DNA of 64,000 nt from contig JAXGNL010000009.1 in assembly GCA_040768005.1 (NCBI GenBank), positions 1,471 through 65,470 on the forward strand. The letters are read 5' to 3'. Shown here piece after piece: positions 1 through 64,000 of this stretch. Position 1 is the stretch's first letter. Each line of letters begins with the position of its first letter. Under the pieces are notes generated by a model. The model saw only the letters and a program-made list of their open reading frames with translations. It was not told the DNA's origin and did no database searches. The position numbers and the translations under genes are program-made. The stretch comes from Kiritimatiellia bacterium (GTDB lineage Bacteria; Verrucomicrobiota; Kiritimatiellia; CAIQIC01; Lenti-01).

Positions 1-412
1 AGGGCGACGTCCGGGGCTTGAACGGCATGGCCCGGAGGATCCGGATGCCGCAGGCGGTCAGGTCGCGGACGGCCGTGCGGAACTGGTCATAGGATTCGAT
101 GGCGCACGGGCCGGCAATGATTTCCATGTGCCCGCCGCCGATCTTCACGCCGCGGACCTCCACCACCGAGTCGTTCGGATGGTATTCGCGCGAGACCAGC
201 TTGAACTTCTTCTGGACCGGAAAGACCGATTCGACGGCCGGCAGGTTGCGCAGCACCTCGAGGGACTGGTGGCTGAGTTCGTCGCCGATGCAGGCCACCA
301 CCGTCTGTTCGGTGCCGCGGATGACGCGGGGCTGGTAGCGCAGGGAGGCCACCATGTCGCTGACGGTGGCCACGTCGGTATCGCTGCTGTTTCGTTTCAA
401 TACGATGATCAT
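1..412 (-). CDS. DAHP synthase (3-deoxy-7-phosphoheptulonate synthase, type I-beta with N-terminal regulatory domain), 3' end off window
   Basis: Own translation from ATG at 412: MIIVLKRNSSDTDVATVSDMVASLRYQPRVIRGTEQ...VRGVKIGGGHMEIIAGPCAIESYDQF...RAMPFKPRTSP. GPCAIES and FKPRTSP are family motifs. Absent from the ORF track because it is open at the window edge. Confidence 0.8.
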   Translation of the reverse strand, partial: MIIVLKRNSSDTDVATVSDMVASLRYQPRVIRGTEQTVVACIGDELSHQSLEVLRNLPAVESVFPVQKKFKLVSREYHPNDSVVEVRGVKIGGGHMEIIAGPCAIESYDQFRTAVRDLTACGIRILRAMPFKPRTSP

Positions 413-1036
413 GTTGAGGCTTTGGGGTTAGAGGTCCGTGTTCTGGGGGCCGGGCGGATCGGCAAAAAAAATCCGCGCATCCGTTTCGCCGGACACGCGG
501 TTTTCGGAAGGAGTCCCGGGGCGATGGCTCACCGGGCCGATCCGGACCGTGCGTCCGGCGACCTAAAGATGAAGCCGAAATAGAACTCCTTGCCGTTCAT
601 GCGGGATACTCAACCACGCGGGCCGGGGGATGTCAAGCGGCGGCGGAGAAAATCCATCCGCCCGCCGGAACAGCCAACAGCGCAACTATGAATAGAGCGA
701 ATCACACGAATGGGGTAGAGGAGGCAGGGATCGAACAGCCGGGACAGGCAACTGCGAATCCCGGCCTCTTGGAGGGTCGGGACGAATGGGGAAGGGAAAA
801 ACTACGAAACACGCCAAAAGCTCGAAAAGCATGAAAGGGGGAAGAATATTCACCACAGAGGGCACAGAGGTTCACAGGGAAGGGGATCGGTTTGGAGTGC
901 GGCGGCATGACGCCGCTTTGGGCCGGAACAGCCAAACGGCCGCAGAAGGATTGACCAGATTGGAAACTGCAGCTGCGCCTGCCGCCGGCAAAGGCGGGGC
1001 TTGCCGGCGGCCCGTTTCGCGCCGTAGGATCGGGGC

Positions 1037-2080
1037 ATGGCAGGACGCTCCACATGGCGGCGGGTTTCAGGGCTGGCACTGGTCCTGCTGGTATCGGGGT
1101 GCTCGTCGCTGACGGCCTACCGGGCGCGCTTCACGGAGCCGGCCTACACGGTCACCCCGGAGTATTATGAGCGGTCCCCGCGGCGCGTGGCGGTGTTTCC
1201 GTTCGCGACCCGCCGGCTGACCGCGGCCAACCTGGAGCGGGCGCAGACCTGCCGCATCGCCTTCTACCAGCACTTCTGCATCCGGGACTTCGAAGACGTG
1301 GATCTGCACGCGCTGGACCGCCGGCTGCTGGCCGGCGAGGAGGCGCCCGCGCACGGGCTCCTGCAGCAGTTCACGGAGACCGTTCGCTGGCTGGATGTCG
1401 TGGGCGTGACGAGCTTTCTGGACTGGAAGGAGCTGACGGGCTGTCCGGAAGGCGGCAGCCGGATCTTCCGGGAATGGGTGAGGGGCGCGCGGAAAGACTG
1501 GCAGGCGGATGCCTATGTGCTGGGCATCACCCGCGGCTACGGCCGGCTGTATGCCGTGGTGTTTTCCACCCTGGGGCTGGCCACCCATGTCGAACTGCGG
1601 TCCACGAAGGACGACGCGCTGCTGTGGAGCGCGGAGCGCCGCTCCCGCAGCTATTCCCTGCCGCTGACGATTGATCCGATGTCTATTCCGACCCTGCTGT
1701 ACCAGATCTGGCGCGATTCGCGCGGCGACCAGCTGGATATTCTGGCGTTTCATGTGTACCGCGATCTGGTGGCGACCCTGCCGCCGGTCCGGGCGGAGGG
1801 ACCGGTCTGGGTGCGCGCCGACCGTCCCCGCACGCGGATTTTCCGGAAGCCGACCCTGTGGACATTCTGGCCGGGGGCCCATGTGCCCAAGGGCCGGCGG
1901 ATGGCGTTCATGGGCGAGAAGAACGGCTGGGTTCACTGCAAAGGGCCGTACGGGCGAAAGGTGTGGATCCTGTGCCGCGACGGCACCCTGGTGGATGAAG
2001 AGGGCGAGCCGCTGCCGGTTGCGGGCGCGTTCGGGAGCCTGTGGGCGCCGGAGCCGCCCGAACCGTCCGCGGAAGATTGA
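1037..2080 (+). CDS. lipoprotein of unknown function
   Basis: 347-aa ORF. The N-terminus LALVLLVSGCSS is a lipobox signal peptide. Composition is coding-like compared with the antisense ORFs. Confidence 0.6.
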   Translation: MAGRSTWRRVSGLALVLLVSGCSSLTAYRARFTEPAYTVTPEYYERSPRRVAVFPFATRRLTAANLERAQTCRIAFYQHFCIRDFEDVDLHALDRRLLAGEEAPAHGLLQQFTETVRWLDVVGVTSFLDWKELTGCPEGGSRIFREWVRGARKDWQADAYVLGITRGYGRLYAVVFSTLGLATHVELRSTKDDALLWSAERRSRSYSLPLTIDPMSIPTLLYQIWRDSRGDQLDILAFHVYRDLVATLPPVRAEGPVWVRADRPRTRIFRKPTLWTFWPGAHVPKGRRMAFMGEKNGWVHCKGPYGRKVWILCRDGTLVDEEGEPLPVAGAFGSLWAPEPPEPSAED

Positions 2081-2117
2081 TCCCGCCCGTCCGCGCCCCG
2101 GCCGCCGGGCGTCCGGA

Positions 2118-3149
2118 TTATCGTCCGGGTTTCTTGAGGAATGGCCGGGGCCGGGGCGACGGGGCGGCCGAGGGCGCGGTAAGGGCCCGGGTGCAGCGCG
2201 CAGTCGGCGGCCTCTTCGTCCACGCAGGGCTTGCCGGGATAGAGCTGGTAGTCGCGGCGGAACGGTTGGGGTGGCGTTGCTAGCGAAGACGTTGGAGCCG
2301 CATCGGAGCGCGCGGTCGCGCCCGTCGGGAAACAGCGCATCGAAGGCGGTCGTGCGGGCGTCGGGGACAGGCCAGGCGCAGGACGGCGATGGCGCGGAAA
2401 ACAGGTCGGGATCGCCGGCGTAGGCGTTGGACTCGTTTTCGCGGGGTGCCGGGGCAGGGAATGAAGGGGCCGATGCCGATCATGTCGAAATCGAACTCCC
2501 GGCAAAGGAGGATGTTGCCGGCGAGGGTGTCGGGGGTTTCGCCGGGCAGGCCGATCATGAAGCCGCCGCCGGTCTGCACGCCCAGCGCCTGCAGGTCGCG
2601 CAGGCAGCGCAGGCGGTCGGCCAGCGTGCTGCCGGGATGCAGGCGGGCAAAGAGGTCCGGATCGGAGGTTTCGAAGCGCAGCAGGTAGCGATCCATGCCC
2701 GCATCGCGCCAGCGGGCATAGACGTCGCGCGGGCGGTTGCCGACGGACAGCGTGATGGCCAGCGCCGGGAATTCGGTCTTGATCCGCCGCAGCAGGGCGG
2801 CAAGATCGTCATCGGCCGGGCCGGGGGTTTCGCCGGACTGCAAGACGACCGTGCCGGCGGTTCCGGCGGCGGCAATGCCGCGGACGGCGGCGAGAATCTC
2901 GTCAGGCGTCATCCGGTAGCGGGCGGGGAGGGGGTTGGAGGCGCGGATGCCGCAGTAGAGGCAGTCGTTGGCGCAGGCATTGGAAAACTCCAGGATGGCG
3001 CGGACGGGGACGGCATCGCCGCAATGCGCCCGGCGCACGGCGTCGGCCCGGGCAAACAGCGCGTCCTGCGCCGGGCCCCGGGCGGCGAGCAGACGCCGCC
3101 ATTCCGCGCGGGATCCGGATTTTCCATGGTGTGGAAAAATGTTTTCCAT
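2118..3149 (-). pseudogene. hydE: radical SAM enzyme, HydE-like ([FeFe]-hydrogenase maturase family), 3' third split over three frames as read
   Basis: ILEFSNACANDCLYCGIRASNPLPARYRMTPDEI and VVLQSGE match the HydE/BioB-type CX3CX2C region. After GPFIPCPGTP the homologous sequence continues in other frames (ENESNAYAGDPDL / FRAIAVLRLACP / DARTTAFDALFPDGRDRALRCGSNVFASNATP / QPFRRDYQLYPGKPCVDEEAADC). The 3' end and the start codon are uncertain; the start lies inside a repeat. Confidence 0.6.
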
Positions 3150-3192
3150 AGCGTGGAAAACTACCACAAAAATTTTCCATGGCGTGGAAAAT
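3119..3192. repeat. triple-palindrome element, copy 1 (three TTTTCCAYRGYGTGGAAAA units)
   Basis: 19-nt palindromic units at 3120-3138, 3142-3160 and 3173-3191. Centre spacing is 22 and 31 bp, identical to copy 2 at 27133-27204. Confidence 0.85.
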
Positions 3193-3228
3193 CCGGATTT
3201 TCGAGGGGGAGGAGCGCCGCAACCCGCG

Positions 3229-3774
3229 TCAGGTTCGGCGGGCCGAACCGAGGCGGGGCAGCCAGCGCAGGGCGTTGCGAAGCTGCGCGGCTTCGGCGGC
3301 GGCGACGGCCTGGAGGCGGCCGAGCAGCTCGAGATAGCGCTCCAGGACGCGGCGGGCGTCGTCGCCGGCTTCCTTGTGGGAGAACAGCCCGCGGGGGCGG
3401 GCTTCGAAGTCGAGCTGCGGCTGCAGGATGCGGGCCTTGAATTCCGGGCCGAGGTCCTGATTGGTCAGCAGAAGGCGGCGGTCGGAGTGGCGCACGCGCG
3501 TGCATTCGTCGAGATACCACGTGGGCGAGCCGGTGGCATCCAGGTGCAGGAGCTGCAACAGATGCTTTTCCGTCCGCCAGAGGTCGAGCAGGTCCTTTTC
3601 CGCGACGCCCAGCAGGGTCAGGTGGACGATTTTGCGCAGCAGGGCGAAGTAGGCGGGGGAGTAGGCGGCGCCCTCCAGCACGGGAAGGTCCATGCGCTTT
3701 TGCAGGCCCAGCAGATAGACCGCCGGCCGGTGGAGGGCCTTGGCCATTTCGCCCAGCGTCATGCCCGCGGCCAT
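3229..3774 (-). CDS. hypothetical protein, possible N-terminal HTH
   Basis: 181-aa ORF. MTLGEMAKALHRPAVYLLGLQKRMDL resembles a MerR-like HTH. No firm family assignment. Confidence 0.55.
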   Translation of the reverse strand: MAAGMTLGEMAKALHRPAVYLLGLQKRMDLPVLEGAAYSPAYFALLRKIVHLTLLGVAEKDLLDLWRTEKHLLQLLHLDATGSPTWYLDECTRVRHSDRRLLLTNQDLGPEFKARILQPQLDFEARPRGLFSHKEAGDDARRVLERYLELLGRLQAVAAAEAAQLRNALRWLPRLGSARRT

Positions 3775-3870
3775 GGCGGACCTGGCAGCGTTCGGACGGA
3801 CGGGGGCAACGGGTTCATGTACGGCAGATTGCCAGAACCCGGCGGAAAAATCAGCCCAGAAGTTCGGGGG

Positions 3871-4113
3871 TCAGGTCATCAGGACCAGCGCCAGCCAAGG
3901 GACCAGATTGAAGCCGATAATCAGGATCTTCCACCAGCCGAGGTACTGGTAAAACTGCCGGGTAAAGGCCTCGCGGGGCATGGGAAACCAGCGGCCATGC
4001 AGGCGGGCGACCCAGTCGCCGGCCAGCATCAGCAGCAGCGAGGACAGCAGCAGCAGGCCCGCGTTGAAGATCGTGCACCATCCGAAAAACATCCGCAGTT
4101 GCTCCAGATTCAT
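3871..4113 (-). CDS. small membrane protein
   Basis: Internal Met of the 126-aa ORF: MNLEQLRMFFGWCTIFNAGLLLLSSLLLMLAGDW... with two hydrophobic helices. The upstream part of the ORF is Pro/Arg-rich and unlikely to be coding. Confidence 0.5.
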   Translation of the reverse strand: MNLEQLRMFFGWCTIFNAGLLLLSSLLLMLAGDWVARLHGRWFPMPREAFTRQFYQYLGWWKILIIGFNLVPWLALVLMT

Positions 4114-4240
4114 GATCGGACCTCCCTTCTGCCGAAAGCCTACGCCCGGCGGGGAGGATTGCAAGGGGAGATCCGGAAGGGGCCGCCAAGGGGGTGCCGC
4201 GGCTTGCCGCGGGGCCGGGCGGCTGATAGGGTGCGGGACC

Positions 4241-4603
4241 ATGAAACACAACGACGACTGGACAAGTTTGCGGGACGAGATCGTGGCCTTTCGCGACGCG
4301 CGGGACTGGGCGCAGTTTCACACGCCCAAGAATCTCGCGGCGGGCATTTCCATCGAGGCCGCCGAACTGCTGGAGCATTTTCTGTGGTGCACGGATGACG
4401 GCGCCCGGGCGCTGATCCGCAACAAGGCGCGGCGCAAGCAGATTGCCGAGGAACTGGCGGATGTGGTGAATTACGCCCTGCTGCTGGCCAACGCGATGGA
4501 GATCGATCTGCCGGCGGAAATCCGGCGCAAGATCCGGATCAATGCGCGCAAATACCCCGTCCGCAAATCCAAGGGCATTGCGAAAAAATACACCGAGCTG
4601 TAA
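4241..4603 (+). CDS. MazG-like nucleotide pyrophosphohydrolase
   Basis: MKHNDDWTSLRDEIVAFRDARDWAQFHTPKNLAAGISIEAAELLEHFLW...ELADVVNYALLLA, the typical small MazG / dCTP-pyrophosphatase-like pattern. ATG at 4241. Confidence 0.8.
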   Translation: MKHNDDWTSLRDEIVAFRDARDWAQFHTPKNLAAGISIEAAELLEHFLWCTDDGARALIRNKARRKQIAEELADVVNYALLLANAMEIDLPAEIRRKIRINARKYPVRKSKGIAKKYTEL

Positions 4604-4641
4604 GGCCTCCGGGGGGGCGGCGCATCCAGGTGAAATCCGTC

Positions 4642-4704
4642 CCGGTTTTTGAAACGGTATAGTTATTGCAATATGTATACATATTGCAATATGTATAAAA
4701 CCGG
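4642..4704. repeat. AT-rich palindromic element, copy 1
   Basis: CCGGTTTT...AAAACCGG arms enclose TATAGTTATTGCAATATGTATACATATTGCAATATGTATA. This includes the perfect 24-bp palindrome TTGCAATATGTATACATATTGCAA at 4666-4689. Related copy at 26092-26130. Confidence 0.8.
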
Positions 4705-4712
4705 GGAATCGG

Positions 4713-5210
4713 TCAGTCCCGGGGGGGCGGGGCGAGGCGGGCGGCGATGGCGCGGGCCTTGACGGAAAGGAGAAGGCCGGCGGCGAGCTGGACCAGGCCG
4801 GGCAGGAACTGGCGAAGAACGTGAAACTCGGGGTACTGCGTCCCGGGGTGCAGAAGGTTGACGGCGGTGGCGGCGATCTGGGAGAGGGAGCGGACGGCGA
4901 GATAGACGCCGATGAGGGTGAGGCCGACGACGAGGGCGGAATCCGGCGTGAAGGCCCCGAGGGGGGCCTCGGTGTTCAGGTTCAGTTTGCCGGCCAGCCA
5001 CTCGGTGCGGACCAGGAGGATCCAGACGGCGGCCAGCGAGGCGAACAGGGCCAGGAGGGAGAGCAGGAGGCCGGCGGCCAGCTGCGGGACAGGCGGATGG
5101 TCGCCCAGCGCCCAGAAGAACAGGCCGATGATCTGGAACGAGGTGATCAGGACAAGATAGAGCAGGACCAGGCCCAGCAGCTTGGCGAAGACGAGGAACA
5201 GGTTTTTCAC
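4713..5210 (-). CDS. integral membrane protein, unknown function
   Basis: GTG at 5210 preceded by GGAGAC. VKNLFLVFAKLLGLVLLYLVLITSF... with four hydrophobic segments. Lies immediately downstream of ileS. Confidence 0.55.
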   Translation of the reverse strand: MKNLFLVFAKLLGLVLLYLVLITSFQIIGLFFWALGDHPPVPQLAAGLLLSLLALFASLAAVWILLVRTEWLAGKLNLNTEAPLGAFTPDSALVVGLTLIGVYLAVRSLSQIAATAVNLLHPGTQYPEFHVLRQFLPGLVQLAAGLLLSVKARAIAARLAPPPRD

Positions 5211-5226
5211 GGGAGTCTCCGGGGGA

Positions 5227-8200
5227 TCAGGCCTTGGCCAGGGCGATGGCGCAGGGGTGGCCGTTGATGTCGAGATCGCCGGGGCCGGGGACGGCGGCAA
5301 GTTCGACGGCGAGGGTCTCGGCGGCGATGGTGTCCCGGTGGGCTTCGATGGCGGAGAGCAGTTCGGCGTCGGCGGCGATCTTCAGGGTGATGCGGTCGGC
5401 GACGTCGAGGTTCTGGGTCTTGCGCTGGTTCTGGATGCGGTTGATGAGTTCGCGCGCGTGGCCTTCCTGGACGAGGGCGGGGGTCAGGTTGGTTTCGAGG
5501 GCGACGACGAGGGCGCCGCTGGAAGCGACGGCGAGGCCGTGCCGGGGGGTGCGCTGGATCAGGACATCCGCCGGATCGAGTTTGACGGGCTTGCCTTCCA
5601 GCACAATGACGACGGACTGGTTGTCGAGCAGCTCCGCGAGCTCCTCGGTGCCGAAGGAGGCGATGGCGGCGACGGCTTTTTTCATGAGGCCGCCGAGCCG
5701 GGGGCCGAGGGTCTTGAAGTTGGCCTTGGCGGAGAGCTCGGCGAGGGCGGTTTCATCGCGGCCGAAGCGGACTTCCTTGACGTTGAGTTCGTCGGCGACG
5801 ATGTCGGCGAGGGGGCGGACGAGGTCGAGGACGGCGTCGTCGCGGCAGACGACATGGAGGGCGGCGAGGGGCTGGCGGACCTTGAGGTTGAAGTCGGCGC
5901 GGAGCTGGCGGGCGAGGCCGACGACTTCCTGGACGCGGGCCATCTGGGCTTCGAGGGCTTCGTCGCGCGGCAGGGTTCCGGGGAGGGGATAGTCGCAGAG
6001 GTGGACGGATTCGGGCATGTCGTCCGTCCGCAGGTTGCGGTGGATCTCCTCGGAGAGGAAGGGGGTGAAGGGCGCGGCGATCCGGCACAGGCGCAGCAGA
6101 ACGGTGTGAAGGGTTTCGTAGGCGCGGGTCTTGTCGGCGTCGTCCTCGCTCTTCCAGAAGCGCCGGCGGGAGCGGCGGATGTACCAGTTGGTGAGGTCGT
6201 CAATGAACTGCACGAGGGGCCGGACGGCCTGCTGGAGGTCGTAGGCGTCCAGGGCGGCGACGACATCGCCGGCAAGCCGGTCGAGGGTGGAGAGGATCCA
6301 GCGGTCCATGAGGGAGGGGGAGGGGGGAGTTGGAATGGTGGAATGATGGAATGATGCAGGGGCCGATCCGTTCGGATCTGCGCCTTCTGTCCTCTGGCCT
6401 TTGGCGTCGCCGCATGGCGGCTCCCAGCCGTCCACGTTGGCGTAGGTGACGAGGAAGGAGTAGGCATTCCACCAGGGGATGAGGAGGTGGCGCAGGGAGT
6501 GGACGACGCCCTGTTCCGAGAAGCAGAGATCCTCGGCGCGGACGATGGGCGAATGGATCATGTAGAGGCGCAGGGCGTCGGCGCCGTAGGTGTCGAAGAT
6601 GTAGTTGGGGTCGGGGTAGTTCTTGAGGCGCTTGGACATTTTGCGTCCGTCTTCGGCGAGGACGAGGCCGTTGACGATGACGTTCTTGTAGGGGGATTTT
6701 CCGAACAGGGCGGTGCCGAGGAGCATCAGGGTATAGAACCAGCCGCGGGTCTGGTCGAGGCCTTCGGCGATGAAATCGGCGGGGAAGAATTTGTCCAGTT
6801 CACCGGCCCGTTCGAAGGGGTAGTGCTGCTGGGCGTAGGGCATGGAGCCGGATTCGAACCAGCAGTCGAGCACTTCGGGGGTGCGGCGGTAGGTCTTGCC
6901 GTTGAGCGTGAAGGTGATCTTGTCCACGTGGTGCTTGTGGAGGTCGGCGACCTTCCGGCCGGAAAGCTGTTCGAGTTCGGCGATGGAGCCGACGCAGACC
7001 ATGTCCTGGCCGTCCTCGGAGACCCAGACGGGGATGCAGGAGCCCCAGAAGCGGTTGCGGGAGATGTTCCAGTCCTTGGCTTCCTTGAGCCAGTTGCCGA
7101 AGCGCTTTTCGCCGACGGCCTGGGGGACCCAATGGACGGGGGCGTTGCTTTCGGCGAGGCGGTCGCGGAGATCTTCGACGCGGACATACCAGGCCTCGAT
7201 GGCGCGGTAGATCAGCGGGGTGTCGGTGCGCGGGCAGAAGGGATAGGAGTGGACCAGGGTGGACTGGTGCACCAGCTTGCCGGCGTCTTTCAGCGAACGG
7301 ATGATGGGTTTGTCGGCGTCCTTGCAGAAGACGCCGTGGAATTCGGGGACGGATTCGGTGAAGGCGCAGACATCGTCGAGATAGTCGCGCAGGGGGATGC
7401 CGGCGGCCTGACAGACGCGGAAGTCGTCCTCGCCGAAGGCGGGGGCGATGTGCACGAACCCGGTGCCGTCCTCGGTGCTGACGAAGCCGTCATTGAGGAT
7501 GCGGAACGCGCCGGGGGCGTCGTCCTTGAAGGTATCGAAGATCGGCTCGTAGGTGAGTCCGAGCAGGTCGGCGCCCGTGAAGGCGGCGAGGGTTTCGTAC
7601 TGGTCGGGTTTCTGGTAATAGGCGGCGAGCCGGGCTTCGGCGAGGAGATAGATGCTGCGGTCGGCGGCGTCGCGGACGGCGACATAGGGGATATCGGGTC
7701 CGGCGCAGATGGCGAGGTTGCCGTAGAGGGTCCAGGGGGTGGTGGTCCAGATGAGGGCATAGACGGGGGAGCCGCCGGCCTCGAGGCCGGCGGGCAGAGA
7801 CGTCAGCTTGACGCGGACGGTGATGGAGGGGTCCTGGACGTCCTGGTAGTTGCTGCCGGCCTCGAAGTTGGAGAGGGGGGTGTTGAGCTTCCAGGAATAG
7901 GGCATGATGCGGTGGGACTTGTACACGCGGCCCTGCTCCCAGAGCTGCTTGAACACCCACCAGATGGTCTCCATGAAGGAGGGGTCCATCGTTTTGTAAT
8001 CGTTGTCGAAGTCCACCCAGCGGCCCATGCGGGTGACGGTTTTGCGCCATTCCTCGACGTAGGTGAGCACCATGGAGCGGCAGGTTTCGTTGAAGACATC
8101 CACGCCCCGGGCGGCGATGTCGGCGGCGCCGGAGAGCCCGAGCTTCTCCTGGGCGAGGGCCTCGATGGGCAGGCCGTGGCAGTCCCAGCCGAAACGCCGT

Positions 8201-8439
8201 TCGACCAGGTGTCCGCGCATGGTCTGGTAGCGCGGCAGGATGTCCTTGATGGTGCCGGCGAGGAGATGGCCGTAGTGGGGGGCGCCGGTGGCGAAAGGAG
8301 GGCCGTCGTAGAAGACGTATTCCCTGGCGCCCCGGCGGTGGGCGATGGACTTCTTGAACGTGTCGTGCTCGGCCCAGAAGCGGAGGACGTCCTCCTCCAT
8401 TTCGGGAAACGACATTTTGCTGGAAACGGGCTTGAACAT
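5227..8439 (-). CDS. ileS: isoleucine--tRNA ligase (type 2)
   Basis: Carries PPFATGAPHYGHLL (HIGH) and KMSKRLKN (KMSKS). Start taken at MFKPVSS (ATG 8439), which has GAAGGAAG 7 nt upstream. Confidence 0.95.
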   Translation of the reverse strand: MFKPVSSKMSFPEMEEDVLRFWAEHDTFKKSIAHRRGAREYVFYDGPPFATGAPHYGHLLAGTIKDILPRYQTMRGHLVERRFGWDCHGLPIEALAQEKLGLSGAADIAARGVDVFNETCRSMVLTYVEEWRKTVTRMGRWVDFDNDYKTMDPSFMETIWWVFKQLWEQGRVYKSHRIMPYSWKLNTPLSNFEAGSNYQDVQDPSITVRVKLTSLPAGLEAGGSPVYALIWTTTPWTLYGNLAICAGPDIPYVAVRDAADRSIYLLAEARLAAYYQKPDQYETLAAFTGADLLGLTYEPIFDTFKDDAPGAFRILNDGFVSTEDGTGFVHIAPAFGEDDFRVCQAAGIPLRDYLDDVCAFTESVPEFHGVFCKDADKPIIRSLKDAGKLVHQSTLVHSYPFCPRTDTPLIYRAIEAWYVRVEDLRDRLAESNAPVHWVPQAVGEKRFGNWLKEAKDWNISRNRFWGSCIPVWVSEDGQDMVCVGSIAELEQLSGRKVADLHKHHVDKITFTLNGKTYRRTPEVLDCWFESGSMPYAQQHYPFERAGELDKFFPADFIAEGLDQTRGWFYTLMLLGTALFGKSPYKNVIVNGLVLAEDGRKMSKRLKNYPDPNYIFDTYGADALRLYMIHSPIVRAEDLCFSEQGVVHSLRHLLIPWWNAYSFLVTYANVDGWEPPCGDAKGQRTEGADPNGSAPASFHHSTIPTPPSPSLMDRWILSTLDRLAGDVVAALDAYDLQQAVRPLVQFIDDLTNWYIRRSRRRFWKSEDDADKTRAYETLHTVLLRLCRIAAPFTPFLSEEIHRNLRTDDMPESVHLCDYPLPGTLPRDEALEAQMARVQEVVGLARQLRADFNLKVRQPLAALHVVCRDDAVLDLVRPLADIVADELNVKEVRFGRDETALAELSAKANFKTLGPRLGGLMKKAVAAIASFGTEELAELLDNQSVVIVLEGKPVKLDPADVLIQRTPRHGLAVASSGALVVALETNLTPALVQEGHARELINRIQNQRKTQNLDVADRITLKIAADAELLSAIEAHRDTIAAETLAVELAAVPGPGDLDINGHPCAIALAKA

Positions 8440-8483
8440 GGAAACTTCCTTCTCGGGCCGCACCGGACCCGAATCAGCCGGTC

Positions 8484-8512
8484 ATTCAAGAGCCGGCGCT
8501 TGATTTTGTCAA
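8484..8512 (-). promoter_or_regulatory. candidate sigma70-type promoter for ileS
   Basis: Minus strand reads TTGACA (8512-8507), 17 nt, TTGAAT (8489-8484), about 45 nt upstream of the ileS ATG. Confidence 0.35.
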
Positions 8513-8741
8513 GGTTGCCGCAGACGGAAAAATCCAACGCTTGTCCTTACCCAGAGAGTCCGGGCAGATGAAACGGGCGGGAAAAAGCCATAGGAAGCCG
8601 GGGGCCGAGTGTCTCGGTTATAATTATAAGCGAGACGGCATGGTTGGGGACTGATGCGGATTTGAGCGATGTCCGGGACAGGTCCGGTGCCGACCTGATT
8701 CGCGCCGCAAGGGGCGCGAGGGGGGCTCGGAGAGGAGGGGG

Positions 8742-9147
8742 TCAGTCTTCGACGACGAGTTCGGGGGCGTAGCGGTTGTGGGAGGCGTTGAGGGAATTCG
8801 CCGGAGAGGGCGAGGCACTGCTTGGGGCAGATTTCGGTGCACTGCGCACTGGATGCACTGGGGAGACGAAAATGCGGATTTTCTTGACGGGGGGGGATGG
8901 CTTCGATGGCGTGGGCCGGGCAGACCTTGATGCAGAGGTTGCAGCCGATGCAGGTTTCGCGGTTGTAGGTCATTTTGCCGCGCAGTTTGTCGGGGACGGG
9001 GACGGTGGGATTCAGCCGGGCCTCGCCTTTGCCGACCTGTTCGAGCAGGCCGGTGACGGTGGGGGGCAGGTGGGCGGCGGGGAAGGGGTTGGTGTTGGGT
9101 TTGCGGAGAAGCTGTCCGAGGACTTCGTGGACCATGGGGAAGGGCAT
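8742..9147 (-). pseudogene. mbhN: Mbh hydrogenase 2x[4Fe-4S] ferredoxin subunit (NuoI/EchF-like), 3' half split over frames as read
   Basis: ATG 9147 after AAGGAG. MPFPMVHEVLGQLL...CIGCNLCIKVCPAHAIEAIPP. A C8 run follows. The second cluster is recovered only by joining frames: VKKIRIFVS / QCIQCA / QCTEICPKQCLALSGEF / LNASHNRYAPELVVED-stop. Confidence 0.7.
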
Positions 9148-9157
9148 GTCGGCTCCT

Positions 9158-10165
9158 TTACTGGATGCGGGCGTCGGCGATGACGAGGAGAAGGCCCAGG
9201 AGGGCGAGGGCGCCCAGGGCTTTCCAGTAGATGTCCACCACCTGGTTGATGCGGAAGCGGGCCACGGAGACCCGGACGAGGGAGACGGAAAAGAACAGGA
9301 CAAGGAGGGCCTTGACGATGAAGAAGGCGGCATCCGCGGCGCCGGCCGTCAGGGGGGAGGAAAAAGCGATCCATCGGGACAGGTTCCAGGGGAAGAAAAG
9401 GGCGACGAGCAGGGAGACGACGACGACGGTTTTGACGGCGAAGGAGAGGGTGAAGAGGGCGAGGTTGCGGCCGGAGTACTCGACGATGAGACCGCCGGCG
9501 ATTTCGGTTTCAGCCTCGGGGGCGTCGAAGGGGATGCGCCCGAGTTCGCCGGGGACGACGAGGACCATGGTGGCCAGCAGGAGAAAGACGCCGACGGCGC
9601 CGAGGGGGCCGACGAGGGACCAGATGGGCGTGGCGGCGAGGGAGGAGAGGGCGAAGGGGGCGGGGGAGCCGGCCTGGACGAGTTTCCAGGCGAAGGCGAT
9701 GATGGTGGTGGCGAGGGGCAGTTCGTAGGCGATCATGGTGACCATTTCGCGCTGGGCGCCGATGGTGGCGTAGGGAGAGCCGGAGGACAGGCCGCCGGCG
9801 ACCATGGCGAGGGCGGGAATGGCGAGGAGGTAGAGGATGAGGACGAGGTCGCCGTAGGCGCCGAGGACGGGGAGGAAGCCGAAGGAGGCCATGGGGATAT
9901 AGAGCAGGAGGGTGATGGAGGCGGCGAGGGCGACCAGGGGCGCGCCGTTGAAGAGCCACGGAATGGCGTTGGAGGGGACGATATTCTGCTTGGTCAGGAG
10001 CTTGGCAATGTCAATGAACGGCTGGCGGACGGGGGGGCCGATACGCGCCTGCATGCGGGCGGCGACGACGCGGTCGAGGCCGGCGACCCAGAGGCCGGCG
10101 AGGATGCCGAAGACGCTCATGGCGGCGGCGCCGCCGATGGCCAGAAGAATGGGGGCGATGTTCAT
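9158..10165 (-). CDS. mbhM: Mbh hydrogenase membrane subunit (NuoH/HycD/EchB-like)
   Basis: 335 aa. RMQARIGPP..., AQREMVTMIAYELPL and PFDAPEAETEIAGG are NuoH-family motifs. Confidence 0.85.
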   Translation of the reverse strand: MNIAPILLAIGGAAAMSVFGILAGLWVAGLDRVVAARMQARIGPPVRQPFIDIAKLLTKQNIVPSNAIPWLFNGAPLVALAASITLLLYIPMASFGFLPVLGAYGDLVLILYLLAIPALAMVAGGLSSGSPYATIGAQREMVTMIAYELPLATTIIAFAWKLVQAGSPAPFALSSLAATPIWSLVGPLGAVGVFLLLATMVLVVPGELGRIPFDAPEAETEIAGGLIVEYSGRNLALFTLSFAVKTVVVVSLLVALFFPWNLSRWIAFSSPLTAGAADAAFFIVKALLVLFFSVSLVRVSVARFRINQVVDIYWKALGALALLGLLLVIADARIQ

Positions 10166-10174
10166 GGGCGGATC

Positions 10175-11429
10175 CTATCGGGCCGGGGAGGCCTGGATGC
10201 GGCGGGTTTTTTCGACGGAGAGGCGGTGGAGGTCGTCCTTGGTCAGGATGCGGCGGTCGCCGTCCTTGAGGAGGGCGACGCGGTCGGTGCAGGAGATGCA
10301 CGGATCGATGGAGGCGGCGATGATGGGGATGTCGGCGATCTGTTCGCCTTCCATCATGGGAATCCAGGCCATGTAGTTGGAGTAGGAGGAGGCCTTGACC
10401 TTCCAGGCGACGGGCTCATCCTTGCCGGCTTCGAGGCGGACGTAGTGCATGACTTCGCCGCGGGGGGCCTCGTGGCGGCCGACGGCTTCGCCGGCGGCGC
10501 CCTTGAGCTTGGCGAGGAGGACGGCGGGCTTGGGAATGGCGAGCAGGGGCCCGTCGGGCATCTGGGCCAGGAGTTGGCGGACGATGCCGATGGACTGCCT
10601 GACCTCGAGGAGGCGGGTGACGATGCGGTCATAGACGTCGCCGCGGACTTCGCCGGTGAGCAGGTCGGGGGTTTGGTATTCGATTTCGATGTCGGCGTAG
10701 GCGGCGTAGGGGTGGTCCACGCGGACATCCTTTTTGATGCCGGAGGCGCGGGCGGTGGGGCCGACGGGGCAGAGTTCGCGGGCTTCGTCGTAGGTCAGCA
10801 CGCCGCAGTCGCGGCAGCGCATCTGGACGGTGGTGTCATCGAGGAAGACGGCGGCGAGTTTGCCGTAGGCCTCCTCGAAAAACTTCATGGATTCCTCGAT
10901 GCGGGGAAACTGATCGGGGACGATGTCGCGACGGACGCCGCCGATCTGGATCATGGCGTAATGGACGCGGTTGCCGGTGAGGTACTCGAGGAGGTCCATG
11001 ACGTTTTCACGGACGCGCCAGGCCATATAGAAGGCGGAATCGAAGCCGAGTTCGTGGGCGGCGACGCGGCCAAGAGGAGGTGGGGAGTGGATGCGTTCGA
11101 GTTCGCCTACGACGATGGAGCGGACTCTAGTGGGCGCGGTTGGGGACCTGGATCTGGGCGATCTGCTCGACGGCGCGGACGAAGGAAATGGAATGGGTAA
11201 TGCCGCAGATGCCGCAGATGCGCTCGGCGAGGTACATGACCTGGATGCAGTTGCGGCGCATGCCCATCCATTCGATGCCGCGATGGGCCATGCCGGGGGC
11301 GAAGTCGGCCTTTTTGATCCGTTCGCCCTCGATATCGAGGGTGAACATGACGGGCTCCTTGAGCGCGGGGTGCGCGGGGCCGATCTGCGTGGTGTAGCCG
11401 GAGGGCTTTTTGACTTCGATGGTTTTCAT
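10175..11429 (-). pseudogene. mbhL: [NiFe]-hydrogenase large (catalytic) subunit, group 4, interrupted near codon 100 as read
   Basis: N-terminal ORF 11127-11429 carries GPAHPALKEP and the RICGICGITHS motif. C-terminal ORF 10175-11026 ends with DPCISCTDR. Between them, a TAG at 11127-11129 and a +1 frame change; RVRSIVVGELERIHS...RVAAHELGFDSAFYMAW is read in the next frame. Confidence 0.8.
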
Positions 11430-11438
11430 AAATCCACT

Positions 11439-12068
11439 TTAGACAGGATTGACAGGATTGACAGGATCGGGAGGGGGCGGGGCAGCCGGCGCGGCGGGTT
11501 TTTCGGGGGGCGGGGGGAAGTCTTTGAACTGGCAGGAGTCGCGGCCGGTGGCCCAGAGGTCCTTGATCATGTCGGCAGGGATGCCGGTTTCGTCCTTGCG
11601 CCAGGGGAAGACGCCTTCGGGGAAGTCTTCGGGAAGGAAGAGGCGGCGGCCGTCGGGGATGTCCACGACTTCGATGCCGACCATCTCCTGTTTTTCGCGT
11701 TCGCTGGTGAGGGCGCCGGGGATGATGCCGCAGATGGAGGGCACGCGCAGGTCGGCTTTGTCGAGGGGGACGGTGAAGGTGACGAGGATCTCCTGGCCGG
11801 GGATGCCCCAGTACACATAGAAGTGGTACATGAGTTCGACGGCGGGGCCGGTGTCGGCGGAGGCGATGACGGACACATGGGGATAATGGATGTCCACGAG
11901 GCGCTTCAGCGCGGGGATCAGGGCGTCGCGGTTCAGGCGGACCCAGACCTGGTGGCTTTTGCGGCCCTTGAGGCCTTCGGCCCACTCGGTGGTGCGCGCG
12001 TCAAGGAAGCCGGAGCCGGCGGCGGTCCGGAGGGCATCGGCGATTTCCTGGGGAGTCAGCAGATTCAT
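11439..12068 (-). CDS. mbhK: Mbh hydrogenase NuoC-like subunit
   Basis: 209 aa. ...VELMYHFYVYW...EREKQEMVGIEV...PEDFPEGVFPWRKD is NuoC/HycE-N-like. The C-terminal PVNPVNPV is encoded by a GACAGGATT tandem. Confidence 0.8.
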   Translation of the reverse strand: MNLLTPQEIADALRTAAGSGFLDARTTEWAEGLKGRKSHQVWVRLNRDALIPALKRLVDIHYPHVSVIASADTGPAVELMYHFYVYWGIPGQEILVTFTVPLDKADLRVPSICGIIPGALTSEREKQEMVGIEVVDIPDGRRLFLPEDFPEGVFPWRKDETGIPADMIKDLWATGRDSCQFKDFPPPPEKPAAPAAPPPPDPVNPVNPV

Positions 12069-12499
12069 GATGCGGCATTCTCCTTGGCTTCGAGGCGGGC
12101 GAGGGCCTTGACGACGCCGTCAATGATGGCTTCGGGCCGGGGGGGGCAGCCGGGAACGTACATGTCCACGGGGATGACCTGGTCCACGGGACCGACGAGG
12201 GTGTAGGAATCGTAGAAGGCGCCGCCGGTGGTGCCGCAGGCACCGACGCAGACGACGAGTTTGGGGTCGGGCATCTGGTCGTACACGCGGCGGAGGCGGG
12301 GGGCCATCTTGCGGGTGACGGGACCGCTGATCAGCAGGAGATCGGCATGACGCGGGGAGCCGACGACCTTGATGCCGAACCGTTCGAGGTCGTAGCGGGG
12401 GGTGACGCAGGCCACGGATTCGATTTCGCAGCCGTTGCAGGAGCCCGAATTGAACAGGAAGGCCCAGAGGGATTTGCCGAGGGTTTGGGAGAGTTTCAT
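12065..12499 (-). CDS. mbhJ: [NiFe]-hydrogenase small subunit, NuoB-like
   Basis: 144 aa. SGSCNGCEIE, ...VCVGACG..., YVPGCPPRPEAI. Confidence 0.9.
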   Translation of the reverse strand: MKLSQTLGKSLWAFLFNSGSCNGCEIESVACVTPRYDLERFGIKVVGSPRHADLLLISGPVTRKMAPRLRRVYDQMPDPKLVVCVGACGTTGGAFYDSYTLVGPVDQVIPVDMYVPGCPPRPEAIIDGVVKALARLEAKENAAS

Positions 12500-12597
12500 T
12501 TCAAGGGGCTTTCAATATCCAATGTCCAACAAGGAATTTTCAATGTCCAAGGGATGGAAAGTTTCCATTCTGAATCCTGAATTCTGAATCCTGACTC

Positions 12598-12939
12598 CTA
12601 TACCGTTAGGGCGATGACGAGCATGAGGGCCATGACGCCGAGGAGCCAGGCGACGTAATCGGAGGGGATGCCGGTGTGAAAGGGGACGAGTCGGCTGTAG
12701 TAGGCCTTCATGGCCTCGGTGAATCCCCAGTAGAGGTTGGAGGCGGGGATGTGGCCGCCGGCGTTTTCGGGTTCTTCGTTGCCGGAGATGAACGGCTTGA
12801 GGGCGTCGCCGCTGCGGTTGTCGGGGCGTCCGCGGGAGCGGACGAGCCAGGCGACGCCGAAGGCGACAGCGAAGCCGACGAGCCAGAGGAGGGGATTCCA
12901 GGCGCCGGCGCCGGTTTGCAGGGTCCAGGGGATATCCAT
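12598..12939 (-). CDS. mbhI: Mbh small membrane subunit (MbhI position)
   Basis: 113 aa with two TM helices. Sits between the MrpD-like and NuoB-like genes, as in Pyrococcus mbh. Assignment is by synteny. Confidence 0.6.
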   Translation of the reverse strand: MDIPWTLQTGAGAWNPLLWLVGFAVAFGVAWLVRSRGRPDNRSGDALKPFISGNEEPENAGGHIPASNLYWGFTEAMKAYYSRLVPFHTGIPSDYVAWLLGVMALMLVIALTV

Positions 12940-12940
12940 C

Positions 12941-14518
12941 TCAATGTCCTCCGAGAATGGCGGCGATGTAGCCGGCGCGGTCGACGAGGGCGTTGACGGC
13001 GGGGGCGATCATGCGGTCGACGAATGCCTGCGGGACGAGGCCGGCAAGGATGACGAAGGCGGCGAGGATGGCCATGCCGGCGATCATGGGGGCGGGGACT
13101 TCGCGGACGCCGGCGAACTCGGCGCGGGGCGGGCCCATGAACATGGAGTGGAAGACCTTCACGAAGGAGGCCAGGGTGAGGATGCTGACGACCATGGCGA
13201 GGATGGCGAGGAAGGGGGAGAAGCGGAAGACGGATTCGTAGATGAGGAGCTTGGAGGCAAAGCCGTTGAAGGGGGGGATGCCGGCGATGGCGAGCGCGCC
13301 GATCATGAAGAAGACCATGGTCCAGGGCATGGCGTGGCCGAGGCCGCCGAGGCGGTTGAGGTTGCGGGTGCCGGTGCGGTAGAAGACGGCGCCGGCGGTG
13401 AGGAAGAGGAGGCCCTTGTACATGGCGTGGTTGATGATGTGGAAGAGGCCGCCGGCCATGGCGGTTTTGCCGTAGGCGGCCAGCGCGCCGGCATCCGCGA
13501 AGACGGCGAGGCCGACGCCGACGCCGAGGAGCATGTAGCCGGTCTGCGAGACGGCGTGATAGGCCATGAGGCGTTTGACGTCCTTCTGGGGGATGGCCAT
13601 GGTGACGCCGACGAAGGCGGAAAGGGCGCCGAGGATGACGAGAAACCAGCCGAAGACGGCCCAGTTGAAGCGCAGCAGGTCGCCGTAGAGCGTGAAGAGG
13701 ATCCGGAAGAGGCCGTAGAGGCTGGCCTGGCTGGACACGACGAGCAGGGCGGTGATGGAGGATGGGGCGGTGGTATAGGTGTCGGGGGTCCAGAAGTGCA
13801 TGGGCACGGCGCCGCACTTCATGGCCAGCGGCACGGCCAGCAGGACCAGGGCGATCATGTCGAGGGCGCCGAACCGGAGCCGGGAGGCGACGGTGGCGAT
13901 GTTCAGCGCGTTGTACTGGGCGAAGAGGATGCCGATGGCCATCAGGACGCTGAGGGCGCCCACGGTGCTGAGCAGGGCGTACTTCAGGCCGCCCTCGACC
14001 GCTTCGCCCTGGTCAATCCGGTAGGCGACGAGGGCGGCGCCGGCCAGCGAGGAGATTTCGAGGAAGACGAAGAAGTTGAACAGGTCGCCGGTGGAGACCA
14101 TGCCGAGGACGCCGGCGACGAGCAGGAAGAGCATGGAATAGAAGCCGTCCTTGCCGGACTGGCGGGATTCGGCGGCGAGGGAATAGAGGGTGATGGCCAG
14201 GGAGGAGAGCGCGGCAATGACGACCATGAGGGCGCCGAGGGCGTCCACCTGGAAGATGATGCGGATGGGGATGCCGCCGGAATCCATGGGAATGGCGGCA
14301 TGGGGGGCGGCGGCGCCGAAGACATAGAGGACGGTGCCGCCGGCGAAGACGCGGGCGGCGAGGGCAAGGCCGGCCAGCGAGGTCAGGGCCGCGCCGAGGA
14401 TCACGAGGGCGGAGCGGACGGTGCCGCCCGCGCGCCCGGCGAGGGGGATGAGGAAGGCGGTGAAGAGGGGAATGGCGACCAGCAGGGCCGGCAAATGGAG
14501 GGCGAGCGAGTCCATCAT
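12941..14518 (-). CDS. mbhH: MrpD/NuoL-like antiporter-type membrane subunit
   Basis: 525 aa, polytopic, proton-conducting membrane transporter family (...HFWTPDTYTTAPSSITALL..., ...HIINHAMYKGLLFLTAGAV...). Confidence 0.85.
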   Translation of the reverse strand: MMDSLALHLPALLVAIPLFTAFLIPLAGRAGGTVRSALVILGAALTSLAGLALAARVFAGGTVLYVFGAAAPHAAIPMDSGGIPIRIIFQVDALGALMVVIAALSSLAITLYSLAAESRQSGKDGFYSMLFLLVAGVLGMVSTGDLFNFFVFLEISSLAGAALVAYRIDQGEAVEGGLKYALLSTVGALSVLMAIGILFAQYNALNIATVASRLRFGALDMIALVLLAVPLAMKCGAVPMHFWTPDTYTTAPSSITALLVVSSQASLYGLFRILFTLYGDLLRFNWAVFGWFLVILGALSAFVGVTMAIPQKDVKRLMAYHAVSQTGYMLLGVGVGLAVFADAGALAAYGKTAMAGGLFHIINHAMYKGLLFLTAGAVFYRTGTRNLNRLGGLGHAMPWTMVFFMIGALAIAGIPPFNGFASKLLIYESVFRFSPFLAILAMVVSILTLASFVKVFHSMFMGPPRAEFAGVREVPAPMIAGMAILAAFVILAGLVPQAFVDRMIAPAVNALVDRAGYIAAILGGH

Positions 14519-14871
14519 CCGTTGAGCTTTCTGATGTTCCGGACATCCACGGTTCCGTACTTCTTGTAGATCACCATGGCGAACGACAGCATCATGGCGG
14601 AGGTGGCCACGCCGATGACGATGGCGGTCAGGGTGAGGGCCTGCACGGTGGGCAGGACCATGAGGGTCTGGGGGGCGTTGGTGAAGATGGGGGCGATGCC
14701 GTCCTGGCGGTAGCCGATGGCGACGAGGAACAGGTTGACGGCGGATTCCATCAGGGAGAGCCCCATCAGCATCTTGATGAGGTTGCGCTTGAAGAGGAGG
14801 GCGCCGAGGGCCAGCAGGAGCAGGACGGCGACGGTCAGGAAGGGCATGGCCAGCAGCAGGCGGGTGATCAT
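14515..14871 (-). CDS. mbhG: MrpC/NuoK-like subunit
   Basis: Internal ATG 14871: MITRLLLAMPFLTVAVLLLL...MESAVNLFLVAIGY. The upstream part of the track ORF is Arg/Pro-rich and non-coding. Confidence 0.8.
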   Translation of the reverse strand: MITRLLLAMPFLTVAVLLLLALGALLFKRNLIKMLMGLSLMESAVNLFLVAIGYRQDGIAPIFTNAPQTLMVLPTVQALTLTAIVIGVATSAMMLSFAMVIYKKYGTVDVRNIRKLNG

Positions 14872-15335
14872 GGCTCGGACTCCTTCAGGCCGGAGAGCAT
14901 ATAGAGCAGGATGACGGTGAGGCCGCCGAGGACTTCGATGCCGACGGCGATGTTCAAGAGCGGGATGAGGCCGGCGGTGTTGAGGACGCCGGGGTTGGCG
15001 CCGAAGGCGACGGGTTCGCCGAAGAGCCCGCCGGCGCCCGCGAGCCGGTTGTGCAAGAAGGCGCCGCCGGCGAACAGGCCGGCGAGGCCGGCGGTGATGA
15101 ACATCAGCAGGCCGACGGCTTCGCAGAGCTTCATGGTGTTCTGGCGCAGGCTTTGGATGATGTCGGCATAGCGGCGCGAGACGAGCAGGAGGGCCGCGCC
15201 GGTGGCCATGACGGCGCCGCCCTGGAACCCGCCGCCGGGGGTCAGGTGGCCGTGGAGAACGACGTAGAGCCCGAAAACGAGGCAAAAGGGATAGAACAGG
15301 TCGGCGGTGGTTCGCACGATCTTAGTCATGTTCAT
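14868..15335 (-). CDS. mbhF: MrpB (MnhB-domain) subunit
   Basis: 155 aa. HGHLTPGGGFQGGAV is the MnhB signature. Confidence 0.8.
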   Translation of the reverse strand: MNMTKIVRTTADLFYPFCLVFGLYVVLHGHLTPGGGFQGGAVMATGAALLLVSRRYADIIQSLRQNTMKLCEAVGLLMFITAGLAGLFAGGAFLHNRLAGAGGLFGEPVAFGANPGVLNTAGLIPLLNIAVGIEVLGGLTVILLYMLSGLKESEP

Positions 15336-15606
15336 ATTCTTCTCCGGGCTTGAGCTTGCGGAACATCATGCCGACGCCGAGGACGGCGGTGAACAGGACG
15401 GTGGCTTCGCCGAGGGTGTCGAAGCCGCGGAAGTCGAAGACGACGGAGGTGACGACATTGTTGGCGGCGGCCTGATCCTGGGCGTGGGCCAGGAAGTAGT
15501 CGTCCATGTCGGTGCGGGCGGGTTTCCCGAAGGGCAGGCCGACGGCGATCTGGAGGAAGCCGGCCAGCAGGACCAGGAGGATGGCGGTAAAGAGGGCGGT
15601 GCGCAT
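15322..15606 (-). CDS. mbhE: Mbh small membrane subunit (MbhE position)
   Basis: ATG 15606: MRTALFTAILLVLLAGF...NVVTSVVFDFRGFDTLGE, MrpA C-terminal-like. Assignment is by synteny. Confidence 0.65.
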   Translation of the reverse strand: MRTALFTAILLVLLAGFLQIAVGLPFGKPARTDMDDYFLAHAQDQAAANNVVTSVVFDFRGFDTLGEATVLFTAVLGVGMMFRKLKPGEEYEHD

Positions 15607-15860
15607 CAGTCCTTCTCCTCGTAGCGCTGGGTGCCGCGGATGGCGATGATGAAGATGGCGGTGGTGAGGCCGGCGCCGATGCCGGCCTCGGCGATGGCGA
15701 CGTCGGGGGCCTGGAGCAGGTAGAATTCCAGCGCCAGCAGCAGGCTGAAGGCGGCGAAGGCGATGGCGGAGGAGAGCAGGTCCTTGAACGCAATCACCAG
15801 GACGGCGGTGACGATCAGGCCGAGCAGCAGGAGGGCTTGCAGCAGCAGCAGCGGGGTCAT
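15606..15860 (-). CDS. mbhD: Mbh small membrane subunit (MbhD position, DUF4040-like)
   Basis: ATG 15860: MTPLLLLQALLLLGLIVTAVLVIAFKDLLSSAI...QAPDVAIAEAGIG. Confidence 0.65.
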   Translation of the reverse strand: MTPLLLLQALLLLGLIVTAVLVIAFKDLLSSAIAFAAFSLLLALEFYLLQAPDVAIAEAGIGAGLTTAIFIIAIRGTQRYEEKD

Positions 15861-16213
15861 GGGGCGGGTTCCTCCAGCTTGTCCACCACGGCCTGCGCGG
15901 GCTTGTGGCCGCGGCGGCGGGCGGCGCGGGCAATGGCATGCGCGCCGGTGGCGTTGGTGATGGCCAGGACGACAACGGCGACCAGCGTGTGCAGCAGGAG
16001 CGTGGCGTACTGGCCGTCGGCGGTCTCGAACAGGCGGCCGAGGGCGTAGAGCGCCACGGCCAGCGACGTGAAAATGGAGCCGAAAGTGGTGGCCTTGGTG
16101 TCGGCGTGCAGCCGGGTATAGACGTCGGGGAAGCGCAGGATGCCGAACACGCCCAGGGCGTTGAAAAACAGTCCGATCGCGATGGCGGCGCCGATGAGCA
16201 GGTTGAGGATCAC
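15857..16213 (-). CDS. mbhC: MrpG/MnhG-like subunit
   Basis: GTG 16213 overlaps the upstream stop (GTGA). VILNLLIGAAIAIGLFFNALGVFGILRFPDVYTRLHADTKATTFG is the MnhG signature. Confidence 0.8.
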   Translation of the reverse strand: MILNLLIGAAIAIGLFFNALGVFGILRFPDVYTRLHADTKATTFGSIFTSLAVALYALGRLFETADGQYATLLLHTLVAVVVLAITNATGAHAIARAARRRGHKPAQAVVDKLEEPAP

Positions 16214-16464
16214 AGTTCGCCTCCGAGGTACTTGGCGATATAGAGCGTGCCCACGAACGACAGCAGGGCATAGACGATGGCGACATCCACGAAGAGGATC
16301 TGCCGGAAGGCGGCCGCCAGCACGATCATCGAGGCGACGACGAGGGTGTTGATGGCGTCGAGCGCGACGACGCGGTCGGCGGAGGTGGGCCCCTTGAAGA
16401 GCCGCACCATCGCCAGCAGCATCAGCGCGGCCAGCACCGTGACGGTGAACAACCAGATGCTCAT
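16210..16464 (-). CDS. mbhB: MrpF/MnhF-like subunit
   Basis: 84 aa. ...LFKGPTSADRVVALDAINTLVV... Confidence 0.8.
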   Translation of the reverse strand: MSIWLFTVTVLAALMLLAMVRLFKGPTSADRVVALDAINTLVVASMIVLAAAFRQILFVDVAIVYALLSFVGTLYIAKYLGGEL

Positions 16465-16991
16465 TCGGCGATCCTCCGGATCCAGCTGGGGCAGTCAAAG
16501 GTCGAGAAGACCTCGCGCGCCTCCAGCGACTCGCGGGTTTCGATGCCTTGGGGGACGTTGATCATGTGGACAAACAGGTCGTTGGTGTCTTCGTCGATTC
16601 CGACGGTGAGGGTGCCGGGGGTGAGGGTGATGGAGTTGGCCAGCATCAGGACGCCGAGGTCGGACTGCATGCCGGAGCGGACGCGGACGATGCCCGGGCG
16701 GATGCGGCCGGTGATGACCCGGTAGGCGACATCCACGTTCGCCTTGGCCATTTCCAGGAAGAACGGGCCGCAGACATAGCCGATGGCGCGGACCCAGCGC
16801 ATGGGCTGGAGCGCCGCCCGGCGGCGGGGATCGCAGAAGAATCCCCGGGCGACCCAGCCGACAACGGCGGCCAGGATCACGCCGGCCAGCAGGTCGGCGC
16901 CCGACCACAGACCCAGCAGGCGGCCGGATCCGGCCGTGAGCAATAGATAGACAACAAATGAAAAGCAACCCGTGGCAATAAAAGAGGCCAT
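16461..16991 (-). CDS. mbhA: MrpE/MnhE-like subunit
   Basis: ATG 16991: MASFIATGCFSFVVYLLL...ANVDVAYRVITGRIRPGIVRV...ANSITLTPGTLTV. Confidence 0.8.
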   Translation of the reverse strand: MASFIATGCFSFVVYLLLTAGSGRLLGLWSGADLLAGVILAAVVGWVARGFFCDPRRRAALQPMRWVRAIGYVCGPFFLEMAKANVDVAYRVITGRIRPGIVRVRSGMQSDLGVLMLANSITLTPGTLTVGIDEDTNDLFVHMINVPQGIETRESLEAREVFSTFDCPSWIRRIAE

Positions 16992-17014
16992 ATTTGTCCA
17001 ATCCGTGAAAAATC

Positions 17015-17029
17015 GCCAAGACTGTGCCA
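17015..17029 (-). promoter_or_regulatory. candidate sigma54 (-24/-12) promoter upstream of mbhA
   Basis: Minus strand reads TGGCACAGTCTTGGC, against the consensus TGGCAC-N5-TTGC. It lies about 25 nt upstream of the mbhA ATG. One mismatch in the -12 box and a very short leader. Confidence 0.3.
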
Positions 17030-17192
17030 GAGCCAAACCGCCTTGGCCAGCGCAAAATGTACTTTTCGGCAGTGCGGCCCGAAGGAGTAAAGCGCTTGAC
17101 AGCGGCGAATCTGTATCCATGGCGTGCGCCGGGAGGCGGAAATCCTCCAGAGAGGAGGAGCGGCCCGGTCAGCCGGGCGATGTCCGGCGGCT

Positions 17193-18488
17193 CTACTGCC
17201 AGAGAGCGGGCTGGCCGGTGGCGGCGATGACGGACCGCCAGAGTTCGCCTTCGGGGTCCACTTTCTTCCGGCTGGCGGTGGCGAGGGGGATGGGGGCATG
17301 GACATAGACCATGTGCCAGAGGCCGATGATGAGGTCGGTCTTGCCGGCCATGGCGGCATGGACGGCATGGCGGGCGAAGCCGTCGCAGAGCTGTGCGTCC
17401 TGCGAATTGGCGGGGACGGAGCGCACGATATAGGACGGGTCGATGTACTTGAGATTGACCTCGGTATCCCGCTCCTTGAAATACGCCAGGATCCGGTCGC
17501 GAAGGAACAGGCCGATGTCGGCCTTTTTCCGGTTGCCGGATGTATCGGTTTCCTCCAGCTGCTCCATCAGATCCTGGCCGGCGCCTTCGGCGACGACGAT
17601 GACCGCATGGTGGCGCCGGGTCATTCGCTGGTGGAGGGCGGCCAGAAAGCCCGTCGGGCCGTCCAGCAGGAGGGGAATTTCGGGAATCAGCGCGAAATTG
17701 ACCTCCTGGGAGGCGGCGGCGGCTCCCGCGGCGATGAATCCGGAATCGCGGCCCATGACCTTGACGAGTCCGATGCCGTTGGGCGCACCTTTGGATTCGC
17801 AGTGGGCGCCGTCGAGCACGGCGCGCGCCGATTCGATGGCGCTGAAATAGCCGAAGGTCATGTCCACGAACTGGATGTCGTTGTCGATGGTCTTGGGAAC
17901 GCCGACCACGGCAATGGGCAGCCCGCGCCGGAGGGCCTCCCGGGCGATTTCGTGGGTGCCGCGCTGGGTGCCGTCGCCCCCCACGCAGATCAGGATGTGG
18001 ATCTGGTGGCGGACGAGGAAGTCGACCATTTCCGCCGTGTCCTGCCGTCCGCGGGAAGAGGAGAGGATGGAGCCGCCGTCGCGGTGGATATGATCCACCC
18101 GTTCCGGCGTCAGCACCAGCGGAGGTTCGCCCTTTTCCGTGAGTCCGCGGAACCCGTGGCGGAGGCCCAGGACTTCCCGGACGCCGTAGTTGAAGTGCAG
18201 TTCGAGGAAGGCGGAACGGATGACGTTGTTGATGCCGGGGCAAAGGCCGCCGCAGGTGACGATGGCGGCGCGGGTTTGCGAGGGATCGAAGAACAGCTGC
18301 TGGCGCGGGCCGGCTTTTTCGAAGAACGCGGCACTGTCTTCGGGCTCCCCCGGGCCGACGACGACCTGATGGCGGACGCGCATTTCGTCCGAGACAAAAT
18401 TGCTGATGGCGTCGTCCTGAACCGTATTGAAGGCGAGGGGGGAGGGGTGGCGGGCGGGGCCAAGGACGGGGATGCGGGTATCCAGCAT
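17193..18488 (-). CDS. pfkA: ATP-dependent 6-phosphofructokinase (long, plant-like clade)
   Basis: IVTCGGLCPGINNVIR, CVGGDGTQRG (Gly rather than Asp points to the ATP type), PKTIDNDI, MGRDSGFIA. Start taken at MLDTRIP. Confidence 0.85.
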   Translation of the reverse strand: MLDTRIPVLGPARHPSPLAFNTVQDDAISNFVSDEMRVRHQVVVGPGEPEDSAAFFEKAGPRQQLFFDPSQTRAAIVTCGGLCPGINNVIRSAFLELHFNYGVREVLGLRHGFRGLTEKGEPPLVLTPERVDHIHRDGGSILSSSRGRQDTAEMVDFLVRHQIHILICVGGDGTQRGTHEIAREALRRGLPIAVVGVPKTIDNDIQFVDMTFGYFSAIESARAVLDGAHCESKGAPNGIGLVKVMGRDSGFIAAGAAAASQEVNFALIPEIPLLLDGPTGFLAALHQRMTRRHHAVIVVAEGAGQDLMEQLEETDTSGNRKKADIGLFLRDRILAYFKERDTEVNLKYIDPSYIVRSVPANSQDAQLCDGFARHAVHAAMAGKTDLIIGLWHMVYVHAPIPLATASRKKVDPEGELWRSVIAATGQPALWQ

Positions 18489-18523
18489 GGGGGCGGCTCC
18501 TGGGGGTGTCGTGTGCGGATGGT

Positions 18524-19810
18524 TCATGGCAGCTGCGGATTGCGTGCGGTCAGGCGCAGGCGGTAGGTGATGGTCCGGGTGGATTTCGGCGGCACGGTGG
18601 TTTCGAAGCGCAGCTCGCGGCCGGCGGCCGTGGCGGGGATTGAAGAACGGACCAGATTCCATTCCATGGGCGTAACGGGTTTTTCAATGGCCGTGACCTG
18701 AACCGGGGTGTCCAGCCGGTTGGCCAGCAGGATGGAATGGTCGGACTGCCAGGCGCCCTCGGGCAGGGGGATTTCTTCGCTCGTCTGCCGGGTGGCGCGG
18801 ACGGTATCGGTCAGCCCCATGTCCACCTGCAGGGTGCCGGGATGGGGGGTATGGGCCACGTGGCCCGTCTGGAGAGGCGCGCCGCGGGCCGCCCCCAGAA
18901 ACAGGTCGGCCTGGCCGGGGGGCAGGGGAAAGCCGAGTCCATGGGATGCGCTGTTTGGAATCAGCAGCAGCCGCCGCAGGGGAAGCCCCCCGGACCGGGT
19001 GGGCGCGGGGATTTCGTCGGAATGGCACAGGTGGACGATTTGCGCGGGCTTGCGGACCACCCGAGCAAACAGGATTTCCGTTTCATTGCGCGCCGGAATG
19101 TCCGCCGGGGCGTCGAGGGGATAATGGCGGGGCAGTTCCGCCGGCGGATCGGGATGGAACAGCCAGAGATCGGAGAGCGGCGTATCGGGGTTGACCGCCA
19201 GCAGGCCGAACGGCTTCGGCGGCGGCAGAAGAGTGGCGTCACTGCCCGTCAGGGACAGCCGGGCATCGGGAAACGCGGCAGGCGTATCGTTGCGGATGCG
19301 GACATGGGCGGAGAGGTCCACCTGGACGGATTGAATGGATTCCGGTCCGATGCCGCGGACCACCACGCGGTAGAACGCCTGCCAGCCGAGACCCGGCAGG
19401 CGATAGGTCAGCGAGTGTCCCATGCGGTGGGACATGGGACGCTCCAGTTCGATGTCCAGCACGTCGTGCGACGGCCGGCGCACGGCGATGCCGTCGCGCG
19501 GCGTCCAGACCAGCGGAGCGGAATCCTCCGGGCCGGCACCGGGTTCGGGGGTGTCGCGCCAGCGCCATTCCCGAACCGGCCAGGGGCGGCCGATGCTCCA
19601 GACCTGCAGCGTGTCGAGATCGATTTCCGGCGGGGGACGGGTCCAGTGAACCGCCGAAATTTCCGTTTCTCCGGACGGCGGAAAGAACTCCCGCACCTGC
19701 GCCCATCCCTGGCCGATCGTCAGCAGCGCCGGGGGGGCGCCCGCAGCGGAAAGGCCGGCCAGAACGGTCCCGGCCAGAACCGACATGCCGAGATGGCGGG
19801 GACATTTCAT
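18524..19810 (-). CDS. secreted protein, DUF4139/MuiA-like (tentative)
   Basis: Start taken at MKCPRHLGMSVLAGTVLAGLSAAGA (signal peptide). Beta-rich, with a VRIRNDTPAAFPDARLSLTG-type motif. Confidence 0.55.
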   Translation of the reverse strand: MKCPRHLGMSVLAGTVLAGLSAAGAPPALLTIGQGWAQVREFFPPSGETEISAVHWTRPPPEIDLDTLQVWSIGRPWPVREWRWRDTPEPGAGPEDSAPLVWTPRDGIAVRRPSHDVLDIELERPMSHRMGHSLTYRLPGLGWQAFYRVVVRGIGPESIQSVQVDLSAHVRIRNDTPAAFPDARLSLTGSDATLLPPPKPFGLLAVNPDTPLSDLWLFHPDPPAELPRHYPLDAPADIPARNETEILFARVVRKPAQIVHLCHSDEIPAPTRSGGLPLRRLLLIPNSASHGLGFPLPPGQADLFLGAARGAPLQTGHVAHTPHPGTLQVDMGLTDTVRATRQTSEEIPLPEGAWQSDHSILLANRLDTPVQVTAIEKPVTPMEWNLVRSSIPATAAGRELRFETTVPPKSTRTITYRLRLTARNPQLP

Positions 19811-20060
19811 GTGGAACCGGAGCATAAGCGCCGCATGCGGACGGGGCAAGGCGAGAATGGCTGCCGGGGGGCGGAGAGGGGAGGAGCGGGGCGACGCCGG
19901 CTTTGGCGTAGCGCGGGGCTCCCGCCCCGCGAGGATCGGGAAGAGGAGGAGAATGTCCAATGTCCAACAAGGAATATCCAATTATCCAAGTAGGTGAACA
20001 GCCTGCACGCGACAGAGCCGCGTGCTACGGGGGTGCAGGGCGCGGGAGGACTGCCGGCCG

Positions 20061-21488
20061 TCAGCCCGCCATGGTTTGGATGACGTCGGCGGCGGTATAG
20101 TCCGTCTGTCCGTCGGCGCAGAAGCGGCCGACGCCTGCGAGGTCGTCGCCCAGGGTGACGAGGGGAAGTTCGGGGGAGCCGTCGGGCTGGAGGCAGGGCA
20201 GGCCGATGTTGGCGACCAGGGCATTGCAGAGGCACTTGCGCCCGGCGGCGGCCTCGGGCTTGCCGCCCTTGGCGATCCAGGCCGCTTCGGGTTCGGCGGC
20301 GCAACGGTAGCCCAGGGAGCCGTCCGCTTTCCGGTAGGCTTCGCGCAGGAACCCGAGGTTGCAGACGCGTTGGCGCCGGGCGTACACATCGGGATCGGAC
20401 AGCGTGCCTTCGAGTTCGGCCACCTTGAAGGGGAATCCGGTCGGGGAGGCGAGGGCATCGGTAAACACCCGGGCCTTGCCGGTCAGGGCTTTGGTCACCA
20501 GCGCGCGCCGCAGATCCGGCGCAAGGCCGGACTCCGTGCACAGGGCGAAGGCCGTGCCCATCTGGATGCCGGCGGCGCCGAGGCCGAGGGCCTCGCGGTA
20601 CTTCTCGGGCGAGCCGTAGCCGCCGGCCAGCCAGAACGGCAGGCCGATCTTGCGGAAGATGTCCAGGTCGGCCACATCGCGCGGGCCATACACCGGCTGG
20701 CCGTCGGGGGTGAACTGCATCTGGCCGCGCGGGGGCGCGTTATGCCCGCCCGCCACGGCGGTTTCGATCACGAACCCGTCCACGCCTCCGGGGAGCCGCC
20801 GGGCCATCATCGTGCCCAGCGTCGCCGACGACACAATCGGCAGGAACGCCGGCTTCTCCAGCAGGGGCAGGGTCTGTCCGGGCTCCGCGAAGTCCGCCAG
20901 GTCCAGCGTCAGGACGACGAGTTCCGCCGCCTTGGGACCGCTGACCGCCACCGTATAGGACGCGGGCTGGTGGTTGGCCAGGGCCTGGATGGCCGTCGGG
21001 AACTCCAGGGGGATGCCCGCGCCGACAATGATAACGGCCGCCCCGGCGAGCATCGCGCCGTAGAGCGACGGCAGGTGCGGCATCTGGATTTTCTCCAGAA
21101 AATTGATTCCCACGGGGCCCGAGTGCCCTTCCCGGGCCAGAAAGACCTCGACGAAATTCGCGGCGATGCACAGCTCCTGCGCCGGCAGGTTGCGCTCCGC
21201 CGCAAGCATTTTTCCGGGCTTGCGGGGCTTGGACGGGTCCTGTCCGCCCGGAACGAAATAGGCGTCCAGGATTCGCTTGGCCACGCGGGGAAAGGGAAAG
21301 TGCTCCAGGGCGCGGCGGATGGCGCCGTCGGCGTCGCCGTTCTGCAGGCGGAGCGACAGCAGCTGGTCCAAGGCCGTGCCGGCCACGACGCCCAGCTGGC
21401 CCAGGCGGGCCACGGCCTTCGCCAGGCGCCAGTTGGAGACACCGGCGCCCATGCCGCCCTGAATAATCGAAGGGATGGTTAGATTCAT
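20061..21488 (-). CDS. nitronate monooxygenase / FabK-like FMN oxidoreductase family protein
   Basis: Start at MNLTIPSIIQGGMGAGVSNWRLA. ...IETAVAGGHN..., ...GAAGIQMGTAF... Confidence 0.75.
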   Translation of the reverse strand: MNLTIPSIIQGGMGAGVSNWRLAKAVARLGQLGVVAGTALDQLLSLRLQNGDADGAIRRALEHFPFPRVAKRILDAYFVPGGQDPSKPRKPGKMLAAERNLPAQELCIAANFVEVFLAREGHSGPVGINFLEKIQMPHLPSLYGAMLAGAAVIIVGAGIPLEFPTAIQALANHQPASYTVAVSGPKAAELVVLTLDLADFAEPGQTLPLLEKPAFLPIVSSATLGTMMARRLPGGVDGFVIETAVAGGHNAPPRGQMQFTPDGQPVYGPRDVADLDIFRKIGLPFWLAGGYGSPEKYREALGLGAAGIQMGTAFALCTESGLAPDLRRALVTKALTGKARVFTDALASPTGFPFKVAELEGTLSDPDVYARRQRVCNLGFLREAYRKADGSLGYRCAAEPEAAWIAKGGKPEAAAGRKCLCNALVANIGLPCLQPDGSPELPLVTLGDDLAGVGRFCADGQTDYTAADVIQTMAG

Positions 21489-21560
21489 GGAGAGCACCAT
21501 ACGCCCCTTGCCGGAAATGGCGAGCACCATTGCGCACCCCGCCGGGGCGCGGCTGCCGCC

Positions 21561-22022
21561 TCAGGACGATGGATTGTGTTCGGAGTTTCCGGCCCGGGGC
21601 GGAATGAGCAGAACGGGGCGGGTGGCTTTGTGGAGAACGCCCTTGCTGGTGGATCCCACGAGCCATTCATGCAGTTTGCCGTGGGCTCGCGTCCCCATCA
21701 GGATGATATCGGCGCCGATTTTGTCCGCTTCGCGCAGAATGGTGTCGGCGGTCGGCCCCTGCACCAGCAGGGCCGTGACCTCCAGACCGTCGCGGCGCAG
21801 CGTCTCGGCCATCTCTTCGAGTTGGACGCGCTGAACGCGCAACTGGTGGGCGATGGCGTCGCGCACGGTGTCGGGGCCGGTCTCGTATCCCACGAAGTCG
21901 GGGTTGGGCGCGGCCACATGCAGCAGCCAGAGCTTCGCCCCCAGTCCGCGGGCCCAGGGGAGGGCTTCCCGGAGAAGATCGGGGTGATCGGCGGCGAGAT
22001 CCAAAGCGGCCAGGATTTTCAT
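21561..22022 (-). CDS. universal stress protein
   Basis: MKILAALDLA...LWLLHV...ADIILMGTRAHGKLHEWLVGSTSKGVLHKATRPVLLIP. Confidence 0.8.
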   Translation of the reverse strand: MKILAALDLAADHPDLLREALPWARGLGAKLWLLHVAAPNPDFVGYETGPDTVRDAIAHQLRVQRVQLEEMAETLRRDGLEVTALLVQGPTADTILREADKIGADIILMGTRAHGKLHEWLVGSTSKGVLHKATRPVLLIPPRAGNSEHNPSS

Positions 22023-22438
22023 GATCAGCCCTCCTGCGTTGGCGTTGTCGTCTCTTCTATCCGGACTATATCGCATCCGGCCCGGGCGGACAAGGGCGGC
22101 TTCGGAGGAACAACCGGGGGAACAGCCAGGCAGAAAAACAGGAAACACCGGAACACAGGAGAACGGCCGGGGGAGGAAAAACTACGAAAGGCGCGAATAG
22201 AGGGAGGGAAAGGCAGGGGAGTATTGCAGCAGGAAGACAGGAAACACAGGACAACAGGATGACAGGATGTTTAGGATGGGAAACGGGGGTTCCGCGGACC
22301 CCGGACCCGGAATATATGGAATGATGGAATGGAGGACCCTTTCGCCTGCCCCCCTTCTGTCCCCTGACCCCTGTCCCCTGTTCCACCGACCTCGGACCGC
22401 GGACCGCGGGGCTTGCGGTTGGCGGGTTTCGGGGTAGG

Positions 22439-23047
22439 TTGGGAGGCATGAAAACCATGATGGTGCATCCCAGTTGGCGAGTATGGATCCTGGGGGCGGT
22501 CCTGGCGGGGGCGCGGGCCGCGGGCGCGGCGGAAGGAGCGGAGCCGGTGCAGAGCATCCATGAATTCACGATGACGGACATTGACGGCCGGGAGGTGGCG
22601 CTGTCGGACTACCGGGGCCGGGTGCTGCTGGTGGTGAACGTGGCGAGCCGGTGCGGGTTCACTCGGCAGTATGCGGGGCTGGAGAAGCTGTACCAGGCCA
22701 ACCAAGACCGCGGATTCGCCGTGCTGGGATTTCCCGCCAACAACTTCATGGGGCAGGAGCCGGGGACGGAGGCCGAGATCAAGAGCTTCTGCACGCTGAC
22801 CTACGGCGTGACGTTTCCGATGTTTGCCAAGATCTCCGTGAAGGGCAAAACCATCCATCCGCTCTATGCCTGGTTGACGGATAAGAAACTCCACCCGGAG
22901 CATGGCGGGGCCATTTCGTGGAACTTCAACAAATTCCTGATCGGGAAGGACGGGCGGGTGCTGGGGCGCTACGGCAGCCGCACGGAGCCGGACGATCCGG
23001 AACTCGCGGCGGCGATCGAAACGGCGCTTTCCGCGCCCGTCCCCTGA
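22439..23047 (+). CDS. glutathione peroxidase (Cys type), secreted
   Basis: LLVVNVASRCGFT, LGFPANNFMGQEPG, WNFNKFLIGKDG. N-terminal signal-like segment. Confidence 0.9.
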   Translation: MGGMKTMMVHPSWRVWILGAVLAGARAAGAAEGAEPVQSIHEFTMTDIDGREVALSDYRGRVLLVVNVASRCGFTRQYAGLEKLYQANQDRGFAVLGFPANNFMGQEPGTEAEIKSFCTLTYGVTFPMFAKISVKGKTIHPLYAWLTDKKLHPEHGGAISWNFNKFLIGKDGRVLGRYGSRTEPDDPELAAAIETALSAPVP

Positions 23048-23175
23048 GTGCAGACCGGCAGAGGCCGGCGCCGGACGCCAGCGGGTGAGCGGCGTTGAGC
23101 TTGTGCGCGGCCCGGAACCGCGACGCCCGGGCTTGACTGGGACGCAGGGCATGATAGTTTCGGCTCCGATAAATG

Positions 23176-23280
23176 GTCGCTAGGGGTGTCCTCGAGAAAG
23201 AGGGCTGAGAGTTCCCGTTGGGCGGGATAACCCTTGGAACCTGTTGGATCATTCCAGCGCAGGGACAGCGGATCGCTCGA
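23176..23280 (+). promoter_or_regulatory. TPP (THI-box) riboswitch
   Basis: GGGGTG...CTGAGA...ACCCTTGGAACCTGTTGGATCATTCCAGCGCAGGGA matches the conserved THI-box core. Lies directly upstream of cytX-thiM-thiE-thiD. Confidence 0.85.
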
Positions 23281-23366
23281 AAGAAGCCGTGGTTTCTCCG
23301 ATGGAACCGCGGCTTTGGCATGCCGTGGCGGCAGGCTCCCCGGCGCACCGGAAAGGAACCGGAGAC

Positions 23367-24629
23367 ATGTCAATCAGCGGACCCATCGGCAAGGAGGAAC
23401 GGACGCTGCGGGAATGGGATTTCTTCCTGCTGTGGGCGGGGGCGGCGATTTCGCTGTCGGAGATCTGGGCGGGGGGCCTGCTGGTGTCGTTCGGGCTGGC
23501 GGCGGGCCTGGGGATCATCCTGCTGGGGCATCTGGCCGGCAATACGCCGATGGCGCTGGGCGGGCTGATCGGCAGCCGTCACGGGGTGCCGGCCATTGTC
23601 AGCACGCGCGGGGCGCTGGGCAACCGGGGATCGGCGCTGCCGGCGGTGCTGAACGTGGTGCAGCTGGCGGGCTGGACGGCGGTCATGCTGTGGATCGGCG
23701 GGCAGTCGGCGGCGGGCCTGGCGGGCGGGGCGGAGCACGCGGGGATCTGGATCGTGGCGCTGGGAGCCTTGACGACCGTCTGGGCCCTGGCGGGAAGCCG
23801 GGCCTGGCGGATGCTGCAGAAGATCGGCGTGGTGCTGCTGCTGGCGCTGTCGGTGGCGATGACGGTCCTGGCGCTGAGGACCTACGGGTGGCGCGAGCTG
23901 CTGGCCGCGCCGTCCGCGCCGTCCATGCCGTTCATGCTGGGGCTGGACCTGGCCATTGCGATGCCGATTTCGTGGATGCCGCTGGTGTCGGACTATACGC
24001 GCCACGCGGCGGTGCCGGGGCGCGGGATCCGCGGGACGTGGTGGGGCTATTTCATCGTGAGCTCGTGGATGTATGCCGTGGGACTGGTGGCGGCGCTGGC
24101 GACCGGCTCGGGCGCGCCGGAATCCATGCTGCTGCAGCTGATGGGCGGCCACGGGCTGCTGGCGCCCGCGGTGGCGATTGTGCTGCTCTCGACCCTGACG
24201 ACCACCTTTCTCGACATCTATTCCAACGCGGTGTCGGCCCAGAGCCTGTTTCCGAAGATGGGCACGCGGGGGCTGGTGCTGCTGGGCGGAGCGGCGGGAA
24301 CGCTGATCGCGCTGTTCTTCGATGCCACGAAATACGAGGCCTTTCTGCTGTTCATCGGGTCGGCGTTCTGTCCGCTGTTCGGCGTGGTGCTGGCGGACTA
24401 TTTCATCCTGAAGCGCGGATGCTACGTGGCGGAGGATCTGTACCGGCGCGGGCGGTACTGGTATGCGGGCGGGGTGAACTGGAGGGCCATGGGGGCGTGG
24501 GCGGCCGGGTTCGGCGTCTATCACGCGTGCGCGAAGACGGGCTTTGCCGGCGGGGCCTCGATCCCGGCCATGGGGCTGGCGGCGGCGATGTATCTGCTGA
24601 TTTCCATGAAAACGAAAGGACGGACATGA
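23367..24629 (+). CDS. cytX: NCS1-family permease, probable hydroxymethylpyrimidine transporter
   Basis: ATG 23367: MSISGPIGKEERTLREWDFFLLWAGAAISLSEIW... with 12 TM segments. Context behind the TPP riboswitch and ahead of thiM. Confidence 0.75.
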   Translation: MSISGPIGKEERTLREWDFFLLWAGAAISLSEIWAGGLLVSFGLAAGLGIILLGHLAGNTPMALGGLIGSRHGVPAIVSTRGALGNRGSALPAVLNVVQLAGWTAVMLWIGGQSAAGLAGGAEHAGIWIVALGALTTVWALAGSRAWRMLQKIGVVLLLALSVAMTVLALRTYGWRELLAAPSAPSMPFMLGLDLAIAMPISWMPLVSDYTRHAAVPGRGIRGTWWGYFIVSSWMYAVGLVAALATGSGAPESMLLQLMGGHGLLAPAVAIVLLSTLTTTFLDIYSNAVSAQSLFPKMGTRGLVLLGGAAGTLIALFFDATKYEAFLLFIGSAFCPLFGVVLADYFILKRGCYVAEDLYRRGRYWYAGGVNWRAMGAWAAGFGVYHACAKTGFAGGASIPAMGLAAAMYLLISMKTKGRT

Positions 24630-25441
24630 ATCCGGAATCCACATGGGCCGCGCAGGCGGCCGCGAATCGCCAGGCGGTCAGGGCGCAGAAGCCCCTGGTG
24701 CACAACATCACCAACTATGTGGTGATGAATTTCACGGCGAATGTCCTGCTGGCGGCGGGGGCGGCGCCGGTGATGGCGCACGCGGAAAACGAGGTCGAGG
24801 AGATGGTGGCCTTTGCGAAGGCCCTGGTGCTGAACATCGGGACGCTGGATGACGCCTGGATTGCCTCCATGCTCAAGGCGGGGCGGAAGGCGTCCGAACT
24901 GGGCGTGCCGGTCATTCTGGATCCGGTGGGCGCCGGCGCGACAACGCTGCGCACGGAGGCGGCCCGGCGGATTCTCGGCGAAGTCCGGGTGTCGCTGGTG
25001 AGGGGCAATGCATCGGAGATTCTCGCATTGAGCGGTGCCGCGGCCCGGACCCGGGGGGTGGATTCGGCGGACACGGTGGAGGCGGCGGCGGCCCGGGCCG
25101 GCGCGCTGGCGCGGGACCTCGGCGTGCCCGTGGCGATCACCGGGCCGGTGGATTACGTCACCGACGGCCGGCGCGTGCTGCGGGTGGCCAACGGGCATCC
25201 GCTGATGGGGTGCGTGACCGGCACGGGCTGCGGGGCCACCGCCATCATCGGGGCCTTCGCGGGGGTGGAGGCCGACCCCGTTTCGGCGGCGGCCACGGGA
25301 CTGGCCTATTACGGGCTGGCGGGCGAGCACGCGGCGGACGGCGCGGCCGGGCCGGGCTCGTTCATGATCCGCTTTCTGGATGCCTTCCACGGGCTGACGG
25401 CGGAGGACCTGGCACAGGGCGTCCGCATTCAGGAGGGATGA
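24626..25441 (+). CDS. thiM: hydroxyethylthiazole kinase
   Basis: PLVHNITNYVVMNFTANVLLAAGAAPVMA..., ...DPVGAGAT..., ...GTGCG... ATGA overlap with cytX. Confidence 0.9.
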   Translation: MNPESTWAAQAAANRQAVRAQKPLVHNITNYVVMNFTANVLLAAGAAPVMAHAENEVEEMVAFAKALVLNIGTLDDAWIASMLKAGRKASELGVPVILDPVGAGATTLRTEAARRILGEVRVSLVRGNASEILALSGAAARTRGVDSADTVEAAAARAGALARDLGVPVAITGPVDYVTDGRRVLRVANGHPLMGCVTGTGCGATAIIGAFAGVEADPVSAAATGLAYYGLAGEHAADGAAGPGSFMIRFLDAFHGLTAEDLAQGVRIQEG

Positions 25442-25442
25442 A

Positions 25443-26096
25443 ATGGCCGCTGCGGATTACTCCCTGTATCTCGTCACGGACCGCGCGCTGGCGCGGGGGC
25501 GGCCGACGGCGGAGATTGTGCGGCAGGCGGTGCAGGGCGGGGTGACCTGCGTCCAGCTCCGGGAAAAGTCCTGCGGCACGCGGGAGTTCCTGGAGGAAGC
25601 CCGCACGGTGAAAGCGGTTCTGGCGGGCACCGGCGTGCCGCTGATCATCAACGACCGGGTGGACGTGGCGCTGGCGGCGGGAGCGGACGGCGTCCATCTG
25701 GGCCAGGACGACATGCCGCTGGCGGAGGCCCGGCGGATGGGACCGCCGGGGTGGATCATCGGGATTTCGGCGGAATCCGTGGCCGATGCGGTGCAGGCGG
25801 AACGGGACGGCGCGGATTATGTCGGCGCGAGCCCGGTGTTCGCCACGCCGACCAAGACCGACACGGCGCCGCCGCTGGGCCTGGCGGGGCTTCGGGCGGT
25901 TTGCGCTGCCGTCAAGATCCCGGTGGTGGCCATCGGCGGCCTTCATGCGGACAACGCGCACGACGTGGTTCGCGCCGGTGCGGCGGGCCTTGCCGTGGTG
26001 TCGGCCATCGTGGCGGCGGAGTCTCCGCGCACCGCCGCGGCGGAGTTGCGGCGGAGCATTCAAGGCATCCGGGAGCCCGGAAAGGAAGCTCTATAG
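25443..26096 (+). CDS. thiE: thiamine-phosphate synthase
   Basis: 217 aa. LYLVTDR..., VQLREK..., INDRVDVALA, GVHLGQDD, SPVFATPTK. Confidence 0.9.
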   Translation: MAAADYSLYLVTDRALARGRPTAEIVRQAVQGGVTCVQLREKSCGTREFLEEARTVKAVLAGTGVPLIINDRVDVALAAGADGVHLGQDDMPLAEARRMGPPGWIIGISAESVADAVQAERDGADYVGASPVFATPTKTDTAPPLGLAGLRAVCAAVKIPVVAIGGLHADNAHDVVRAGAAGLAVVSAIVAAESPRTAAAELRRSIQGIREPGKEAL

Positions 26097-26130
26097 TTAT
26101 TGCAATATGGATACATATGCAATAACTATA
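26092..26130. repeat. AT-rich palindromic element, copy 2
   Basis: TATAGTTATTGCAATATGGATACATATGCAATAACTATA with 13-nt perfect arms. Overlaps the thiE stop codon. Shares TATAGTTATTGCAATATG.ATACATAT.GCAATA with copy 1. Confidence 0.8.
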
Positions 26131-26172
26131 CAGGATCAAATCATGGTAGACGGCAGGCAGGGAGAGGGCGGC

Positions 26173-26988
26173 ATGAGTGAGAAAGCGTATCGGCGGGTGT
26201 TGACGATTGCGGGATCGGACTGCGGGGGCGGGGCGGGGATCCAGGCGGATCTGAAGACCTTCGCGGCGAACGGATGCTACGGGATGTGCGTGATCACGGC
26301 GCTGACGGCGCAGAACACACAGGGGGTGACGGGAATTCATCCGGTGCCGGTGGAGTTCGTGGAGCGGCAGCTGGATGCGGTGCTGGGGGACATCGGCGCG
26401 GATGCGGTGAAAATCGGCATGCTGTACTCGGCGGAGCTGATCGCGGCGGTGGCGGGGAAGCTGCGCGCGTACGGCGTCCAACGGATCGTGGCGGATCCGG
26501 TGATGGTGGCGCAGAGCGGAGACAAGCTGCTGCAGGATGACGCGGTGGAGGCGTTGAAAACGCATCTGTTTCCGCTGGCGGAAATCATCACGCCCAATCT
26601 GCCGGAAGCGGCGGTGCTGCTGGGCCGGGAGGTGGCCGGCGCGGCGGACATGGAAACCGCCGCGGCGGATTTGCTGCAATGGGGCAGCCGGCATGTCCTG
26701 GTGAAAGGGGGGCACCTGGAGGCTGACGGAAGCGAGGATGTCCTGGTGTCGGCCGGGAGCCCCGGGGCGGAGCGCTTCGGGGACGAGCGGATTCAAACGC
26801 GGAACACGCACGGGACGGGCTGCACGCTGTCGTCGGCCATTGCGGCTCATCTGGCGAAAGGCGAAGGCGTGACGGAGGCGGTCGGCCATGCCAAGGAATA
26901 CATCCGCCGGGCCATTCGGGCCGGCGCGGGATATCGCATCGGGCACGGGCACGGGCCGGTGCATCATTTCTGGCCGTTCTGGGAGTAA
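26173..26988 (+). CDS. thiD: hydroxymethylpyrimidine/phosphomethylpyrimidine kinase
   Basis: ATG 26173 after [30 protein letters not shown]..., ...[14 protein letters not shown]... Confidence 0.9.
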
Positions 26989-27132
26989 GGAGGGAGGATG
27001 AGGCCTGCGGTCCGAGGGGGGACAGGGGGAGCTGGATCAGCCAAGCAGGAAAACAGGAAACCCAGGAAAGCAGGAATGGGGAGGGGACAGGGGACAGGGG
27101 GCAGGAGACAGGAGACAGGCCGGTTTTCCGGA

Positions 27133-27204
27133 TTTTCCACGGTGTGGAAAACTTTTTTCCATGGCGTGGAAAACCGGCGGAAATTTTTTCCATGGCGTGG
27201 AAAA
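27133..27204. repeat. triple-palindrome element, copy 2
   Basis: Units at 27133-27151, 27155-27173 and 27186-27204, spacing 22/31 bp as in copy 1. Lies between the convergent thiD and AI-2E transporter genes. Confidence 0.85.
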
Positions 27205-27239
27205 TCCGGAACCGGCCGAAGACGGGGGGTGGACGGGGA

Positions 27240-28358
27240 TCAGGGGACGGGGGCGGGGGTGTGGTGGCGGGAGGGGACGAGGTTGCGCCGGTACCAGGCG
27301 AGGAGCAGGCAGGTCATGGGCAGGGCGATCAGGAGGCCGAGCGCGCCGAGCAGCCGGCCCCAGATGCTGAGCGACAGCAGGATGGCGACGGGGTTGAGCC
27401 CGAGGCTGCGGCCGATGATGCGCGGCACGAGCACCATGTCCTGGAGGGTTTGCACCACGGCGAAAACCAGTCCGCACAGGGCCAGGGCGATCCAGACATT
27501 GCCGCCGGAGGCGAGGGCGCCGAGGGCGGCCAGCAGGAAGGCGGGCACCGCCCCGACGATCTGCAGATAGGGGACCATGTTGAGCAGGCCGATGAACAGA
27601 CCCAGCAGTATGCCCATGGGCAGGCCGATGAGGGCGAAGCCGGCGGCGAACAGGATTCCGACCAGGGCCGCAACAGCGGCCTGCCCGCGGAAGTAGCGGC
27701 GCATGCCTTCGGCGAATTCATGGAGGAAATCGAGGGTGGCGGCGCGGTAGTCTTCGGGGATCATGTTGGGCCAGGCGGCCTGGAAGTGGTCGTAGTCCGC
27801 CAGGAGGAAGACGAGATAGAACAGCACGATGACGAGGCCGACGGTGCCGATGACGAGGCTGGCGGCGCCGGAGAGGATTTTCCAGGCGCCGGGCACGGCT
27901 TTCTGGAGGGCGGTTTCGGCCCATTGCCAGAGGCGCTCGGGGGTGAAGAATTCCTGGAAGTCCGGTTCGGAGAGACGCTGGGTGAGGCCGGTCCAGAGGT
28001 CCTGCGGGAGGCGTTCCTGGAGCCAGGCGGGCAGCTGCAGGTTGGCGGCCTGCCGCAGCAGGCCGCCGAGGGCGGCGAATTCCCGGGCCAGCACGGGGAC
28101 CAGTCCCACCACGAGGGCGGTGGCGGCCGCCAGCACCAGCAGCAGGCTCAGCGCGACGGCGGTCTTGCGGCCGCGGACCCGGCGCTGGATGGCGCAGACC
28201 AGCGGATTCATCATGTAGGCCAGCAGGACGGCGACGGCGAAGGGCGTCAGGACTCCCTGCAGAAGGCCCAGCAGGTGGATAAGGCCGGCAATGACGGCGG
28301 CGCCGATGGCCAGGCGGATGACGCGGTCGAACGTGAATTCGCGGTCGAGCAGTTTCAT
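27240..28358 (-). CDS. AI-2E family (PerM-like) transporter
   Basis: ATG 28358: MKLLDREFTFDRVIRLAIGAAVIAGL... Polytopic, ...LNMVPYLQIVGAVPA... ATGA overlap with the ATPase stop. Confidence 0.8.
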   Translation of the reverse strand: MKLLDREFTFDRVIRLAIGAAVIAGLIHLLGLLQGVLTPFAVAVLLAYMMNPLVCAIQRRVRGRKTAVALSLLLVLAAATALVVGLVPVLAREFAALGGLLRQAANLQLPAWLQERLPQDLWTGLTQRLSEPDFQEFFTPERLWQWAETALQKAVPGAWKILSGAASLVIGTVGLVIVLFYLVFLLADYDHFQAAWPNMIPEDYRAATLDFLHEFAEGMRRYFRGQAAVAALVGILFAAGFALIGLPMGILLGLFIGLLNMVPYLQIVGAVPAFLLAALGALASGGNVWIALALCGLVFAVVQTLQDMVLVPRIIGRSLGLNPVAILLSLSIWGRLLGALGLLIALPMTCLLLAWYRRNLVPSRHHTPAPVP

Positions 28359-31066
28359 GGGGCGGTTCCTTTCCGGCGGGCGGCGGCGCGGGGCCGCCGG
28401 CGTTCCAGATGGACGATGGCGAAGGTCAGCAGGCCGAGGGCGGCGGTGGCGCCGAGCGCCGGGAGGGGCAGCGGCTGCAGCCGGAAGGCGCGGGCCAGGA
28501 CGGGGATGTACATGACGCCGAGCTGCAGGGCCAGGGTCACGAGGGTCAGGCCGGCGAGCGCCGGGTTGGGGCCGAAGCGGAAGGGGGTGCGGGTCAGGGA
28601 GCGCAGGCCCCAGGCCTGGCCGATCTGGGCAAAGCCGATGGCGGAGAACAGGACGGTCTGCCACGCGTCGCCGCCGGGACGGAAGCGGTGCCAGGCCCCG
28701 GCCAGCAGCAGGGACGCGGCGCAGATGAACAGGCCCATCCAGCCGACGTGCCAGATGGCGGCGCGGTTGAGGATGGGGGCGTCGGGCCGGCGCGGGGGCC
28801 GGTTCATGACATCGGGTTCGGAGGGCTCGAGGCCCAGTCCGAGCCCCATCAGGCCGTCGGTCAGCAGATTGAGCCAGAGCAGATGAAGGGGGCGCAGGGC
28901 CATGGCGCCGATGCCGGCCAGGGGGGCGCACAGCATGACCAGCACCTTCGCGAGATTGCCGCCGAAGGAATATTTGATGAAGCGGACCAGGTTGTCGAAA
29001 ATGGTGCGGCCTTCTTCGGCGGCGGCGACGATGGTGGCGAAGTTGTCGTCCAGCAGGACCATGTCGGAGGATTCCTTGGCGACATCGGTGCCGGTGATGC
29101 CCATGGCGACGCCGATTTCGGCGCGCTTGAGGGCGGGCGAATCGTTGATGCCGTCGCCGGTCATGGCGACGATCTGGCCGCGGTTCTGGAGGGCGGAGAC
29201 GATGCGCAGCTTGTCCTCGGGGGAGACGCGGGCGAAGACGGATACCTCTTCGCAGCGGGCTTCGAGTTCGTCATCGGCGAGGGCGGCGAGTTCGGCGCCG
29301 GACAGGACGAGCGGCTCGCCGCCGCCGGGGGCCAGGTTCAGGCGGCGGGCGATGGCGGCGGCGGTCAGGGGGTGGTCGCCGGTGATCATGAGGGTGCGGA
29401 TGCCGGCGGCGTGGCTGCGGGCGACGGCGGCGCGGACTTCTTCGCGGGGGGGATCGAGCAGGCCGGCGAGCCCGCAGAAGACCAGCTGGTCTTCGATGTC
29501 GCGGGTGGAGGCGCCGGGAGGCGGCGGCGCCTGGAAGCGGCGGAAGGCGAACCCGAGCACGCGCAGGCCTTCCGCCGCCATGCGCTCGTTGGCGGCGAGG
29601 AAATGGCGCCGGGCGCTGTCATGCAGGGGCACGATGCGATCGCCGGCGAGCACATGGGTGGCGAGATCGAGGAGGCCGTCGGGGGAGCCTTTGACGGCGG
29701 CCAGGACGGGGGCATCGAGAGGCGGGGGCAGGGGGTAGTCGCCGAGGCCGCCGTGGTGCAGGGTGGTCATGCGTTTGCGGTCGGAATCGAAAGCGAATTC
29801 CGCGAGGCGCGGCACTTCCCGGGCCAGGGACTGGGTGGGGAGTCCGGCTTGTTCGGCGGCGGCCAGCAGAGCGGTTTCGGTCGGGTCGCCGATCCCCTGC
29901 GGGGGGCGGCCGGTTTCTTCGAAGACCAGATGGGCATCGTTGCAGAGCGCGCCGACGAGCAGAAGCGGGAGGGTTTCGGTGCGGACGTCCGGGGCGGCCG
30001 GGGCCGGGGCATTCAGCACGGGCACGTCGTGGTGCAGGGTGTGGAGGCGGGCCACCGTCATGCGGTTTTCGGTCAGCGTGCCGGTTTTATCGGTGCAGAT
30101 AACGGTGACGGCGCCGAGGGTTTCGACGGCGGGAAGTTTGCGGATCAGGGCATGGCGCTTGAGCATCCGGCGCCCGCCGAGGGCAAGGGTGGCGGTAATG
30201 ACGGCGGGGAGGCCTTCGGGGACGACGGCGACCAGGAGGCTGACGGCGGTGAGCAGCATGGCGGTGAAGGGTTCGCCGCGGAGCAGTCCCATGGCCAGCA
30301 GCGCCAGCGCGGCGCCCAGTCCGGCCAGCGACAGGTGCTTGCCGACCTGAGCGAGCTTGCGCTGCAGGGGGGTGCGGCCGGAATCGATGTTCTGAATCAT
30401 GCCGGCGATTCTGCCGAGTTCGGTGCGCATGCCGGTTTCGACCACGACGCCGGATCCGCGGCCCTGGGCGACCAGGGTGCCCATGAAAGCGAGGTTGGTG
30501 CGGTCGCCCAGGGGCATGGCTTCTTCCGCCAGGGGGGCGGTCTGTTTGCGGACGGCTTCGGATTCGCCGGTCAGGGCGGCTTCCTGAAGCCCGAGGTGGA
30601 TGCAGGTGAGCAGGCGGAGGTCGGCGGGAACGACGTTGCCGGCTTCGAGCAGGACGATGTCGCCCGGAACGAGGTCGCGCCCGGGGATTTCGCGGATTTC
30701 GCCGTCGCGCCGGACGCGGACCGCGGGGCTGGCCAGCTGGCGAAGGGCGGCCATGGCTTTTTCGGCGCGGAATTCCTGGATGAAGCCGAGGAGGCCGAAC
30801 AGGAACACGATGGTCAGGATGGCGACGGCTTCGACGAGATCGCCAAGGAAGAAGGACAGCACGGCGGCGGCGACCAGGATGAGAATCAGCGGTTCGACAA
30901 ACTGGGCCAGAAGCATTTTCCAGGCGGGCCGGGAAATGGTTTCCAGCAGTTCGTTCGGGCCGTGGGAGGCGAGGCGGGCGGTCGCTTCGCCGGCGGAAAG
31001 TCCGTTCGGCGACGTGCGCCGGTCCGCCAGGACCTCCTCAACGGGCTGGGTGTGCGGGGCGGTCAT
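28355..31066 (-). CDS. P-type cation-transporting ATPase (P2/Ca2+-type)
   Basis: 903 aa. ICTDKTGTLTEN, MITGDHP, VAMTGDGINDSPALKRA, LTGESE. Confidence 0.95.
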   Translation of the reverse strand: MTAPHTQPVEEVLADRRTSPNGLSAGEATARLASHGPNELLETISRPAWKMLLAQFVEPLILILVAAAVLSFFLGDLVEAVAILTIVFLFGLLGFIQEFRAEKAMAALRQLASPAVRVRRDGEIREIPGRDLVPGDIVLLEAGNVVPADLRLLTCIHLGLQEAALTGESEAVRKQTAPLAEEAMPLGDRTNLAFMGTLVAQGRGSGVVVETGMRTELGRIAGMIQNIDSGRTPLQRKLAQVGKHLSLAGLGAALALLAMGLLRGEPFTAMLLTAVSLLVAVVPEGLPAVITATLALGGRRMLKRHALIRKLPAVETLGAVTVICTDKTGTLTENRMTVARLHTLHHDVPVLNAPAPAAPDVRTETLPLLLVGALCNDAHLVFEETGRPPQGIGDPTETALLAAAEQAGLPTQSLAREVPRLAEFAFDSDRKRMTTLHHGGLGDYPLPPPLDAPVLAAVKGSPDGLLDLATHVLAGDRIVPLHDSARRHFLAANERMAAEGLRVLGFAFRRFQAPPPPGASTRDIEDQLVFCGLAGLLDPPREEVRAAVARSHAAGIRTLMITGDHPLTAAAIARRLNLAPGGGEPLVLSGAELAALADDELEARCEEVSVFARVSPEDKLRIVSALQNRGQIVAMTGDGINDSPALKRAEIGVAMGITGTDVAKESSDMVLLDDNFATIVAAAEEGRTIFDNLVRFIKYSFGGNLAKVLVMLCAPLAGIGAMALRPLHLLWLNLLTDGLMGLGLGLEPSEPDVMNRPPRRPDAPILNRAAIWHVGWMGLFICAASLLLAGAWHRFRPGGDAWQTVLFSAIGFAQIGQAWGLRSLTRTPFRFGPNPALAGLTLVTLALQLGVMYIPVLARAFRLQPLPLPALGATAALGLLTFAIVHLERRRPRAAARRKGTAP

Positions 31067-31146
31067 CTGGAGGCTTTCAGGGGCATAATCAAACGGCGCC
31101 GTTCAAGCCGCAAGGCTTTTCGGACGCCGGGGACAGAATGATCATC

Positions 31147-31221
31147 TGGAGGCGCGGATCGGAATCGAACCGATGAATAAGGATTTTGCAGACCCTCGCC
31201 TTACCACTTGGCTACCGCGCC
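31147..31221 (-). tRNA. tRNA-Cys (GCA)
   Basis: Reverse complement GGCGCGGTAGCCAAGTGGTAAGGCGAGGGTCTGCAAAATCCTTATTCATCGGTTCGATTCCGATCCGCGCCTCCA folds as a cloverleaf. Anticodon loop CTGCAAA; CCA is encoded. Confidence 0.9.
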
Positions 31222-31389
31222 ATTCATGTCGTGGGGCAAGATAAGGGGAGACCCGCGGTCTGTCAACCGTTTCGCGCCGGATGGCCGTTTTCCACCGGCC
31301 TTTCAGACTTGCAATTCCGGGCGATGGGCGGAAAATGTCCGGTTGACACGCTGATTTCGGGCGTAAAGCAAGTCGAAAGGAACAGGGAC

Positions 31390-32499
31390 ATGAAGCATAC
31401 GATGGCATGGACGGGCCTGTTGGCGCTGGTGCTGGCGGCGGGATGCGGGAAAAAGGAAGCGCAGGTTGTCACTCCCGGCGGGATGAAGGCGGACGAGGTG
31501 GCGGTGTGGGTGGATCAGGCGGGCATTACGCACGGCCAGATCCAGCGCGAGGCCAGCCGGCTGTTTTCGCATGTGCCGCAGGACACCCCCGCGGAACAGA
31601 TTCCGCGGATCCAGGCGCGGATCCTGTCGCAGGCGGTGGACAATCTCGTGGTGCGCCAGCTGGTCAAGGGGGAGATGGAGCGCTCGGGCGTGCTGATTTC
31701 GCAGGAAGAACTGGAGCAGGGGAAGAAGGATCTCGAAAAGGGGCTGGGGGAAGGCCATTCGCTGGTGATGCTGCTGGCGGCGGCGAACCTGTCCATCGAG
31801 GATCTGGAAAACAACCTGCGGCTGGACCTGTTCAAGAACAAGGTGGTGAAAGAGAAGGTCGAGGCCGCCCAGGCGGAGATCACGGACGATGTGGTGCGGA
31901 AATACTATGACGAGCACATTGACGAGTTCACGATTCCCGAAGGGCGGATCGCCTCGCACATTCTGATCCGGGTGCCGGCGAACGCGGAGGAAGCGGTCCG
32001 GCTGGATGCGCGGGCCAAGGCCGAAGGGGTGCGCAAGGCCCTGCTGGAGGGGGCGGAATTCGAAACGCTGGCGCGCGAGGTGTCGCAGTGCGCCAGCCGC
32101 AGCCGCGGCGGCTCGCTGGGCGTGGTGCCGCGCGGACGCGAGGCGCCGGCTTTCGAGGAAGCGGTGTTCTCGCAGGAGATCGGGCAGATCGGGGAGGTGG
32201 TGGAATCGCCGGTCGGCTTCCACGTCATCCGGGTGGATGGCGAGCAGGAAGAGAAGGTGGTGCCGTTTGAAGAGATCGAGAACCGCCTGCGCGTGCAGCT
32301 GCGGGCCCGGGTCCAGCAGCGGATCAATGCCGAGTACATCCGCGAACTCCGCGAAAAGGCGATGATCAAGCTGGAGGGGGATCTGGCGAAGATGGCGGAA
32401 GCCGCCGAGGCGGCGAAAGAAGAGGCGGAAGAAGCCGAAGAGCCGATCGTGGCGATTCCGGAAGCGGCCGCCGGCGAGCCTGCGGTCACCGCGCCGTAA
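31390..32499 (+). CDS. lipoprotein peptidyl-prolyl isomerase (parvulin / SurA-PrsA-like)
   Basis: MKHTMAWTGLLALVLAAGCG lipobox. PpiC domain ASHILIRV...GGSLGVVPRG...FEEAVFS...VESPVGFHVIRV. Confidence 0.85.
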   Translation: MKHTMAWTGLLALVLAAGCGKKEAQVVTPGGMKADEVAVWVDQAGITHGQIQREASRLFSHVPQDTPAEQIPRIQARILSQAVDNLVVRQLVKGEMERSGVLISQEELEQGKKDLEKGLGEGHSLVMLLAAANLSIEDLENNLRLDLFKNKVVKEKVEAAQAEITDDVVRKYYDEHIDEFTIPEGRIASHILIRVPANAEEAVRLDARAKAEGVRKALLEGAEFETLAREVSQCASRSRGGSLGVVPRGREAPAFEEAVFSQEIGQIGEVVESPVGFHVIRVDGEQEEKVVPFEEIENRLRVQLRARVQQRINAEYIRELREKAMIKLEGDLAKMAEAAEAAKEEAEEAEEPIVAIPEAAAGEPAVTAP

Positions 32500-32538
32500 C
32501 GGGCGGGCCGAGCCGCCCGGAGCGTCCGGGCGGCCCGG

Positions 32539-34566
32539 TTGGCGGGAGCACAGGGCATGATTGCGCCGATGCCGGAGGGGTCTGCCGTCGCCGGGCAGCC
32601 GTTGCGCGAACTGGCGTCGGGTTTTTTCCGGGCGGATGGCGCGCTGGGCGGGTTGTGCGGCGACAATTTCGCGTACGAGGCGCGGCCCCAGCAGGTCGAG
32701 ATGGCCTGCGCCGTGGCGGATGCGCTGGAGACCGAAGGCCATCTGATGGTCGAAGCGGGCACGGGCGTGGGGAAGAGCCTGGCCTATCTGGCGCCGCTGA
32801 TTCTGCATGCCGGACGCATCCAAAAGCGCGTGATGGTGTCCACCCACACCATTTCGCTTCAGGAGCAGCTGGTGGGCAAGGATCTGCCGCTGCTGCAGGA
32901 ACGGCTGGGCGTGCCGTTCCGGGCGGTGCTGGTCAAGGGGCGTGCAAACTATCTGTGCCGGCGCCGGCTGGCGCGGGCGCACCGCCACCAGGGGGAATTG
33001 TTTCCCGATGCCGTGGCGCGGGACCTGGAGCGCATCCGGGCCTGGGCGGACTCCACCGAAGACGGCAGCGTCCAGGAGATGAGCCGGCCGCCCCTGCCGG
33101 AGGCGTGGTCGGCGGTCTGCGCGGAGCACGGCAACTGCCTGGGCGGAAAATGCCCGGAGCGGGCGCGGTGTTTTCTGCAGCGGGCGCGCGCCCGGATGCA
33201 GGATGCCGACCTGCTGGTGGCGAACCACCACCTGCTGTTTTCCGATCTGGCGCTGCGCATGCAGGGGGCCAATTTCCTGCCCGACGTGACGGCGGTGGTG
33301 ATGGACGAGGCGCATACCGTCGAGGATACCGCCAGCGAGCATCTGGGCATCCGCCTGTCGCCTTATGCGTTCGAACACTTTCTGCGCCGGCTGTACATTC
33401 CGGAAACCGGCAAGGGGCTGCTGGGCTATCTGCGGGCGGGCCCGGCGGCCCAGACGGCCGGCCGGCTCTGGGAGGCGGTGGCCGATCTGTTCCATGCGGT
33501 GACGAAGGCGGCGGGGCTGTCCGCGCACGAGGGAACCCGAACGGTTCCGCATCCGCTGGAGGTGGATACCGAGGTGCCCGAACTGCTGCGGGAACTGTCG
33601 AGCCGGCTGGGCACCCTGATCGAGGAACTGGAAGGGCGGGACGAGGATACGCGCTCGGAACTGAAAGGGCTGCGGGGACAGGCGGCGGGACTGCGCGGCA
33701 TGCTGGAGGCCTATCTGGGGCAGCTGGAGCCGGATCACGTGTACTGGATTTCGCGCGAGGGCCGCCGGCGCCAGCCGGTTCTGCATTCGGCGCCGATCGA
33801 GGTGGCGCCCATTCTGGCCAACAGCCTGTTCGGGGCGCTGCGCAGCGTGATCCTGACCAGCGCGACGCTGGCGGTGGGCGGCCGGCTGGACTACTGCCGG
33901 GACCGGCTGGGCGCCGGCCCGGACTGCGCCCTGCGCTGCCTGGGCTCGCCGTTCGACCATGCCCGGCAGATGCGGCTGCACGTGGCGACGAACGCCCCCG
34001 ACCCGAAAGACAAGGACGCCTTTGCCGATGCCGTGGCGCGGGGGGTGCTGCGCTGGAGCTTGAAAACAAAAGGACAGGCGTTTGCCCTGTTCACCAGCGA
34101 GGAGCTTCTCCGGCGCACGGCCGGGACGCTGCGCGCCCCGCTGGAGGCGGCCGGCCTGACCCTGCTGGCGCAGGGGCAGGGCATGGCCCGCCGGGCCATG
34201 CTGGAGACTTTCCGCACGAACAAAGGCTTTGTCCTGTTCGGGCTGGACAGCTTCTGGATGGGCGTGGACGTTCGCGGCGAGGCCTTGAGCAACGTCATCC
34301 TGACGCGCCTGCCGTTTGCGGTGCCGGATCATCCGGTGGTGGCCGCGCGCCTGCGGCGCATCAAGGAGCGGGGCGGCGACCCGTTCCGGGAATATTCCCT
34401 GCCCGAGGCGGTGCTGAAGTTCCGCCAGGGCTTCGGGCGGCTGATCCGCTCGCAGACCGACGAAGGCATTGTCGTGGTGCTGGACTCGCGCCTGCTGACC
34501 AAATGGTACGGGCGGGTCTTTTTCCAGTCGCTGCCGGAATGCCCCGTGGACACGTTTGAACTGTAG
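32539..34566 (+). CDS. dinG: DinG/Rad3-family ATP-dependent DNA helicase
   Basis: EAGTGVGKSLAYL, VVMDEAHTVED, Cys cluster CAEHGNCLGGKCPERARCF, C-terminal helicase C_2 region. The start could instead be ATG 32557. Confidence 0.8.
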   Translation: MAGAQGMIAPMPEGSAVAGQPLRELASGFFRADGALGGLCGDNFAYEARPQQVEMACAVADALETEGHLMVEAGTGVGKSLAYLAPLILHAGRIQKRVMVSTHTISLQEQLVGKDLPLLQERLGVPFRAVLVKGRANYLCRRRLARAHRHQGELFPDAVARDLERIRAWADSTEDGSVQEMSRPPLPEAWSAVCAEHGNCLGGKCPERARCFLQRARARMQDADLLVANHHLLFSDLALRMQGANFLPDVTAVVMDEAHTVEDTASEHLGIRLSPYAFEHFLRRLYIPETGKGLLGYLRAGPAAQTAGRLWEAVADLFHAVTKAAGLSAHEGTRTVPHPLEVDTEVPELLRELSSRLGTLIEELEGRDEDTRSELKGLRGQAAGLRGMLEAYLGQLEPDHVYWISREGRRRQPVLHSAPIEVAPILANSLFGALRSVILTSATLAVGGRLDYCRDRLGAGPDCALRCLGSPFDHARQMRLHVATNAPDPKDKDAFADAVARGVLRWSLKTKGQAFALFTSEELLRRTAGTLRAPLEAAGLTLLAQGQGMARRAMLETFRTNKGFVLFGLDSFWMGVDVRGEALSNVILTRLPFAVPDHPVVAARLRRIKERGGDPFREYSLPEAVLKFRQGFGRLIRSQTDEGIVVVLDSRLLTKWYGRVFFQSLPECPVDTFEL

Positions 34567-34652
34567 CGCCCGGGCGCGCGGGGAAATCGGGCATTGATCG
34601 GGGGGAGGGGGAAGGCTACAGTGACGGATCGAATCCATTTTGAGGTGAATCC

Positions 34653-37289
34653 ATGGCGTATCCGCATTCCGAAATCGAGGCCCGTTGGCAGCAGTACTGG
34701 GAGCAGCACAAGACCTTCCGCACCCCGGAGGAGCCCGACCGTTCCCGGCCGAAGTTCTATGTCCTGGACATGTTTCCGTATCCGAGCGGCCAGGGGCTGC
34801 ATGTGGGCCATCCGGAAGGCTATACGGCGACGGACATCCAGGCGCGCTACCGGCGCATGAAGGGATTCAACGTCCTGCACCCGATGGGCTGGGACTCGTT
34901 CGGGCTGCCGGCGGAACAGTACGCGATCAAGACCGGCGAACATCCCCGGGGCATTACCTACCAGAACATTGATAATTTCCGCCGCCAGCTGAAAATGCTG
35001 GGGTTCTCGTATGACTGGGACCGCGAGGTGGCGACGACGGACGACGAATACGTGCGCTGGACGCAGTGGATTTTCCTGCAGCTGTTCCGGAAGGGGCTGG
35101 CCTACGAGGGGGAGATGCCCGTGAACTGGAGCCCCGACCTGTGCGCGGTGCTCGCCAACGAGGAAATCGAAGAGTGGCGCGCGAAAGGCCACAAGGTGGA
35201 GCGGCGCGCCATGCGGCAGTGGGTGCTGAAGATCACCGAGTACGCCGAGCGGCTGCTGGCGGACCTGGACGGCCTGGACTGGCCCGAGAGCATCAAGGAA
35301 ATGCAGCGCAACTGGATCGGCAAGAGCGAGGGCGCCGAGGTGGATTTCGCGATGGACGGCGAAACCATCCGGGTGTTCACCACGCGCCCCGACACGTTGT
35401 TCGGGGCGACCTACATGGTGCTGGCGCCGGAGCATCCGCTGGTGGACAAGGTCACCACGCCGGAGCAGCGCGCGGCGGTGGAGGCCTACCGCGCGGCGGC
35501 GGCGGCCAAGAGCGACCTGGAGCGCACGGAACTGGCCAAGGACAAAACGGGCGTGTTCACGGGGGCGCACGCGGTGAATCCGGTGAACGGGGAGTCGATT
35601 CCGGTGTGGATTGCCGACTACGTGCTGTGGGGATACGGCACAGGGGCGATCATGGCGGTGCCGGCCCACGACACCCGCGACTATGAGTTTGCGCAGAAAT
35701 TCGGCCTGCCGATCGTGCAGGTGGTGCAGCCGCCGGAAGGGACGGACTGGCGCGGATACGTGGACGACGGCGTCGCCGTCAACTCCGGCGAATTCGACGG
35801 CCTGCCGACGGCGGAGTTCAAAAAGAAGATCACGGCGTGGCTGGAAGAACAGGGTCTGGGCCAGGGCAAGGTGAACTACAAGCTGCGCGACTGGCTGTTC
35901 AGCCGGCAGCGCTTCTGGGGCGAGCCGTTCCCGCTGCTGCACTGCGAAAAATGCGGCGTGGTGCCGGTGCCGGAAGAGGACCTGCCGGTGCGCCTGCCCG
36001 AGCTGACGGATTACCGTCCCACGCCGGATGGCCAGCCGCCGCTGGCGCGCGCGGAGGAGTGGCTGCAGGCGACCTGCCCGGTCTGCGGCGGACCGGCTCG
36101 GCGCGAAACCAACACCATGCCGCAGTGGGCCGGCTCGTGCTGGTACTATCTGCGTTACATCGATCCGAAGAACGACCGGGCGCTGGCCGATCCGGAAAAG
36201 GAAAAATACTGGATGCCCGTGGACCTGTACGTGGGCGGCGCGGAGCATGCGGTGCTCCACCTGCTCTATGCGCGTTTCTGGCACAAGGTGCTCTTCGACT
36301 GCGGCGTGGTCTCCACCCCGGAGCCGTTCCGGAAGCTGGTGAACCAGGGCATGATTCTGGGCGAGATGGACTACCATGCCGATCCCGCCGCGTTTGCGGC
36401 GCACGCTGCGGCCCTGAAGGAGCGCGGCATCGAGGGGATCGAAGACCGCAAGGACGGCGACGTGGCCTCCATCATCCTGAGAACCCGCCGCGACGGTCAT
36501 TGGGCCGGCCTGCCGGACGACCTGGTGGAAAAGCGCCAGGGCAAGGTGTTCGTCAAGGACACGGACCTGGAAATCACCGGCCGCGCCGAAAAAATGAGCA
36601 AGAGCCGCGGCAACGTGATCAATCCCGACGACATCGTCAAGGAATACGGCGCGGACTCGCTGCGGCTCTATGAAATGTTCATGGGTCCGCTGACGCAGGT
36701 CAAGCCGTGGAGCATGAAGGGCGTCGAGGGGGTGTCCCGCTTTCTCAGCCGCGTGTACCGCCTCGTGGTGGACGACGAGACCGGAGAACTCTCTTCAAAA
36801 CTGTCCGGCGGGGAGCCGACGAAAGACCAGCTGCGGGCGCTGCATGCCGCCATCAGGAAAGTCGGCGGCGACATCGAACGGATGGACTACAACACGGCGA
36901 TTTCCGCCATGATGATCTTCGTCAACGAAGCCCAGGCCTGGGACGCCCTGCCGCGATCGCTGCTGTCGACGTTCGTCCTGATCCTCAGCCCCTTTGCGCC
37001 GCACCTGGCCGAAGAGCTCTGGAACCGGCTCGGGCATCCGGATTCCCTGTCGGGCGAAGCCTGGCCGGAGGTCAACGAGGCGTACCTGAAGGAGGACGAG
37101 ATCGAAATTCCCGTGCAGGTCAACGGCAGGGTGCGCGGACGCATCCGCATCGCCCCGGACGCCGGTGAAGAGGCGGTTTTCGAGCTGGCCCTGGCCTGCC
37201 CGGAAGTGCTTCCGCATCTCGAAGGAAAATCCCTGAAGAAGAAAATCTACATCCCGAAGCGAATGGTGAACCTGGTGGCGGCGGGCTGA
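34653..37289 (+). CDS. leuS: leucine--tRNA ligase
   Basis: 878 aa. [15 protein letters not shown] (HIGH), KMSKSRGN (KMSKS). Confidence 0.97.
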
Positions 37290-37318
37290 CGCCCACCGCC
37301 GCGCGAGGAGAGAGGGAC

Positions 37319-38425
37319 ATGGGCAAGTTCTCGAATGCACTGCAAGGAAACCTGAACGACGACAAGGGGCCCGGCAAGGGCCGCGGCGAGCGCCAGCTCG
37401 ACCTGTTTCTGTCGCTCTCCGACCGGCCCGACGCCAAGCCCCGGCTGGCCTCTTCGCATCTGCCGGCCGACGAGGAACCGGCCGGGAATGCGGCGCGTCC
37501 GGAACCGGAGATGGTGCTGCCGCCGCCGCGGGAGCCGCCCGATGTCTCGGCCGAAGTGCGCGCGGTGCTGTCGGAATCCGGCCCGCCCCGGCCGGTGGAG
37601 AACACGGATCCCGGCGGCACGGTCCGGCCGCCGCTGCGCACCGGCATCTACCGGCGTCCGCCCCGGAGGGCGCCGCCCGCGCCCGTTCCCTCCGCGCCGC
37701 GGCCGTCCGGCGGCCCGCCGCTTCGCCGGGCCTGGGGCCGGCTTCGCGATTGGCTGGGGGAGGTGGATCTGGATCGGCGGATGGTCTCGCTGGTGGTGCT
37801 GCTGGTGCTGCTGGTGGCCATCGCGGCCTTCTGGTCGGCCTGTCCGCGTTCGCCCGAGCCGGGCACCACCGTGGACCTGCGGGATCTCCAGGCCGAACCG
37901 GCCGCGCCGCCGGCCGGCGCCGCCGTCGCGGCGGCGCCCGCCGCCCCGGCCGCCCCGGAGTCGCCTTCCGGACCGCCCTTGACCCCGCCGGCCGCTGCCG
38001 CGGCCGCGGACTGGAAGATCGCCGGCGCGGAAACCACGGTGGCCGACGGCGTCTATCACGTCAAGTTCGCCGACCCCGTGTTTGTGTCCGCCAACTACCT
38101 GTCTCCGGAAGGCGTTCGCGCGCTGAAGGCGCTGGCGGCGAAACTGGTGACGCTGAAGGCGGGTGCGCGCGTGACCGTGACGGGCCACACGGACGATATT
38201 CCGCTGAGCCGGCCGACGCCCCAGTTCCGCAGCAATGCGGACCTGGCGGAGGCGCGCGCGCGGGCCGCCATGGAGCATTTGGCCCATTATGCGCGGGCCA
38301 ACAAGTCGCTGACATTTGAAATGCGCGCGGGCACGCTCGCCGACGCGCCGTATCCCAACGATTCGGACCGCAACCGGCGGTTGAACCGGACGGCGACCAT
38401 CCAGGTGGTCCCGGCCAAACCGTGA
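37319..38425 (+). CDS. OmpA/MotB-domain protein with Pro-rich linker
   Basis: C-terminus VTVTGHTDDIPL...NADLAEARARAAMEHL...NRRLNRTATIQV is OmpA-like. One TM helix (VVLLVLLVAIAAFW). Confidence 0.7.
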   Translation: MGKFSNALQGNLNDDKGPGKGRGERQLDLFLSLSDRPDAKPRLASSHLPADEEPAGNAARPEPEMVLPPPREPPDVSAEVRAVLSESGPPRPVENTDPGGTVRPPLRTGIYRRPPRRAPPAPVPSAPRPSGGPPLRRAWGRLRDWLGEVDLDRRMVSLVVLLVLLVAIAAFWSACPRSPEPGTTVDLRDLQAEPAAPPAGAAVAAAPAAPAAPESPSGPPLTPPAAAAAADWKIAGAETTVADGVYHVKFADPVFVSANYLSPEGVRALKALAAKLVTLKAGARVTVTGHTDDIPLSRPTPQFRSNADLAEARARAAMEHLAHYARANKSLTFEMRAGTLADAPYPNDSDRNRRLNRTATIQVVPAKP

Positions 38426-38467
38426 TCCGACGCGCCGTCCCATCTCTCCTGGCAAAGGAATCCTCCC

Positions 38468-40126
<1,659 letters not shown>

Positions 40127-40130
<4 letters not shown>

Positions 40131-41533
40131 TCCGAATGCCAAACCGCCTGTCCATTCCGCTGTGTCGCCTGCTGCTGGGCCTGTGCGCGGCCGGGGTGCT
40201 TCCGGCCCGGGCCCAGGCCCCGGCGCTGCGCTCCGGGCGGTCGGGGCGGGCCTCCATGTACAGCGCGGATCGCCGCTTCATGGTGTCCGGGCTCAGCTCC
40301 TCGGAGAACATGGTATTGGCCGGCCGGCTGGCCGACCTGGCCGCCCAGGTGGAGAAAACCACCGGCATGCCCCTGCCGATGGAGCGCGGCCAGGTGCTGG
40401 GCGTCATGGTCCAGAGCTCTTCCTCGCCGGACGCCGGCATCCTGAAGATGCAGGGATGGGACGGCGGGGGCTTCTACCAGCGCCTGGTCGTGCCCGGCCG
40501 CTACCGGCTCGACGGCGAAGACCTGCTGGAAGCGGCCGGCTGGCTGCTGCTGAACCGCTATGCCGCCGGCTACACCCCGTCCGCCGGTCGGAGCGGCATC
40601 GGCGCAACGATACCGGAATGGATGTCGGCCGGGCTCGTGCAGAACACCCAGGCCGCCCTGCACTCCCGCAACCGCGACTGGATCGTCCGGGAACTGGCCG
40701 ACGGCCGCCACATGACCCTGTCCGCCATTGTCCGGCTGGAAAGCCTGCCCCCCGGCCGCTGGCGGGAAAAAGCCTATGCCGCCGCCGCCATGGAATTTCT
40801 CTTTCCGGACGGCGATTTGAATGCCTGGGCCGCTCTTTTCAAGGCCGTCGGCACGCGCCGGGCGATCGATGCCGCCTGGCTGCGGGAACACAGCGCCGCG
40901 CTGGCCGGGCCGCAGCATCCCGAGACCGTCTGGCGCGAGCATCTGGCGGAGCGCGCGCGCGCCCGCACGATCGCGGCCTGGAGCGATCGCGGCCTGCAGC
41001 TGGAGGAAAACCTGCTGCGCACGCTGAACATCCGTCCCCGGACCCTGGTGGCCGGCGTGCCCGACGACGTGCCCGAGGAACTGTTTGCCAAAGACCTGAT
41101 GGACTACCGCGGGCAGGAATGGACCGGCCCCCTGGCCGCCGCGCTGTCGCTTCAGGTGCAGAGCCTGAGGCTGGGCGCGCCGCCCCTGCTGCAGGACGTG
41201 CTCGCTTCCTACGCCGCCTACTTCGATCAGCTGACCCGGCCTCCGGAGGCCAAAACCCCGTGGTGGCGCCGCCGCCGCCGCACTCCCGAAGACCTGCGGC
41301 CGCCCGATGACGCCACCTGGCAGGTGGCCCTCAATCAGCTCTGGCTGCGGGCCGAACACGCCCATCAGCGATTCCTCGAGCGTCACCAGACCCGCAAGCG
41401 CTACGTGGACGCCTTCGACCGGCCCGAACCCGGCCGCCTCGAGGAAACCGTCCCCGCCGCCGATCTGCCCCGCACCCGCTGGCAGCGCTACGTCGATGAG
41501 GTCGAGCAACGGCTGAACCAAGCGGGGTACTGA
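40127..41533 (+). CDS. secreted hypothetical protein
   Basis: 468 aa. Signal peptide [17 protein letters not shown]. No recognisable family. Confidence 0.55.
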
Positions 41534-41545
41534 AAAAGCCGGTTG

Positions 41546-41996
41546 TGTCCACAGATGTCACAGATGGACACAGAGTAGAGAAGGAGGACCAGATGAAGAA
41601 AGAAGACCCGGATCCGCAGACCTATGCCATTATCGGTGCGGCCATGGAGGTTCACCGTGACTTGGGGCATGGTTTTCTTGAAGCCGTTTAGCAGGAGGCC
41701 CTGGCGATTGAGTTTGGCTTGCGGGGGATCCCTTTTGAACGGGAGAAGGAAATCGAGGTGGTGTTCAAAGGGGTCATATTGAAAACCGGGTATCGGGCGG
41801 ATTTTCTATGCTATGGGGAGATTCCCGTTGAGACCAAGGCGATCCAGGCGCTGACCGGCAACGACGAAGCCCAGATCATCAACTATCTGAAGGGAACCAA
41901 AACACACCGCGGGCTGTTGTTAAATTTCGGGGCACCACGCCTGGAGTACTTGCGACGGGTCTTTTAATCTGTGCCCATCTGTGACATCTGTGGACA
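41546..41996. mobile_element. 451-bp unit: GxxExxY gene bounded by 28-bp inverted repeats
   Basis: Left TGTCCACAGATGTCACAGATGGACACAG (41546-41573). The right arm (41969-41996), reverse-complemented, is TGTCCACAGATGTCACAGATGGGCACAG, 27/28 identical. Confidence 0.6.
41593..41967 (+). pseudogene. GxxExxY family (PD-(D/E)XK-like) protein with in-frame TAG
   Basis: AAGGAGG then ATG 41593: MKKEDPDPQTYAIIGAAMEVHRDLGHGFLEAV-TAG-QEALAIEFGLRGIPFEREKEIEVVFKG...RADFLCYGEIPVETKA...AQIINYLKGTKTHRGLLLNFG. The TAG (41689-41691) replaces the signature Tyr. Confidence 0.8.
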
Positions 41997-42020
41997 GAGT
42001 CGGCTCCGGTTGTGGACGGC

Positions 42021-42371
42021 CTACTTCTCCTTGATCATCACCAGCGCCATTTTAAAGGCCTGGACGGCGTGAAGGGCGTGGGGGAGGTTGGCGGGCATGA
42101 TGACCATCTCGCCGGCCTTGGCCCGCACCGTTTTGCCGTCAATGGTGATCCGCACCGCGCCGTCGAGAATCCAGACCATGGCGTCATAGGGGGCCGAATG
42201 CGTGCTCAGGCCCTGTCCCTTGTCGAAGGCAAACAGGGTGACCGTGCCGGCTTTTTTGCCGATGACCGTTCGGCTGACGACGGCGCCCGGCGCCACCTCC
42301 ACCAGGCCGGCCATCGCAATCGCCCGGGACATCAGGCTCTCGGTTGTCTTCGCTTTGCTGCGGTTCGTCAT
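42021..42371 (-). CDS. cupin domain protein
   Basis: ATG 42371: MTNRSKAKTTESLMS...GTVTLFAFDKGQGLSTHSAPYDAMVWILDGAVRITIDGK...AGEMVIMPANLPHAL. Confidence 0.75.
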   Translation of the reverse strand: MTNRSKAKTTESLMSRAIAMAGLVEVAPGAVVSRTVIGKKAGTVTLFAFDKGQGLSTHSAPYDAMVWILDGAVRITIDGKTVRAKAGEMVIMPANLPHALHAVQAFKMALVMIKEK

Positions 42372-42492
42372 GGGGTGCTCCTGATCTGGCAATGGAATAC
42401 CACTATACGGCGGAGGGACGGATTTGCAAACGGGGGGCAGGGAAAACGTCCGGGCTTCGCCTGGCCGCCCGGGTGTGATAGGGTCGCCCCCC

Positions 42493-43617
42493 ATGAGCAC
42501 ACCTTTTGAGATGATCGGCACCGTGGAAGAGCTGCACCGCGCGGTGGAGCGGATGCGCGGGGAAAGCGCCGTTGCGCTGGATACCGAGTTTGTGTGGGAG
42601 AAGACCTACTACGCGCAGCTGGGGCTGGTCCAGGCCGCGCTGGCCGACGGCACCTGCTTCCTGTTCGATGCCGTGGCGCTGCCGGACCTCGCGCCGCTGG
42701 GCGAAATCCTGGGCGACCGCCGGATCGTCAAGCTGCTGCACGATGCCCCCCAGGATCTGATGATCCTGCGCCGGGCCACGGGCGCTGTCGCCCAGACCAT
42801 CTTCGATACCCGCCTGGCGGCCGGCTTTGCCGGCCTGGCGTCCACGCTGTCCCTCGGCCGTCTGCTGGAAGAAGTGATGGGCATCCAGCTGGCCAAGGCC
42901 CATACCCGGGCGGACTGGCGGGCGCGTCCCCTGGCGCCGGAAGTGCTCGACTACGCGGCCGACGATGTTGTCCACCTGCCGGAGCTGGCTGCGCGCCTCC
43001 GCGAACGCGCGCGCGCGTCCGGCATCGAAGCCTGGCTCGACGAAGAGCTGGCGTCGCTGGATGCGCCGGACGTGACGGAAGACAAGTCCCCCCTGGAGGC
43101 CTGGCGCCGCATCCGGGTGATGCCGCCGCCGCCGCCGCGCGTCCTGGCCGTGCTGCGCGAACTGGCCGCCTGGCGGGAAGAGCAGGCGCGCCGGGCCGAT
43201 CTGCCCCGCCGATGGCTGATGGAAGACCGGGTCCTGGCGGATACGGCCCTGCAAATGCCCCGGTCGAAGGAGGACCTGGCCCGGGTTCCCGGGCTGTCGG
43301 CCAAGACCCTCCAGCGTCGCGGCGACGACCTGCTGGCGGCCGTGGCGCGAGGCCTGGAATGCCCGGAAGAAGACCTGCCCGAGCCGGAACCCGCTGCCCG
43401 GCGCGATGCCCCGTTTCGTCAGGCGCTGGACTCCGCCCTGAAAGCCATTCAAACCCATGCCGCCGGCATGGGGCTGGATCCGGCCCTGGTCTGCAGCCGG
43501 CGCGACCTGGCCGCCTGTTTGCAGGCGGAGGAGGCAGAGACATCCCTTCACCCCTTGCGTCGCGGCTGGCGGGCGGAATTTCTCCGACGGGCTTCCATCC
43601 CGTTGTCCCCGCCATAA
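42493..43617 (+). CDS. rnd: ribonuclease D
   Basis: ALDTEFVWEKTYYAQLGLVQ..., KLLHDAPQDL, YAADDVVHL (DEDDy exonuclease motifs) plus an HRDC-like region. Confidence 0.85.
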   Translation: MSTPFEMIGTVEELHRAVERMRGESAVALDTEFVWEKTYYAQLGLVQAALADGTCFLFDAVALPDLAPLGEILGDRRIVKLLHDAPQDLMILRRATGAVAQTIFDTRLAAGFAGLASTLSLGRLLEEVMGIQLAKAHTRADWRARPLAPEVLDYAADDVVHLPELAARLRERARASGIEAWLDEELASLDAPDVTEDKSPLEAWRRIRVMPPPPPRVLAVLRELAAWREEQARRADLPRRWLMEDRVLADTALQMPRSKEDLARVPGLSAKTLQRRGDDLLAAVARGLECPEEDLPEPEPAARRDAPFRQALDSALKAIQTHAAGMGLDPALVCSRRDLAACLQAEEAETSLHPLRRGWRAEFLRRASIPLSPP

Positions 43618-43682
43618 ATAATCCACCCTCCCGCCGGCGAAAAACAGCTGACTCGTCCGGAGGCTTTTGCTACAGTGGCCCC

Positions 43683-44438
43683 ATGAACAAACGGACCTGG
43701 TTCTGGTTGGCGGGGATATGGCTCCTCGGTGCGGTTTGGACTTTCGGGCAGGATGGGCAGATTGATGCCGACCGCTACCGGCAGAGCCTCAACCGGGGCA
43801 GCGAATGCGTGTACGACGAAGCCGGGGTGTTCACTCCGGAGCAGAAGGCGGACCTGATCCGGCGCATCGAGGCGGCCTGGGAGGCCGATCAGGGGGCGCT
43901 GGTGGTCGCGGCCGTGAAAACCCTCCATGGCGGGGAAATCAACGACTTCGCCAACCAGCTGTTCCAGCAATGGGGCATCGGGGAGAAGGGCAAGGACAAC
44001 GGCATCCTGCTGCTGGCGGCGATCGAAGACCGGAAAGTGCGCATTGAACCGGGCTACGGATTCGAGGGAGTGCTGACCGATGCCCGCTGCGGGCGGATCC
44101 TGGACGAACATATCCTGCCGCACTTCAAGGCCGGCGATTATGCCGCCGGGCTGGCCGCGGGGGCAGAGGCCCTGCTGCAGGTCATGGCCGGCGAGGAAAT
44201 CCCGGAAGCCGCCGCCGCTCAGGGCAGTCCCGTCGCGGGACTGGTCGTGGCGCTGATCTTCGTCCTGATCTTCGGACTGATCATCTGGTCGGCCATTCGC
44301 GGGGCCAAGTCCGGCCGCGGCGGCGGGGGGGTATCGGGCGGCGGGGGCGGATTTTCCGGCGGGGGCGGGGGCGGCAGCAGTTTCGGCGGATTCGGCGGCG
44401 GCCGCTCAGGCGGCGGCGGTGCCAGCCGCGGATGGTGA
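43683..44438 (+). CDS. TPM-domain (YgcG-like) protein with Gly-rich tail
   Basis: VYDEAGVFTPEQKADL..., GILLLAAIEDRKVRIEPGYGFEG, one TM helix, then a GGGGFSGGGGG tail. Confidence 0.8.
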   Translation: MNKRTWFWLAGIWLLGAVWTFGQDGQIDADRYRQSLNRGSECVYDEAGVFTPEQKADLIRRIEAAWEADQGALVVAAVKTLHGGEINDFANQLFQQWGIGEKGKDNGILLLAAIEDRKVRIEPGYGFEGVLTDARCGRILDEHILPHFKAGDYAAGLAAGAEALLQVMAGEEIPEAAAAQGSPVAGLVVALIFVLIFGLIIWSAIRGAKSGRGGGGVSGGGGGFSGGGGGGSSFGGFGGGRSGGGGASRGW

Positions 44439-44468
44439 TGTGAAACAAGTGCGGAAAAGGAGCGAATC

Positions 44469-45035
44469 ATGAACAAAGGTTGTTTGCTGGCCGCGGTTGC
44501 CGGCGTGGTGGTGCTGCTCGTGGTCCTGCTGACCTGGATGGGCATGTACAACGGCATCGTGACGCAGGATGAAGAATGCAACAAAGCCTGGGCCAACGTG
44601 GAGTCGGTGCTGCAGCGCCGCTTCGACCTGATTCCCAACCTGGTCAATACCGTCAAGGGCTATGCCGAGCATGAAAAAGGGATCCTCGAGGAAGTGACCC
44701 GCCTGCGCAGCCAGTGGGGCGAGGCCCAGACCACGGAGCAGAAGGCCGGCGTGGCCTCCATGCTGGAAGGCGCGCTGGGTCGCCTGATGGTCGTGGTGGA
44801 AAACTATCCCGACCTGAAGGCCAACCAGAACTTCATTTCCCTGCAGGATGAACTGGCCGGCACCGAAAACCGGATCAATGTCGAACGCCAGCGCTACAAC
44901 AGCGCCGTCCAGGGCTACAACACCACCATCCGGCGCATGCCGACCGCCCTGGTGGCGCGGATCTCCGGGTTCCAGCCCCGCACGCCGTTCGAGGCCGCGC
45001 AGGGCGCCGAAACCGCCCCGACCGTCCAGTTTTAG
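44469..45035 (+). CDS. lemA: LemA family protein
   Basis: 188 aa. RRFDLIPNLVNTVKGYAEHEK..., ENYPDLKANQNF..LQDELAGTENRI...RYN..V..YN. Confidence 0.9.
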   Translation: MNKGCLLAAVAGVVVLLVVLLTWMGMYNGIVTQDEECNKAWANVESVLQRRFDLIPNLVNTVKGYAEHEKGILEEVTRLRSQWGEAQTTEQKAGVASMLEGALGRLMVVVENYPDLKANQNFISLQDELAGTENRINVERQRYNSAVQGYNTTIRRMPTALVARISGFQPRTPFEAAQGAETAPTVQF

Positions 45036-45250
45036 CTGCGGGATTCACGCCGGGACACGTGCGGCGGAAAACCCGGACGCGTCCCGGTTCTCCCCGGGCC
45101 GGGCGGGGGCTGTTGCAGACCAGAGGACTCTCTTTGAAAGCGGTCCGGCTTCAGGGGGGAACGTCACTCCCGTCGCCGGCCTCCGGCAATCCTCTGGCCC
45201 CATCCGGGCTTCCGCCCCGCGAGCACAATACAGGCGCCCCCGCCGGGCTT

Positions 45251-45307
45251 GTTCAACCCGGGATTGCAGCGAGGCTTCGCACGCAACTGATCCCTGCTTT
45301 GTTCAAC
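45251..45307 (-). repeat. candidate terminal attC (cassette 14)
   Basis: TTCAACCCGGGATTGCAGCGAGGCTTCGCACGCAACTGATCCCTGCTTTGTTCAAC. CAAC and GTTCAAC boxes, CCGGGAT/ATCCCTG pairing. Weaker than the other attC sites. Confidence 0.4.
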
Positions 45308-45311
45308 GCAT

Positions 45312-45713
45312 TCATTGTTTGTTCAACAGGATCCCGTCGGCAGTGTAGACGAGTATATTGGTTGCGGTAACTCTGTAGTGAAGATTCAAGGTCTTCGTCA
45401 CATAATCAAGCGCATCGCGCATTGTGATTCTCCGCAGATTCAGAGTGAGAGGAGGAAGATTGGAGCATGCCGGTAGAGAGCGATCTAATATGACTGGCCG
45501 GGGAACAGGCGGAGCGTTGATATCCATCAGGCCAATGGGCCTCATGTCGTCAGCTTCGGGCATCATGATTATTCCGGAAATCATGAATTCCAGCACATCC
45601 GTGGCATTCCCGTCACGGAATATGCATGTGGGGATAATCATGGTGTCCAGCCGGTCGCCGATTGTCCCAGATTGTGCATTTGTATATGCGAAAGCGGACG
45701 TCCATGCCGCCAA
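45312..45713 (-). CDS. hypothetical protein fragment with PVC-type IIP..F...DVL.F / LTLNL..I...DAL.Y repeat domain, probably 5'-truncated
   Basis: ...DRLDTMIIPTCIFRDGNATDVLEFM...LTLNLRRITMRDALDYVTKTLNLHYRVTATNILVYT. No signal peptide. The ORF starts at the edge of the intron remnant. Confidence 0.5.
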   Translation of the reverse strand: MAAWTSAFAYTNAQSGTIGDRLDTMIIPTCIFRDGNATDVLEFMISGIIMMPEADDMRPIGLMDINAPPVPRPVILDRSLPACSNLPPLTLNLRRITMRDALDYVTKTLNLHYRVTATNILVYTADGILLNKQ

Positions 45714-45723
45714 GAACAGAAAT

Positions 45724-46165
45724 GCGATATGAAGGCCGGGTCACGGGGCGAGGTGGCACAACACACGGAAGCCCTTGATCTAGTGGACAAGGAAAATCGC
45801 GCGGTGGCGCAGCGGAAGTTCACGTTCTTATCTGGGGAGATTCCCAGGAGGAAATGCCTTGGGAAGTCCGTAGCGGCCATAGTAGCGCTGAAGCCCGTGT
45901 AAGCGGAGGGAGCGAAGGGCCGAACCGGTCGGCTGGCACTCGACCGCGGGATGGACATTGGAGCTGTTGACGCCCGATGGGGCCAGGTCTTCAATGAGTG
46001 CCGTTCCGGGGGAAGCATGGAGTGCCTGGGGCGGGGTCTTCGGATTCAGCCGTGCGGTTGGGGTTCATCCCTGATCGTCTGACCGGAACCGCCGGATGCG
46101 GAGCCGCATGTCCGGTGGTGTGGGAGTTGGGGCCGGCTCATTAGGGCCGGCTCCGGCGACCCGAT
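45724..46165 (+). mobile_element. group II intron remnant (ORF-less, 5'-truncated)
   Basis: GGCCGGGTCACGGGG..GGTGGCACAACACACGGAAGCCC...GTTCACGTTCTTATCTGGGGAGAT...CATAGTAGC aligns with 48023-48190 of the full intron. The 3' end CCCGAT|TCGGC parallels CCTCGAT|TCGCA of the full copy. Confidence 0.6.
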
Positions 46166-46178
46166 TCGGCGCCTTCAT

Positions 46179-46481
46179 CTACGCCATGGCAAAGGCTTGT
46201 ACTTCTTGCTCCAGCCGATCACCGAGCTTGTCTTGTTCCTGTTCCAGGTCAAAATGCGCCTGTAGGTTCAGCCAGAACTGCGGCGAGATGCCGAAATACC
46301 GGCCAAGCCGCAGGGCGGTATCCGCAGTCACGCTACGGGTGCCATGCACGATCTCATTGATTCGCCGTGGCGGGACGCTGATGTCGCGCGACAGGCGATA
46401 CTGGGAAATACCCATGGGGGCCAGAAATTCCTCCATGAGAATCTCGCCGGGATGGACGGGGGGCATTTTGTTGGTTCTCAT
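46179..46481 (-). CDS. higA: HigA antitoxin (XRE HTH)
   Basis: ATG 46481: MRTNKMPPVHPGEILMEEFLAPMGISQYRLSRDISVPPRRINEIVHGTRSVTADTALRLGRYFGISPQFWLNLQ. Confidence 0.9.
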   Translation of the reverse strand: MRTNKMPPVHPGEILMEEFLAPMGISQYRLSRDISVPPRRINEIVHGTRSVTADTALRLGRYFGISPQFWLNLQAHFDLEQEQDKLGDRLEQEVQAFAMA

Positions 46482-46491
46482 GTCTTTTCTC

Positions 46492-46771
46492 CTAATGATA
46501 ATCCACAATCTCAACATCATGCGCGGCCTTCTCTCCATCGAAAGCAAATGCGCCATTGGTCATTGATCCGAATGCTATGCTGTCCCGCTCGGTTGCCGGC
46601 CAGAGCTTCCAGCCGGTTCCCAGGCGGTACCCGCAGAGAGATCAAATCCGGCGCCGCATCAATCATCCAGAGTTTCCGCAAGGCCGTCCGCTGAATGTCA
46701 TGGGGGAGCTTTCGCACAACCTCCCGCCGGAATATCTTTTCAGCCTCCGGGCTTCTGAATGACTTGATCAT
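46492..46771 (-). pseudogene. higB: HigB toxin (RelE/ParE superfamily), last 10 codons in another frame as read
   Basis: MIKSFRSPEAEKIFRRE...LRVPPGNRLEALAGNRAGQHSIRINDQWRICFRWREG then TGA. The expected ending AHDVEIVDYH-TAG is in the +1 frame and finishes just before the higA RBS. Confidence 0.8.
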
Positions 46772-46828
46772 GGGCAGAACATAACGCGCCGCGGTAATAT
46801 CGTCAAGCGTTACTATTCAGTTTCTTTC

Positions 46829-46893
46829 GGTGAACGTCAGCGTTCTCCGGACGGCGCACTTTGTGCGACGTACGGAGCAACGCCTTGTTCGCC
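46829..46893 (-). repeat. attC (cassette 12)
   Basis: GGTGAACGTCAGCGTTCTCCGGACGGCGCACTTTGTGCGACGTACGGAGCAACGCCTTGTTCGCC. Confidence 0.85.
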
Positions 46894-46897
46894 GACT

Positions 46898-47239
46898 TTA
46901 TTCATATGATGTGAATAGCGCTTGGATCTGCCCTTCGCCGTTGTATACCACGTCTAGGGGGCAGTTCGTATCCTTTAGGATATGATATTGAATCATCCTT
47001 TCATCTTCTTTGAGCGAGTAACTATGTCCCCATAAGGATTGGGAGGGGGATATAGGCTTACTGTTATAGCTCCATATCATTCCCTCAAGCTCGGTCTGCG
47101 TTTGAGCCTTCATCCACCGGGTTTCATTCATAAGGCAGAAGGCATAATGTCCGCTATCAGTCTTAAATAGCCATAAGCACAATGCGACAGAGATGCCGAC
47201 TATCGCCAATAGGGTATATTTAATAATCGGCGCTTTCAT
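46898..47239 (-). CDS. cassette ORF, membrane-anchored protein of unknown function
   Basis: 113 aa. MKAPIIKYTLLAIVGISVALCLWLF anchor. Fills the cassette between attC 12 and attC 11. Confidence 0.6.
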   Translation of the reverse strand: MKAPIIKYTLLAIVGISVALCLWLFKTDSGHYAFCLMNETRWMKAQTQTELEGMIWSYNSKPISPSQSLWGHSYSLKEDERMIQYHILKDTNCPLDVVYNGEGQIQALFTSYE

Positions 47240-47246
47240 TTCTTAG

Positions 47247-47311
47247 TTCCAACGTCAGCGTTCTCCGGACGGCGCACCTTGTGCGACGTACGGAGCAACG
47301 CCTTGTTGGGA
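47247..47311 (-). repeat. attC (cassette 11)
   Basis: TTCCAACGTCAGCGTTCTCCGGACGGCGCACCTTGTGCGACGTACGGAGCAACGCCTTGTTGGGA. The core differs from attC 12 at one position. Confidence 0.85.
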
Positions 47312-47776
47312 TTCTTTTCTTTCATAAAGGAATTGGATGCGATGCGATTCAATATCGTCAGCCAATGTAAACCACTCACCGATGGGGAGTGGTAGCTCGG
47401 TTTCGGTTGAAAATGAAGTTAACACGGGTTGCATCAGGACCAGTTCTCCAATAGTGTAGGGAACCCAGTCCGATAGTTTATGACAGTCAATCTTAAGTAT
47501 GCACCGCACGCTCATTTCAGCTTCTTCAATCACATCAACCGAAATATAATAACCTAGTCCGGTGCGCTCGAATTTAGTCGGACGCCCATCGTTTTCGTAT
47601 TCAGTGGGGTACTCGAGAAAGAAATCATATGGGCGTTCGCCCGTCTTTCCGTTGATGGGAACGGTAAAAACCAAGTTAGTTGTTTCGGGGAATATGACAC
47701 TAAGTTTGTCGGCGCCAAAGGCCGTTAGCGAAATAAGGGCTGTAGTGAAAAGGGCAACGTAATATCTTGTAGTCAT
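47255..47776 (-). CDS. cassette ORF, secreted protein of unknown function
   Basis: 173 aa. Signal peptide MTTRYYVALFTTALISLTAFGA. The 3' end runs into attC 11. Confidence 0.6.
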   Translation of the reverse strand: MTTRYYVALFTTALISLTAFGADKLSVIFPETTNLVFTVPINGKTGERPYDFFLEYPTEYENDGRPTKFERTGLGYYISVDVIEEAEMSVRCILKIDCHKLSDWVPYTIGELVLMQPVLTSFSTETELPLPIGEWFTLADDIESHRIQFLYERKESQQGVAPYVAQGAPSGER

Positions 47777-47790
47777 AGTTCTTCTCTCTT

Positions 47791-47844
47791 AATCACGGGT
47801 CAGGGGACCCGACACCTTGTGGCGGGTACCCTGGACCCGCTTGT
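47791..47844 (-). repeat. attC (cassette 10), interrupted by group II intron
   Basis: AATCACGGGTCAGGGGACCCGACACCTTGTGGCGGGTACCCTGGACCCGCTTGT, completed by TCGCA at 49645-49649. This gives GCTTGTTCGCA, as in the other attC right boxes. The left box is degenerate (CAC instead of AAC). Confidence 0.7.
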
Positions 47845-49644
47845 GTACGCCCAGCATGGGCGTGAAGCGTATGGGGTTGAAGTCCCCTGTACATGGAATC
47901 AACCTACCGAAAGGAAGGGAAAAGTACGAGCCAAAAGCAAGGGCGGTCGGGTAACCGGCGGTCTGGAGGAAGCTGGCGGCGAAGTCACGGGCCGATGAAC
48001 AAGAATTGCATAGCAGGCCGAGTGGGCCGGGTGAGTGGGCACAAGACCACGAAACCCGCTGGTTCAGCCCATACGGTAAATGCGGCGGCCGCGGGACGGA
48101 CGTTCACGCTCTTATCTGGGGAGATCCCGTCCCGACCTCTCAAGAGTCGGGACCGGGAAGTCAGCCGAGGGCATAGTAGCCCAACGCCGGAGGCAATGCT
48201 CCGGACATGGTGAAGGCCCGAACATCGGAACCGGGGAGGACGCCCGTCGCTCCCGCCGCCTTGATGAACCCGAATGGGGGAGAGCGCGGCGGCAACACGG
48301 CGGCCCCGTCTGCCCCGCAACCCACCGACCTGCTCGAACGGGTCCTGGATCGCGGCAACCTCAACCGGGCCTGGCGCCGGGTCAAAGCCAACGGCGGCGC
48401 ACCCGGCATCGACGGCATGACCGTCGAAGCCTTCCCGGAATGGGCGCGCGTGAACTGGGCTCCGATCCGGCAGGCGATCCTGACGGGAACCTACCGCCCT
48501 TCGCCGGTGCGGCGGGTGGAGATTCCCAAGGCCTCTGGAGGCAAACGCCCGCTGGGCATCCCGACCGTCACGGACCGGGTGATCCAGCAGGGCATTCTCC
48601 AGGTGCTCGGCCCGATGTGGGACCCCGGATTCTCGGAGTCCAGCTTCGGGTTCCGTCCCGGACGCAACGCCCACGGAGCTGTCAAGCAGGTCCAGGGGCT
48701 GATCCGCACCGGCCGCCGCTGGGCGGTCGATATCGACCTGCGGAAGTTCTTCGACACCGTGGACCACCGGATCGTCATGAGCCGGTTGGCCCGCAAGATC
48801 GAAGGCCAGCCGCTGTTGAGGCTGATCGGCCGCTACCTGCGGGCGGGCGTCATGATCGACGGACACATCGAACCCACGCGGGAGGGCGTGCCCCAGGGCG
48901 GGCCGCTCTCGCCCCTGCTGGCCAACATCGTTCTGGACGACCTCGACCGGATGCTGGATCAACGCGGTCATGCGTTCGCGCGGTACGCGGACGACTTCGT
49001 GATCCTGGTCCGGAGCGAACGGGCGGCCCAACGCGTGATGGCCGGCGTCTGCACCTTTCTGGAACGCAGGCTCAAGCTCCGCATCCATACCGGCAAAAGC
49101 CGCATCGTGCGCGGTTCGCAACTCGATTACCTCGGGTTCTGCTTCGCACGCGGCCGCATCCGGCTCACCCACGAGGCCCTGCTGAACTTCAAGCGGGAAC
49201 TCCGGTGGTGGACCGGGCGGCACTGGTTGAAGTCGATGGACGTGCGCCTTGCCAAGCTGCGGTCCTACGTGCAGGGGTGGATGAACTACTACGGGCTCTC
49301 CGGCGTCTACCGCGACTGGCCGGGTCTGGACGACTGGCTGCGGCGGCGGATTCGGATGTGCTACTGGGTGATGTGGAAACGTCCCCGGCCCCGCATCCGC
49401 AACCTGCGCGCCCTCGGCGTCCCGATCCGCCAGGCGGTCGGCCTCGGCCGCAGCAGTCTCGGATCGTGGAAGTGCGCCCGACTGCTTGGGTTCGCGATGT
49501 CAAAGAGCTGGCTGGAAAAGCAGGGTCTCATCTGCCTCGCAGACGACTGGTGAGCGGCGCTGGTACTGGGTCCGGCGAACGCCGGTGAATCTGCAACGCG
49601 TACGGTGGCAGGGAGGAGCTAATCACTCCCTTACCCACCTCGAT
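47845..49644 (+). mobile_element. group II intron, class C attC-targeting type (1800 nt)
   Basis: Starts GTACG directly after an attC stem-loop ending in TTGT. Ends ...CCTCGAT before TCGCA. Encodes an RT/maturase without an endonuclease domain. Orientation is antisense to the cassettes. Confidence 0.8.
48207..49553 (+). CDS. group II intron reverse transcriptase/maturase
   Basis: RVEIPKASGGKRPLGIPTVTDRVIQQ, FGFRPGRNAHGAV, DIDLRKFFDTVDH, GVPQGGPLSPLLANIVL, ARYADDFVILV, maturase RSYVQGWMNYYG. No HNH/En domain. The start could instead be ATG 48264. Confidence 0.9.
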   Translation: MVKARTSEPGRTPVAPAALMNPNGGERGGNTAAPSAPQPTDLLERVLDRGNLNRAWRRVKANGGAPGIDGMTVEAFPEWARVNWAPIRQAILTGTYRPSPVRRVEIPKASGGKRPLGIPTVTDRVIQQGILQVLGPMWDPGFSESSFGFRPGRNAHGAVKQVQGLIRTGRRWAVDIDLRKFFDTVDHRIVMSRLARKIEGQPLLRLIGRYLRAGVMIDGHIEPTREGVPQGGPLSPLLANIVLDDLDRMLDQRGHAFARYADDFVILVRSERAAQRVMAGVCTFLERRLKLRIHTGKSRIVRGSQLDYLGFCFARGRIRLTHEALLNFKRELRWWTGRHWLKSMDVRLAKLRSYVQGWMNYYGLSGVYRDWPGLDDWLRRRIRMCYWVMWKRPRPRIRNLRALGVPIRQAVGLGRSSLGSWKCARLLGFAMSKSWLEKQGLICLADDW

Positions 49645-49748
49645 TCGCATTATTATTTTGGCTGTTCGGCTGTTCCATCGTTCCCTTGTCCGGGCTGAAA
49701 TCGCTTTGCTTCCTCACCATCCGCCGGCATCACTCGGAATCATTATTT

Positions 49749-49812
49749 TCAGAACGTCAGCGTTCTGGGACAGCGCACTTTGTGCGCTGTACCCAGCAAC
49801 GCCGTGTTCTGT
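49749..49812 (-). repeat. attC (cassette 9)
   Basis: TCAGAACGTCAGCGTTCTGGGACAGCGCACTTTGTGCGCTGTACCCAGCAACGCCGTGTTCTGT. Confidence 0.85.
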
Positions 49813-50242
49813 GTCATTGTTTTATGATCCTCATCAGTTCTTCTGGGCCAAACCGCTCCCGCATGAGGTGGATAATTCCAAAGCGCCTGGCAGAATCCAT
49901 TCGGAGGGATAACCCCCAGCCCCTTTATCTGTTTTTGTCGGGGGGCCAACATCGTTTCAAAGTGACGCTGGAAATCGGCGTATGCAGGCAATATCGGCTT
50001 CTGCTCTGAAGTGTTTTAAAGAACTCAAGTTCCGCAAGCACGTCAGGCCTGTGTAGATGGAAGCCGAGAACACAATGGAGTCCTCGTAGCGGTTCGCATT
50101 TGAGGGTGTAATACGTGTTTGACCTTTTTGAGCGCGTAGCCATCAAAAAGGTCTTCCAGTTCCAGATTGCTTATCCGCCAAGGAATGAACTTTAGCGGGG
50201 CGGGTAAGTTGAAATCCTGATGTTAAGTCCATTATCTCTTTC
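49813..50242 (-). pseudogene. cassette 9 coding remnant, fragmented over three frames
   Basis: Pieces read on the minus strand: MDLTSGFQLTRPAKVH..., KFIPWRISNLELEDLFDGYALKKVKHVLHPQ, LRGLHCVLGFHLHRPDVLAELEFFKTLQ, KPILPAYADFQRHFETMLAPRQKQIKGLGVIPPNGFCQALWNY, IHLMRERFGPEELMRIIKQ-stop just before the attC. Confidence 0.4.
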
Positions 50243-50301
50243 ACAGAACGTCAGTGGTGAGGGCGCGAGTTTACGAGCGTACTTCCACCACCTTGTTGGG
50301 G
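50243..50301 (-). repeat. attC (cassette 8)
   Basis: ACAGAACGTCAGTGGTGAGGGCGCGAGTTTACGAGCGTACTTCCACCACCTTGTTGGGG. Near-identical to attC 1. Confidence 0.85.
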
Positions 50302-50304
50302 CTG

Positions 50305-50547
50305 TTATTCGGTTTCATCTTTGAATTCTTTGCACCATTTGGCGGCGTAATAGGCGCTAATAGGCAGGATCACCAAGAAGTGGATTGCGGCAATCAGTCC
50401 TTTCCAGAACTGTGGCGCCGTTCCGGGCAGTAACTCGGCCGGCGAGATGGTGCTGCAGCCAAAACAGCAGCATGGCCAGATAGAGAACAGCTGCCCGACA
50501 ATACGCCAGCCGCCAGCTCAAGCTATTTTCAATTTCTGAATATTCAT
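50305..50547 (-). pseudogene. cassette 8 ORF, small membrane protein with in-frame TGA at codon 10
   Basis: ATG 50547: MNIQKLKIA-TGA-AGGWRIVGQLFSIWPCCCFGCSTISPAELLPGTAPQFWKGLIAAIHFLVILPISAYYAAKWCKEFKDETE-TAA. The stop lies 3 nt before attC 8. The TGA is at 50518-50520. Confidence 0.5.
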
Positions 50548-50557
50548 TTTCTCGTGG

Positions 50558-50616
50558 CCCCAACGTCAGCGTCAGACGCGCCACTGTGGCGCGTATCCAG
50601 CAGCGCATTGTTGTGC
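50558..50616 (-). repeat. attC (cassette 7)
   Basis: CCCCAACGTCAGCGTCAGACGCGCCACTGTGGCGCGTATCCAGCAGCGCATTGTTGTGC. Related to attC 2. Confidence 0.85.
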
Positions 50617-50624
50617 CTTTTGTA

Positions 50625-51251
50625 TTATTCATGCACGGGGATATTGTCTGATACGAAGTGAAGAATTCGACCTTTTTCGCGAATATATCTTCCAATTCTT
50701 TCCAAAATGCGCTTTGGGCCGAGCGGACTTGTCGTTAGGGTCCTTTAATCTCGCAAAAGAACCAATCTGAAAGATCTGGTTTTAGTAAACAAATAAATCC
50801 GGGGTCCTCTGTAGCCATGGGCCTTCTTGGCAAACTCCACATTCGATCAAACAAAGGCGAAGAAACGCACTGATGGAAGATTGACGCTTTACGAGGGTGT
50901 CGCTCATTGGCGTTTTAATGTCGTGTATTTTTCGACCAGACTCAAATACCCTCGCTCATGCCACCATACATGGCCGCGGATGCTTCATAAAAGTGGTGAT
51001 GGCGTTGATTAAGGAATATTTCAAGGTCCCGCCGCCAGTATCTTAGAAATAAGCATGGGGTCATGAGAAATATTGAAGTCTTTGGAGTATTTCACCTGGA
51101 GCGATACCGCGCGTGTCTGCCGTTTATTTGTAACCAAGAAGTCGATACCCGTGTCCTTAGAGGGTATCCATACAGATAAATCGCGGAAATGTGCTTCAAT
51201 ATATGAGCCGACTAAGTACTCGCCAGCATGAACGGTAAATAGTGTCTTCAT
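50625..51251 (-). pseudogene. cassette 7 ORF, PD-(D/E)XK nuclease-like protein, fragmented as read
   Basis: MKTLFTVHAGEYLVGSYIEAHFRDLSVWIPSKDTGIDFLVTNKRQTRAVSLQVKYS has a D...(S/E)xQVK arrangement. It continues in shifted frames (WRRDLEIFLNQRHHHFYEASAAMYGGMSEG / VFESGRKIHDIKTPMSDTLVKRQ... / IGRYIREKGRILHFVSDNIPVHE-TAA). The first and last pieces are in the same frame. Confidence 0.45.
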
Positions 51252-51264
51252 AATTGTCTTTCTC

Positions 51265-51378
51265 GGTGAACGTCAGGGTTCAGGCTCGACCCACGGCTGT
51301 ACGGTGTAGGTGTGTAGCGAGCGGAAGGGTGTGCAGTGCGGCAGCTTGTGGGTCGTAGTCTGGAACCCCTTGTTCGAC
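51265..51378 (-). repeat. attC (cassette 6), long form (114 nt)
   Basis: GGTGAACGTCAGGGTTCAGGCTCGACCCACGGCTG...CAGCTTGTGGGTCGTAGTCTGGAACCCCTTGTTCGAC. Confidence 0.75.
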
Positions 51379-51563
51379 GATTTTTCATCCTCAAAATGCG
51401 AAAAATGGCCTGAAAATGGCCCAAAATGGGCTGTAGAGGCTATTTTGGGCACTATTTTCATGTTTTCGGGCCGTCGCGGAGGCTTGTAGCCGTCCGCTTG
51501 ACGATTTCTCCTCAATATTGGCCTGCTGTCGCCCATAGCGCCATCATTTTCATCTACTTCTTT

Positions 51564-51641
51564 GTCGAACGCCCACCGTGACCCTCGTTTCACGCCGCGT
51601 CCGCGCGGTGTGAAACGTAGCGGTCCACGGTGTTGTTCGCA
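51564..51641 (-). repeat. attC (cassette 5)
   Basis: GTCGAACGCCCACCGTGACCCTCGTTTCACGCCGCGTCCGCGCGGTGTGAAACGTAGCGGTCCACGGTGTTGTTCGCA. Confidence 0.8.
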
Positions 51642-51644
51642 CAG

Positions 51645-52412
51645 CTACTCCTGCTTCGCCAGTCCGTCCAGGCCCGCCAGAAAAGGCGACTTCACGATCT
51701 GCACGACAACAGGAGCGGTGACGGCGACAACTGCGTCGAGCGAGTAGCGAAATGAGACCTTCTGCTTGAACGTTTCCGCCTTGTCGTATCCCTTGTCCAT
51801 CTCTCCTATGGTCTCCAACTGCTTGAGCGATCCCTTATTGTATGTCATGAGGGGTTTGAGGTCTTTGGACAGCAGGACGAAATCCATTGGCATAAGCACG
51901 CTGGCGAATTGCGCCCCAGCAAACATCGTTGTGAGGGAGGGGCGTGGATCATTGACGGCCAGCACGAGCAGCATATCTGCTGCTTTAAACTGATCCAACC
52001 CCGCTCGCACAGTCTGACCGGACAGAAGTGCTGTCGTATCCAGCTTGATGCTTCCACCAATCGCCTCGACCTGTGCAACAATGCTCGCAACGATCAGCTG
52101 ACTGATTGAGTTCGTCGGAACCACAGGTCTGTAGGACAACCACTCCGTGAGATTCGTTCTGGCGTAGTCGGTCCCCATCTTTGGGTTCAGGTATTCCTTT
52201 GGCTCACCATCAACAATCGAGAAACTCTGGTAGTTGATGACGAGTACCCCCACCGATCTCGGTTGGTGCAGTTTCCCGAAATCAGTGGCCTGCCATTCTG
52301 CCTTCTCTGGTGCCTCGTCGGTGGCGACTTTCACCTTTGCCTCATCCGCAAGCCCTAGACTAGCCACCGCTAACACACCACACGCCCAAACCCATGCTGC
52401 CTTTGTCCTCAT
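51645..52412 (-). CDS. cassette 5 ORF, secreted protein of unknown function
   Basis: Intact ORF of about 255 aa. MRTKAAWVWACGVLAVASLGLA signal peptide. No recognisable domain. Confidence 0.65.
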   Translation of the reverse strand: MRTKAAWVWACGVLAVASLGLADEAKVKVATDEAPEKAEWQATDFGKLHQPRSVGVLVINYQSFSIVDGEPKEYLNPKMGTDYARTNLTEWLSYRPVVPTNSISQLIVASIVAQVEAIGGSIKLDTTALLSGQTVRAGLDQFKAADMLLVLAVNDPRPSLTTMFAGAQFASVLMPMDFVLLSKDLKPLMTYNKGSLKQLETIGEMDKGYDKAETFKQKVSFRYSLDAVVAVTAPVVVQIVKSPFLAGLDGLAKQE

Positions 52413-52432
52413 CTTCTCTGCTCCTTTCTCCA

Positions 52433-52493
52433 TGCGAACGTCCGGCCTCTGCGGCGACGCGATAGCGACGTACGCAGCAGGCCGTTGTTGGCC
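52433..52493 (-). repeat. attC (cassette 4)
   Basis: TGCGAACGTCCGGCCTCTGCGGCGACGCGATAGCGACGTACGCAGCAGGCCGTTGTTGGCC. Confidence 0.8.
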
Positions 52494-53534
52494 TCATCTC
52501 TGTTTTCCTTCATGCCACGGTGGAGTTCGAGGCAAGCCAAGCGCTTCGCGCTCTGTGTCATCGAGGACACGGCACGTCAGCGGGTCGCCCCAACCATCGA
52601 GCGCTATCGTTCGATCTGGTGCTTCAGTCGCTCTACGTGCTCGGTCGCGGTCAAAGGGCTCTCGCGCCTCTGTGCCCCGAGCCGTTGGGCGTGAACGTTC
52701 GTCAAGATAGCTGAAGGCTAGATATTCTGGTCCCACTCCGGTCTTGATATGCATCCATTCGTTCAGGGGGTACTCTCGGCGAGGGCCGGGTTCAGGCATT
52801 CCGAGTGTTGGCAGATACAACGAGATTCCAGCAAATAGATTCAGACACACACCGATCACAACGCCAGTCCATAGGAGGCGCTGGGGCCTCTTCAAGTCCG
52901 CGAATGAGAACAGGCGTAGCCCCATCCATAGCCAGAGCCCAACCAACAAGCCGCCGAAGTTCATCCCCACATTGCTACGTGTAAATGCGAATGCGGTGTT
53001 GACCGTGATTTGGGTGAACCCCGGGAGGCATGCACCTTCGAGCATGCGCTCGTAGAGATCGACGGCACGGGGCACAACTGCGATAGCGACCACAACAAGA
53101 ACAATGGTCAGTAGCGAATGTCCTGCCAGCGCAATGGCCGACATATAATTCGGGGTGGCTTTAGGGTGGGATGGAGCAGGAGTCTCATCCAGAGGAGACG
53201 GCCCAAATCGATTCGCACCGGCATTGCCACGAAAGAACCCAAGCTCGATGAATAGCCACAACCAACCGATGACGGGGATAAGCGAGATAAGCAAGAACCA
53301 AGCGGAATGGTTACGGTCATGCGCTCTTTTCACCCAGAGCGGCAGTTGAAACCAAAGCAGCGCAATGCTGAAGGCAGCAGACCACCCGGTGATGAGAAGA
53401 GGCGGACCATAAAGTACGGCAAGAACGGCAAATGGGATGACGGTCGCGAAGAACAAGGGCGCTACCCCTTTGTTCCAGAACTGGAAGCGACTCATCCGCC
53501 CCGAATACGAAGTCAGCGCCTGAACTATCGTCAT
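52494..53534 (-). CDS. cassette 4 ORF, DUF805-domain membrane protein fused to extra TM and C-terminal regions
   Basis: MTIVQALTSYSGRMSRFQFW...LWVKRAHDRNHSAWFLLISLIPVIGWLWLFIELGFFRGNAGANRFGP is the DUF805 pattern. Four or five further TM helices follow, then a charged tail. Confidence 0.7.
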   Translation of the reverse strand: MTIVQALTSYSGRMSRFQFWNKGVAPLFFATVIPFAVLAVLYGPPLLITGWSAAFSIALLWFQLPLWVKRAHDRNHSAWFLLISLIPVIGWLWLFIELGFFRGNAGANRFGPSPLDETPAPSHPKATPNYMSAIALAGHSLLTIVLVVVAIAVVPRAVDLYERMLEGACLPGFTQITVNTAFAFTRSNVGMNFGGLLVGLWLWMGLRLFSFADLKRPQRLLWTGVVIGVCLNLFAGISLYLPTLGMPEPGPRREYPLNEWMHIKTGVGPEYLAFSYLDERSRPTARGTEAREPFDRDRARRATEAPDRTIALDGWGDPLTCRVLDDTEREALGLPRTPPWHEGKQR

Positions 53535-53555
53535 CTCTTTTCTCCTTCTGCTGGT

Positions 53556-53620
53556 GACCAACGTCAGGGCTCACGCTCAGCGCACGTTAGTGCGCTGTAG
53601 TGTGCAGCCCATGGTTCGCA
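53556..53620 (-). repeat. attC (cassette 3)
   Basis: GACCAACGTCAGGGCTCACGCTCAGCGCACGTTAGTGCGCTGTAGTGTGCAGCCCATGGTTCGCA. Confidence 0.8.
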
Positions 53621-53712
53621 TCCTTCTCTTTATGGGTCAGTAGAAACCTTCCAGTATTTCTGTGTAACTAATATTAGTGTGTATGAATTGATGGCTGGAG
53701 CGTCAGGCATCT

Positions 53713-54583
53713 CTACCATGCGTCCCGTATATGGTAGTATTTTTTTATACCACTCGGCACCATATCAGTGTAAACATTAACAGGGGGTGTAGCCTGAATG
53801 CCATTTGCAAGAGTTGTCCATCCATCCCACCCAGCAGGCAAATTTGTAGAATGTTTTATTTCGTATGTGTGATTTGCTGCGCTTTCCCATTGTATAACAG
53901 GATGTCCGCTTGCAGATTCTATTGAAGTTAAGTACGCCCTATCATCTGCGTCAGTTATATTAATAACGAACACCTTTTGCGTAAACAGCCCGCTCTGATC
54001 TGCAGACTGCGCGCGAATACTGTAAGTGTTTTTTTGCTCATAATCAAATGACGCCGTCGCTAGCAGGTTACTGCCGCTTATGCTGAAGGACCCGTTGTCT
54101 CCGCTCCCAGTTCCGGCAACCAGTGTGTAGGTGAATGTATTGGCGAAATCTGGGTCTTGGGTACTTAAGGAGCCAACCGTCGTGCCTACTGCCAGATTCT
54201 CAATCACGTTTGTACTGGACAGCAGGATGTTGGTCGGGGTCTCGTTCGTGTTGAGAACATTGATCGCAAACACTTTCTGGGTGGACAGGCCGCCCTGATC
54301 GGCAGACTGGACTCGGATGCTGTAGTTGCTCTTGACCTCGTAGTTGAATATGGCCGCCGTCAACAGATTGCTCCCGCTGATTGTGAACGATCCGTTGTCT
54401 CCACTGCCCGTCCCGGCAACCAGTGTGTAGGTGAATGTATTCCCCAGAACCTCATATTCTGCACCTTGAGCGTTTGTCCGGACACAGCCCTCACTTCGGC
54501 AGTGCGTTTCTTGAAAGTGTCAAACCCCGCCTGGGTTGCGGATATTGTGACCAAGAAGAGCCCTACTGCAACGATCGCCTCAT
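53713..54583 (-). pseudogene. cassette 3 ORF, secreted cadherin-like repeat protein, 5' end in other frames as read
   Basis: Repeats FxYE..xxYSIRVQSADQGGLxTQKVFxINVxxxNExP occur twice in ORF 53713-54363. Upstream, AAGGAG-ATG (54583) MRR, then the signal-like IVAVGLFLVTISATQA and EYEVLGNTFTYTLVAGTGSGDNGSFTISGSNLL lie in two other frames. Confidence 0.6.
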
Positions 54584-54602
54584 CTTTCGTTCTCCTTTCG
54601 CT

Positions 54603-54661
54603 GCCTAACGTCAGCGTTTGGGACGCGCCACTTGTGGCGTACCAGCAGCGCATTGTTCGCT
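54603..54661 (-). repeat. attC (cassette 2)
   Basis: GCCTAACGTCAGCGTTTGGGACGCGCCACTTGTGGCGTACCAGCAGCGCATTGTTCGCT. In cassette orientation the R' box is the canonical GTTAGGC. Confidence 0.85.
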
Positions 54662-55526
54662 GCTCTATTTCTGCCATGTCTTTTTCATGTTCGCGATCAC
54701 GCAAGGTGTCACGGTTCTTTGTAATGAACTCGGCATCCACAGGATTTTGAATCGGCCTCATTTCTGCGCTTTTGCCAAGATATAAATTCTGCTCGTCCAG
54801 CAACTTGCAGGACGTTGTCAAGATTCTCGTCGGATAATCGGGAATCCTAGCAGCGATTTTTTGTACTTCGCTTGCAGCTTCAATAGTAGTTATTTTCCAA
54901 TACGGTAAATGCAACATAGTTCTTCACGAAGCGTATGGTGGGGCTTCAAAATATCGCCAATAGAATTAAGCAGCGCACGCGCTGCTTCAATTGTCCATAG
55001 TGATTTCTTTTCCAGAATGCCTCGTCGTACACCTCGCCATCCCCCGTTCCGTCATCCGGTTCCTCGTAGGTATCCACATCTTTGAGAAGTGGAGGGCCTG
55101 TGGCCACCTGACTCGATCATATTGACCTGGACGGCGATTATCGGAATAGAGTTGCTGGAGAGTTGTATAACGTTGAAGAACCGACGTGTGATGCACTCGG
55201 CCACGAGAACTGCATAGTGCTGCCGTTGCGGCCACCGTCGCCGTTGTCCCAGTATTCAATCGTACGGGTGATGTGTGATTCATCGTTTCGCTGAAAGCAT
55301 AATCTCGACCTCATATTACTGAATCGTCTTCGGGATTTTTATGAGGACATCCAGTCGTCCACTGACGACTGGATACGTTCCTTTGATACCGACTCCAGAT
55401 CGCCGAGTCCAAGGCAGGTCGGATTGTCGTATATTTGGTCACGTAGCCAGTATTCATACTAACTCCGGCATCAAGCGTATGCTCACAGCACTAGCAATAG
55501 TAATATCCATATTATCTCTTTCAAAA

Positions 55527-55584
55527 AGCGAACGTCAGTGGTGAGGGGCGAGTTTACGAGCGTACCTTCACCACCTTGTTCGGC
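55527..55584 (-). repeat. attC (cassette 1)
   Basis: AGCGAACGTCAGTGGTGAGGGGCGAGTTTACGAGCGTACCTTCACCACCTTGTTCGGC. Confidence 0.85.
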
Positions 55585-55598
55585 TTCATTCATTTTCT

Positions 55599-55790
55599 TC
55601 AAGATCCGGATCTGACGCTGTAGGCAATACCGAGTGTGCTGGTGACGATAAGGATTGGCCATGCCGATAGCCCGTCTTGGCGGCCAAGGTCAACGCAGGC
55701 AAGGCCGATGCCGATGAGTAAACCGCGAGAGCGAAATATCTGTTCTTTTGTGTGTTTGGCGATTCGCCGCGTTTTAATATTTTCATTCAT
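55599..55790 (-). CDS. cassette 1 ORF, small protein of unknown function
   Basis: 63 aa. MNENIKTRRIAKHTKEQIFRSRGLLIGIGLACVDL... The ATG lies 12 nt after the GTTCGGC junction box. The overlapping 66-aa ORF in another frame is less likely. Confidence 0.45.
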   Translation of the reverse strand: MNENIKTRRIAKHTKEQIFRSRGLLIGIGLACVDLGRQDGLSAWPILIVTSTLGIAYSVRSGS

Positions 55791-55800
55791 ATTATTTTAT

Positions 55801-55870
55801 GCCGAACAGCTCATCGGCCCAAGTCAGACTTGAAAAGCCGAAGTGGTTGATCGGAGAATAGCGAGAGGGC
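55801..55870 (-). other. attI-like region with first cassette junction
   Basis: Minus strand reads ...GAGCTGTTCGGCATAAAATAATATG. GTTCGGC (plus 55801-55807) has the same form as the attC boxes and marks the start of cassette 1. The extent of attI is not determinable from sequence. Confidence 0.4.
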
Positions 55871-56385
55871 TCTCAGGTGTCAATGGGCACGGCCGGTCAT
55901 GGGGCAATTGGTTCAGGGGAAGGCGATAAGCCCTGGGCGGCCTCTCCATCGACAAAGACTCCATCGCGCGGGACTTGGTGTTATGAGTTGCGCCTATTGG
56001 ACAATATGCGCAAGATGCAAACACCAACCCGGCGAGGGAAGACAGCGGATCTGAAAGGGCAGTTTCGTTTCCTACCAGCGCGTACTGGAGGCGGAAACGG
56101 GATTGGACCGGGCGGTTCGTAGCCGGTATCGCTGGGCGATCGGGGAGTATCTGGGCTCATTTGAAAGAGACGAAGCAGCGGGCTTCGTTGGCGACGGCGA
56201 AGGCGTATTTCGACGGGGGCGCGGGCAACGAGATGGTGCGGGAAGCCGTTCGGTGGTTCTTCATAGCGGAAGAGAGAACCAGAACCCCTGCCTCCATGAA
56301 GCGCGATGGCCTGGCTGGAAACCTGAAGGATCGAAGAAGGCAAGAAGGCCGAAGCGGCTGATGTGGCCGGGCGGCAACGGAGATT

Positions 56386-57369
56386 GTGCCGGAGCAGATG
56401 GATCGGGGAAAGGATGGATGGGAACGGCATCTGGTGGATCAGTTGCGGATCAAGCATTACCAATGGCGGACGGAACAGACCTATCGGGAACTGGGCTTGG
56501 AAGTTTGCGGATGGCTGGGAAAGAAGCAACTGGAGGAGGCGACCGGGGAGGATTTGAAGCAATATATGACGCATCTGGCGGCCGAAAAGAACGTGGCGGC
56601 CAGCACCCAACGGCAGGCCTTGAACGCCCTGGTTTTCTTCTTCCGTGAAGTGCTGGGGCGGGAGCCTGGGGATTTGACGGGGTTCCAGGCTTCACGGCGT
56701 CCGCCCAGAATCCCAACGGTGCTGACATCGGCGGAGTGCCTCCGGCTGTTTGACCAACTGGCGGGGACGACGAAACTGATGGCGCAACTGATGTATGGGG
56801 CCGGATTGCGGCTGATGGAACTGCTTCGGCTGCGGATCATGGACGTTGATCTGGAGCGGGGAATCGTAACGGTTCGCTCGGGAAAGGGAGGCAAGGATCG
56901 GGTTACGGTCCTGCCGGAATCGCTAAAGGGACCCTTGGCTCAGCATCTGGAACGGTTGCGGAAGCTGTTCGAGGAGGATCGTGCGGAAGGCGCCGCCGGG
57001 ACATGGCTACCCCCGCCAGTGGAACACAAGATTCCCAATGCCGGGAAGACTTGGGCTTGGCAATGGCTGTTTCCTTCCCGTCAGATGGCCATTGACCCCC
57101 GTTCAGGGATTCGCCGGCGCCACCATGTGCAGGATTCGGCATTCCAGACGGCGATCCGCAGGGGGGCGGAGGATGCGAAGATCGCGAAGCGGGTTACTCC
57201 GCATACGCTCCGCCACAGTTTCGCGACGCATCTATTGCAGGCGGGGCACGACATCCGTACGGTCCAGGAGTTGCTGGGCCATGCGGCCGTGGAGACGACG
57301 ATGATCTATACCCATGTGCTGAACAAACCGGGGGTGACCGTTCGCAGTCCCTTGGATGCGGGGAGATAA
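56386..57369 (+). CDS. intI: integron integrase
   Basis: 327 aa. LRIKHYQWRTEQTY, AASTQRQALNALVFFF, GLRLMELLRLRIMDVD, the IntI-specific insert EHKIPNAGKTWAWQWLFPS, HTLRHSFATHLL, ELLGHAAVETTMIYTHV. The same frame is open upstream to 56161 except for one TGA at 56359. Confidence 0.85.
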   Translation: MPEQMDRGKDGWERHLVDQLRIKHYQWRTEQTYRELGLEVCGWLGKKQLEEATGEDLKQYMTHLAAEKNVAASTQRQALNALVFFFREVLGREPGDLTGFQASRRPPRIPTVLTSAECLRLFDQLAGTTKLMAQLMYGAGLRLMELLRLRIMDVDLERGIVTVRSGKGGKDRVTVLPESLKGPLAQHLERLRKLFEEDRAEGAAGTWLPPPVEHKIPNAGKTWAWQWLFPSRQMAIDPRSGIRRRHHVQDSAFQTAIRRGAEDAKIAKRVTPHTLRHSFATHLLQAGHDIRTVQELLGHAAVETTMIYTHVLNKPGVTVRSPLDAGR

Positions 57370-57798
57370 GTGTCCGACCTGAAACGGGGCGACAAGACCG
57401 ATGCGCTTGTCGTCCGCTACGAGTCCCGGGACGGGGCCCAGCGCCTGTGGATCAACCAGATCCTGCGGACGATAAACAGCGTAGCCTTGGCCGATGCGGT
57501 CGAGATGGGAGATGAGGTGAGCGGGCGGTTTGGGAGATTGTTTGGCTGAGACCGTTTGATCTGCGGACCGGCGCAAAATATTTCAATCGCCACAGTCGTT
57601 TTCGGGGAATTCGCATGGCGAAAGCGGCCATTTTAGCCGTTCAGCGGCCTCTGTTTTATGGCCGGATCCTTCCGTGTATGACATCTATTTACAGTCAGAT
57701 ATCTGCCTGTACGCATTAGCACTGTGCATTAGCACTGAGAAAATTTATTCCAGAGATAGACTGTTAATGCGCCCGTCAATATTGGCTGAAATAAAAAA

Positions 57799-57892
57799 TG
57801 GCGGAGAGAGAGGGATTCGAACCCTCGGTACCGGTTGTTACCAGTACGACGGTTTAGCAAACCGTTGCTTTCGGCCACTCAGCCATCTCTCC
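57799..57892 (-). tRNA. tRNA-Ser (GCT)
   Basis: Reverse complement GGAGAGATGGCTGAGTGGCCGAAAGCAACGGTTTGCTAAACCGT...GAGGGTTCGAATCCCTCTCTCTCCGCCA. Long variable arm, anticodon loop TTGCTAA, CCA encoded. Confidence 0.9.
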
Positions 57893-57960
57893 GTACAGGG
57901 TGGGGGTAAGGTAGGGGATGGAGGCGGATAGGTCAAACGGGAATTCCGGAGAGGAGGGCA

Positions 57961-58159
57961 GGGGCGCATCTGCGATTCGGTGCACCCTTGGGGTCATATT
58001 GAGCGTAGGCGCGTAGCGCCGGAGTCGAAATATCTGAGCACAATCCCGATGGCCAGCCTTCGGGACCAACCCGAGATCCCTCGACTCCGCTCGGGATGAC
58101 AGCCATATAGGACTACAAGGCCTTATTGCACAGCATGCACCGAATCGCAGATGCGCCCC
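57961..58159. repeat. 199-bp unit closed by a perfect 24-bp inverted repeat
   Basis: GGGGCGCATCTGCGATTCGGTGCA (57961-57984) and TGCACCGAATCGCAGATGCGCCCC (58136-58159) are exact reverse complements, 151 bp apart. Confidence 0.8.
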
Positions 58160-58286
58160 AGGGGGCAGGCGGGAAGGGGGAGAGGTCGGAGGTCAGGGTT
58201 CAGGGTTCGGGGTTCAGGGGACAGCCGAGGTTTGATGTCCGAGGTCTTGCCACCTGCCAACAAGCAACGACCAACGGCGGGCGGGG

Positions 58287-59255
58287 TCAGCCTTCGCCGG
58301 TGATTTCGCGCAGGACGTCTTCGAGGGTGATGAGGCCGATGACTTCGTAGCGGTCGTCGGTGACGAGGAAGAGGGGGAGGCGGGTGACGCGCATGCGGGG
58401 CAGGAGGTGGTCTACGGGGAGGTAGGAAGCGACGAGCTGGGGGGGGCGCATGTAATCGGCGGCGGTCTTGGCGTCGGAGGCCGCGTCGGAGAGGATGTCG
58501 AAGACGTGCACGACGCCGACGAAGGCCTGCTGGGCTGGATCGTACACGGGCAGGCGGTTGAATTCGCGGCGGCGTGCGAGGTCGAGGATTTCCGTGGCGG
58601 TGGCGGTGACGGGGACGAAGGCCATCTGGTCGCGGGGGGTCATGAGGGCGCCGCAGGTCTTGTGGGTGAGGTCGAAGACGCCGTGGATCATTTGGGATTC
58701 GTGGGAGGTGAGGACGCCGGAGCGGGCGCCTTCGCGGGCGAGATGCAGGAGTTCTTCGCGGCTGACGAGCATTTTGCCTTCGACCTGGCGGCCCGCGCCG
58801 CGGGGCATGAGCCCGCGCAGGATGGCGTTGACGAGGAAGGTGACGGGGAAGAGGAGCCAGGCGGCGGTTTTCAGCAGGCCGGCGAGGGGCAGGACGCGGC
58901 GGGCGGGGGCGGCCTGGAAGAAGGCCTTGGGGATGTATTCGCAGCCGACGAGGATGACGGTGACGAGCAGGACGCCGGCGGCGGCGGCGCCGAGGGGGCC
59001 GTAGAGGCGGTGGCCGATGGCGGCGGCGAGGACGGAGCTGACGACGTGCAGGAGGTTGGTGGCGATGAGGGTGGTGCCCAGCAGGCGGTCGGGGTGGGCC
59101 AGGAAGTGGCGGATGGTCTGGGCGCCGGGGACCTGGCGGCGGACGAGATGCTGCAGCCGCAGGCGGTTGATGGCGATGATGCCGGTCTCCATGCCGGCGA
59201 AGAAGGCGGCGCCCAGCAGGCAGGCCAGCAGCAGGATGAGCTGGGAGGCGATCAC
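58287..59255 (-). CDS. CNNM/DUF21-CBS domain membrane protein
   Basis: 322 aa. FFAGMETGIIAINRLRLQHL (DUF21) and a CBS pair. Lacks the CorC_HlyC tail. Confidence 0.8.
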   Translation of the reverse strand: MIASQLILLLACLLGAAFFAGMETGIIAINRLRLQHLVRRQVPGAQTIRHFLAHPDRLLGTTLIATNLLHVVSSVLAAAIGHRLYGPLGAAAAGVLLVTVILVGCEYIPKAFFQAAPARRVLPLAGLLKTAAWLLFPVTFLVNAILRGLMPRGAGRQVEGKMLVSREELLHLAREGARSGVLTSHESQMIHGVFDLTHKTCGALMTPRDQMAFVPVTATATEILDLARRREFNRLPVYDPAQQAFVGVVHVFDILSDAASDAKTAADYMRPPQLVASYLPVDHLLPRMRVTRLPLFLVTDDRYEVIGLITLEDVLREITGEG

Positions 59256-60493
59256 GCGGGGCCTGCCTTGGGGGGGTCGAGTTTTTCGATGTGGGCGAGA
59301 GTGACGCGCAGGCGGATGGTCTGCATGACGCGCACGCGCACGCCCTGGGCTTCGACGACATCGTCCTGCCTGGGGACGGCGCCGAGGCGTTCGGTGATCC
59401 AGCCGGCGAGGCGGTCGGAGGTCTCGGCGTCGAGGTCGAGGCGGAGCTTGCGGTTGATTTCCTCGAGGGAGATGTTGGCGTCCACGAGCCAGGCGTAGGG
59501 GCCGGCGGACTGGAAGATGGGGCGGGGTTTGGAGAGCTCGTTGTAGATGTCGCCGGTGATTTCCTCGAGAATGTCGCCGCGGGTGACGAGGCCGGCGACG
59601 CCCCCGTATTCGTCCACGACGATCGCGATGCGGATCTGGTCTTTCTGGAACCGGCTGAGCAGGCGGTTGAGGGGGACGCCTTCGGGCACGAACACGGGGG
59701 GCAGGGTGGCGGCGGCGACGGAATGGGCGGGGTCGAGCAGGAATTTGCGGACGTTGAGGAAGCCGGCGATTTCGTCGAACTGGTCGCGGTAGAGGATGAG
59801 GAAGTTGCGGCGGGATTGGCGGGCAATGGCCACCGGATCTTCGTCGGGGTCGTCGAGGTCGATGCCGATGAAATCGACGCGGGGGGTCATGACGTCGGAG
59901 GCGTGGAGGTCTTCGAGATCCACGATGGCCTTGATCATGGCGAGTTCGTCGGCGTTGAGGATGCCTTCCTCGCGGGAGATGTCGAGGACGGTTTCGAATT
60001 CCTCCTCGGAGAGGGTTTTGCCGACGGGGCGGAAGAGGTGGGCGAGGCGGCGGCTGGCGCGGTCGAGGGCGGCGCGCGGGGGGGCGAGAAGGATTTCGGC
60101 GGCGCGCAGGACGGGGACGTAGACGCGGGCAAGGGCGGCGGTGTAGAGCAGGCCGAGGTTTTTGGGGCCGATTTCGCCGAAGAAGATGAGCAGGAGGGTG
60201 ATGGCGGGGATGGCGACGAGTTCGCTGCAGGCGGGGGTCCAGAGGCGGGCGAGGGCATAGCCGACGTTGGAGAGGCTGATGTTGACGAGGGTGTTGCCGA
60301 TCAGGATGGTGGAGAGCAGGCGGGTGGGGGAGGCCAGGAGCTGCCGGAGGCGCTCGCCGGTGGCGGCGTGTTTTTCGCCGATGCGACGGAGCTGGATGGG
60401 GTCAATGGAGAAATAGACGGTTTCGGCGCTGGAGAAGAAGGCGGAGCACGCCAGCAGCAGCAGGAACAGAATGACCAGCAGGGTCGCCATCAC
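59252..60493 (-). CDS. hemolysin-family protein (DUF21-CBS-CorC_HlyC, TlyC-like)
   Basis: 413 aa. FFSSAETVYFSI..., CBS pair, IAIVVDEYGGVAGLVTRGDILEEI, C-terminal transporter-associated domain. Confidence 0.85.
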   Translation of the reverse strand: MMATLLVILFLLLLACSAFFSSAETVYFSIDPIQLRRIGEKHAATGERLRQLLASPTRLLSTILIGNTLVNISLSNVGYALARLWTPACSELVAIPAITLLLIFFGEIGPKNLGLLYTAALARVYVPVLRAAEILLAPPRAALDRASRRLAHLFRPVGKTLSEEEFETVLDISREEGILNADELAMIKAIVDLEDLHASDVMTPRVDFIGIDLDDPDEDPVAIARQSRRNFLILYRDQFDEIAGFLNVRKFLLDPAHSVAAATLPPVFVPEGVPLNRLLSRFQKDQIRIAIVVDEYGGVAGLVTRGDILEEITGDIYNELSKPRPIFQSAGPYAWLVDANISLEEINRKLRLDLDAETSDRLAGWITERLGAVPRQDDVVEAQGVRVRVMQTIRLRVTLAHIEKLDPPKAGPA

Positions 60494-60580
60494 CGGCGCC
60501 TTCCGGCGGGAGGTTCTTCGGGGTCGTGGGCTTCAGGTTTCACTTTTCGCATTCGAATACGGGGCGTATAGTAAAGGGTC

Positions 60581-60979
60581 ATGGTCAAAATATCCATCAC
60601 AACTTCCCGGCGGACGGAATGGGTGCCGGTGACGCGGGCGATCCAGCGGGCGCTGGAAGGGGTTCCGGCATGGGACGGGCTGCTGCACGTGCACTCGCCG
60701 CATACCACGGCCGGGGTCACCGTGAACGAGCAGGCGGACCCGGACGTGGCGGCGGACATGGAGAAGGCCTTCGCCCGGCTGATTCCCTGGAACGCGGGCT
60801 ATGCCCATGCCGAGGGCAATTCGGCGGCGCATATCCAGACGGCGCTGGTGGGCACGTCGGTCCTGGTGCCCGTGAAGGCGGGGCGGCCGGCCATGGGAAC
60901 CTGGCAGGGGATTTTTCTGTGCGAATTCGACGGGCCGCGAACCCGTGAACTCTGGCTGACGCCGGTGAAGGAGGCGTGA
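60581..60979 (+). CDS. yjbQ: YjbQ/UPF0047 family (secondary thiamine-phosphate synthase) protein
   Basis: 132 aa. LLHVHSPHTTAGVTVNEQADPDV..., EGNSAAHIQTALVGTS..., GTWQGIFLCEFDGPR. Confidence 0.85.
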   Translation: MVKISITTSRRTEWVPVTRAIQRALEGVPAWDGLLHVHSPHTTAGVTVNEQADPDVAADMEKAFARLIPWNAGYAHAEGNSAAHIQTALVGTSVLVPVKAGRPAMGTWQGIFLCEFDGPRTRELWLTPVKEA

Positions 60980-60984
60980 TGAGA

Positions 60985-61096
60985 GGGAGGCAGGGGACAG
61001 AGGGCAGGGGACAGAGGACAGAGGGCAGAGGACAGAGGACAGAGGGCAGAGGACAGAGGACAGAGGGCAGGGGACAGAGGACAGAGGACAGAGGGG
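60985..61096. repeat. GGACAGAG-type tandem repeat block
   Basis: About 13 consecutive 8-mers GGACAGAG/GGGCAGAG/GGGCAGGG on the plus strand, between convergent gene ends. Confidence 0.9.
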
Positions 61097-61097
61097 G

Positions 61098-61799
61098 CTA
61101 GGGGGAGGGAGCGGACTGAAGGCTCTGGAGGTAGTCCTGATCCTCCCGGGAGAGGAGATGGCACTGAATCTGCACCTTGCCTCCGTCCTTCCTGCGAAGG
61201 GCGGCGGTTCCGTTTTGCACATGGACCAGGGCCGCCTCGAGCGTGGCGCCGGATTGGGACGTCCAGATTCTGCACTCGCGGTCCATGGCGGGCGGGACAG
61301 TGAACGACGTCAGGCCGGGGGCGGGCGCGGCGGGGCGCATCAGGGCGGGATGCCGTTCGGGTTTGGGCAGGCTCCTCAGGGCATCCTTGAGCAAACGGTC
61401 CTGTTCCGGGCTCTGGGCATACGGAACGGTTGCGAGCAAACGGGTCAGGGCGGCATCCATGATGACCGTCTTGGGAATGAACCGGCCCGCTTCGGGCGCC
61501 CGCAGCGCCTGCTGGACCACGTCGGGCAGGCTCTGCGACCCCTCCCGCGAGGACACATAGACGACCACGGTCTTCGAGCCCAGTTTATCCGCCGCGTTCA
61601 GGCTGGCGCCCGCGCACAGACCGCACGACGTGGTCTCGTCGGTATAGATGATCGTGATGGGTTTCCCCTTTGATTCCGCCTCGGCCTGGGCCTTTTCCAG
61701 TTCGGCAATGCGGTACACCTTTTTCGGCAGCGTGAACTCCGCCGGGGCGTTGCCCGCGATCAGCAGCACCGCGGTGCAGAGTGCGAATGTTTTCTTCAT
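61098..61799 (-). CDS. secreted thioredoxin-like / SHD1-domain protein
   Basis: ATG 61799: MKKTFALCTAVLLIAGNAPA signal peptide. C-terminal RIWTSQSGATLEAALVHVQNGTAALRRKDGGKVQIQCHLLSREDQDYL resembles an SLA1-homology (SHD1) domain. Confidence 0.7.
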   Translation of the reverse strand: MKKTFALCTAVLLIAGNAPAEFTLPKKVYRIAELEKAQAEAESKGKPITIIYTDETTSCGLCAGASLNAADKLGSKTVVVYVSSREGSQSLPDVVQQALRAPEAGRFIPKTVIMDAALTRLLATVPYAQSPEQDRLLKDALRSLPKPERHPALMRPAAPAPGLTSFTVPPAMDRECRIWTSQSGATLEAALVHVQNGTAALRRKDGGKVQIQCHLLSREDQDYLQSLQSAPSP

Positions 61800-61842
61800 G
61801 GCTGTTCCTTTGGGGGGTTGGAGAGAGGGGGGGGAGGGGGAG

Positions 61843-61876
61843 AGCAGAGGACAGAGGACAGAGGACAGAGGGCAGC
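61843..61876. repeat. GGACAGAG-type tandem repeat block (short)
   Basis: GCAGAGGACAGAGGACAGAGGACAGAGGGCAG, same strand polarity as 60985-61096. Followed by a CCGAGGTCCGAAGTCCGAGG and CCACC/CCAAC low-complexity tract. Confidence 0.85.
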
Positions 61877-62070
61877 CCGAGGACGAAGGACTGATGACGG
61901 AAGACGGAGGACCGAGGTCCGAAGTCCGAGGTTGGAAGTCCGCCCACCCACCATCAACCACCGACCACCAACAACCAACTGAGAACAGAAGAACGGATCC
62001 CGACCTCTTGCCGAGTCGGGACGGATTTCGCGGATGGGGACCATTGGATCGAATCCGTGCAGTTCAGGGT

Positions 62071-62346
62071 TCATATTATAAACAGAATAACGACGGCGCC
62101 GATGATTAACACCGTCCACCAGGCGGTTCCCTCGGTTTTGGACAGCAGGACAAAGATTGTGCTGCTCACGGCAAATCCGATTGCCGTGGAGAGAAGCAGA
62201 TGGCGATAGGTGGCTTGCCCCGCCTGAACGGACAGAAACCCCATGGCGAGGATCAGAAACGCATACAGACTGGAACAAAGGAACGGCTTGTCCGTGGCGA
62301 TCAGCAATCGGACCAAGGCGGCATAGAACAGCGCGTTAATCATCAC
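62071..62346 (-). CDS. small membrane protein
   Basis: 91 aa with three hydrophobic helices. Confidence 0.5.
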   Translation of the reverse strand: MMINALFYAALVRLLIATDKPFLCSSLYAFLILAMGFLSVQAGQATYRHLLLSTAIGFAVSSTIFVLLSKTEGTAWWTVLIIGAVVILFII

Positions 62347-62373
62347 ACACTCTCTCCTCTTGTTCTCAAAGCG

Positions 62374-62763
62374 CTAGCCGGGCGGGGTGGGATTTTTCTC
62401 CAGTTCCTGGATGCGCTGGCGGAGGCGGCGGTTTTCTTCGGCCAGGTCGGGTGGGGGCAATGGGGCGGAAGGGGACTTGATCTGGATCAAGTGATCGTTC
62501 GTCAGATAGACGCCGCTGAGCATGGAGGTTTTGACGTGGGCCTGATGCAGGTTGCCTTCGCAATCCCGGTACACGATCTGATAGATGCGGGAGTCCTTCT
62601 CGCCGAACCAGCCCGGTCCGAACGGCCTCCAACGACGATCCACCAGTTCCCATCCCCGCGCCCGGACATACTGCTCCACCCGGCCGCCATCCAGCCCGCC
62701 GGCAATCAGACGGAAAACAATGGCCAGCAGAATGAATCCGCCGAATACGAACAGGGGTTCCAT
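62374..62763 (-). CDS. membrane-anchored hypothetical protein
   Basis: 129 aa. N-terminal TM helix, then ...RARGWELVDRRWRPFGPGWFGEKDSRIYQIVYRD... and a C-terminal coiled-coil-like tail. Confidence 0.55.
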   Translation of the reverse strand: MEPLFVFGGFILLAIVFRLIAGGLDGGRVEQYVRARGWELVDRRWRPFGPGWFGEKDSRIYQIVYRDCEGNLHQAHVKTSMLSGVYLTNDHLIQIKSPSAPLPPPDLAEENRRLRQRIQELEKNPTPPG

Positions 62764-62765
62764 GG

Positions 62766-64000
62766 TTATGCTTTTCCTGGCGTTGCGTTACTCCGCAGGC
62801 GCGGCCTTAAGGGCATTGCATGCAGGGGATTGTTCGGTTTTTTTTCCTGCTTCTCAAGCCGATTCTTCATGGACCAGGCGGCCTGGTCTCTGACGTCTTC
62901 ATCCGGATCGTCAAGATACCGGGCGATGATTTCATATCGATCGGGAACGGAACTCCGCGACAAAGTCCGGATGGCAGACCACCTTGGACCGTCGACTCGT
63001 CCATCGAGGATGCTAAGGAGGAATTCGCGGGACGCCTCGGTCGCTGTCCAACCGAGGTAGAACAACAGACTGCGCTTCACCTCGTCGCATTCTTCGCTCC
63101 GGTAAGCCCGGAGCAACGCCTCCTCTGCGGCGGGCACGCGGGAGTAGGCAAGAATGCACGCCGCAGTTTCTCTGGCCGCAGGGCTTGCATCGGACAGATG
63201 CTGCAGCAGGAAGTCGTCAAAATCGTCTCCCAGAACCTGTTTCAGCGCAGGCGTTGCCTCAAAGTGGCCGTTGAAAGCGAAATGCGCCGCCCGCAGAATC
63301 CGTTTGGGGGAAGTCGAATGGCTGATGACCCAGTCGGGCCGCCATGCCGGCAGCATGACATAGGCAACCGCAGCGAACAGGCATCCTGCCGCCAAACCGG
63401 CAGCCAGCAGCGCGCGGCGGTGCTTGCTCGACCATCGTCCGACGGCCCGAAAGGGAAGCGAGACACAACGGGCGATGCGCTTCACCCGATCGCCGACCCC
63501 TTTTCTCCTCCAGCCCAGCACCACGAGCCCTGCCAGAACGGGAATGGCGACAAGCGCCCATGCCGCCGCCTGAAACCCGAGAGAGCGAAGTGGCGGTGTC
63601 CGACGGGAGGTATCGTCCGATTCCTTGCCAAAGGCAAGGATTCCGACACCCTCATGCCTTGGGAAGGCGGCATTCCATTTCGTGTATTGCATGAGCCCGA
63701 TTCTGACCGGGTCAGACGAGAGGGCGGGGGGATTCGAGACGGCAAAGGCCGTCTGGTTGAAGCCGGAATCGCGCAGCCAGCGAAAAGCGTTGTAGTGAAA
63801 GTAAGACGGGAATGCCCCGGGGGCGTTGGTTCCCTGAGGGCCGCCCCAGAGCGTATTCCATGTGTTGTGTCCCAGCACCTCCAGCAACGGCACGATGTCT
63901 GCGGGCTGCGGAGGAAGGTGGACGATTACGCCCCGTTGCGCGAAGCCGTCCCGTATCCATTCTTCCTGTGTCTGGTCGCGGTGGGCATCCGCCCACTCCT
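62766..64000 (-). CDS. membrane protein with C-terminal HEAT-like repeats, 5' end off window
   Basis: The frame is open to the window edge (EWADAHRDQTQEEWIRDGFAQRGVIVHLPPQPADIVPLLEVLGHNTW...). Two TM helices mid-protein. HEAT-like PAARETAACILAYSRVPAAEEALLRAYRSEECDEVKRS. Confidence 0.6.
   Translation of the reverse strand, partial: EWADAHRDQTQEEWIRDGFAQRGVIVHLPPQPADIVPLLEVLGHNTWNTLWGGPQGTNAPGAFPSYFHYNAFRWLRDSGFNQTAFAVSNPPALSSDPVRIGLMQYTKWNAAFPRHEGVGILAFGKESDDTSRRTPPLRSLGFQAAAWALVAIPVLAGLVVLGWRRKGVGDRVKRIARCVSLPFRAVGRWSSKHRRALLAAGLAAGCLFAAVAYVMLPAWRPDWVISHSTSPKRILRAAHFAFNGHFEATPALKQVLGDDFDDFLLQHLSDASPAARETAACILAYSRVPAAEEALLRAYRSEECDEVKRSLLFYLGWTATEASREFLLSILDGRVDGPRWSAIRTLSRSSVPDRYEIIARYLDDPDEDVRDQAAWSMKNRLEKQEKKPNNPLHAMPLRPRLRSNATPGKA

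Follow-up and report, generated by a model that had tools for sequence, protein, structure and literature searches.

A chromosomal integron in an uncultured member of the Kiritimatiellia, with cassette exchange at attI among strains and a copy that looks frozen or decaying

We analysed a 64,000-nt stretch of a Kiritimatiellia bacterium assembly (GCA_040768005.1, JAXGNL010000009.1:1471-65470; hereafter the window, with positions counted from its first letter), which holds a chromosomal integron, a gene-cassette capture system, of this uncultured bacterium. The integrase gene intI lies on the plus strand, divergent from attI, and about 14 promoterless cassettes, bounded at 45257-55806, occupy the minus strand (Table 1). 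Cassette GC content is 0.46-0.58 against ~0.67 for the host; the drop remarked on in an earlier note, made from the sequence alone, is a fall from ~0.67 to 0.49-0.60 over 45-58 kb, and GC-rich chromosome returns below ~45250. That note had also read the host as non-proteobacterial, which is borne out by public records: the host is a Kiritimatiellia MAG, and the flanking LeuRS, LemA and HigA proteins carry Kiritimatiellia names. The chromosomal locus is fixed, with flanks alike in 14 strain contigs, in which the neighbours are constant, with CNNM genes next to intI and a LemA gene at the array end. A literature search found no paper describing integrons in Kiritimatiellia.

Table 1. Features of the integron and its neighbourhood in the window
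Feature	Position	Strand	Evidence or remarks
tRNA-Ser(GCT)	57799-57892	-	430 bp past intI stop codon; neighbour only
intI, integron integrase, 327-aa canonical-length ORF, GTG start	56386-57369	+	TIGR02249, 2A3V alignment
Decayed remnant of intI N-terminal extension	56041-56385	+	strain alignment, indel list
Candidate Pc, TTGACA-17-TATTCT, 10/12 matches	55855-55883	-	consensus scan; ~50 nt upstream of attI, toward array
attI crossover point, G55807/TT on cassette strand	55805-55807	-	multiple alignment, blastn joins
Cassette 1, 63-aa ORF 55599-55790	55533-55806	-	A1-ended
attC A1	55527-55584	-	ends cassette 1; covariance model, fold
Cassette 2, no convincing gene	54609-55532	-	A2-ended
attC A2	54603-54661	-	ends cassette 2; covariance model
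Cassette 3, cadherin-like repeat protein 53713-54363 or longer	53562-54608	-	A3-ended
attC A3	53556-53620	-	ends cassette 3; covariance model, strain joins
Cassette 4, DUF805 membrane protein 52494-53561	52439-53561	-	A4-ended
attC A4	52433-52493	-	ends cassette 4; covariance model, fold
Cassette 5, 262-aa orphan protein, signal-peptide-like N-terminus	51570-52438	-	A5-ended
attC A5 (78 nt)	51564-51641	-	ends cassette 5; covariance model, fold
Cassette 6	51271-51569	-	A6-ended
attC A6 (114 nt)	51265-51378	-	ends cassette 6; covariance model, fold
Cassette 7, 76-aa fragment weakly like Mrr/DUF4365 nucleases	50564-51270	-	A7-ended
attC A7	50558-50617	-	ends cassette 7; covariance model
Cassette 8	50249-50563	-	A8-ended
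attC A8	50243-50302	-	ends cassette 8; covariance model
Cassette 9	49755-50248	-	A9-ended
attC A9	49749-49812	-	ends cassette 9; covariance model, fold
Group IIC-attC intron, 1800 nt, RT/maturase ORF 48207-49553	47845-49644	+	TIGR04416 385 bits; Rfam RF02001, RF01998
attC remainder, split by RT intron	47787-47844	-	model match 47787-47846, E 0.11; fold
Cassette 11, 173-aa protein 47255-47776, signal-peptide-like N-terminus		-	A10-ended
attC A10	47247-47311	-	ends cassette 11; covariance model, fold
Cassette 12, 113-aa protein 46898-47239, N-terminal hydrophobic helix		-	A11-ended
attC A11	46829-46893	-	ends cassette 12; covariance model, fold
HigB toxin 46517-46771 and HigA antitoxin 46179-46481	46179-46771	-	PF05015 1.1e-15; TIGR02607 108 bits, cut-off 47.7
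ORF-less group IIC-attC intron, 490 nt	45676-46165	+	RF02001, RF01998, RF00029; fold
Last cassette, 108-aa STN-like ORF	45312-45638	-	ended by degenerate terminal attC
Degenerate terminal attC	45248-45310	-	weak model match E 1.6; weak fold z -1.05; ends last cassette

The single-copy intI scores 383.1 bits against the TIGR02249 'integron integrase' model (cut-off 265) and just 146-148 bits against the XerC and XerD models (cut-offs 330-335). Its residues 22-324 align to VchIntIA (PDB 2A3V) with an E value of 3.6e-71, and this full-length alignment includes the IntI-specific insert near the patch III region, which pairs with VchIntIA residues ~198-240. Both readings of this recombinase in the earlier note, as an integron integrase with its distinguishing insert and as a protein not of the Xer type, are thus upheld. 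The ORF keeps R, K, HxxR, H and Y as its catalytic residues; among GTDB species representatives its nearest IntI shares just 56% identity.

The array contains 11 clear attC sites of 58-114 nt, all on the minus strand and of one sequence type. In addition, an intron splits one further site, little of another survives behind a second intron, and a terminal site is degenerate. Twelve sites of these lengths had been counted in the note; eleven stand as described, but the twelfth is intron-split and lacks its R', and the terminal site is degenerate. The spacing given there, 100-1060 bp, is corrected to cassettes of 274-1123 bp. A covariance model trained on nine of the clear sites found both held-out ones (E 4.8e-6 and 0.024). 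This model, which is specific to the attC type of this array and which class 1 attCs escape, gave nothing below E=1 outside the span of the note (45251-57369) on either strand of the 64 kb (best 56605-56638, inside intI, E 3.5). The octamer CTGACGTT occurs nine times in the window, all of them minus-strand occurrences within the array, and compensatory changes are present in 9/14 consensus attC pairs. Bottom-strand folds reach z-scores down to -7. The bottom-strand folding suggested in the note gave L-stem bulges on the 3' arm in nine of the 11 clear sites (seven of these also with a terminal R stem and an asymmetric internal loop); the minimum-free-energy folds of A2, A7 and A8 are non-canonical. 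By direct sequence reading, six junctions show complementarity between the R' of one cassette and the R'' of the next; several other cross-cassette pairs are non-complementary, so that some cassette boundaries may have decayed or be absent.

Alignment of the window with five strain contigs (L087, L090-L093) shows that the lineage recently exchanged cassettes at attI. Three different first cassettes are joined at the identical attI G/TT in strains with 99% identical flanks, the base-level alignment running to ...ctG/TT and then into three unlike sequences. In L090, L091 and L093, which lack three cassettes of the window, blastn places the join at 55811/53562; the exact bounds of these extra cassettes are attI and the R' of A3 (G53562/TT). 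L087 and L092, too, part from the window at that attI position, and their alternative cassette ends in an attC of the array's type. Together the strain-specific first cassettes and the exact bounds of the three-cassette block demonstrate cassette turnover, so that the block is not static across relatives. None of the three outcomes that the note had named as refuting it (no attC sites, a recombinase of Xer or phage type, a block conserved in all relatives) thus came about. Variation is concentrated in the attI-proximal part, and the attI-distal half is conserved among strains. The candidate Pc is a match to a sigma-70-like consensus in a host whose promoters are uncharacterised.

The cargo includes adjacent genes for a RelE-fold HigB and an HTH HigA, identified by their profile matches as a type II toxin-antitoxin pair in one cassette. 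The pair probably has a stabilising effect on the array. Together with the DUF805 and cadherin-like proteins, it runs counter to the statement that none of the larger cargo proteins has a known function. The remaining cargo consists mainly of small orphan proteins, secreted or membrane-bound by the look of their sequences; in cassette 11 the stop codon is the TGA within CTGACGTT. A search of the 10 cargo proteins against the PADLOC defence families at E <= 0.01 gave no matches; the note, which had called integron cassettes a documented reservoir of anti-phage functions, was overstated on this point.

Two group IIC-attC introns interrupt the attI-distal half. The RT-bearing intron is inserted in the bottom-strand R'' of an attC, opposite to the cassettes (TTGT 47841-47844/intron/T49645). 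Its protein has RVT_1 and GIIM domains only, without an endonuclease domain, and its junctions match those of eight other copies and of a class 1 integron intron. The 5' arm of domain V is scrambled relative to the eight copies, which are identical, and an RF00029 search of the intron gave no match. Given the scrambled domain V, this intron is probably splicing-dead. It is multi-copy in these communities, and the collection lists it in 131 blocks. The ORF-less intron lies in the R'' after higA (TTGT 45672-45675/intron/T46166), within an otherwise degenerate attC, and is present in six of six strain contigs as judged by identical spacing. It has canonical D5/D6, with an RF00029 match that ends exactly at 46165 and scores 38.8 bits (E 1e-4), just under the 40-bit gathering score. 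It is a diverged member, which would need an RT in trans. TTGT/T in R'' is used by both window introns and by the eight other copies; bottom-strand insertion at this site is the rule for IIC-attC introns (PMC7923331, PMC3001079). For the attC that the RT intron interrupts, the R' (GACGTTGG) is intact in L082 and deleted in the window (8 nt), and in L081 and L083 an element with a DEDD/IS110-family transposase lies directly after the GACGTT of this same R'.

In sister strains IntI is a 442-aa protein, in which a conserved, unannotated N-terminal four-helix domain (AF2 model, pLDDT 92.7; at least 837 clusters) is followed by a linker. This domain is damaged in the window: the start codon (ATG) is lost, a 4-nt deletion and single-nt indels at 56156, 56333 and 56368 are present, and its start shows a cluster of substitutions. 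Within the core-binding domain, a double frameshift (indels 56491 and 56508) turns the conserved EWAWKFA into ELGLEVC. An intact IntI of 420-500 aa is kept in five strains and in over 100 homologues, and the indels occur only in the window. The exact window protein is missing from the protein collection, in which the contig's other proteins are present, and this fits a pseudogene annotation. From these sequence changes intI is probably impaired in this assembly, although the claim concerns one assembly, in which the indels, like the scrambling of the intron's domain V, could be assembly artefacts. The two group II introns and the 5' damage to intI had escaped the earlier reading.

Such artefacts would be central to an alternative in which the integron is fully functional here, the real IntI being the 442-aa protein, and assembly or consensus errors in a strain-mixed metagenome accounting for the indels, the scrambled domain V and the deletion of 8 nt in an attC. 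In keeping with this, the anomalies all fall within the integron, where the strains differ and assemblers struggle, and contigs from other samples break there; the abundance of the intron copies points the same way, and the window exceeds its sisters in the number of attI-proximal cassettes, as an active element would. However, the loss of the ATG, the 4-nt deletion and the substitution cluster exceed homopolymer slips, there are no indels whatever at 56508-60000 in the strain comparison, intI is single-copy, and its exact product is absent from a collection that holds its neighbours. We regard a functional copy as possible, though doubtful. With intI damaged, domain V of the RT intron scrambled and one attC lacking its R', we prefer a copy that looks frozen or decaying in this assembly.

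Two further alternatives concern the nature of the element. A Xer- or phage-type tyrosine recombinase could lie by chance near REP-like palindromic repeats or terminators. A high-GC background yields many chance AAC...GTT hairpins, and the covariance model was self-trained; yet the recombinase, which carries the IntI insert, scores above the curated integron-integrase threshold and below those for Xer, and the repeats are strand-specific, lie solely upstream of intI and follow cassette ORFs. Moreover, strains differ by whole units broken exactly at G/TT, and attC-specific group IIC introns occupy the repeats at TTGT/T. This reading is extremely improbable, and in practice refuted by the integrase model, the VchIntIA alignment, the strain joins and the intron sites. 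The integron could instead be mobile, or lie on a genomic island at tRNA-Ser, the 3' end of which faces intI at a distance of 430 bp, with the low-GC block spanning the tRNA to the array end. Against this, no repeat of at least 11 nt from the tRNA region was found at the far array end, the flanking ORFs and called genes show no transposition or conjugation genes, the intI-CNNM and array end-LemA neighbourhoods are constant in all strain contigs, and a single attC sequence type is typical of sedentary arrays. We therefore consider mobility or an island unlikely. The note was right that a tRNA-Ser gene is adjacent, but overstated its importance, as no link to the integron was detectable.

These data argue strongly for a sedentary chromosomal integron in a PVC-group host, in a lineage with recent cassette exchange and with this copy frozen or decaying. 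The mechanism of integrons, comprising IntI, folded attC sites, an attI G/TT and excision through attC x attC recombination, is established. Here, the bottom strand of each attC would fold into an imperfect hairpin recognised by IntI, which would bind this folded strand of a circular cassette and recombine it with the double-stranded attI at G/TT. New cassettes would thus enter beside the promoter upstream of attI, and cassettes would be excised through attC x attC recombination. The older, attI-distal half has been colonised by attC-specific parasites, namely the two IIC-attC introns and, in sister strains, the IS110-family element.

With the Vibrio cholerae superintegron (VchIntIA, VCR sites) and catalogued non-proteobacterial and metagenomic integrons, the locus shares the IntI insert, the divergent attI and the G/TT crossover. 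Known sedentary chromosomal integrons likewise have a one-strand array with a single attC sequence type, a toxin-antitoxin cassette among mostly orphan cargo, and attI-proximal variation at a chromosomal location fixed among strains. In contrast to these, the host here is a member of the Kiritimatiellia, cassette GC lies 10-20 points under that of the host, and the lineage's IntI has an extra N-terminal domain; classical superintegrons are longer than the ~14-cassette window array. We consider the integron an ordinary addition to a well-known class, in which the N-terminal domain is possibly the sole new element. The only similarities of this domain, which are weak, are to the core-binding domain, with an hhalign probability of 39% and a TM of 0.57 to XerA. 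By analogy it may be likened to the arm-binding domain of lambda Int, as both are extra N-terminal domains that a flexible linker connects to the core-binding and catalytic body of a recombinase, but the folds differ, that of the IntI domain being an all-helical four-helix bundle.

The introns resemble the IIC-attC introns S.ma.I2 and Kl.pn.I3 in their bottom-strand R'' TTGT/T site, opposite to cassette transcription, and in an RT with a maturase domain and no endonuclease. The intron after catB3 in pIMP4_000369, a class 1 integron, has the identical 5' end GTACGCCCAGCATGGGC and 3' end CCCGAT/T, and its RT is ~52% identical to that of the window intron. Unlike the class 1 introns, those of the window family are specialists of this environmental attC type, and the family is represented here by a degenerate RT copy and a diverged ORF-less member. 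IS110-family insertion sequences include an IS1111-attC group, reportedly treated by Tetu and Holmes in J Bacteriol in 2008. The element in L081 and L083 may be comparable, as it likewise sits at an attC R'; in the window, from which it is absent, that spot carries the 8-nt deletion.

The locus is a genuine chromosomal integron in Kiritimatiellia, which supports the interpretation put forward in the earlier note. Its flanking LeuRS, LemA and HigA proteins have identical counterparts in NCBI MAGs, recorded there as 'Kiritimatiellia bacterium'. The ORF at 56386-57369 (+) scored 383.1 bits against the NCBIfam model TIGR02249 'integron integrase' (cut-off 265), while the XerC, XerD and XerA models gave 146-174 bits, far under their cut-offs of 220-335. 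Pfam recognised Phage_int_SAM_4 and Phage_integrase in the product, and VchIntIA (PDB 2A3V) aligned to its residues 22-324 (E 3.6e-71) with no break across the IntI-specific insert. The TIGR02249 score, the missed Xer cut-offs and the aligned insert together bear out the claim that this recombinase is an integron integrase (IntI) carrying the extra insert. The catalytic residues are retained, namely R (GAGLRLME), K (GKGGKDR), HxxR (HTLRHSFATHLL), H (LLGH) and Y (MIYTH). The nearest IntI among GTDB species representatives comes from a Planctomycetaceae MAG (56% identity), with further relatives at 43-52% identity from many phyla, and an exact protein look-up of the product from two alternative start codons found neither on record. 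A 59-aa ORF (57370-57549, +) abuts the intI stop codon, and gene calling placed a gene there too in those sister-strain contigs that reach this far. In the literature we searched there is no description of integrons in Kiritimatiellia, and the locus extends known integron biology to this class of the PVC group from anaerobic digesters and wastewater.

We located eleven attC sites of 58-114 nt on the minus strand, each running from a 5' xxxxAAC to a 3' GTTxxxx. Nine copies of the sequence CTGACGTT are present in the 64-kb window, every one of them minus-strand and placed at the 3' end of a located site. In a naive scan for AAC...GTT with fold energy the sites were lost in the GC-rich background, and a covariance model (R1), trained on nine of the window's sites and run unfiltered over the whole window, was used instead. 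R1 recovered 9/9 training sites and, at E 4.8e-6 and 0.024, the two long sites held out of training; it also matched the intron-adjacent site 47787-47846 (E 0.11). Across the whole window it gave zero hits with E<1 beyond the integron span, the top one (56605-56638, E 3.5) lying within intI. The presence of attC-type sites of this length, as claimed from the sequence, is borne out by this model, by fold and covariation, and by the strain junctions described below. R1 is specific to the attC type of this array and no stand-in for IntegronFinder's attC model; on 1 Mb from 80 other IntI loci it gave one weak hit, and on a class 1 integron none.

RNAalifold found 14 consensus pairs in the attC alignment, with compensatory double changes at 9/14, and fold z-scores were -3 to -7 in seven sites. 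Folded as DNA, the bottom strand of most attCs forms a terminal R stem, an asymmetric internal loop and an L stem whose 3' arm carries one or two single-base bulges. In A2, A7 and A8 (numbered from attI outward) the minimum-free-energy fold is not of canonical attC shape. A TGA stop inside CTGACGTT ends the cassette ORFs that read through their attC, namely those of 173 aa (47255-47257) and 87 aa (51273-51275).

Cassettes of the array, mapped from the attI crossover G55807|TT to a degenerate terminal site at 45248-45310
Cassette	Position	Length	Content
1	55533-55806	274 bp	63-aa ORF
2	54609-55532	924 bp	without convincing gene
3	53562-54608	1047 bp	cadherin-domain repeat protein; 52 open codons upstream without start codon
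4	52439-53561	1123 bp	DUF805 membrane protein
5	51570-52438	869 bp	262-aa protein, signal-peptide-like N-terminus
6	51271-51569	299 bp	87-aa ORF without family match
7	50564-51270	707 bp	76-aa fragment, weak Mrr/DUF4365 likeness
8	50249-50563	315 bp	68-aa ORF without significant match
9	49755-50248	494 bp	73-aa and 80-aa ORFs without significant match
10	49645-49754 and 47795-47844	~160 bp excluding intron	attC split by RT intron
11	47253-47794	542 bp	173-aa protein, signal-peptide-like N-terminus
12	46835-47252	418 bp	113-aa protein, N-terminal hydrophobic helix
13	46834 down to ORF-less intron	~670 bp	HigB/HigA
14	45257 to ~45675	~400 bp	108-aa protein, weak STN-like match

GC content falls from ~0.67 to 0.49-0.60 between 45 and 58 kb, and that of the cassettes is 0.46-0.58. 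In an excised circle, the cassette-opening GTTxxxx is expected to complement the xxxxAAC of the same cassette's attC. At six junctions this complementarity is exact or near-exact. At the others the two boxes are not complementary, and some cassette boundaries may therefore be decayed or missed. Cassette 2 contains a 29-nt near-perfect palindrome, AATTGAAGCAGCGCGTGCGCTGCTTAATT (54963-54995, -); as it lacks AAC/GTT boxes, it may represent either a terminator or what is left of some other site.

Apart from one HigBA pair, the cargo consists of a small set of orphan proteins that seem to be secreted or membrane-bound. The 262-aa protein has only three homologue clusters in 5.8 billion proteins, none annotated. 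The earlier note had hoped for uncharacterised systems among these genes, and the cargo gave no positive evidence of them, PADLOC returning no hits on 10 cargo proteins. The coding region of the cadherin-domain protein (53713-54519, -) repeats a stretch of ~90 nt (around 54440 and 54140), and the protein may be a 5'-truncated piece of a larger adhesin. The protein of the last cassette (45312-45638, -) shows weak similarity to the N-terminal STN/secretin region of Amuc_1098-type pilus secretins (E ~2e-3) and could be a captured gene fragment.

A tRNA-Ser(GCT) gene lies at 57799-57892 (-). We sought a tRNA-derived direct repeat at the array end and found none, and so the hypothesis of an island was dropped. 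An Rfam 'Plastid-psbl-rps4' hit antisense to the tRNA (57802-57857, +; 58.7 bits, under the gathering score of 68) is evidently an artefact of tRNA sequence. A candidate Pc promoter, matched by consensus as TTGACA-17-TATTCT, lies at 55883-55855 (-).

Searching for exact matches to the flanking LemA and CNNM proteins gave 14 contigs, which belong to the same species and stem from other samples. On the distal side the array is common to all of them as far as each reaches, the furthest (L082) extending to window position 47980. On the intI side all contigs match at ~99% down to 55811 (55793 in L087 and L092) and diverge beyond. In a base-level alignment the strains share ...GACTTGGGCCGATGA(A/G)..CTG|TT, after which the sequence takes one of three courses. 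The window goes on with its cassette 1. In L090, L091 and L093 the DUF805 cassette comes next, its join falling precisely on the R' G53562|TT of site A3. L087 and L092 continue with an unrelated cassette whose own terminal attC is of the type found in this array. The window thus has three cassettes, 2,245 bp, that are missing from L090-type strains, with recombination points at both ends. Judged from these sequences, the three-cassette difference is the signature of an IntI-mediated attI x attC insertion or excision. Cassette turnover is demonstrated in the lineage; strains 99% identical differ by whole cassettes at the attI G|TT, so that the array is, as anticipated, no static syntenic block. 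Strain-resolved gain or loss of cassettes exactly at attI is unusually direct evidence of activity.

Introns specific for attC and, in sister strains, an IS element have colonised the array secondarily. Rfam placed group II domains at two places, both on the plus strand. The RT-bearing intron encodes an RT/maturase (48207-49553; TIGR04416, 385 bits) with RVT_1 and GIIM and without an endonuclease. The closest plasmid relatives of this RT are ~52% identical and include that of the intron after catB3 in the class 1 array blaIMP-4-qacG2-aac(6')-Ib4-catB3-[intron]-qacEdelta1, which shares with the window intron the junctions ...TTGT|GTACGCCCAGCATGGGC... and ...CCCGAT|T.... Eight further copies of the family all lie in bottom strands of same-type attCs, at TTGT|...|T. 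Published work gives TTGT/T of R'' as the insertion site of IIC-attC introns, with an orientation opposite to that of cassette transcription (PMC7923331, PMC3001079). At two other loci (L097:925-4091 and L102) IIC-attC introns stand head to tail, with the junction ...CCCGAT|GTACGCC..., one having inserted directly after another copy. An intron 5' end at TT|GTGTA, by analogy with GUGYG, was rejected because these tandem copies and the restoration of the attC fix it at TTGT|GTACG. From the junctions, the ends of the tandem unit and the TTGT/T rule we place the window's introns at 47845-49644 and 45676-46165.

The shorter, ORF-less copy (490 nt) has, like its counterpart in the class 1 integron, a fold with canonical D5 and D6, and the Rfam RF00029 match ends exactly at its 3' end, 46165. 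It is present in 6/6 strain contigs covering its site, judged from identical spacing. In the RT-bearing copy the 5' arm of D5 (49575-49610) is scrambled relative to the eight identical copies elsewhere (L096-L103); the window's copy has no RF00029 hit, and its RT is 448 aa long against 455 aa in the other copies. By sequence, the window appears to combine a ribozyme-dead RT copy with a ribozyme-competent ORF-less one.

The attC split by the RT intron exists in three states at R'. It is intact (GACGTTGG) in L082 (13327-13390); in L081 (13329-14991) and L083 an IS110-family element of ~1.66 kb directly follows the GACGTT of R'; and in the window exactly GACGTTGG is missing, an 8-nt deletion at 47793-47796 that is possibly an IS excision scar. 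A single array thus shows layered parasitism by attC-specific group IIC introns, one of them ORF-less, and by an IS110 element, maybe including its scar. The same order of IS110 element then intron is seen at another locus of the intron family (L101).

The intI gene is called at 442 aa in 5/5 sister contigs holding it complete (L087 and L090-L093, e.g. L091:3685-5013, -), the extra 115 residues forming an N-terminal extension. Compared with these five strains, the window alone has, across 56039-56508, lost the ATG, lost a further 4 nt and with them the invariant Trp, and acquired five single-nt indels. Three fall in the extension (56156, 56333 and 56368), and the pair 56491 and 56508 turns a conserved EWAWKFA into ELGLEVC within the canonical core-binding domain. 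Since the sister genes are longer and the 5' part in the window is broken, the 327-aa ORF is the remainder of the 442-aa gene. These anomalies reflect either pseudogenisation or a local assembly error; between 56508 and 60000 there are zero indels relative to the sister strains. We lean towards real decay, and the integrase in the window assembly is probably impaired.

The N-terminal domain (N-domain) of the extension, of which the window keeps only a remnant, is the most interesting element of the locus and lies outside what the earlier note described. A search with the long-form IntI returned >100 clusters of 420-500 aa at 98-99% coverage and 50-90% identity, several of them named integron integrase, from Kiritimatiellia, Victivallales and Syntrophales. 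Their alignment contains a conserved block, V-S-F-x-x-W...L...Y-L...L-K...R-A-S...A-L-R-W-F-F, then a variable linker and the canonical IntI. AlphaFold2 predicted a confident four-helix bundle of ~80 aa (pLDDT 92.7, pTM 0.81) followed by a disordered linker (residues 82-119). Sequence searches against Pfam, NCBIfam and the PDB gave no match, and Foldseek of the model against the PDB gave no significant hit, the highest query-normalised TM-scores being those against the core-binding domain of XerA (0.57) and that of Cre/Tre (0.56). Alignment of the N-domain with the IntI core-binding domain by hhalign gave a probability of 38.6% (E 3.2e-4). Our best guess, on this weak evidence, is that the N-domain arose by duplication of the core-binding domain and then diverged.

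A profile search of 1.84 billion representatives found the N-domain in at least 837 clusters at 50% identity, 366 of them at E <= 1e-10, and six of the ten top-listed members scanned with Pfam run into Phage_int_SAM_4 ~120 residues in. N-domain IntIs were seen in MAGs of Kiritimatiellia, Verrucomicrobiota, Victivallales and Syntrophales, and the domain is present in 1/80 GTDB IntI loci. We found no description of a natural N-terminal extension of IntI in the literature searched. We put forward tentatively, and with some doubt, that these proteins form an IntI clade with an undescribed N-domain, maybe an ancient core-binding duplicate, that has an attI-accessory or synapsis role. Were the domain to bind attI accessory sites or regulate synapsis, the recombinase of these integrons would have an arm-type, heteronomous architecture unlike that of all studied IntIs, and the window copy would be a natural N-domain knockout beside its own array. 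The N-domain could thereby alter attI recognition or regulation in a large group of environmental integrons. One 278-aa protein (P0207) has two tandem N-domain copies and no recognisable integrase part.

What the first reader, a model, noticed from the sequence alone, without database searches (positions are those of the whole stretch)
45251..46178. Second, ORF-less intron remnant fused to a host-type gene fragment at the distal end of the array
45724-45940 aligns with 48023-48190 of the full intron (for example GTTCACGTTCTTATCTGGGGAGAT vs GTTCACGCTCTTATCTGGGGAGAT, and CATAGTAGC). The remnant ends CCCGAT|TCGGC, parallel to CCTCGAT|TCGCA. So it keeps the 3' junction with the attC of the higBA cassette. 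It lacks the first 180 nt or so, the RT gene and the attC stem-loop itself. Immediately to the left is a gene fragment with a PVC-typical domain and no N-terminus, followed by a weak attC-like site (45251-45307). The simplest reading is a deletion. A more interesting reading is an intermediate of intron-assisted gene capture, as proposed in the intron/cassette-genesis hypothesis.
Basis: inference. Interest (0 to 1): 0.65.

Follow-up and report, generated by a model that had tools for sequence, protein, structure and literature searches.

The report
Truncated mini-intron fused to cassette gene
A broken copy of a mobile self-splicing intron that carries no enzyme gene sits at the far end of a bacterial gene-cassette array, where a deletion of about 245 bp between two short matching sequences removed its front end, the neighbouring recombination site and the first four codons of the next cassette gene; this is ordinary decay, not a snapshot of gene capture.

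Summary
Window 45714/45730-46165 (+) is the 3' three-quarters of a group IIC-attC intron. It has no RT gene and lacks about 150 nt at its 5' end. Its 3' junction lies exactly at the canonical TTGT|T site in R'' of the higBA cassette attC.

It is not a decayed copy of the neighbouring RT-bearing intron (only 71% identity over 134 nt). It belongs to a separate 602-nt ORF-less lineage, with intact members in other attC sites (L213 and L158, 81-83% identical).

The "host-type gene fragment" is a bona fide mobile cassette gene of 142 aa. It occurs in at least five other arrays with the same G|TT boundary, has cassette-like GC, and here lacks only codons 1-4.

The junction lies in a 12-14-nt stretch (ACAGAAATGCGATA, 45716-45729) that is native to both partners. 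Gene homologues carry it as codons 4-8. In the intron it forms a covarying D1 stem. So a deletion of about 245 bp between short direct repeats removed the intron 5' end, the attC stem-loop and the gene start.

Relatives show the intact intron-free higBA attC (L222-L229) and a second, deeper deletion (L214-L221). The deletion reading is supported; the gene-capture reading is not. This is a known kind of object and of modest interest.

The parts
45251..45307 (-). Last attC of the array. On the top (-) strand it reads R'' GCGTTGAAC ... R' G|TTGAAC. It is degenerate and weakly folding, and core DNA (lemA 44469-45035) follows it.
   Evidence: Sequence. The DNA fold gives -10.7 kcal/mol, z = -1.0, with 28 of 200 shuffles folding as well.
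45312..45729 (-). 5'-truncated cassette gene of the 142-aa secreted-protein family (weak STN-like C-terminus). It runs from the last base of codon 4 to the stop codon. The start codon and residues MKTI are missing. The remaining frame opens at 45740, and possible starts are TTG 45713 or ATG 45641.
   Evidence: Homologues P0001-P0011 are 51-83% identical, and full-length members begin MKTIIAFLCLAA. DNA homology to the L015-L018 cassettes begins at TATCGCATTTCT. STN scores E 0.0046, below the cut-off, and is matched by 8 of 12 family members. GC is 0.51.
45716..45729 (+). Deletion junction. ACAGAAATGCGATA is 12-14 nt of sequence native to both the gene (reverse complement of codons 4-8) and intron domain I. 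The cross-over lies somewhere inside it.
   Evidence: Gene side: the reverse complement of the homologues reads GCA[C/T]AGAAATGCGATAATCG. Intron side: the family consensus is ACA[G/A][A/G]AA-NNNNAT-A. TGCGAT (45723-45728) pairs 6/6 with ATCGCG (45796-45801), and this stem covaries in relatives as CGTCAT/ATGACG, CCGCAT/ATGCGG, TGTCAT/ATGGCA and TCACAT/ATGTGG.
45730..45826 (+). Retained distal part of intron domain I. It includes the EBS1 loop CACAACAC (45757-45764), in which ACAA is complementary to IBS1 TTGT, and the family-invariant motif GTTCACGTTCTTATCTGGGGAGAT (45818-45841).
   Evidence: RF02001. Alignments to 15 relatives and to L213/L158. The motif is present in 67 intron copies in 64 genome loci.
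45828..45920 (+). Intron domains II-III.
   Evidence: RF01998 scores 29.6 bits here, against 49-50 bits in the intact relatives. This stretch is about 90% identical to L213/L158.
45921..46087 (+). Domain IV stub without an ORF. It is conserved with the ORF-less relatives.
   Evidence: tblastn with the RT finds nothing (best E 2.4). The stretch aligns colinearly with L213/L158.
46088..46119 (+). Domain V. It is canonical, with a CGC triad, a 2-nt bulge and a tetraloop.
   Evidence: RF00029 scores 38.8 bits. The RNA fold is (((((((((((((....))))..))))))))) within a segment with z = -4.8. It is the only match to the family DV profile between 44001 and 52000.
46121..46165 (+). Domain VI with a bulged A at 46159, and the intron 3' end ...GGCGACCCGAT.
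   Evidence: Fold. The same terminus occurs in L158 and L213, which sit in unrelated sites.
46166..46178 (+). 3' exon, which is the remainder of R'' of the higBA attC (bottom strand TCGGCGCCTTCAT). The insertion point is TTGT|T.
   Evidence: The intact attC in L222-L229 reads TAG-ATGAAGGCGGCGA|AC-AAGGGG...CCCTGAC|GTT. The window departs from it exactly at '|'.
46179..46771 (-). higBA toxin-antitoxin cassette, made up of higA (46179-46484) and higB (46517-46771). It has lost its attC stem-loop and is now fused to the remnant and the truncated gene. In this genome higB carries a 2-nt deletion.
   Evidence: Pfam HigB-like_toxin E 1.1e-15 and HTH_3. Two nucleotides are missing near 46525 relative to L211, L212 and L007, giving 84 aa instead of 93 aa.
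47795..49644 (+). Comparator. An attC stem-loop (47795-47844) is followed by an RT-bearing group IIC-attC intron (47845-49644; RT 48207-49553).
   Evidence: RF02001 scores 120 bits. RVT_1 and GIIM domains. The flanks are CTTGT|GTACGCCC...CTCGAT|TCGCA.
56386..57369 (+). Integron integrase, which defines the proximal end of the array. It is divergent from the cassettes, which are on the - strand.
   Evidence: Phage_integrase E 3.7e-37 and Phage_int_SAM_4 E 2.2e-19. The attC series between it and 45251 is.

Best explanation
Context. The window is a chromosomal integron of a Kiritimatiellia bacterium.

Inferred history:
- A 602-nt non-autonomous (ORF-less) group IIC-attC intron inserted into the bottom strand of the higBA cassette's attC. 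It inserted at the canonical TTGT|T site in R'', antisense to the cassettes.
- At that time the last cassette of the array, a 142-aa secreted-protein gene with its own attC, lay immediately downstream.
- Later, a nascent strand slipped between two direct copies of ACAGAAATGCGATA (12-14 nt). One copy lay about 150 nt into intron domain I. The other lay in codons 4-8 of the neighbouring gene.
- The slip removed about 245 bp: the intron's first 150 nt or so, the whole attC stem-loop, the 15-nt cassette leader and the gene's first 11 nt. The hairpin-forming attC between the repeats probably favoured the slip.

Result:
- The intron is dead. It lacks the 5' splice site and proximal D1, although DV and DVI remain perfect.
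- The gene has no start codon and lacks the charged start of its signal peptide.
- There is now one fused, non-excisable unit, higBA-remnant-gene fragment, served only by the weak terminal attC.

Shown directly: the identity of all parts, both junction positions, the shared repeat, and reference states for each partner. Inferred: the order of events and the slippage mechanism.
For: Intron identity and completeness of the 3' part:
- Rfam modules and a canonical DV/DVI fold.
- A colinear alignment, 81-83% identical, to two intact 602-nt ORF-less introns, L213 and L158. Each sits in a canonical attC (...CGCCTTGT|GTGCGCCC...CCCGAT|T) and passes all three Rfam models at or above the gathering score.
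- The remnant corresponds to intron positions from about 151 to 602.

3' junction:
- The intact higBA attC in L222-L229 is TAGATGAAGGCGGCGA|ACAAGGGG...CCCTGAC|GTT. The window switches to intron sequence exactly at '|'.
- The published target consensus is TTGT/T in R'' of the bottom strand, antisense to the cassettes (PMC7923331, PMC3001079).

Gene:
- 11 homologues. Full-length proteins start MKTIIAFLCLAA.
- Five contexts share an identical cassette start, GAC|GTTCGACGAAGAAATATGAAAACGATTATCGCA, behind different attCs.
- GC is 0.51, like the other cassettes, against 0.67 for core DNA.

Shared repeat at the junction:
- Gene side from the homologues.
- Intron side from the family consensus and from a stem that pairs 6/6 (TGCGAT/ATCGCG). 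Three of its pairs differ on both sides from the CCGCAT/ATGCGG stem of L158/L213.

Size and independence:
- The reconstructed deletion is about 243-245 bp.
- The junction is fixed in independent assemblies.
- A second, deeper deletion of the same intron-occupied attC exists in L214-L221. It departs from the canonical attC at the same nucleotide and keeps about 22 nt resembling the intron tail (15-16 of 22; p about 2e-4). This suggests the configuration is deletion-prone.
- Replication slippage across attC stem-loops is an accepted route to fused cassettes (review PMC8876359).
Against: - No contig with the undeleted arrangement was recovered, that is, an intact ORF-less intron in the higBA attC next to the full-length gene. 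The adjacency of the two cassettes before the deletion is therefore assumed.
- The intron-side copy of the repeat is inferred from covariation, not observed. The closest intact relatives have ACAAGAACCGCATA at that place.
- A 12-14-nt chance identity between a 150-nt and a 430-nt segment is a priori rare (expected about 0.01). The argument relies on deletions selecting such sites.
- Sequence alone cannot tell whether the event happened after or during intron insertion.
Confidence: 0.6

Rival explanations
1. Abortive retrohoming. The truncation and the flanking deletion arose in one step while the ORF-less intron was being inserted. The cDNA (- strand) primed at the replication fork copied the reverse-spliced intron RNA only as far as position 150 or so. 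Its 3' end (...ATCGCATTTCTGT) then annealed to the identical sequence in the neighbouring gene on the DNA template. Synthesis continued there, skipping the intron 5' part and the attC hairpin.
For: The geometry fits exactly. The nascent - strand runs from the 3' exon through the intron towards the gene, and its 3' end at the break is identical to gene codons 4-8. 5'-truncated group II intron copies are known, for example UHB.F1, a 5'-truncated IIC-attC intron in a cassette array (PMC7923331). From general knowledge, class C introns lack an endonuclease domain and use nascent strands at replication forks as primers (also stated in PMC4424553).
Against: Nothing in the sequence distinguishes this from later slippage. 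It needs the RNA-containing template strand to be lost or repaired, and it needs a trans-acting RT at the moment of insertion. The second deletion variant (L214-L221), with a different end-point at the same attC, is more simply explained by repeated post-insertional decay.
Confidence: 0.25
2. Intermediate of intron-assisted cassette genesis (Leon-Roy model). The intron is caught in the act of joining a chromosomal gene to an attC.
For: A group IIC-attC intron is physically joined to a gene at the end of an array, and an RT-bearing relative lies 1.7 kb away. The model itself is published (summarised in PMC7923331 and PMC3001079).
Against: - The gene is already a cassette that moves between arrays with fixed boundaries, and it has its own attC.
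- Its GC is cassette-like, not core-like.
- It is antisense to the intron, and it is joined to the intron by its 5' end, not its 3' end.
- The intron is truncated and cannot splice.
- The attC stem-loop has been lost. The intact attC without an intron exists in relatives.
Confidence: 0.03
3. Artefact or chance. The similarity reflects short low-complexity matches, or the junction is an assembly chimera formed across a repeated element.
For: Introns of this family are highly repeated in the source community: P0033 is listed in 131 blocks. The 3' end of the window's RT-bearing copy does look aberrant.
Against: Three Rfam modules lie in the correct order, and there is 81-83% identity over about 440 nt to intact introns. 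The junction is the same in the contigs examined from 10 independently assembled metagenome samples from JGI and ENA; within 45030-46200 two of them (L211, L212) differ from the window by only 1-2 SNPs.
Confidence: 0.02

Closest known systems
Group IIC-attC introns (S.ma.I2 and relatives; Quiroga 2008, Leon & Roy 2009, Leon 2010 = PMC3001079)
   Same: Class C ribozyme modules. Insertion is into the bottom strand of an attC at TTGT|T in R'', antisense to the cassettes, and preferentially in distal cassettes. The EBS1 loop carries ACAA. An RT-bearing member is present in the same array.
   Different: This copy has no IEP and lacks about 150 nt at its 5' end, together with its 5' exon (the attC stem-loop). 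It cannot be a functional member. Its lineage begins GUGCG, and the wider family sampled here begins GUACG.
UHB.F1, a 5'-truncated group IIC-attC intron in a soda-lake cassette array (Sonbol & Siam 2021, PMC7923331)
   Same: A 5'-truncated IIC-attC intron lying antisense within a cassette array that also carries type II TA cassettes, with DV/DVI preserved.
   Different: UHB.F1 still carries a (frameshifted) RT gene, and its truncation point and mechanism were not resolved. Here the truncation junction is mapped to a 12-14-nt repeat, and reference states exist for all partners.
ORF-less bacterial group II introns acted on in trans (Simon et al. 2008; reviewed in PMC4424553; surveyed in PMC8919778)
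   Same: An ORF-less ribozyme lineage that co-resides with related RT-encoding introns. Intact members (L213, L158) occupy different target sites, which implies mobility in trans.
   Different: Those reports describe such introns as rare. They do not describe an attC-targeting ORF-less lineage. The copy in this window is, in addition, broken.
Fused integron cassettes formed by attC loss or truncation, e.g. blaGES-1/aacA4 (review PMC8876359)
   Same: Two cassettes are joined because the intervening attC was deleted. Slippage at the attC hairpin is the proposed cause.
   Different: Here one deletion end-point lies inside an intron that had occupied the attC, so an intron remnant forms the linker.

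Membership tests
Group II intron, class C (ribozyme) | Domain I-IV structure recognised by class-C-type covariance models | tested here: inconclusive
   RF02001 scores 44.1 bits (gathering score 32), but only its 3' two-thirds is real. RF01998 scores 29.6 bits, below its gathering score of 35. The intact relatives score 88-100 and 49-50 bits. The retained part fits; the proximal part of D1 is absent.
Group II intron, class C (ribozyme) | Domain V (catalytic triad, 2-nt bulge) and domain VI with a bulged A close to the 3' end | tested here: met
   RF00029 scores 38.8 bits (gathering score 40; E 7.6e-6). The fold is canonical, with a CGC triad and bulged A46159. It matches the family DV profile.
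Group II intron, class C (ribozyme) | Intact 5' end (GUGYG or GUACG) and 5' splice site | tested here: not met
   No intron homology lies left of 45714. Relatives begin GTGCGCCC or GTACGCCC about 150 nt further upstream.
Group IIC-attC lineage | Inserted in the attC bottom strand at TTGT/T of R'', antisense to the cassettes | tested here: met
   The 3' junction is mapped against the intact higBA attC of L222-L229. The orientation is opposite to all cassette ORFs. The 5' exon itself is deleted. The consensus is taken from PMC7923331.
Group IIC-attC lineage | Intron-encoded RT belonging to the IIC-attC clade (the clade was defined on IEP phylogeny) | tested here: not met
   No ORF and no RT vestige (tblastn best E 2.4). 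The lineage is ORF-less. Affiliation rests on the RNA and on the target site only.
Integron gene cassette (for gene 45312-45729) | Promoterless ORF bounded by G|TT cross-over points and followed by its own attC, and found in different arrays | tested here: met
   Five other contexts share an identical 5' boundary behind different attCs and have a downstream attC. In the window the 3' attC is present but weak, and the 5' boundary is deleted.
Leon-Roy cassette-genesis intermediate | An intact intron lies downstream of (and co-oriented with) a non-cassette gene's terminator, and is able to recombine with an intron in an attC | tested here: not met
   The intron is truncated, antisense, and joined to the gene's 5' end. 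The gene is already a cassette. The model is as summarised in PMC7923331.
Short-direct-repeat (slipped-strand) deletion | Both parental end-points carry the same short sequence in direct orientation, and one copy remains at the junction | tested here: inconclusive
   The gene-side copy is observed in the homologues. The intron-side copy is inferred from a 6/6 covarying stem and the family consensus. The parental molecule itself was not recovered.

The most novel reading that the evidence does not exclude
The remnant would be one of at least two independent decay products (the window type and the L214-L221 type) of a non-autonomous attC-targeting mini-intron of about 600 nt that is mobilised in trans. 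In the family sampled here, ORF-less copies outnumber RT-bearing ones about 3:1. On this reading, occupation of an attC by such an intron makes the site prone to short-repeat deletions. Those deletions destroy the attC, fuse neighbouring cassettes, and lock toxin-antitoxin cassettes into the distal end of chromosomal integrons. Introns would then act as agents of array erosion and stabilisation rather than of cassette genesis.
Probability: 0.3. Interest if true: 0.55.

Novelty: new member of a known kind. Interest (0 to 1): 0.3.

Why it matters
The locus is a clean, fully referenced example of how an integron array decays at its distal end. An intron-occupied attC was lost through a deletion between 12-14-nt repeats. 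That deletion fused a toxin-antitoxin cassette to its neighbour and inactivated both the intron and the neighbouring gene.

It removes a tempting but wrong candidate for the long-sought "cassette genesis intermediate".

The by-products may matter more than the locus itself. There is a 602-nt ORF-less attC-targeting intron lineage with intact members. [quoted passage not shown] And two independent deletions occurred at the same intron-occupied attC.

Tried and rejected
- RT vestige in the remnant. tblastn with the neighbouring RT found nothing. The DIV stub is instead conserved with ORF-less relatives.
- The Rfam RF02001 5' extension to 45668. I rejected it as forced alignment: that stretch encodes conserved residues of the cassette protein and does not align with any intron relative.
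- Treating the remnant as a decayed copy of the window's RT-bearing intron. Rejected: identity is only 71% over 134 nt, and much closer ORF-less relatives exist.
- The metagenome scan with the DV pattern was far too unspecific (more than 120 loci). It did, however, yield L158.
- A protein search with a spurious 57-aa ORF inside the remnant was used as a handle. It yielded sister-strain contigs and L213.
- I briefly considered that the L214-type sequence downstream of higA was the native higBA attC. That would have made the window's 3' junction non-canonical, or a second microhomology junction. I rejected this once L222-L229 supplied the canonical attC, from which both the window and L214 depart at the same nucleotide.
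- Outward promoter (Pout) in the remnant. The sigma-70 scan found none on the - strand within 45714-46165. The scan is weak for this phylum.
- No paralogue of the gene and no further intron copy lies elsewhere in the 64-kb window.
- The genome-contig scan did not return the source genome, so the rest of the genome could not be searched.
- Leon & Roy 2009 (PMC2747902) is not held. The model was taken from secondary descriptions.
Full report
**Setting.** The window carries a chromosomal integron. A tyrosine-recombinase gene of the integron-integrase type lies at 56386-57369 (+). A series of related attC sites runs leftwards from about 55.5 kb to 45.25 kb, and the cassette ORFs are on the - strand. 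Core genes begin left of 45250, with lemA at 44469-45035. Exact-sequence look-ups attribute LemA and HigA to Kiritimatiellia MAGs, in the PVC superphylum. The + strand of the window is therefore the bottom strand of every attC. That is the strand which folds and which group IIC-attC introns invade (PMC3001079, PMC7923331).

**Checking the observation.**
- All three group II modules are found on the + strand inside the flagged interval: RF02001 (D1) 44.1 bits, RF01998 (DII-DIII) 29.6 bits, RF00029 (DV-DVI) 38.8 bits.
- The DV/DVI segment folds into a textbook DV (CGC triad, 2-nt bulge) and a DVI with bulged A46159, z = -4.8.
- Similarity to the neighbouring RT-bearing intron (47845-49644) is genuine but modest. 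45714-45844 matches 47997-48128 at 70.9% over 134 nt (E 4e-9), and there is a further 26-nt block at 81%.
- There is no trace of an RT reading frame.
- The junction is not an assembly artefact. The same arrangement (lemA, truncated gene, remnant, higA) is present in all contigs examined, which come from ten independently assembled metagenome samples. Two sister contigs differ from the window by only 1-2 SNPs within 45030-46200.

**What the remnant is.**
- It is not a decayed copy of the window's RT-bearing intron. Two intact elements were recovered: L213 (positions 104-705) and L158 (1416-816, - strand). Each is 602 nt with no ORF.
- Each sits in a canonical attC...AACGTCAGCG...GGAACGCCTTGT|GTGCGCCC...GGCGACCCGAT|T. 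Both pass RF02001 (88-100 bits), RF01998 (49-50 bits) and RF00029 (41 bits).
- The remnant aligns colinearly with both at 81-83% identity, from intron position 151 or so to 602. The alignment includes the ORF-less domain IV stub.
- The lack of an RT gene is therefore the ancestral state of a propagating, presumably trans-mobilised, lineage. It is not part of the local damage. What the window copy has lost is only the first 150 nt or so.

**The gene on the left.**
- The - strand frame 45312-45740 has 11 homologues at 51-83% identity. Full-length members are 142 aa and begin MKTIIAFLCLAAWTTAFA|YTNA, a signal peptide.
- In five unrelated contexts (L009, L015-L018) the gene starts at exactly the same cassette boundary, GAC|GTTCGACGAAGAAAT-ATG, behind five different attCs. 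In L009, where the downstream sequence was read, its own attC follows.
- Its GC content (0.51) matches the other cassettes (0.47-0.56), not the core (0.67).
- The only family signal is a sub-threshold STN-like C-terminus.
- In the window, DNA homology to these cassettes starts at TATCGCATTTCTG. Only codons 1-4, the 15-nt leader and the cassette boundary are missing.
- The attC behind it (45251-45307) has recognisable R''/R' boxes but folds weakly, z = -1.0.

**The 3' junction.** Other arrays carry the same higBA cassette (HigA at least 90% identical) with an intact attC and no intron: TAG-ATGAAGGCGGCGA|AC-AAGGGGTTCC...CCCTGAC|GTTCAAT (L222-L229). The window follows this sequence up to '|' and then continues with the reverse complement of the intron 3' end. 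On the bottom strand the insertion is therefore ...CCCCTTGT|intron|TCGGCGCC. This is the published TTGT/T target in R'' (PMC7923331). The retained D1 loop CACAACAC (45757-45764) carries the complementary ACAA.

**The 5' junction.**
- Going left from the intron, homology to every relative stops at about 45714.
- Going right from the gene, homology to the cassette stops at 45729.
- The two ranges overlap in ACAGAAATGCGATA (45716-45729).
- On the gene side this is the reverse complement of codons 4-8 (ATT-ATC-GCA-TTT-CTG) in the homologues. L017 gives 14 of 14 nt, and the others give AGAAATGCGATA, 12 nt.
- On the intron side, the family consensus at this position is ACA(G/A)(A/G)AA, then a 6-nt stem strand, then A.
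- The stem strand covaries with its partner about 70 nt downstream: CGTCAT/ATGACG, CATCAT/ATGATG, CCGCAT/ATGCGG, TGTCAT/ATGGCA and TCACAT/ATGTGG.
- In the remnant the downstream partner is ATCGCG (45796-45801). It pairs 6/6 with TGCGAT (45723-45728). Relative to L158/L213, three positions have changed on both sides.
- A gene-derived hexamer unrelated to the intron would do this about 0.3% of the time, (6/16)^6 by my estimate. The sequence was therefore native to both partners.

**Mechanism.**
- I reconstructed the parent from the window, the cassette start of L017, the attC of L222 and the first 150 nt of L213. This places the two repeat copies about 245 nt apart in direct orientation, with the attC hairpin between them.
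- Loss of one copy plus the intervening DNA gives exactly the observed sequence.
- The best explanation is strand slippage (RecA-independent deletion between short direct repeats), probably helped by the intervening hairpin. The integron literature invokes this route for fused cassettes (PMC8876359).
- The same template switch could instead have happened during the original retrohoming. The cDNA 3' end at intron position 150 or so is identical to the gene's sense strand. This alternative cannot be excluded from sequence.

**Consequences (inferred).**
- The intron cannot splice or move.
- The gene has lost its start codon and the first four residues of its signal peptide (MKTI). Public gene callers predict only a 109-aa or a 36-aa product.
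- higBA, the remnant and the gene fragment now form one unit without an internal attC.

**A second decay product.** In L214-L221 the same higBA cassette departs from the canonical attC at the same nucleotide as the window. It then carries about 22 nt that resemble the intron tail: 15-16 of 22, anchored and ungapped, p about 2e-4 by shuffling. Unrelated sequence ending in ...GCCTTG|TTGGC follows. This hybrid folds poorly, z about -1.5. I read it as an independent, deeper deletion of an intron-occupied higBA attC.

**The gene-capture reading.** In the Leon-Roy model, intact introns insert behind a gene's terminator and into an isolated attC, and homologous recombination then joins the two (as summarised in PMC7923331). 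None of its expectations is met here:
- The gene is already a mobile cassette with its own attC.
- It is antisense to the intron and is joined to it by its 5' end.
- The intron is truncated.
- An attC stem-loop was lost rather than gained.

**Comparison with known systems, and novelty.** Each element is known:
- group IIC-attC introns (S.ma.I2 and relatives);
- 5'-truncated copies in arrays (UHB.F1, PMC7923331);
- ORF-less bacterial introns that depend on a related RT in trans (PMC4424553);
- cassette fusion by attC loss (PMC8876359).

The locus is a new member of a known kind. What it adds is base-pair resolution of the truncation, together with reference states for all three partners. Interest is modest.

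**Things seen on the way.**
- The D1 motif GTTCACGYTCTTATCTGGGGAGAT occurs in 67 intron copies in 64 loci of GTDB representative genomes (Microbulbifer, Leptolyngbya/Phormidesmis-type cyanobacteria, Thiotrichaceae, Methylococcaceae, Pirellulaceae). In 39 copies DV lies 279-537 nt downstream (ORF-less). In only 12 does it lie at 1.2-1.9 kb (RT-bearing).
- The window's "full" intron encodes an RT that matches at 446 of its 448 residues a 455-residue RT found in many attCs (listed in 131 blocks of the collection). Its last 110 nt or so, however, are riddled with substitutions and indels. No DV is detectable by Rfam or by the family profile, and the region does not fold as a DV. The canonical copies do.
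- Tandem head-to-tail intron copies exist in L204 and L209.
- higB carries a 2-nt deletion in this genome only.

Noticed in passing
window 49554-49644 (3' end of the RT-bearing intron 47845-49644): The 'full' intron has no recognisable domain V. There is no RF00029 hit at E<=10, no hit to the family DV profile, and the region does not fold as a DV (z = -1.7). Copies whose 455-residue RT matches the window's at 446 of 448 residues (L203-L210) have a canonical DV (RF00029 47 bits in L203). Over the full length the window copy differs from L203 by 16 mismatches and 9 indels, clustered in the last 110 nt or so. This could be real decay, recombination or local assembly noise; it is unresolved. The RT stop codon differs as a result (448 aa against 455 aa).
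   Followed up: partly
L019-L082 (genome-contig hits to GTTCACGYTCTTATCTGGGGAGAT): In this intron family, ORF-less copies (DV 279-537 nt after the D1 motif) outnumber RT-bearing ones 39 to 12, with 16 unresolved. There are often several per array, for example at least 4 within 8 kb in Microbulbifer epialgicus (L044). Reviews describe ORF-less group II introns as rare in bacteria (PMC4424553).
   Followed up: partly
L213 104-705 (+); L158 1416-816 (-): Two intact 602-nt ORF-less group IIC-attC introns lie in canonical attC sites of unrelated cassettes. They are 81-83% identical to the window remnant. The lineage starts GUGCG and keeps a conserved DIV stub. It is presumably mobilised in trans.
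   Followed up: yes
L214-L221, the first ~60 nt downstream of higA: The same higBA cassette departs from its canonical attC exactly at the intron insertion point. It retains about 22 nt resembling the intron tail, then joins unrelated sequence ending GCCTTG|TTGGC. This is a second, deeper deletion derivative that forms a weakly folding hybrid attC.
   Followed up: partly
L204 ~2290-2370; L209 ~1-70: There are head-to-tail tandem copies of the RT-bearing intron (...CTTTACCCGAT|GTACGCCCAGCATGGG...). A second copy inserted at the same TTGT site, directly upstream of the first.
   Followed up: no
window ~46525 (higB, 46517-46771 -): higB lacks 2 nt relative to the sister contigs L211, L212 and L007. 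This truncates the toxin (84 aa instead of 93 aa, with the C-terminal NAHDVEIVDYH lost). higA is intact.
   Followed up: yes
window 46806-46778 (-): A sigma-70-like promoter match (TTGACG-17-TATGTT) lies just upstream of higB. This is consistent with TA cassettes carrying their own promoter. It is a consensus match only.
   Followed up: no
window 47795-47844 vs L009 3210-3262, L018, L204-L207: Nearly the same attC (ACGGGTCAG[G/C]GGACCCGACACCTTGTGG[C/A]GGGTAC[C/G]CTGGA[A/C]CC[G/-]...) recurs behind different cassettes in several arrays. It is repeatedly the one occupied by the RT-bearing intron.
   Followed up: no
window 23172-23283 (+); 31150-31221 (-); 57802-57892 (-): There is a TPP riboswitch (60 bits) and two tRNA genes. 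One tRNA (57802-57892, with a long variable arm) lies just beyond intI.
   Followed up: no

Follow-up and report, generated by a model that had tools for sequence, protein, structure and literature searches.

The locus analysed here raises the question of what kind of element interrupts an attC site in the cassette array of a chromosomal integron of Kiritimatiellia, and whether the recorded copy of this element could still function. Within the window (the whole stretch of 64,000 nucleotides of contig JAXGNL010000009.1 that was analysed), an insert of 1,800 nt on the + strand splits the site numbered attC 10. The best explanation, with a probability of about 0.9, is that a group II intron of bacterial class C, from the lineage that targets attC sites (IIC-attC), has been inserted here; we call it I1. 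Apart from the garbled catalytic 3' end of the recorded copy, I1 is an ordinary member of this known family, and the scrambled tail is the one new thing about this intron copy. All features of the intron and of its exons given below are on the + strand.

The insertion in attC 10

The host of the insert is an integron, with a gene for an IntI-type tyrosine recombinase (intI, 56386-57369, + strand; TIGR02249, 383 bits with a cutoff of 265) adjoining the cassette array (46829-55584) and divergent from it. All cassette ORFs are on the - strand, whereas the intron is on the + strand. We identified 12 attC sites of the form AACGTC...TTGTTxxx on the + strand of the array, which carries the bottom strands of attC 1-9, 11, and 12 (numbered as in the preliminary description), besides one attC remnant. 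Over the array, GC content drops from ~0.67 to ~0.50.

I1 (47845-49644) starts with GTACG at 47845 and ends with GAT at 49642-49644. It is preceded by an attC-type hairpin (47791-47844) that ends in ...CCCTGGACCCGCTTGT and is followed by TCGCA, with which the site resumes at 49645-49649. The junction therefore reads TTGT/GTACG...GAT/TCGCA, and in attC 10 GCTTGT/.../TCGCA. The position of the insert in attC 10, its antisense orientation to the cassettes, both of its ends, the point of resumption, and the stem-loop in the 5' exon had all been described before, and the hairpin, the junctions, and the ORF strands are as claimed. The 5' exon comprises the L'/L'' boxes and the loop of attC 10 in bottom-strand form, a hairpin with a predicted DNA fold of -20.6 kcal/mol (z = -6.0; 0 of 200 shuffles were as good). 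The preliminary description had missed that the R' core of this site is absent from the window contig. In comparison with the related loci L090 (another assembly of this locus, with the identical insertion), L091, and L096, 8 nt (CCAACGTC) are lacking at 47793, and the same hairpin is found with an intact R' (AATCCCAACGTCACGGG) in L090, L091, and L084.

The final four bases of the 5' exon (TTGT, 47841-47844) correspond to IBS1; TTGT is common among the sites of relatives, and the published consensus is TTGT/T (PMC7923331). The 3' exon starts with TCGCATT (49645-49651); joined to the GT at 47843-47844, it restores GTTCGCA, to which the R'' core of attC 10 is complementary. The rejoined halves had been described as exactly the right-hand box of attC 3 and attC 5, and this is true for 9 nt in attC 5 (TTGTTCGCA) and for 7 nt in attC 3 (GTTCGCA), but the window has no second occurrence of the 11-mer GCTTGTTCGCA. 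What remains of cassette 10 (49652-49754, - strand) is an ORF-less segment of ~103 nt that reaches the R' crossover of attC 9 and is identical in L090, in line with the earlier estimate of about 100 nt of non-attC sequence. A scan of the JGI metagenome contigs for an uninterrupted cassette 10, with an exact 25-mer over the rebuilt junction, gave 0 matches. We also considered and rejected locus L097 as an empty site; its attC is uninterrupted and has the same stem, but it belongs to another cassette and its R'' complement is GATGGTTGGGA.

Class and lineage of the intron

IIC-attC introns are defined by insertion in the bottom strand of attC, in the orientation opposite to the cassettes and at TTGT/T in R'' (PMC3001079, PMC7923331). 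I1 shows both features of location, as it lies in the bottom strand opposite to cassette transcription and at TTGT/T within R''. Among its relatives, the insertion sites come after attC-type hairpins starting ...AACG and end in TTGT in 68 of 85 distinct sites (TGGT in 9/85), which identifies I1 as an IIC-attC intron. The first base of the 3' exons listed for these relatives, tandem ones excepted, is always T. The target has the features of class C, with a stem-loop 5' exon in the place of IBS2 and an IBS1 of 3-4 nt. The TTGT faces a conserved loop, GGGCACAAGACC, containing the candidate EBS1 (ACAA, 48041-48044), which is complementary to the UUGU of IBS1 and would probably pair with it; ACAA is present in the same loop in 38 of the 42 relatives with an extractable loop.

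The intron itself contains most of the expected parts. An Rfam search detected ribozyme domains I-IV (47945-48218), with group-II-D1D4-3 at 47945-48110 and D1D4-1 at 48134-48218 (RF02001, 120.3 bits, gathering score 32; RF01998, 37.8 bits, gathering score 35). I1 has a GUGYG-like start and an AY end, and these ends are the same in 60 complete units of relatives. The intron-encoded protein (48207-49553, 448 aa) was correctly described as a reverse transcriptase (RT) with YADD and a maturase (X) domain and without an endonuclease domain, since RVT_1 (131.8 bits) and GIIM (46.7 bits) are its only Pfam domains; it also matches NCBIfam TIGR04416 (385 bits, cutoff 300). It is 7 aa short of the 455 aa found in other copies (for example, P0001 and P0141), and the 448-aa version is on record from one contig only. 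No further RT fragments were found in the window.

Among solved structures, the best matches of the RT are those of class IIC, GsI-IIC (2.2e-125) and the Eubacterium rectale IIC RT (2.9e-94), followed by the IIA protein LtrA (1e-40) and a IIB RT (9e-35). In a neighbor-joining tree without bootstrap values, and with S.ma.I2, Ge.s.I1, and the Zimmerly reference set not included, the RT falls within a clade of attC-inserted introns that contains those associated with blaIMP in class 1 integrons, and GsI-IIC falls outside. RT identity is 50% to the terminator-type GsI-IIC, as high as the 48-52% to the integron introns, so it is mainly the features of the RNA and of the target, and less the protein distance, that separate I1 from other IIC introns. 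The proposal of an attC-targeting class C intron inserted after TTGT thus agrees with the structure matches, the clade, the RNA ends, and the published definition.

The closest annotated relatives are introns located beside blaIMP cassettes in class 1 integrons. One of them is the intron found between blaIMP-4 or blaIMP-38 and qacG2, known as Kl.pn.I3. This intron has the 5' end GTACGCCCAGCATGGGC and the junction TTGT/...GAT/T in common with I1. More generally, the IIC-attC introns of mobile integrons (this one and S.ma.I2 of Serratia marcescens) use the same bottom-strand attC site in antisense, with TTGT/T in R'' and the same 5' end. They have the domain V/VI plan seen in the sister copies of I1 (GAACCGCC...GGTGGTGTGGGG...ACCCGAT), and their RT likewise has a maturase domain and no endonuclease domain. 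The differences are that amino acid identity reaches only 48-52%, that I1 is hosted by a sedentary integron on a Kiritimatiellia chromosome and theirs by a proteobacterial plasmid, and that the window copy has no foldable domain V and no detected outward promoter of the sigma-70 type. The promoter search covered both strands of 47700-49800 with the sigma-70 consensus, which may not be that of Kiritimatiellia. The statement that reports come mostly from proteobacterial integrons is true of the literature but not of the distribution, as relatives at 50-58% identity are found in Desulfobacterota, Nitrospirota, Planctomycetota, Latescibacterota, KSB1, Chloroflexi, Verrucomicrobiota, and others.

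Two other origins of the insert have to be weighed. Terminator-targeting class C introns (GsI-IIC, B.h.I1, and O.i.I1) have the same small ribozyme, an endonuclease-less RT, and a stem-loop 5' exon with a short IBS1, and I1 might be one of these that landed on an attC hairpin by chance, outside the attC-specific lineage. IIC introns generally insert behind stem-loops and, as indicated above, the RT is about as similar to GsI-IIC as to the integron introns. Nevertheless, the target of I1 is an attC hairpin in a cassette array and not a Rho-independent terminator, all 85 distinct sites of its relatives are attC-like (AACG...TTGT/T) with no T-run behind, and at least 10 different attC sites hold the same intron. 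Together with the RNA ends in common with class 1 integron introns and the position of GsI-IIC in the tree, this makes a chance landing very improbable. The ORF could also be read as a free-standing RT cassette (a retron, a DRT, or a group II-like RT) with no intron around it, as models of Drt2, retrons, and Drt3 give weak matches (37-68 bits), all far under their cutoffs. This reading we consider ruled out by the TIGR04416 match, by the ribozyme domains I-IV flanking the ORF, and by the canonical domains V and VI of the sister copies, and the ORF is moreover antisense to the array.

The aberrant 3' tail

The largest deviation of the window copy from its family is the stretch that takes the place of domains V and VI (49553-49640, 88 nt). 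The 5' strand of domain V is destroyed there, and a shortened domain VI-like hairpin (GGGAGGAGCTAATCACTCCC) is left. Compared to the canonical tail (...GACTGGTGGCGTTGTGCTCC...ACCGCCGTATGCGGACCCGCACGTACGGTGG...CCCGAT), we counted ~36 differences including indels (~40% over the 88 nt), while both flanks are identical. No match to RF00029 was obtained in the window copy at E<=5. We then built a lineage-specific model (R1) from the 71-nt domain V/VI tails of 39 relatives, in which 99.4% of the cells pair and 10 pairs are changed on both sides. R1 scores 66.1 bits in I2, a second intron of the window described below, and gave no match in the tail of I1 at E<=10 with filters off. The minimum-energy fold of the 3' end (RNAfold) is not domain V-like. 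Folding 49540-49650 by hand and with RNAfold gave just a 5-bp remnant (CGCCG/CGGUG) with a 3-nt bulge, which was rejected as a functional domain V. That no domain V forms here had escaped the preliminary description, which counted a 3' end devoid of domain V/VI structure as evidence against a group II intron. Domains V and VI are indeed absent in the window copy, but they are canonical in 13 near-identical copies, L090 among them, with RF00029 at 47.4 bits in L084, L090, and L100 (gathering score 40). The class assignment is therefore not overturned, and it is the window copy that is either defective or mis-sequenced.

Gradual decay was rejected as the origin of the tail. Positions 47845-49552 differ from the 13 other copies at 3 adjacent nt of the ORF (49229-49231) and nowhere else, the first 362 nt, which are non-coding, match the family consensus, and on the other side 49641-49750 are identical to L090. 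With this one small patch outside the tail and an almost intact RT ORF, the tail would be a single-event change or a sequence artefact, not the product of slow decay. A mosaic of I2-type sequence was also discarded, as blastn-short found no similarity. When searched with blastn-short against the window and 107 related loci, the tail matched only in a 16-nt region of the domain VI loop that canonical copies also have, and the JGI metagenome contigs contained no exact match to a 29-mer taken from it.

One explanation, to which we give just short of an even chance, is that the real genome has a normal, active IIC-attC copy, and that the tail, the absence of 8 nt from R', and the numerous small indels farther right are consensus or assembly errors of one MAG contig. 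All 13 other copies come from independent assemblies and have the canonical tail, even at the same locus, whereas the odd tail and the 448-aa protein are each confined to a single contig, and the intron body departs from the other copies only by a substituted block of 3 nt, seen in the window alone. The surrounding sequence points in the same direction. Between 49751 and 51030 there are ~33 indel events and ~25 substitutions compared to L090, the indels being mostly changes in homopolymer length, with three cassette ORFs broken that are intact in L090, and an ettA-like core gene is frameshifted in the window contig. On the other hand, a difference of 40% over 88 nt between perfectly identical flanks exceeds read noise, and the shortened domain VI is still a hairpin, with losses on both strands. 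Moreover, an assembler of short reads, if such reads underlie this MAG, does not make up sequence, and the window-specific differences in 43257-47794 are mostly substitutions at multiples of 3 in higBA, like real allelic variation.

The other explanation is that the tail is real, for which the odds are likewise nearly even. A single natural event, such as patchy repair or conversion from a degenerate copy, would have killed the ribozyme of a fresh insertion and left an immobile intron with its RT gene nearly intact. The identity of the intron body to the family consensus suggests that the insertion is recent, the change stops at perfectly conserved flanks on either side, the 8 nt of R' were lost between two TC repeats, as in natural slippage deletion, and there are patches elsewhere in the strain that look like real allelic variation. 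However, no donor of the tail appeared in the window, the 107 related loci, or the JGI metagenome contigs, we know of no mechanism for ~36 scattered changes within 88 nt, and the error-like features elsewhere in the contig speak against it as well. As recorded, with domain V unable to form, the copy should neither splice nor move, a prediction that depends on 88 nt recorded in one public MAG contig. That a public contig contains a scrambled catalytic domain and cassettes rich in indels is also a lesson in data quality, and functional claims on the window copy need read-level confirmation.

Mobility, ORF-less introns, and a second element in attC 10

The family seems to be mobile, as the same intron is found at at least 10 different 3' exons, all starting with T, the 13 other copies show 0-4 differences in 1,708 nt, and 131 blocks of the assembly collection have the intron protein on record. 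By analogy with established work on IIC introns, an intron RNA/RT particle would have recognised the folded bottom strand of attC 10, where the hairpin stands in for IBS2, and base pairs would have formed between EBS1 (ACAA) and TTGT and between EBS3 and the T that follows. Reverse splicing would then have placed the RNA between the GT and the T of the R'' complement and, as the RT has no endonuclease domain, the RNA would have been copied to DNA from a replication-fork primer. Since the intron is oriented against cassette transcription, I1 would behave in practice as an insertion that is never spliced out of the cassette mRNA. It would separate R'' from the rest of attC 10 and lie where transcription from the cassette promoter has to pass. 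With domain V unable to form and the R' core missing, cassettes 10 and 11 and the intron may be locked together.

With these observations, the hosts of IIC-attC introns come to include a chromosomal integron of the PVC group (Kiritimatiellia). Taken with the related loci, they show a lineage that occurs in many phyla outside the Proteobacteria, with TTGT/T as the common rule and strong covariation in domain V/VI. This is useful for integron annotation and for targetron-style engineering, while the picture of how these elements work is unchanged. Better leads than the insertion itself are the ORF-less attC introns, the head-to-tail tandems, and the IS110-family element in the same attC.

A second intron of this lineage, I2 (45710-46166, + strand), lies at the array's distal end. 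It is truncated on the 5' side and has no ORF, and its domains V and VI are canonical (RF02001, 44.1 bits; RF00029, 38.8 bits). What is left of the last attC, next to the higBA cassette, forms its 3' exon (TCGGCGCC). I2 aligns to a complete ORF-less unit of 610 nt in L100 from unit position 156 on, and complete units of this kind (597-738 nt, with all ribozyme domains and no RT) are present in L012, L020, L049, L058, and L100. Bacterial group II introns that likewise have no ORF have been described (Simon et al. 2008, as cited in PMC3001079); the units found here differ in belonging to the attC lineage and being placed in attC sites. We found no description of ORF-less IIC-attC units in the literature searched. 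Head-to-tail tandem copies of the intron also occur among the relatives.

It is conceivable, if improbable, that the locus is a snapshot of intron-mediated cassette genesis according to the Leon-Roy model (as cited in PMC3001079 and PMC7923331). Cassette 10 is nearly a bare attC with a spacer of ~100 nt and bears an intron, and the truncated I2 joins an attC remnant to non-cassette DNA at the border of the array. If this were the case, ORF-less attC introns and a ribozyme-dead, RT-coding copy could provide recombination substrates and an RT in trans.

Last, in other assemblies of the same locus, but not in the window, an element of the IS110 family occupies the R' core of this same attC 10 (ATCCCA/IS/ACGTC). 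Like the IS1111-attC insertion sequences (attC-targeting members of the IS110/IS1111 family), it differs from the intron in being a DNA transposon with a DEDD transposase that inserts at R' and not at R'', so that two unrelated attC-specific elements use one site.

An intron inserted in an attC site

The window is a segment of a high-GC chromosome, with a GC content of ~0.67 that drops to ~0.50 in the region from ~45 to ~57 kb. It codes for an integron integrase, intI (56386-57369, + strand; 383 bits with TIGR02249, cutoff 265), and contains 12 attC sites of the form xxxxAACGTC...stem...TTGTTxxx (46829-55584), whose bottom strands are read on the + strand. The - strand carries all the cassette ORFs, among them higBA and those for 173-aa and 113-aa proteins, a cadherin-repeat protein, and a DUF805 protein; this divergent transcription of intI and the array is the usual integron layout. 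A tRNA-Ser(GCT) gene (57799-57892, -) lies ~430 nt downstream of intI, and the window also carries a TPP riboswitch (23172-23283, +; 60 bits) and a tRNA-Cys(GCA) gene (31147-31221, -).

attC 10 starts at 47791, and its last bases, ...GGACCCGCTTGT at 47844, are followed by an insert (I1) that runs on the + strand from GTACG (47845) to GAT (49644), after which the sequence resumes with TCGCA. The half-site that makes up the 5' exon folds into a hairpin of -20.6 kcal/mol (z, -6.0). Joining both halves gives GTTCGCA, the complement of the R'' core, which is also found in attC 3, with TTGTTCGCA in attC 5. The full 11-mer that the preliminary description had assigned to both sites is not repeated, and this match was overstated; the rest of that description was correct, including the split site, the stem-loop exon, the orientation antisense to the cassettes, and the short remainder of the cassette (~103 nt, with no ORF, against the ~100 nt proposed). 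Eight nucleotides (CCAACGTC, at 47793/47794) are missing from the R' core of attC 10. At this same position, in several loci fetched from other assemblies (L088, L089, L092 to L095, L097, and L103), an IS110-family element (DEDD_Tnp_IS110 and Transposase_20 domains, 387 aa) interrupts the R' core of this type of attC, as ATCCCA|IS|ACGTC. The window does not have this element, and such insertion is what has been described for IS1111-attC elements.

Classification and relatives of the intron

A search with the Rfam group II models, as the preliminary description had suggested, recovered domains I to IV of I1 in two parts (47945-48110, +, 120.3 bits, and 48134-48218, +, 37.8 bits), while the domain V/VI model gave no match even at E ≤ 5. 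The ORF (48207-49553, +) clears the NCBIfam group II RT/maturase model with 385 bits, and its profile matches are RVT_1 and GIIM only, which agrees with the absence of an endonuclease domain noted earlier. The closest solved structures are class C RTs, that of the terminator-targeting intron GsI-IIC (2.2e-125) and that of Eubacterium rectale (2.9e-94), versus 1e-40 for LtrA (IIA) and 9e-35 for a IIB RT. The best annotated relatives in a plasmid collection (48 to 52% identity) are introns of class 1 integrons, adjoining blaIMP-4 and between blaIMP-38 and qacG2; they are antisense to the cassettes, as is I1, and their junctions (...TTGT|GTACGCCCAGCATGGGC...CTACCCGAT|TAGAA) share its ends and insertion rule. 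Group IIC-attC introns have been defined as a monophyletic part of class IIC that occupies the bottom strand of attC sites, against the direction of cassette transcription, at TTGT/T within R'' (PMC3001079, PMC7923331, PMC4424553), and I1 agrees with this definition in strand, orientation, and insertion point. The earlier reading as an attC-targeting class C intron is thus right, and I1 belongs to a well-described kind.

In a neighbor-joining tree, built without support values and without the reference group II intron database among its sequences, the I1 RT groups with metagenomic relatives (72 to 98% identity) in a small branch within an attC-inserted clade that leaves GsI-IIC outside. With each species represented by a single genome, a scan found relatives at 50 to 58% identity in Desulfobacterota, Nitrospirota, Planctomycetota, Latescibacterota, KSB1, Chloroflexi, Verrucomicrobiota, Patescibacteria, and many Gammaproteobacteria; the host group of I1, Kiritimatiellia, is new to the literature, but public MAGs from many phyla already showed the lineage. 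Among the 85 distinct 5' junctions of all fetched loci, 68 end in TTGT, 9 end in TGGT, and 3 follow the GAT of another intron, in a head-to-tail arrangement. The 50 to 60 nt upstream of the relatives' 5' junctions form attC-type hairpins starting ...AACG, and the first base of the 3' exon is T in every non-tandem relative listed. The ACAA loop (48041-48044 in I1) is conserved among relatives and is the obvious candidate for EBS1. Head-to-tail tandems (...ACCCGAT|GTACGCCC) were seen in four loci (L099, ~2361; L104, ~130; L017, 1860; L058, 5419). The second copy appears to have entered an occupied site. The resident copy leaves the hairpin and TTGT upstream of it unbroken, which makes such an entry plausible, and tandems would be expected if that target were used again.

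Established work on IIC and IIC-attC introns (PMC3001079, PMC7923331, PMC4424553) supplies a probable mechanism, in which the RNP would recognize the folded single-stranded attC bottom strand, EBS1 and EBS3 would pair with TTGT and the next T, respectively, and the intron RNA would reverse-splice into this strand. Lacking an endonuclease domain, the RT would presumably make the DNA copy from a primer at the replication fork. The insertion geometry and sequence rules are directly observed in this analysis. Its antisense orientation keeps I1 from being spliced out of cassette transcripts. The intron also parts R'' from the rest of attC 10, and with R'' separated and R' missing in this contig, IntI should fail to excise cassette 10 singly. 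An outward promoter, as in S.ma.I2, might drive the 173-aa cassette; no sigma-70-like site was found at 47700-49800 on either strand, with a consensus that may not be that of Kiritimatiellia.

A recorded 3' end without domain V

Near-identical copies of I1 occur in many wastewater and digester assemblies, and L090 among these copies represents the same locus, sharing attC 10, the insertion, and the 3' exon TCGCATTATTATTTTGG. Compared with L090 and 12 other copies, the body (47845-49552) differs only in a 3-nt block at 49229-49231, GAA in the window and TGT in the 13 other copies, which replaces Phe-Val by Leu-Lys in the maturase part of the RT. In contrast, the tail (49553-49640), corresponding to domains V and VI, has ~36 differences, indels included, from the sequence common to all other copies (GAACCGCCGTATGCGGACCCGCACGTACGGTGGTGTGGGGAGGGGGAGCTAATCACTCCCCTTTACCCGAT), and full identity with L090 is restored at 49641-49750. 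The 71-nt tails of 39 relatives align without gaps, with pairing in 99.4% of cells (43 to 51% when the 3' partners were slid by 1 to 3 columns) and changes on both sides in 10 pairs. A covariance model from these tails found no match in the I1 tail (E ≤ 10, filters off), while RF00029 gave 47.4 bits on L084, L090, and L100. What is left in I1 is the domain V 3' strand (CGUACGGUGG) and a domain VI hairpin of reduced length, the domain V 5' strand being gone. The first altered base creates a stop codon, so that the RT is 7 aa shorter (448 versus 455 aa). Judged by this predicted structure, I1 as recorded cannot function as a ribozyme.

The other 1,708 nt deviate from the family consensus only at the 3-nt patch, which rules out gradual decay. 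The destroyed domain V is the sole unusual feature, and a data problem is as likely an origin as biology. A sequence artefact is conceivable at a little under even odds: the odd tail, absent from 107 fetched loci and, as an exact 29-mer, from the JGI metagenome contigs, is found in one contig only, which also lacks the 8 nt of the R' core and has a frameshift near 39635 that splits an ettA-like core gene for an ABC-F ATPase (38468-40130, +) into two overlapping ORFs. Furthermore, 49751-51030 differs from L090 by ~33 indel events, mostly homopolymer length changes, and ~25 substitutions, which break ORFs of 182, 81, and 140 aa intact in L090 and damage three attC stems (attC 7, 8, and 9); either pseudogenization or low sequence quality could have caused this. 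A real allele is an equally probable reading. The R' deletion is located between TC repeats, the window-specific differences left of the intron are substitutions in higBA with spacings that are multiples of 3, and ordinary read noise would not give 88 nt with 40% divergence between flanks that match perfectly.

A second intron and ORF-less units

A second intron of the attC lineage, I2 (45710-46166, +), has no ORF and is truncated by ~155 nt at the 5' end, but domains V and VI have the canonical form and were detected both by the Rfam model and by the lineage covariance model (66.1 bits). I2 ends in ...ACCCGAT|TCGGCGCC, adjoining higBA. This 3' exon is what remains of the last attC, which follows the higBA cassette, so that I2 delimits the array at its distal end. 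Complete ORF-less units of the lineage (597 to 738 nt) are found in five related loci (L012, 999-1736 and 2365-3101; L020, 2309-3020 and 7251-7988; L049, 7315-8022; L058, 5420-6016; L100, 985-1594), at TTGT in attC sites and beside full-length copies. Possibly these units are non-autonomous and are mobilized in trans, and we found no description of ORF-less attC-lineage introns in the searchable literature.

Compared with eight other assemblies, the higBA cassette (46525-46712) has a 2-nt deletion at 46525, giving a shorter HigB, of 84 aa, and a HigA lengthened to 125 aa, and substitutions 6 nt apart, with the look of a diverged allele. Last, just past the array border, TTGTTCAAC occurs three times in 80 nt (45252-45330), and an unannotated 133-aa ORF (45312-45713, -) reaches from within this stretch to the truncated I2.
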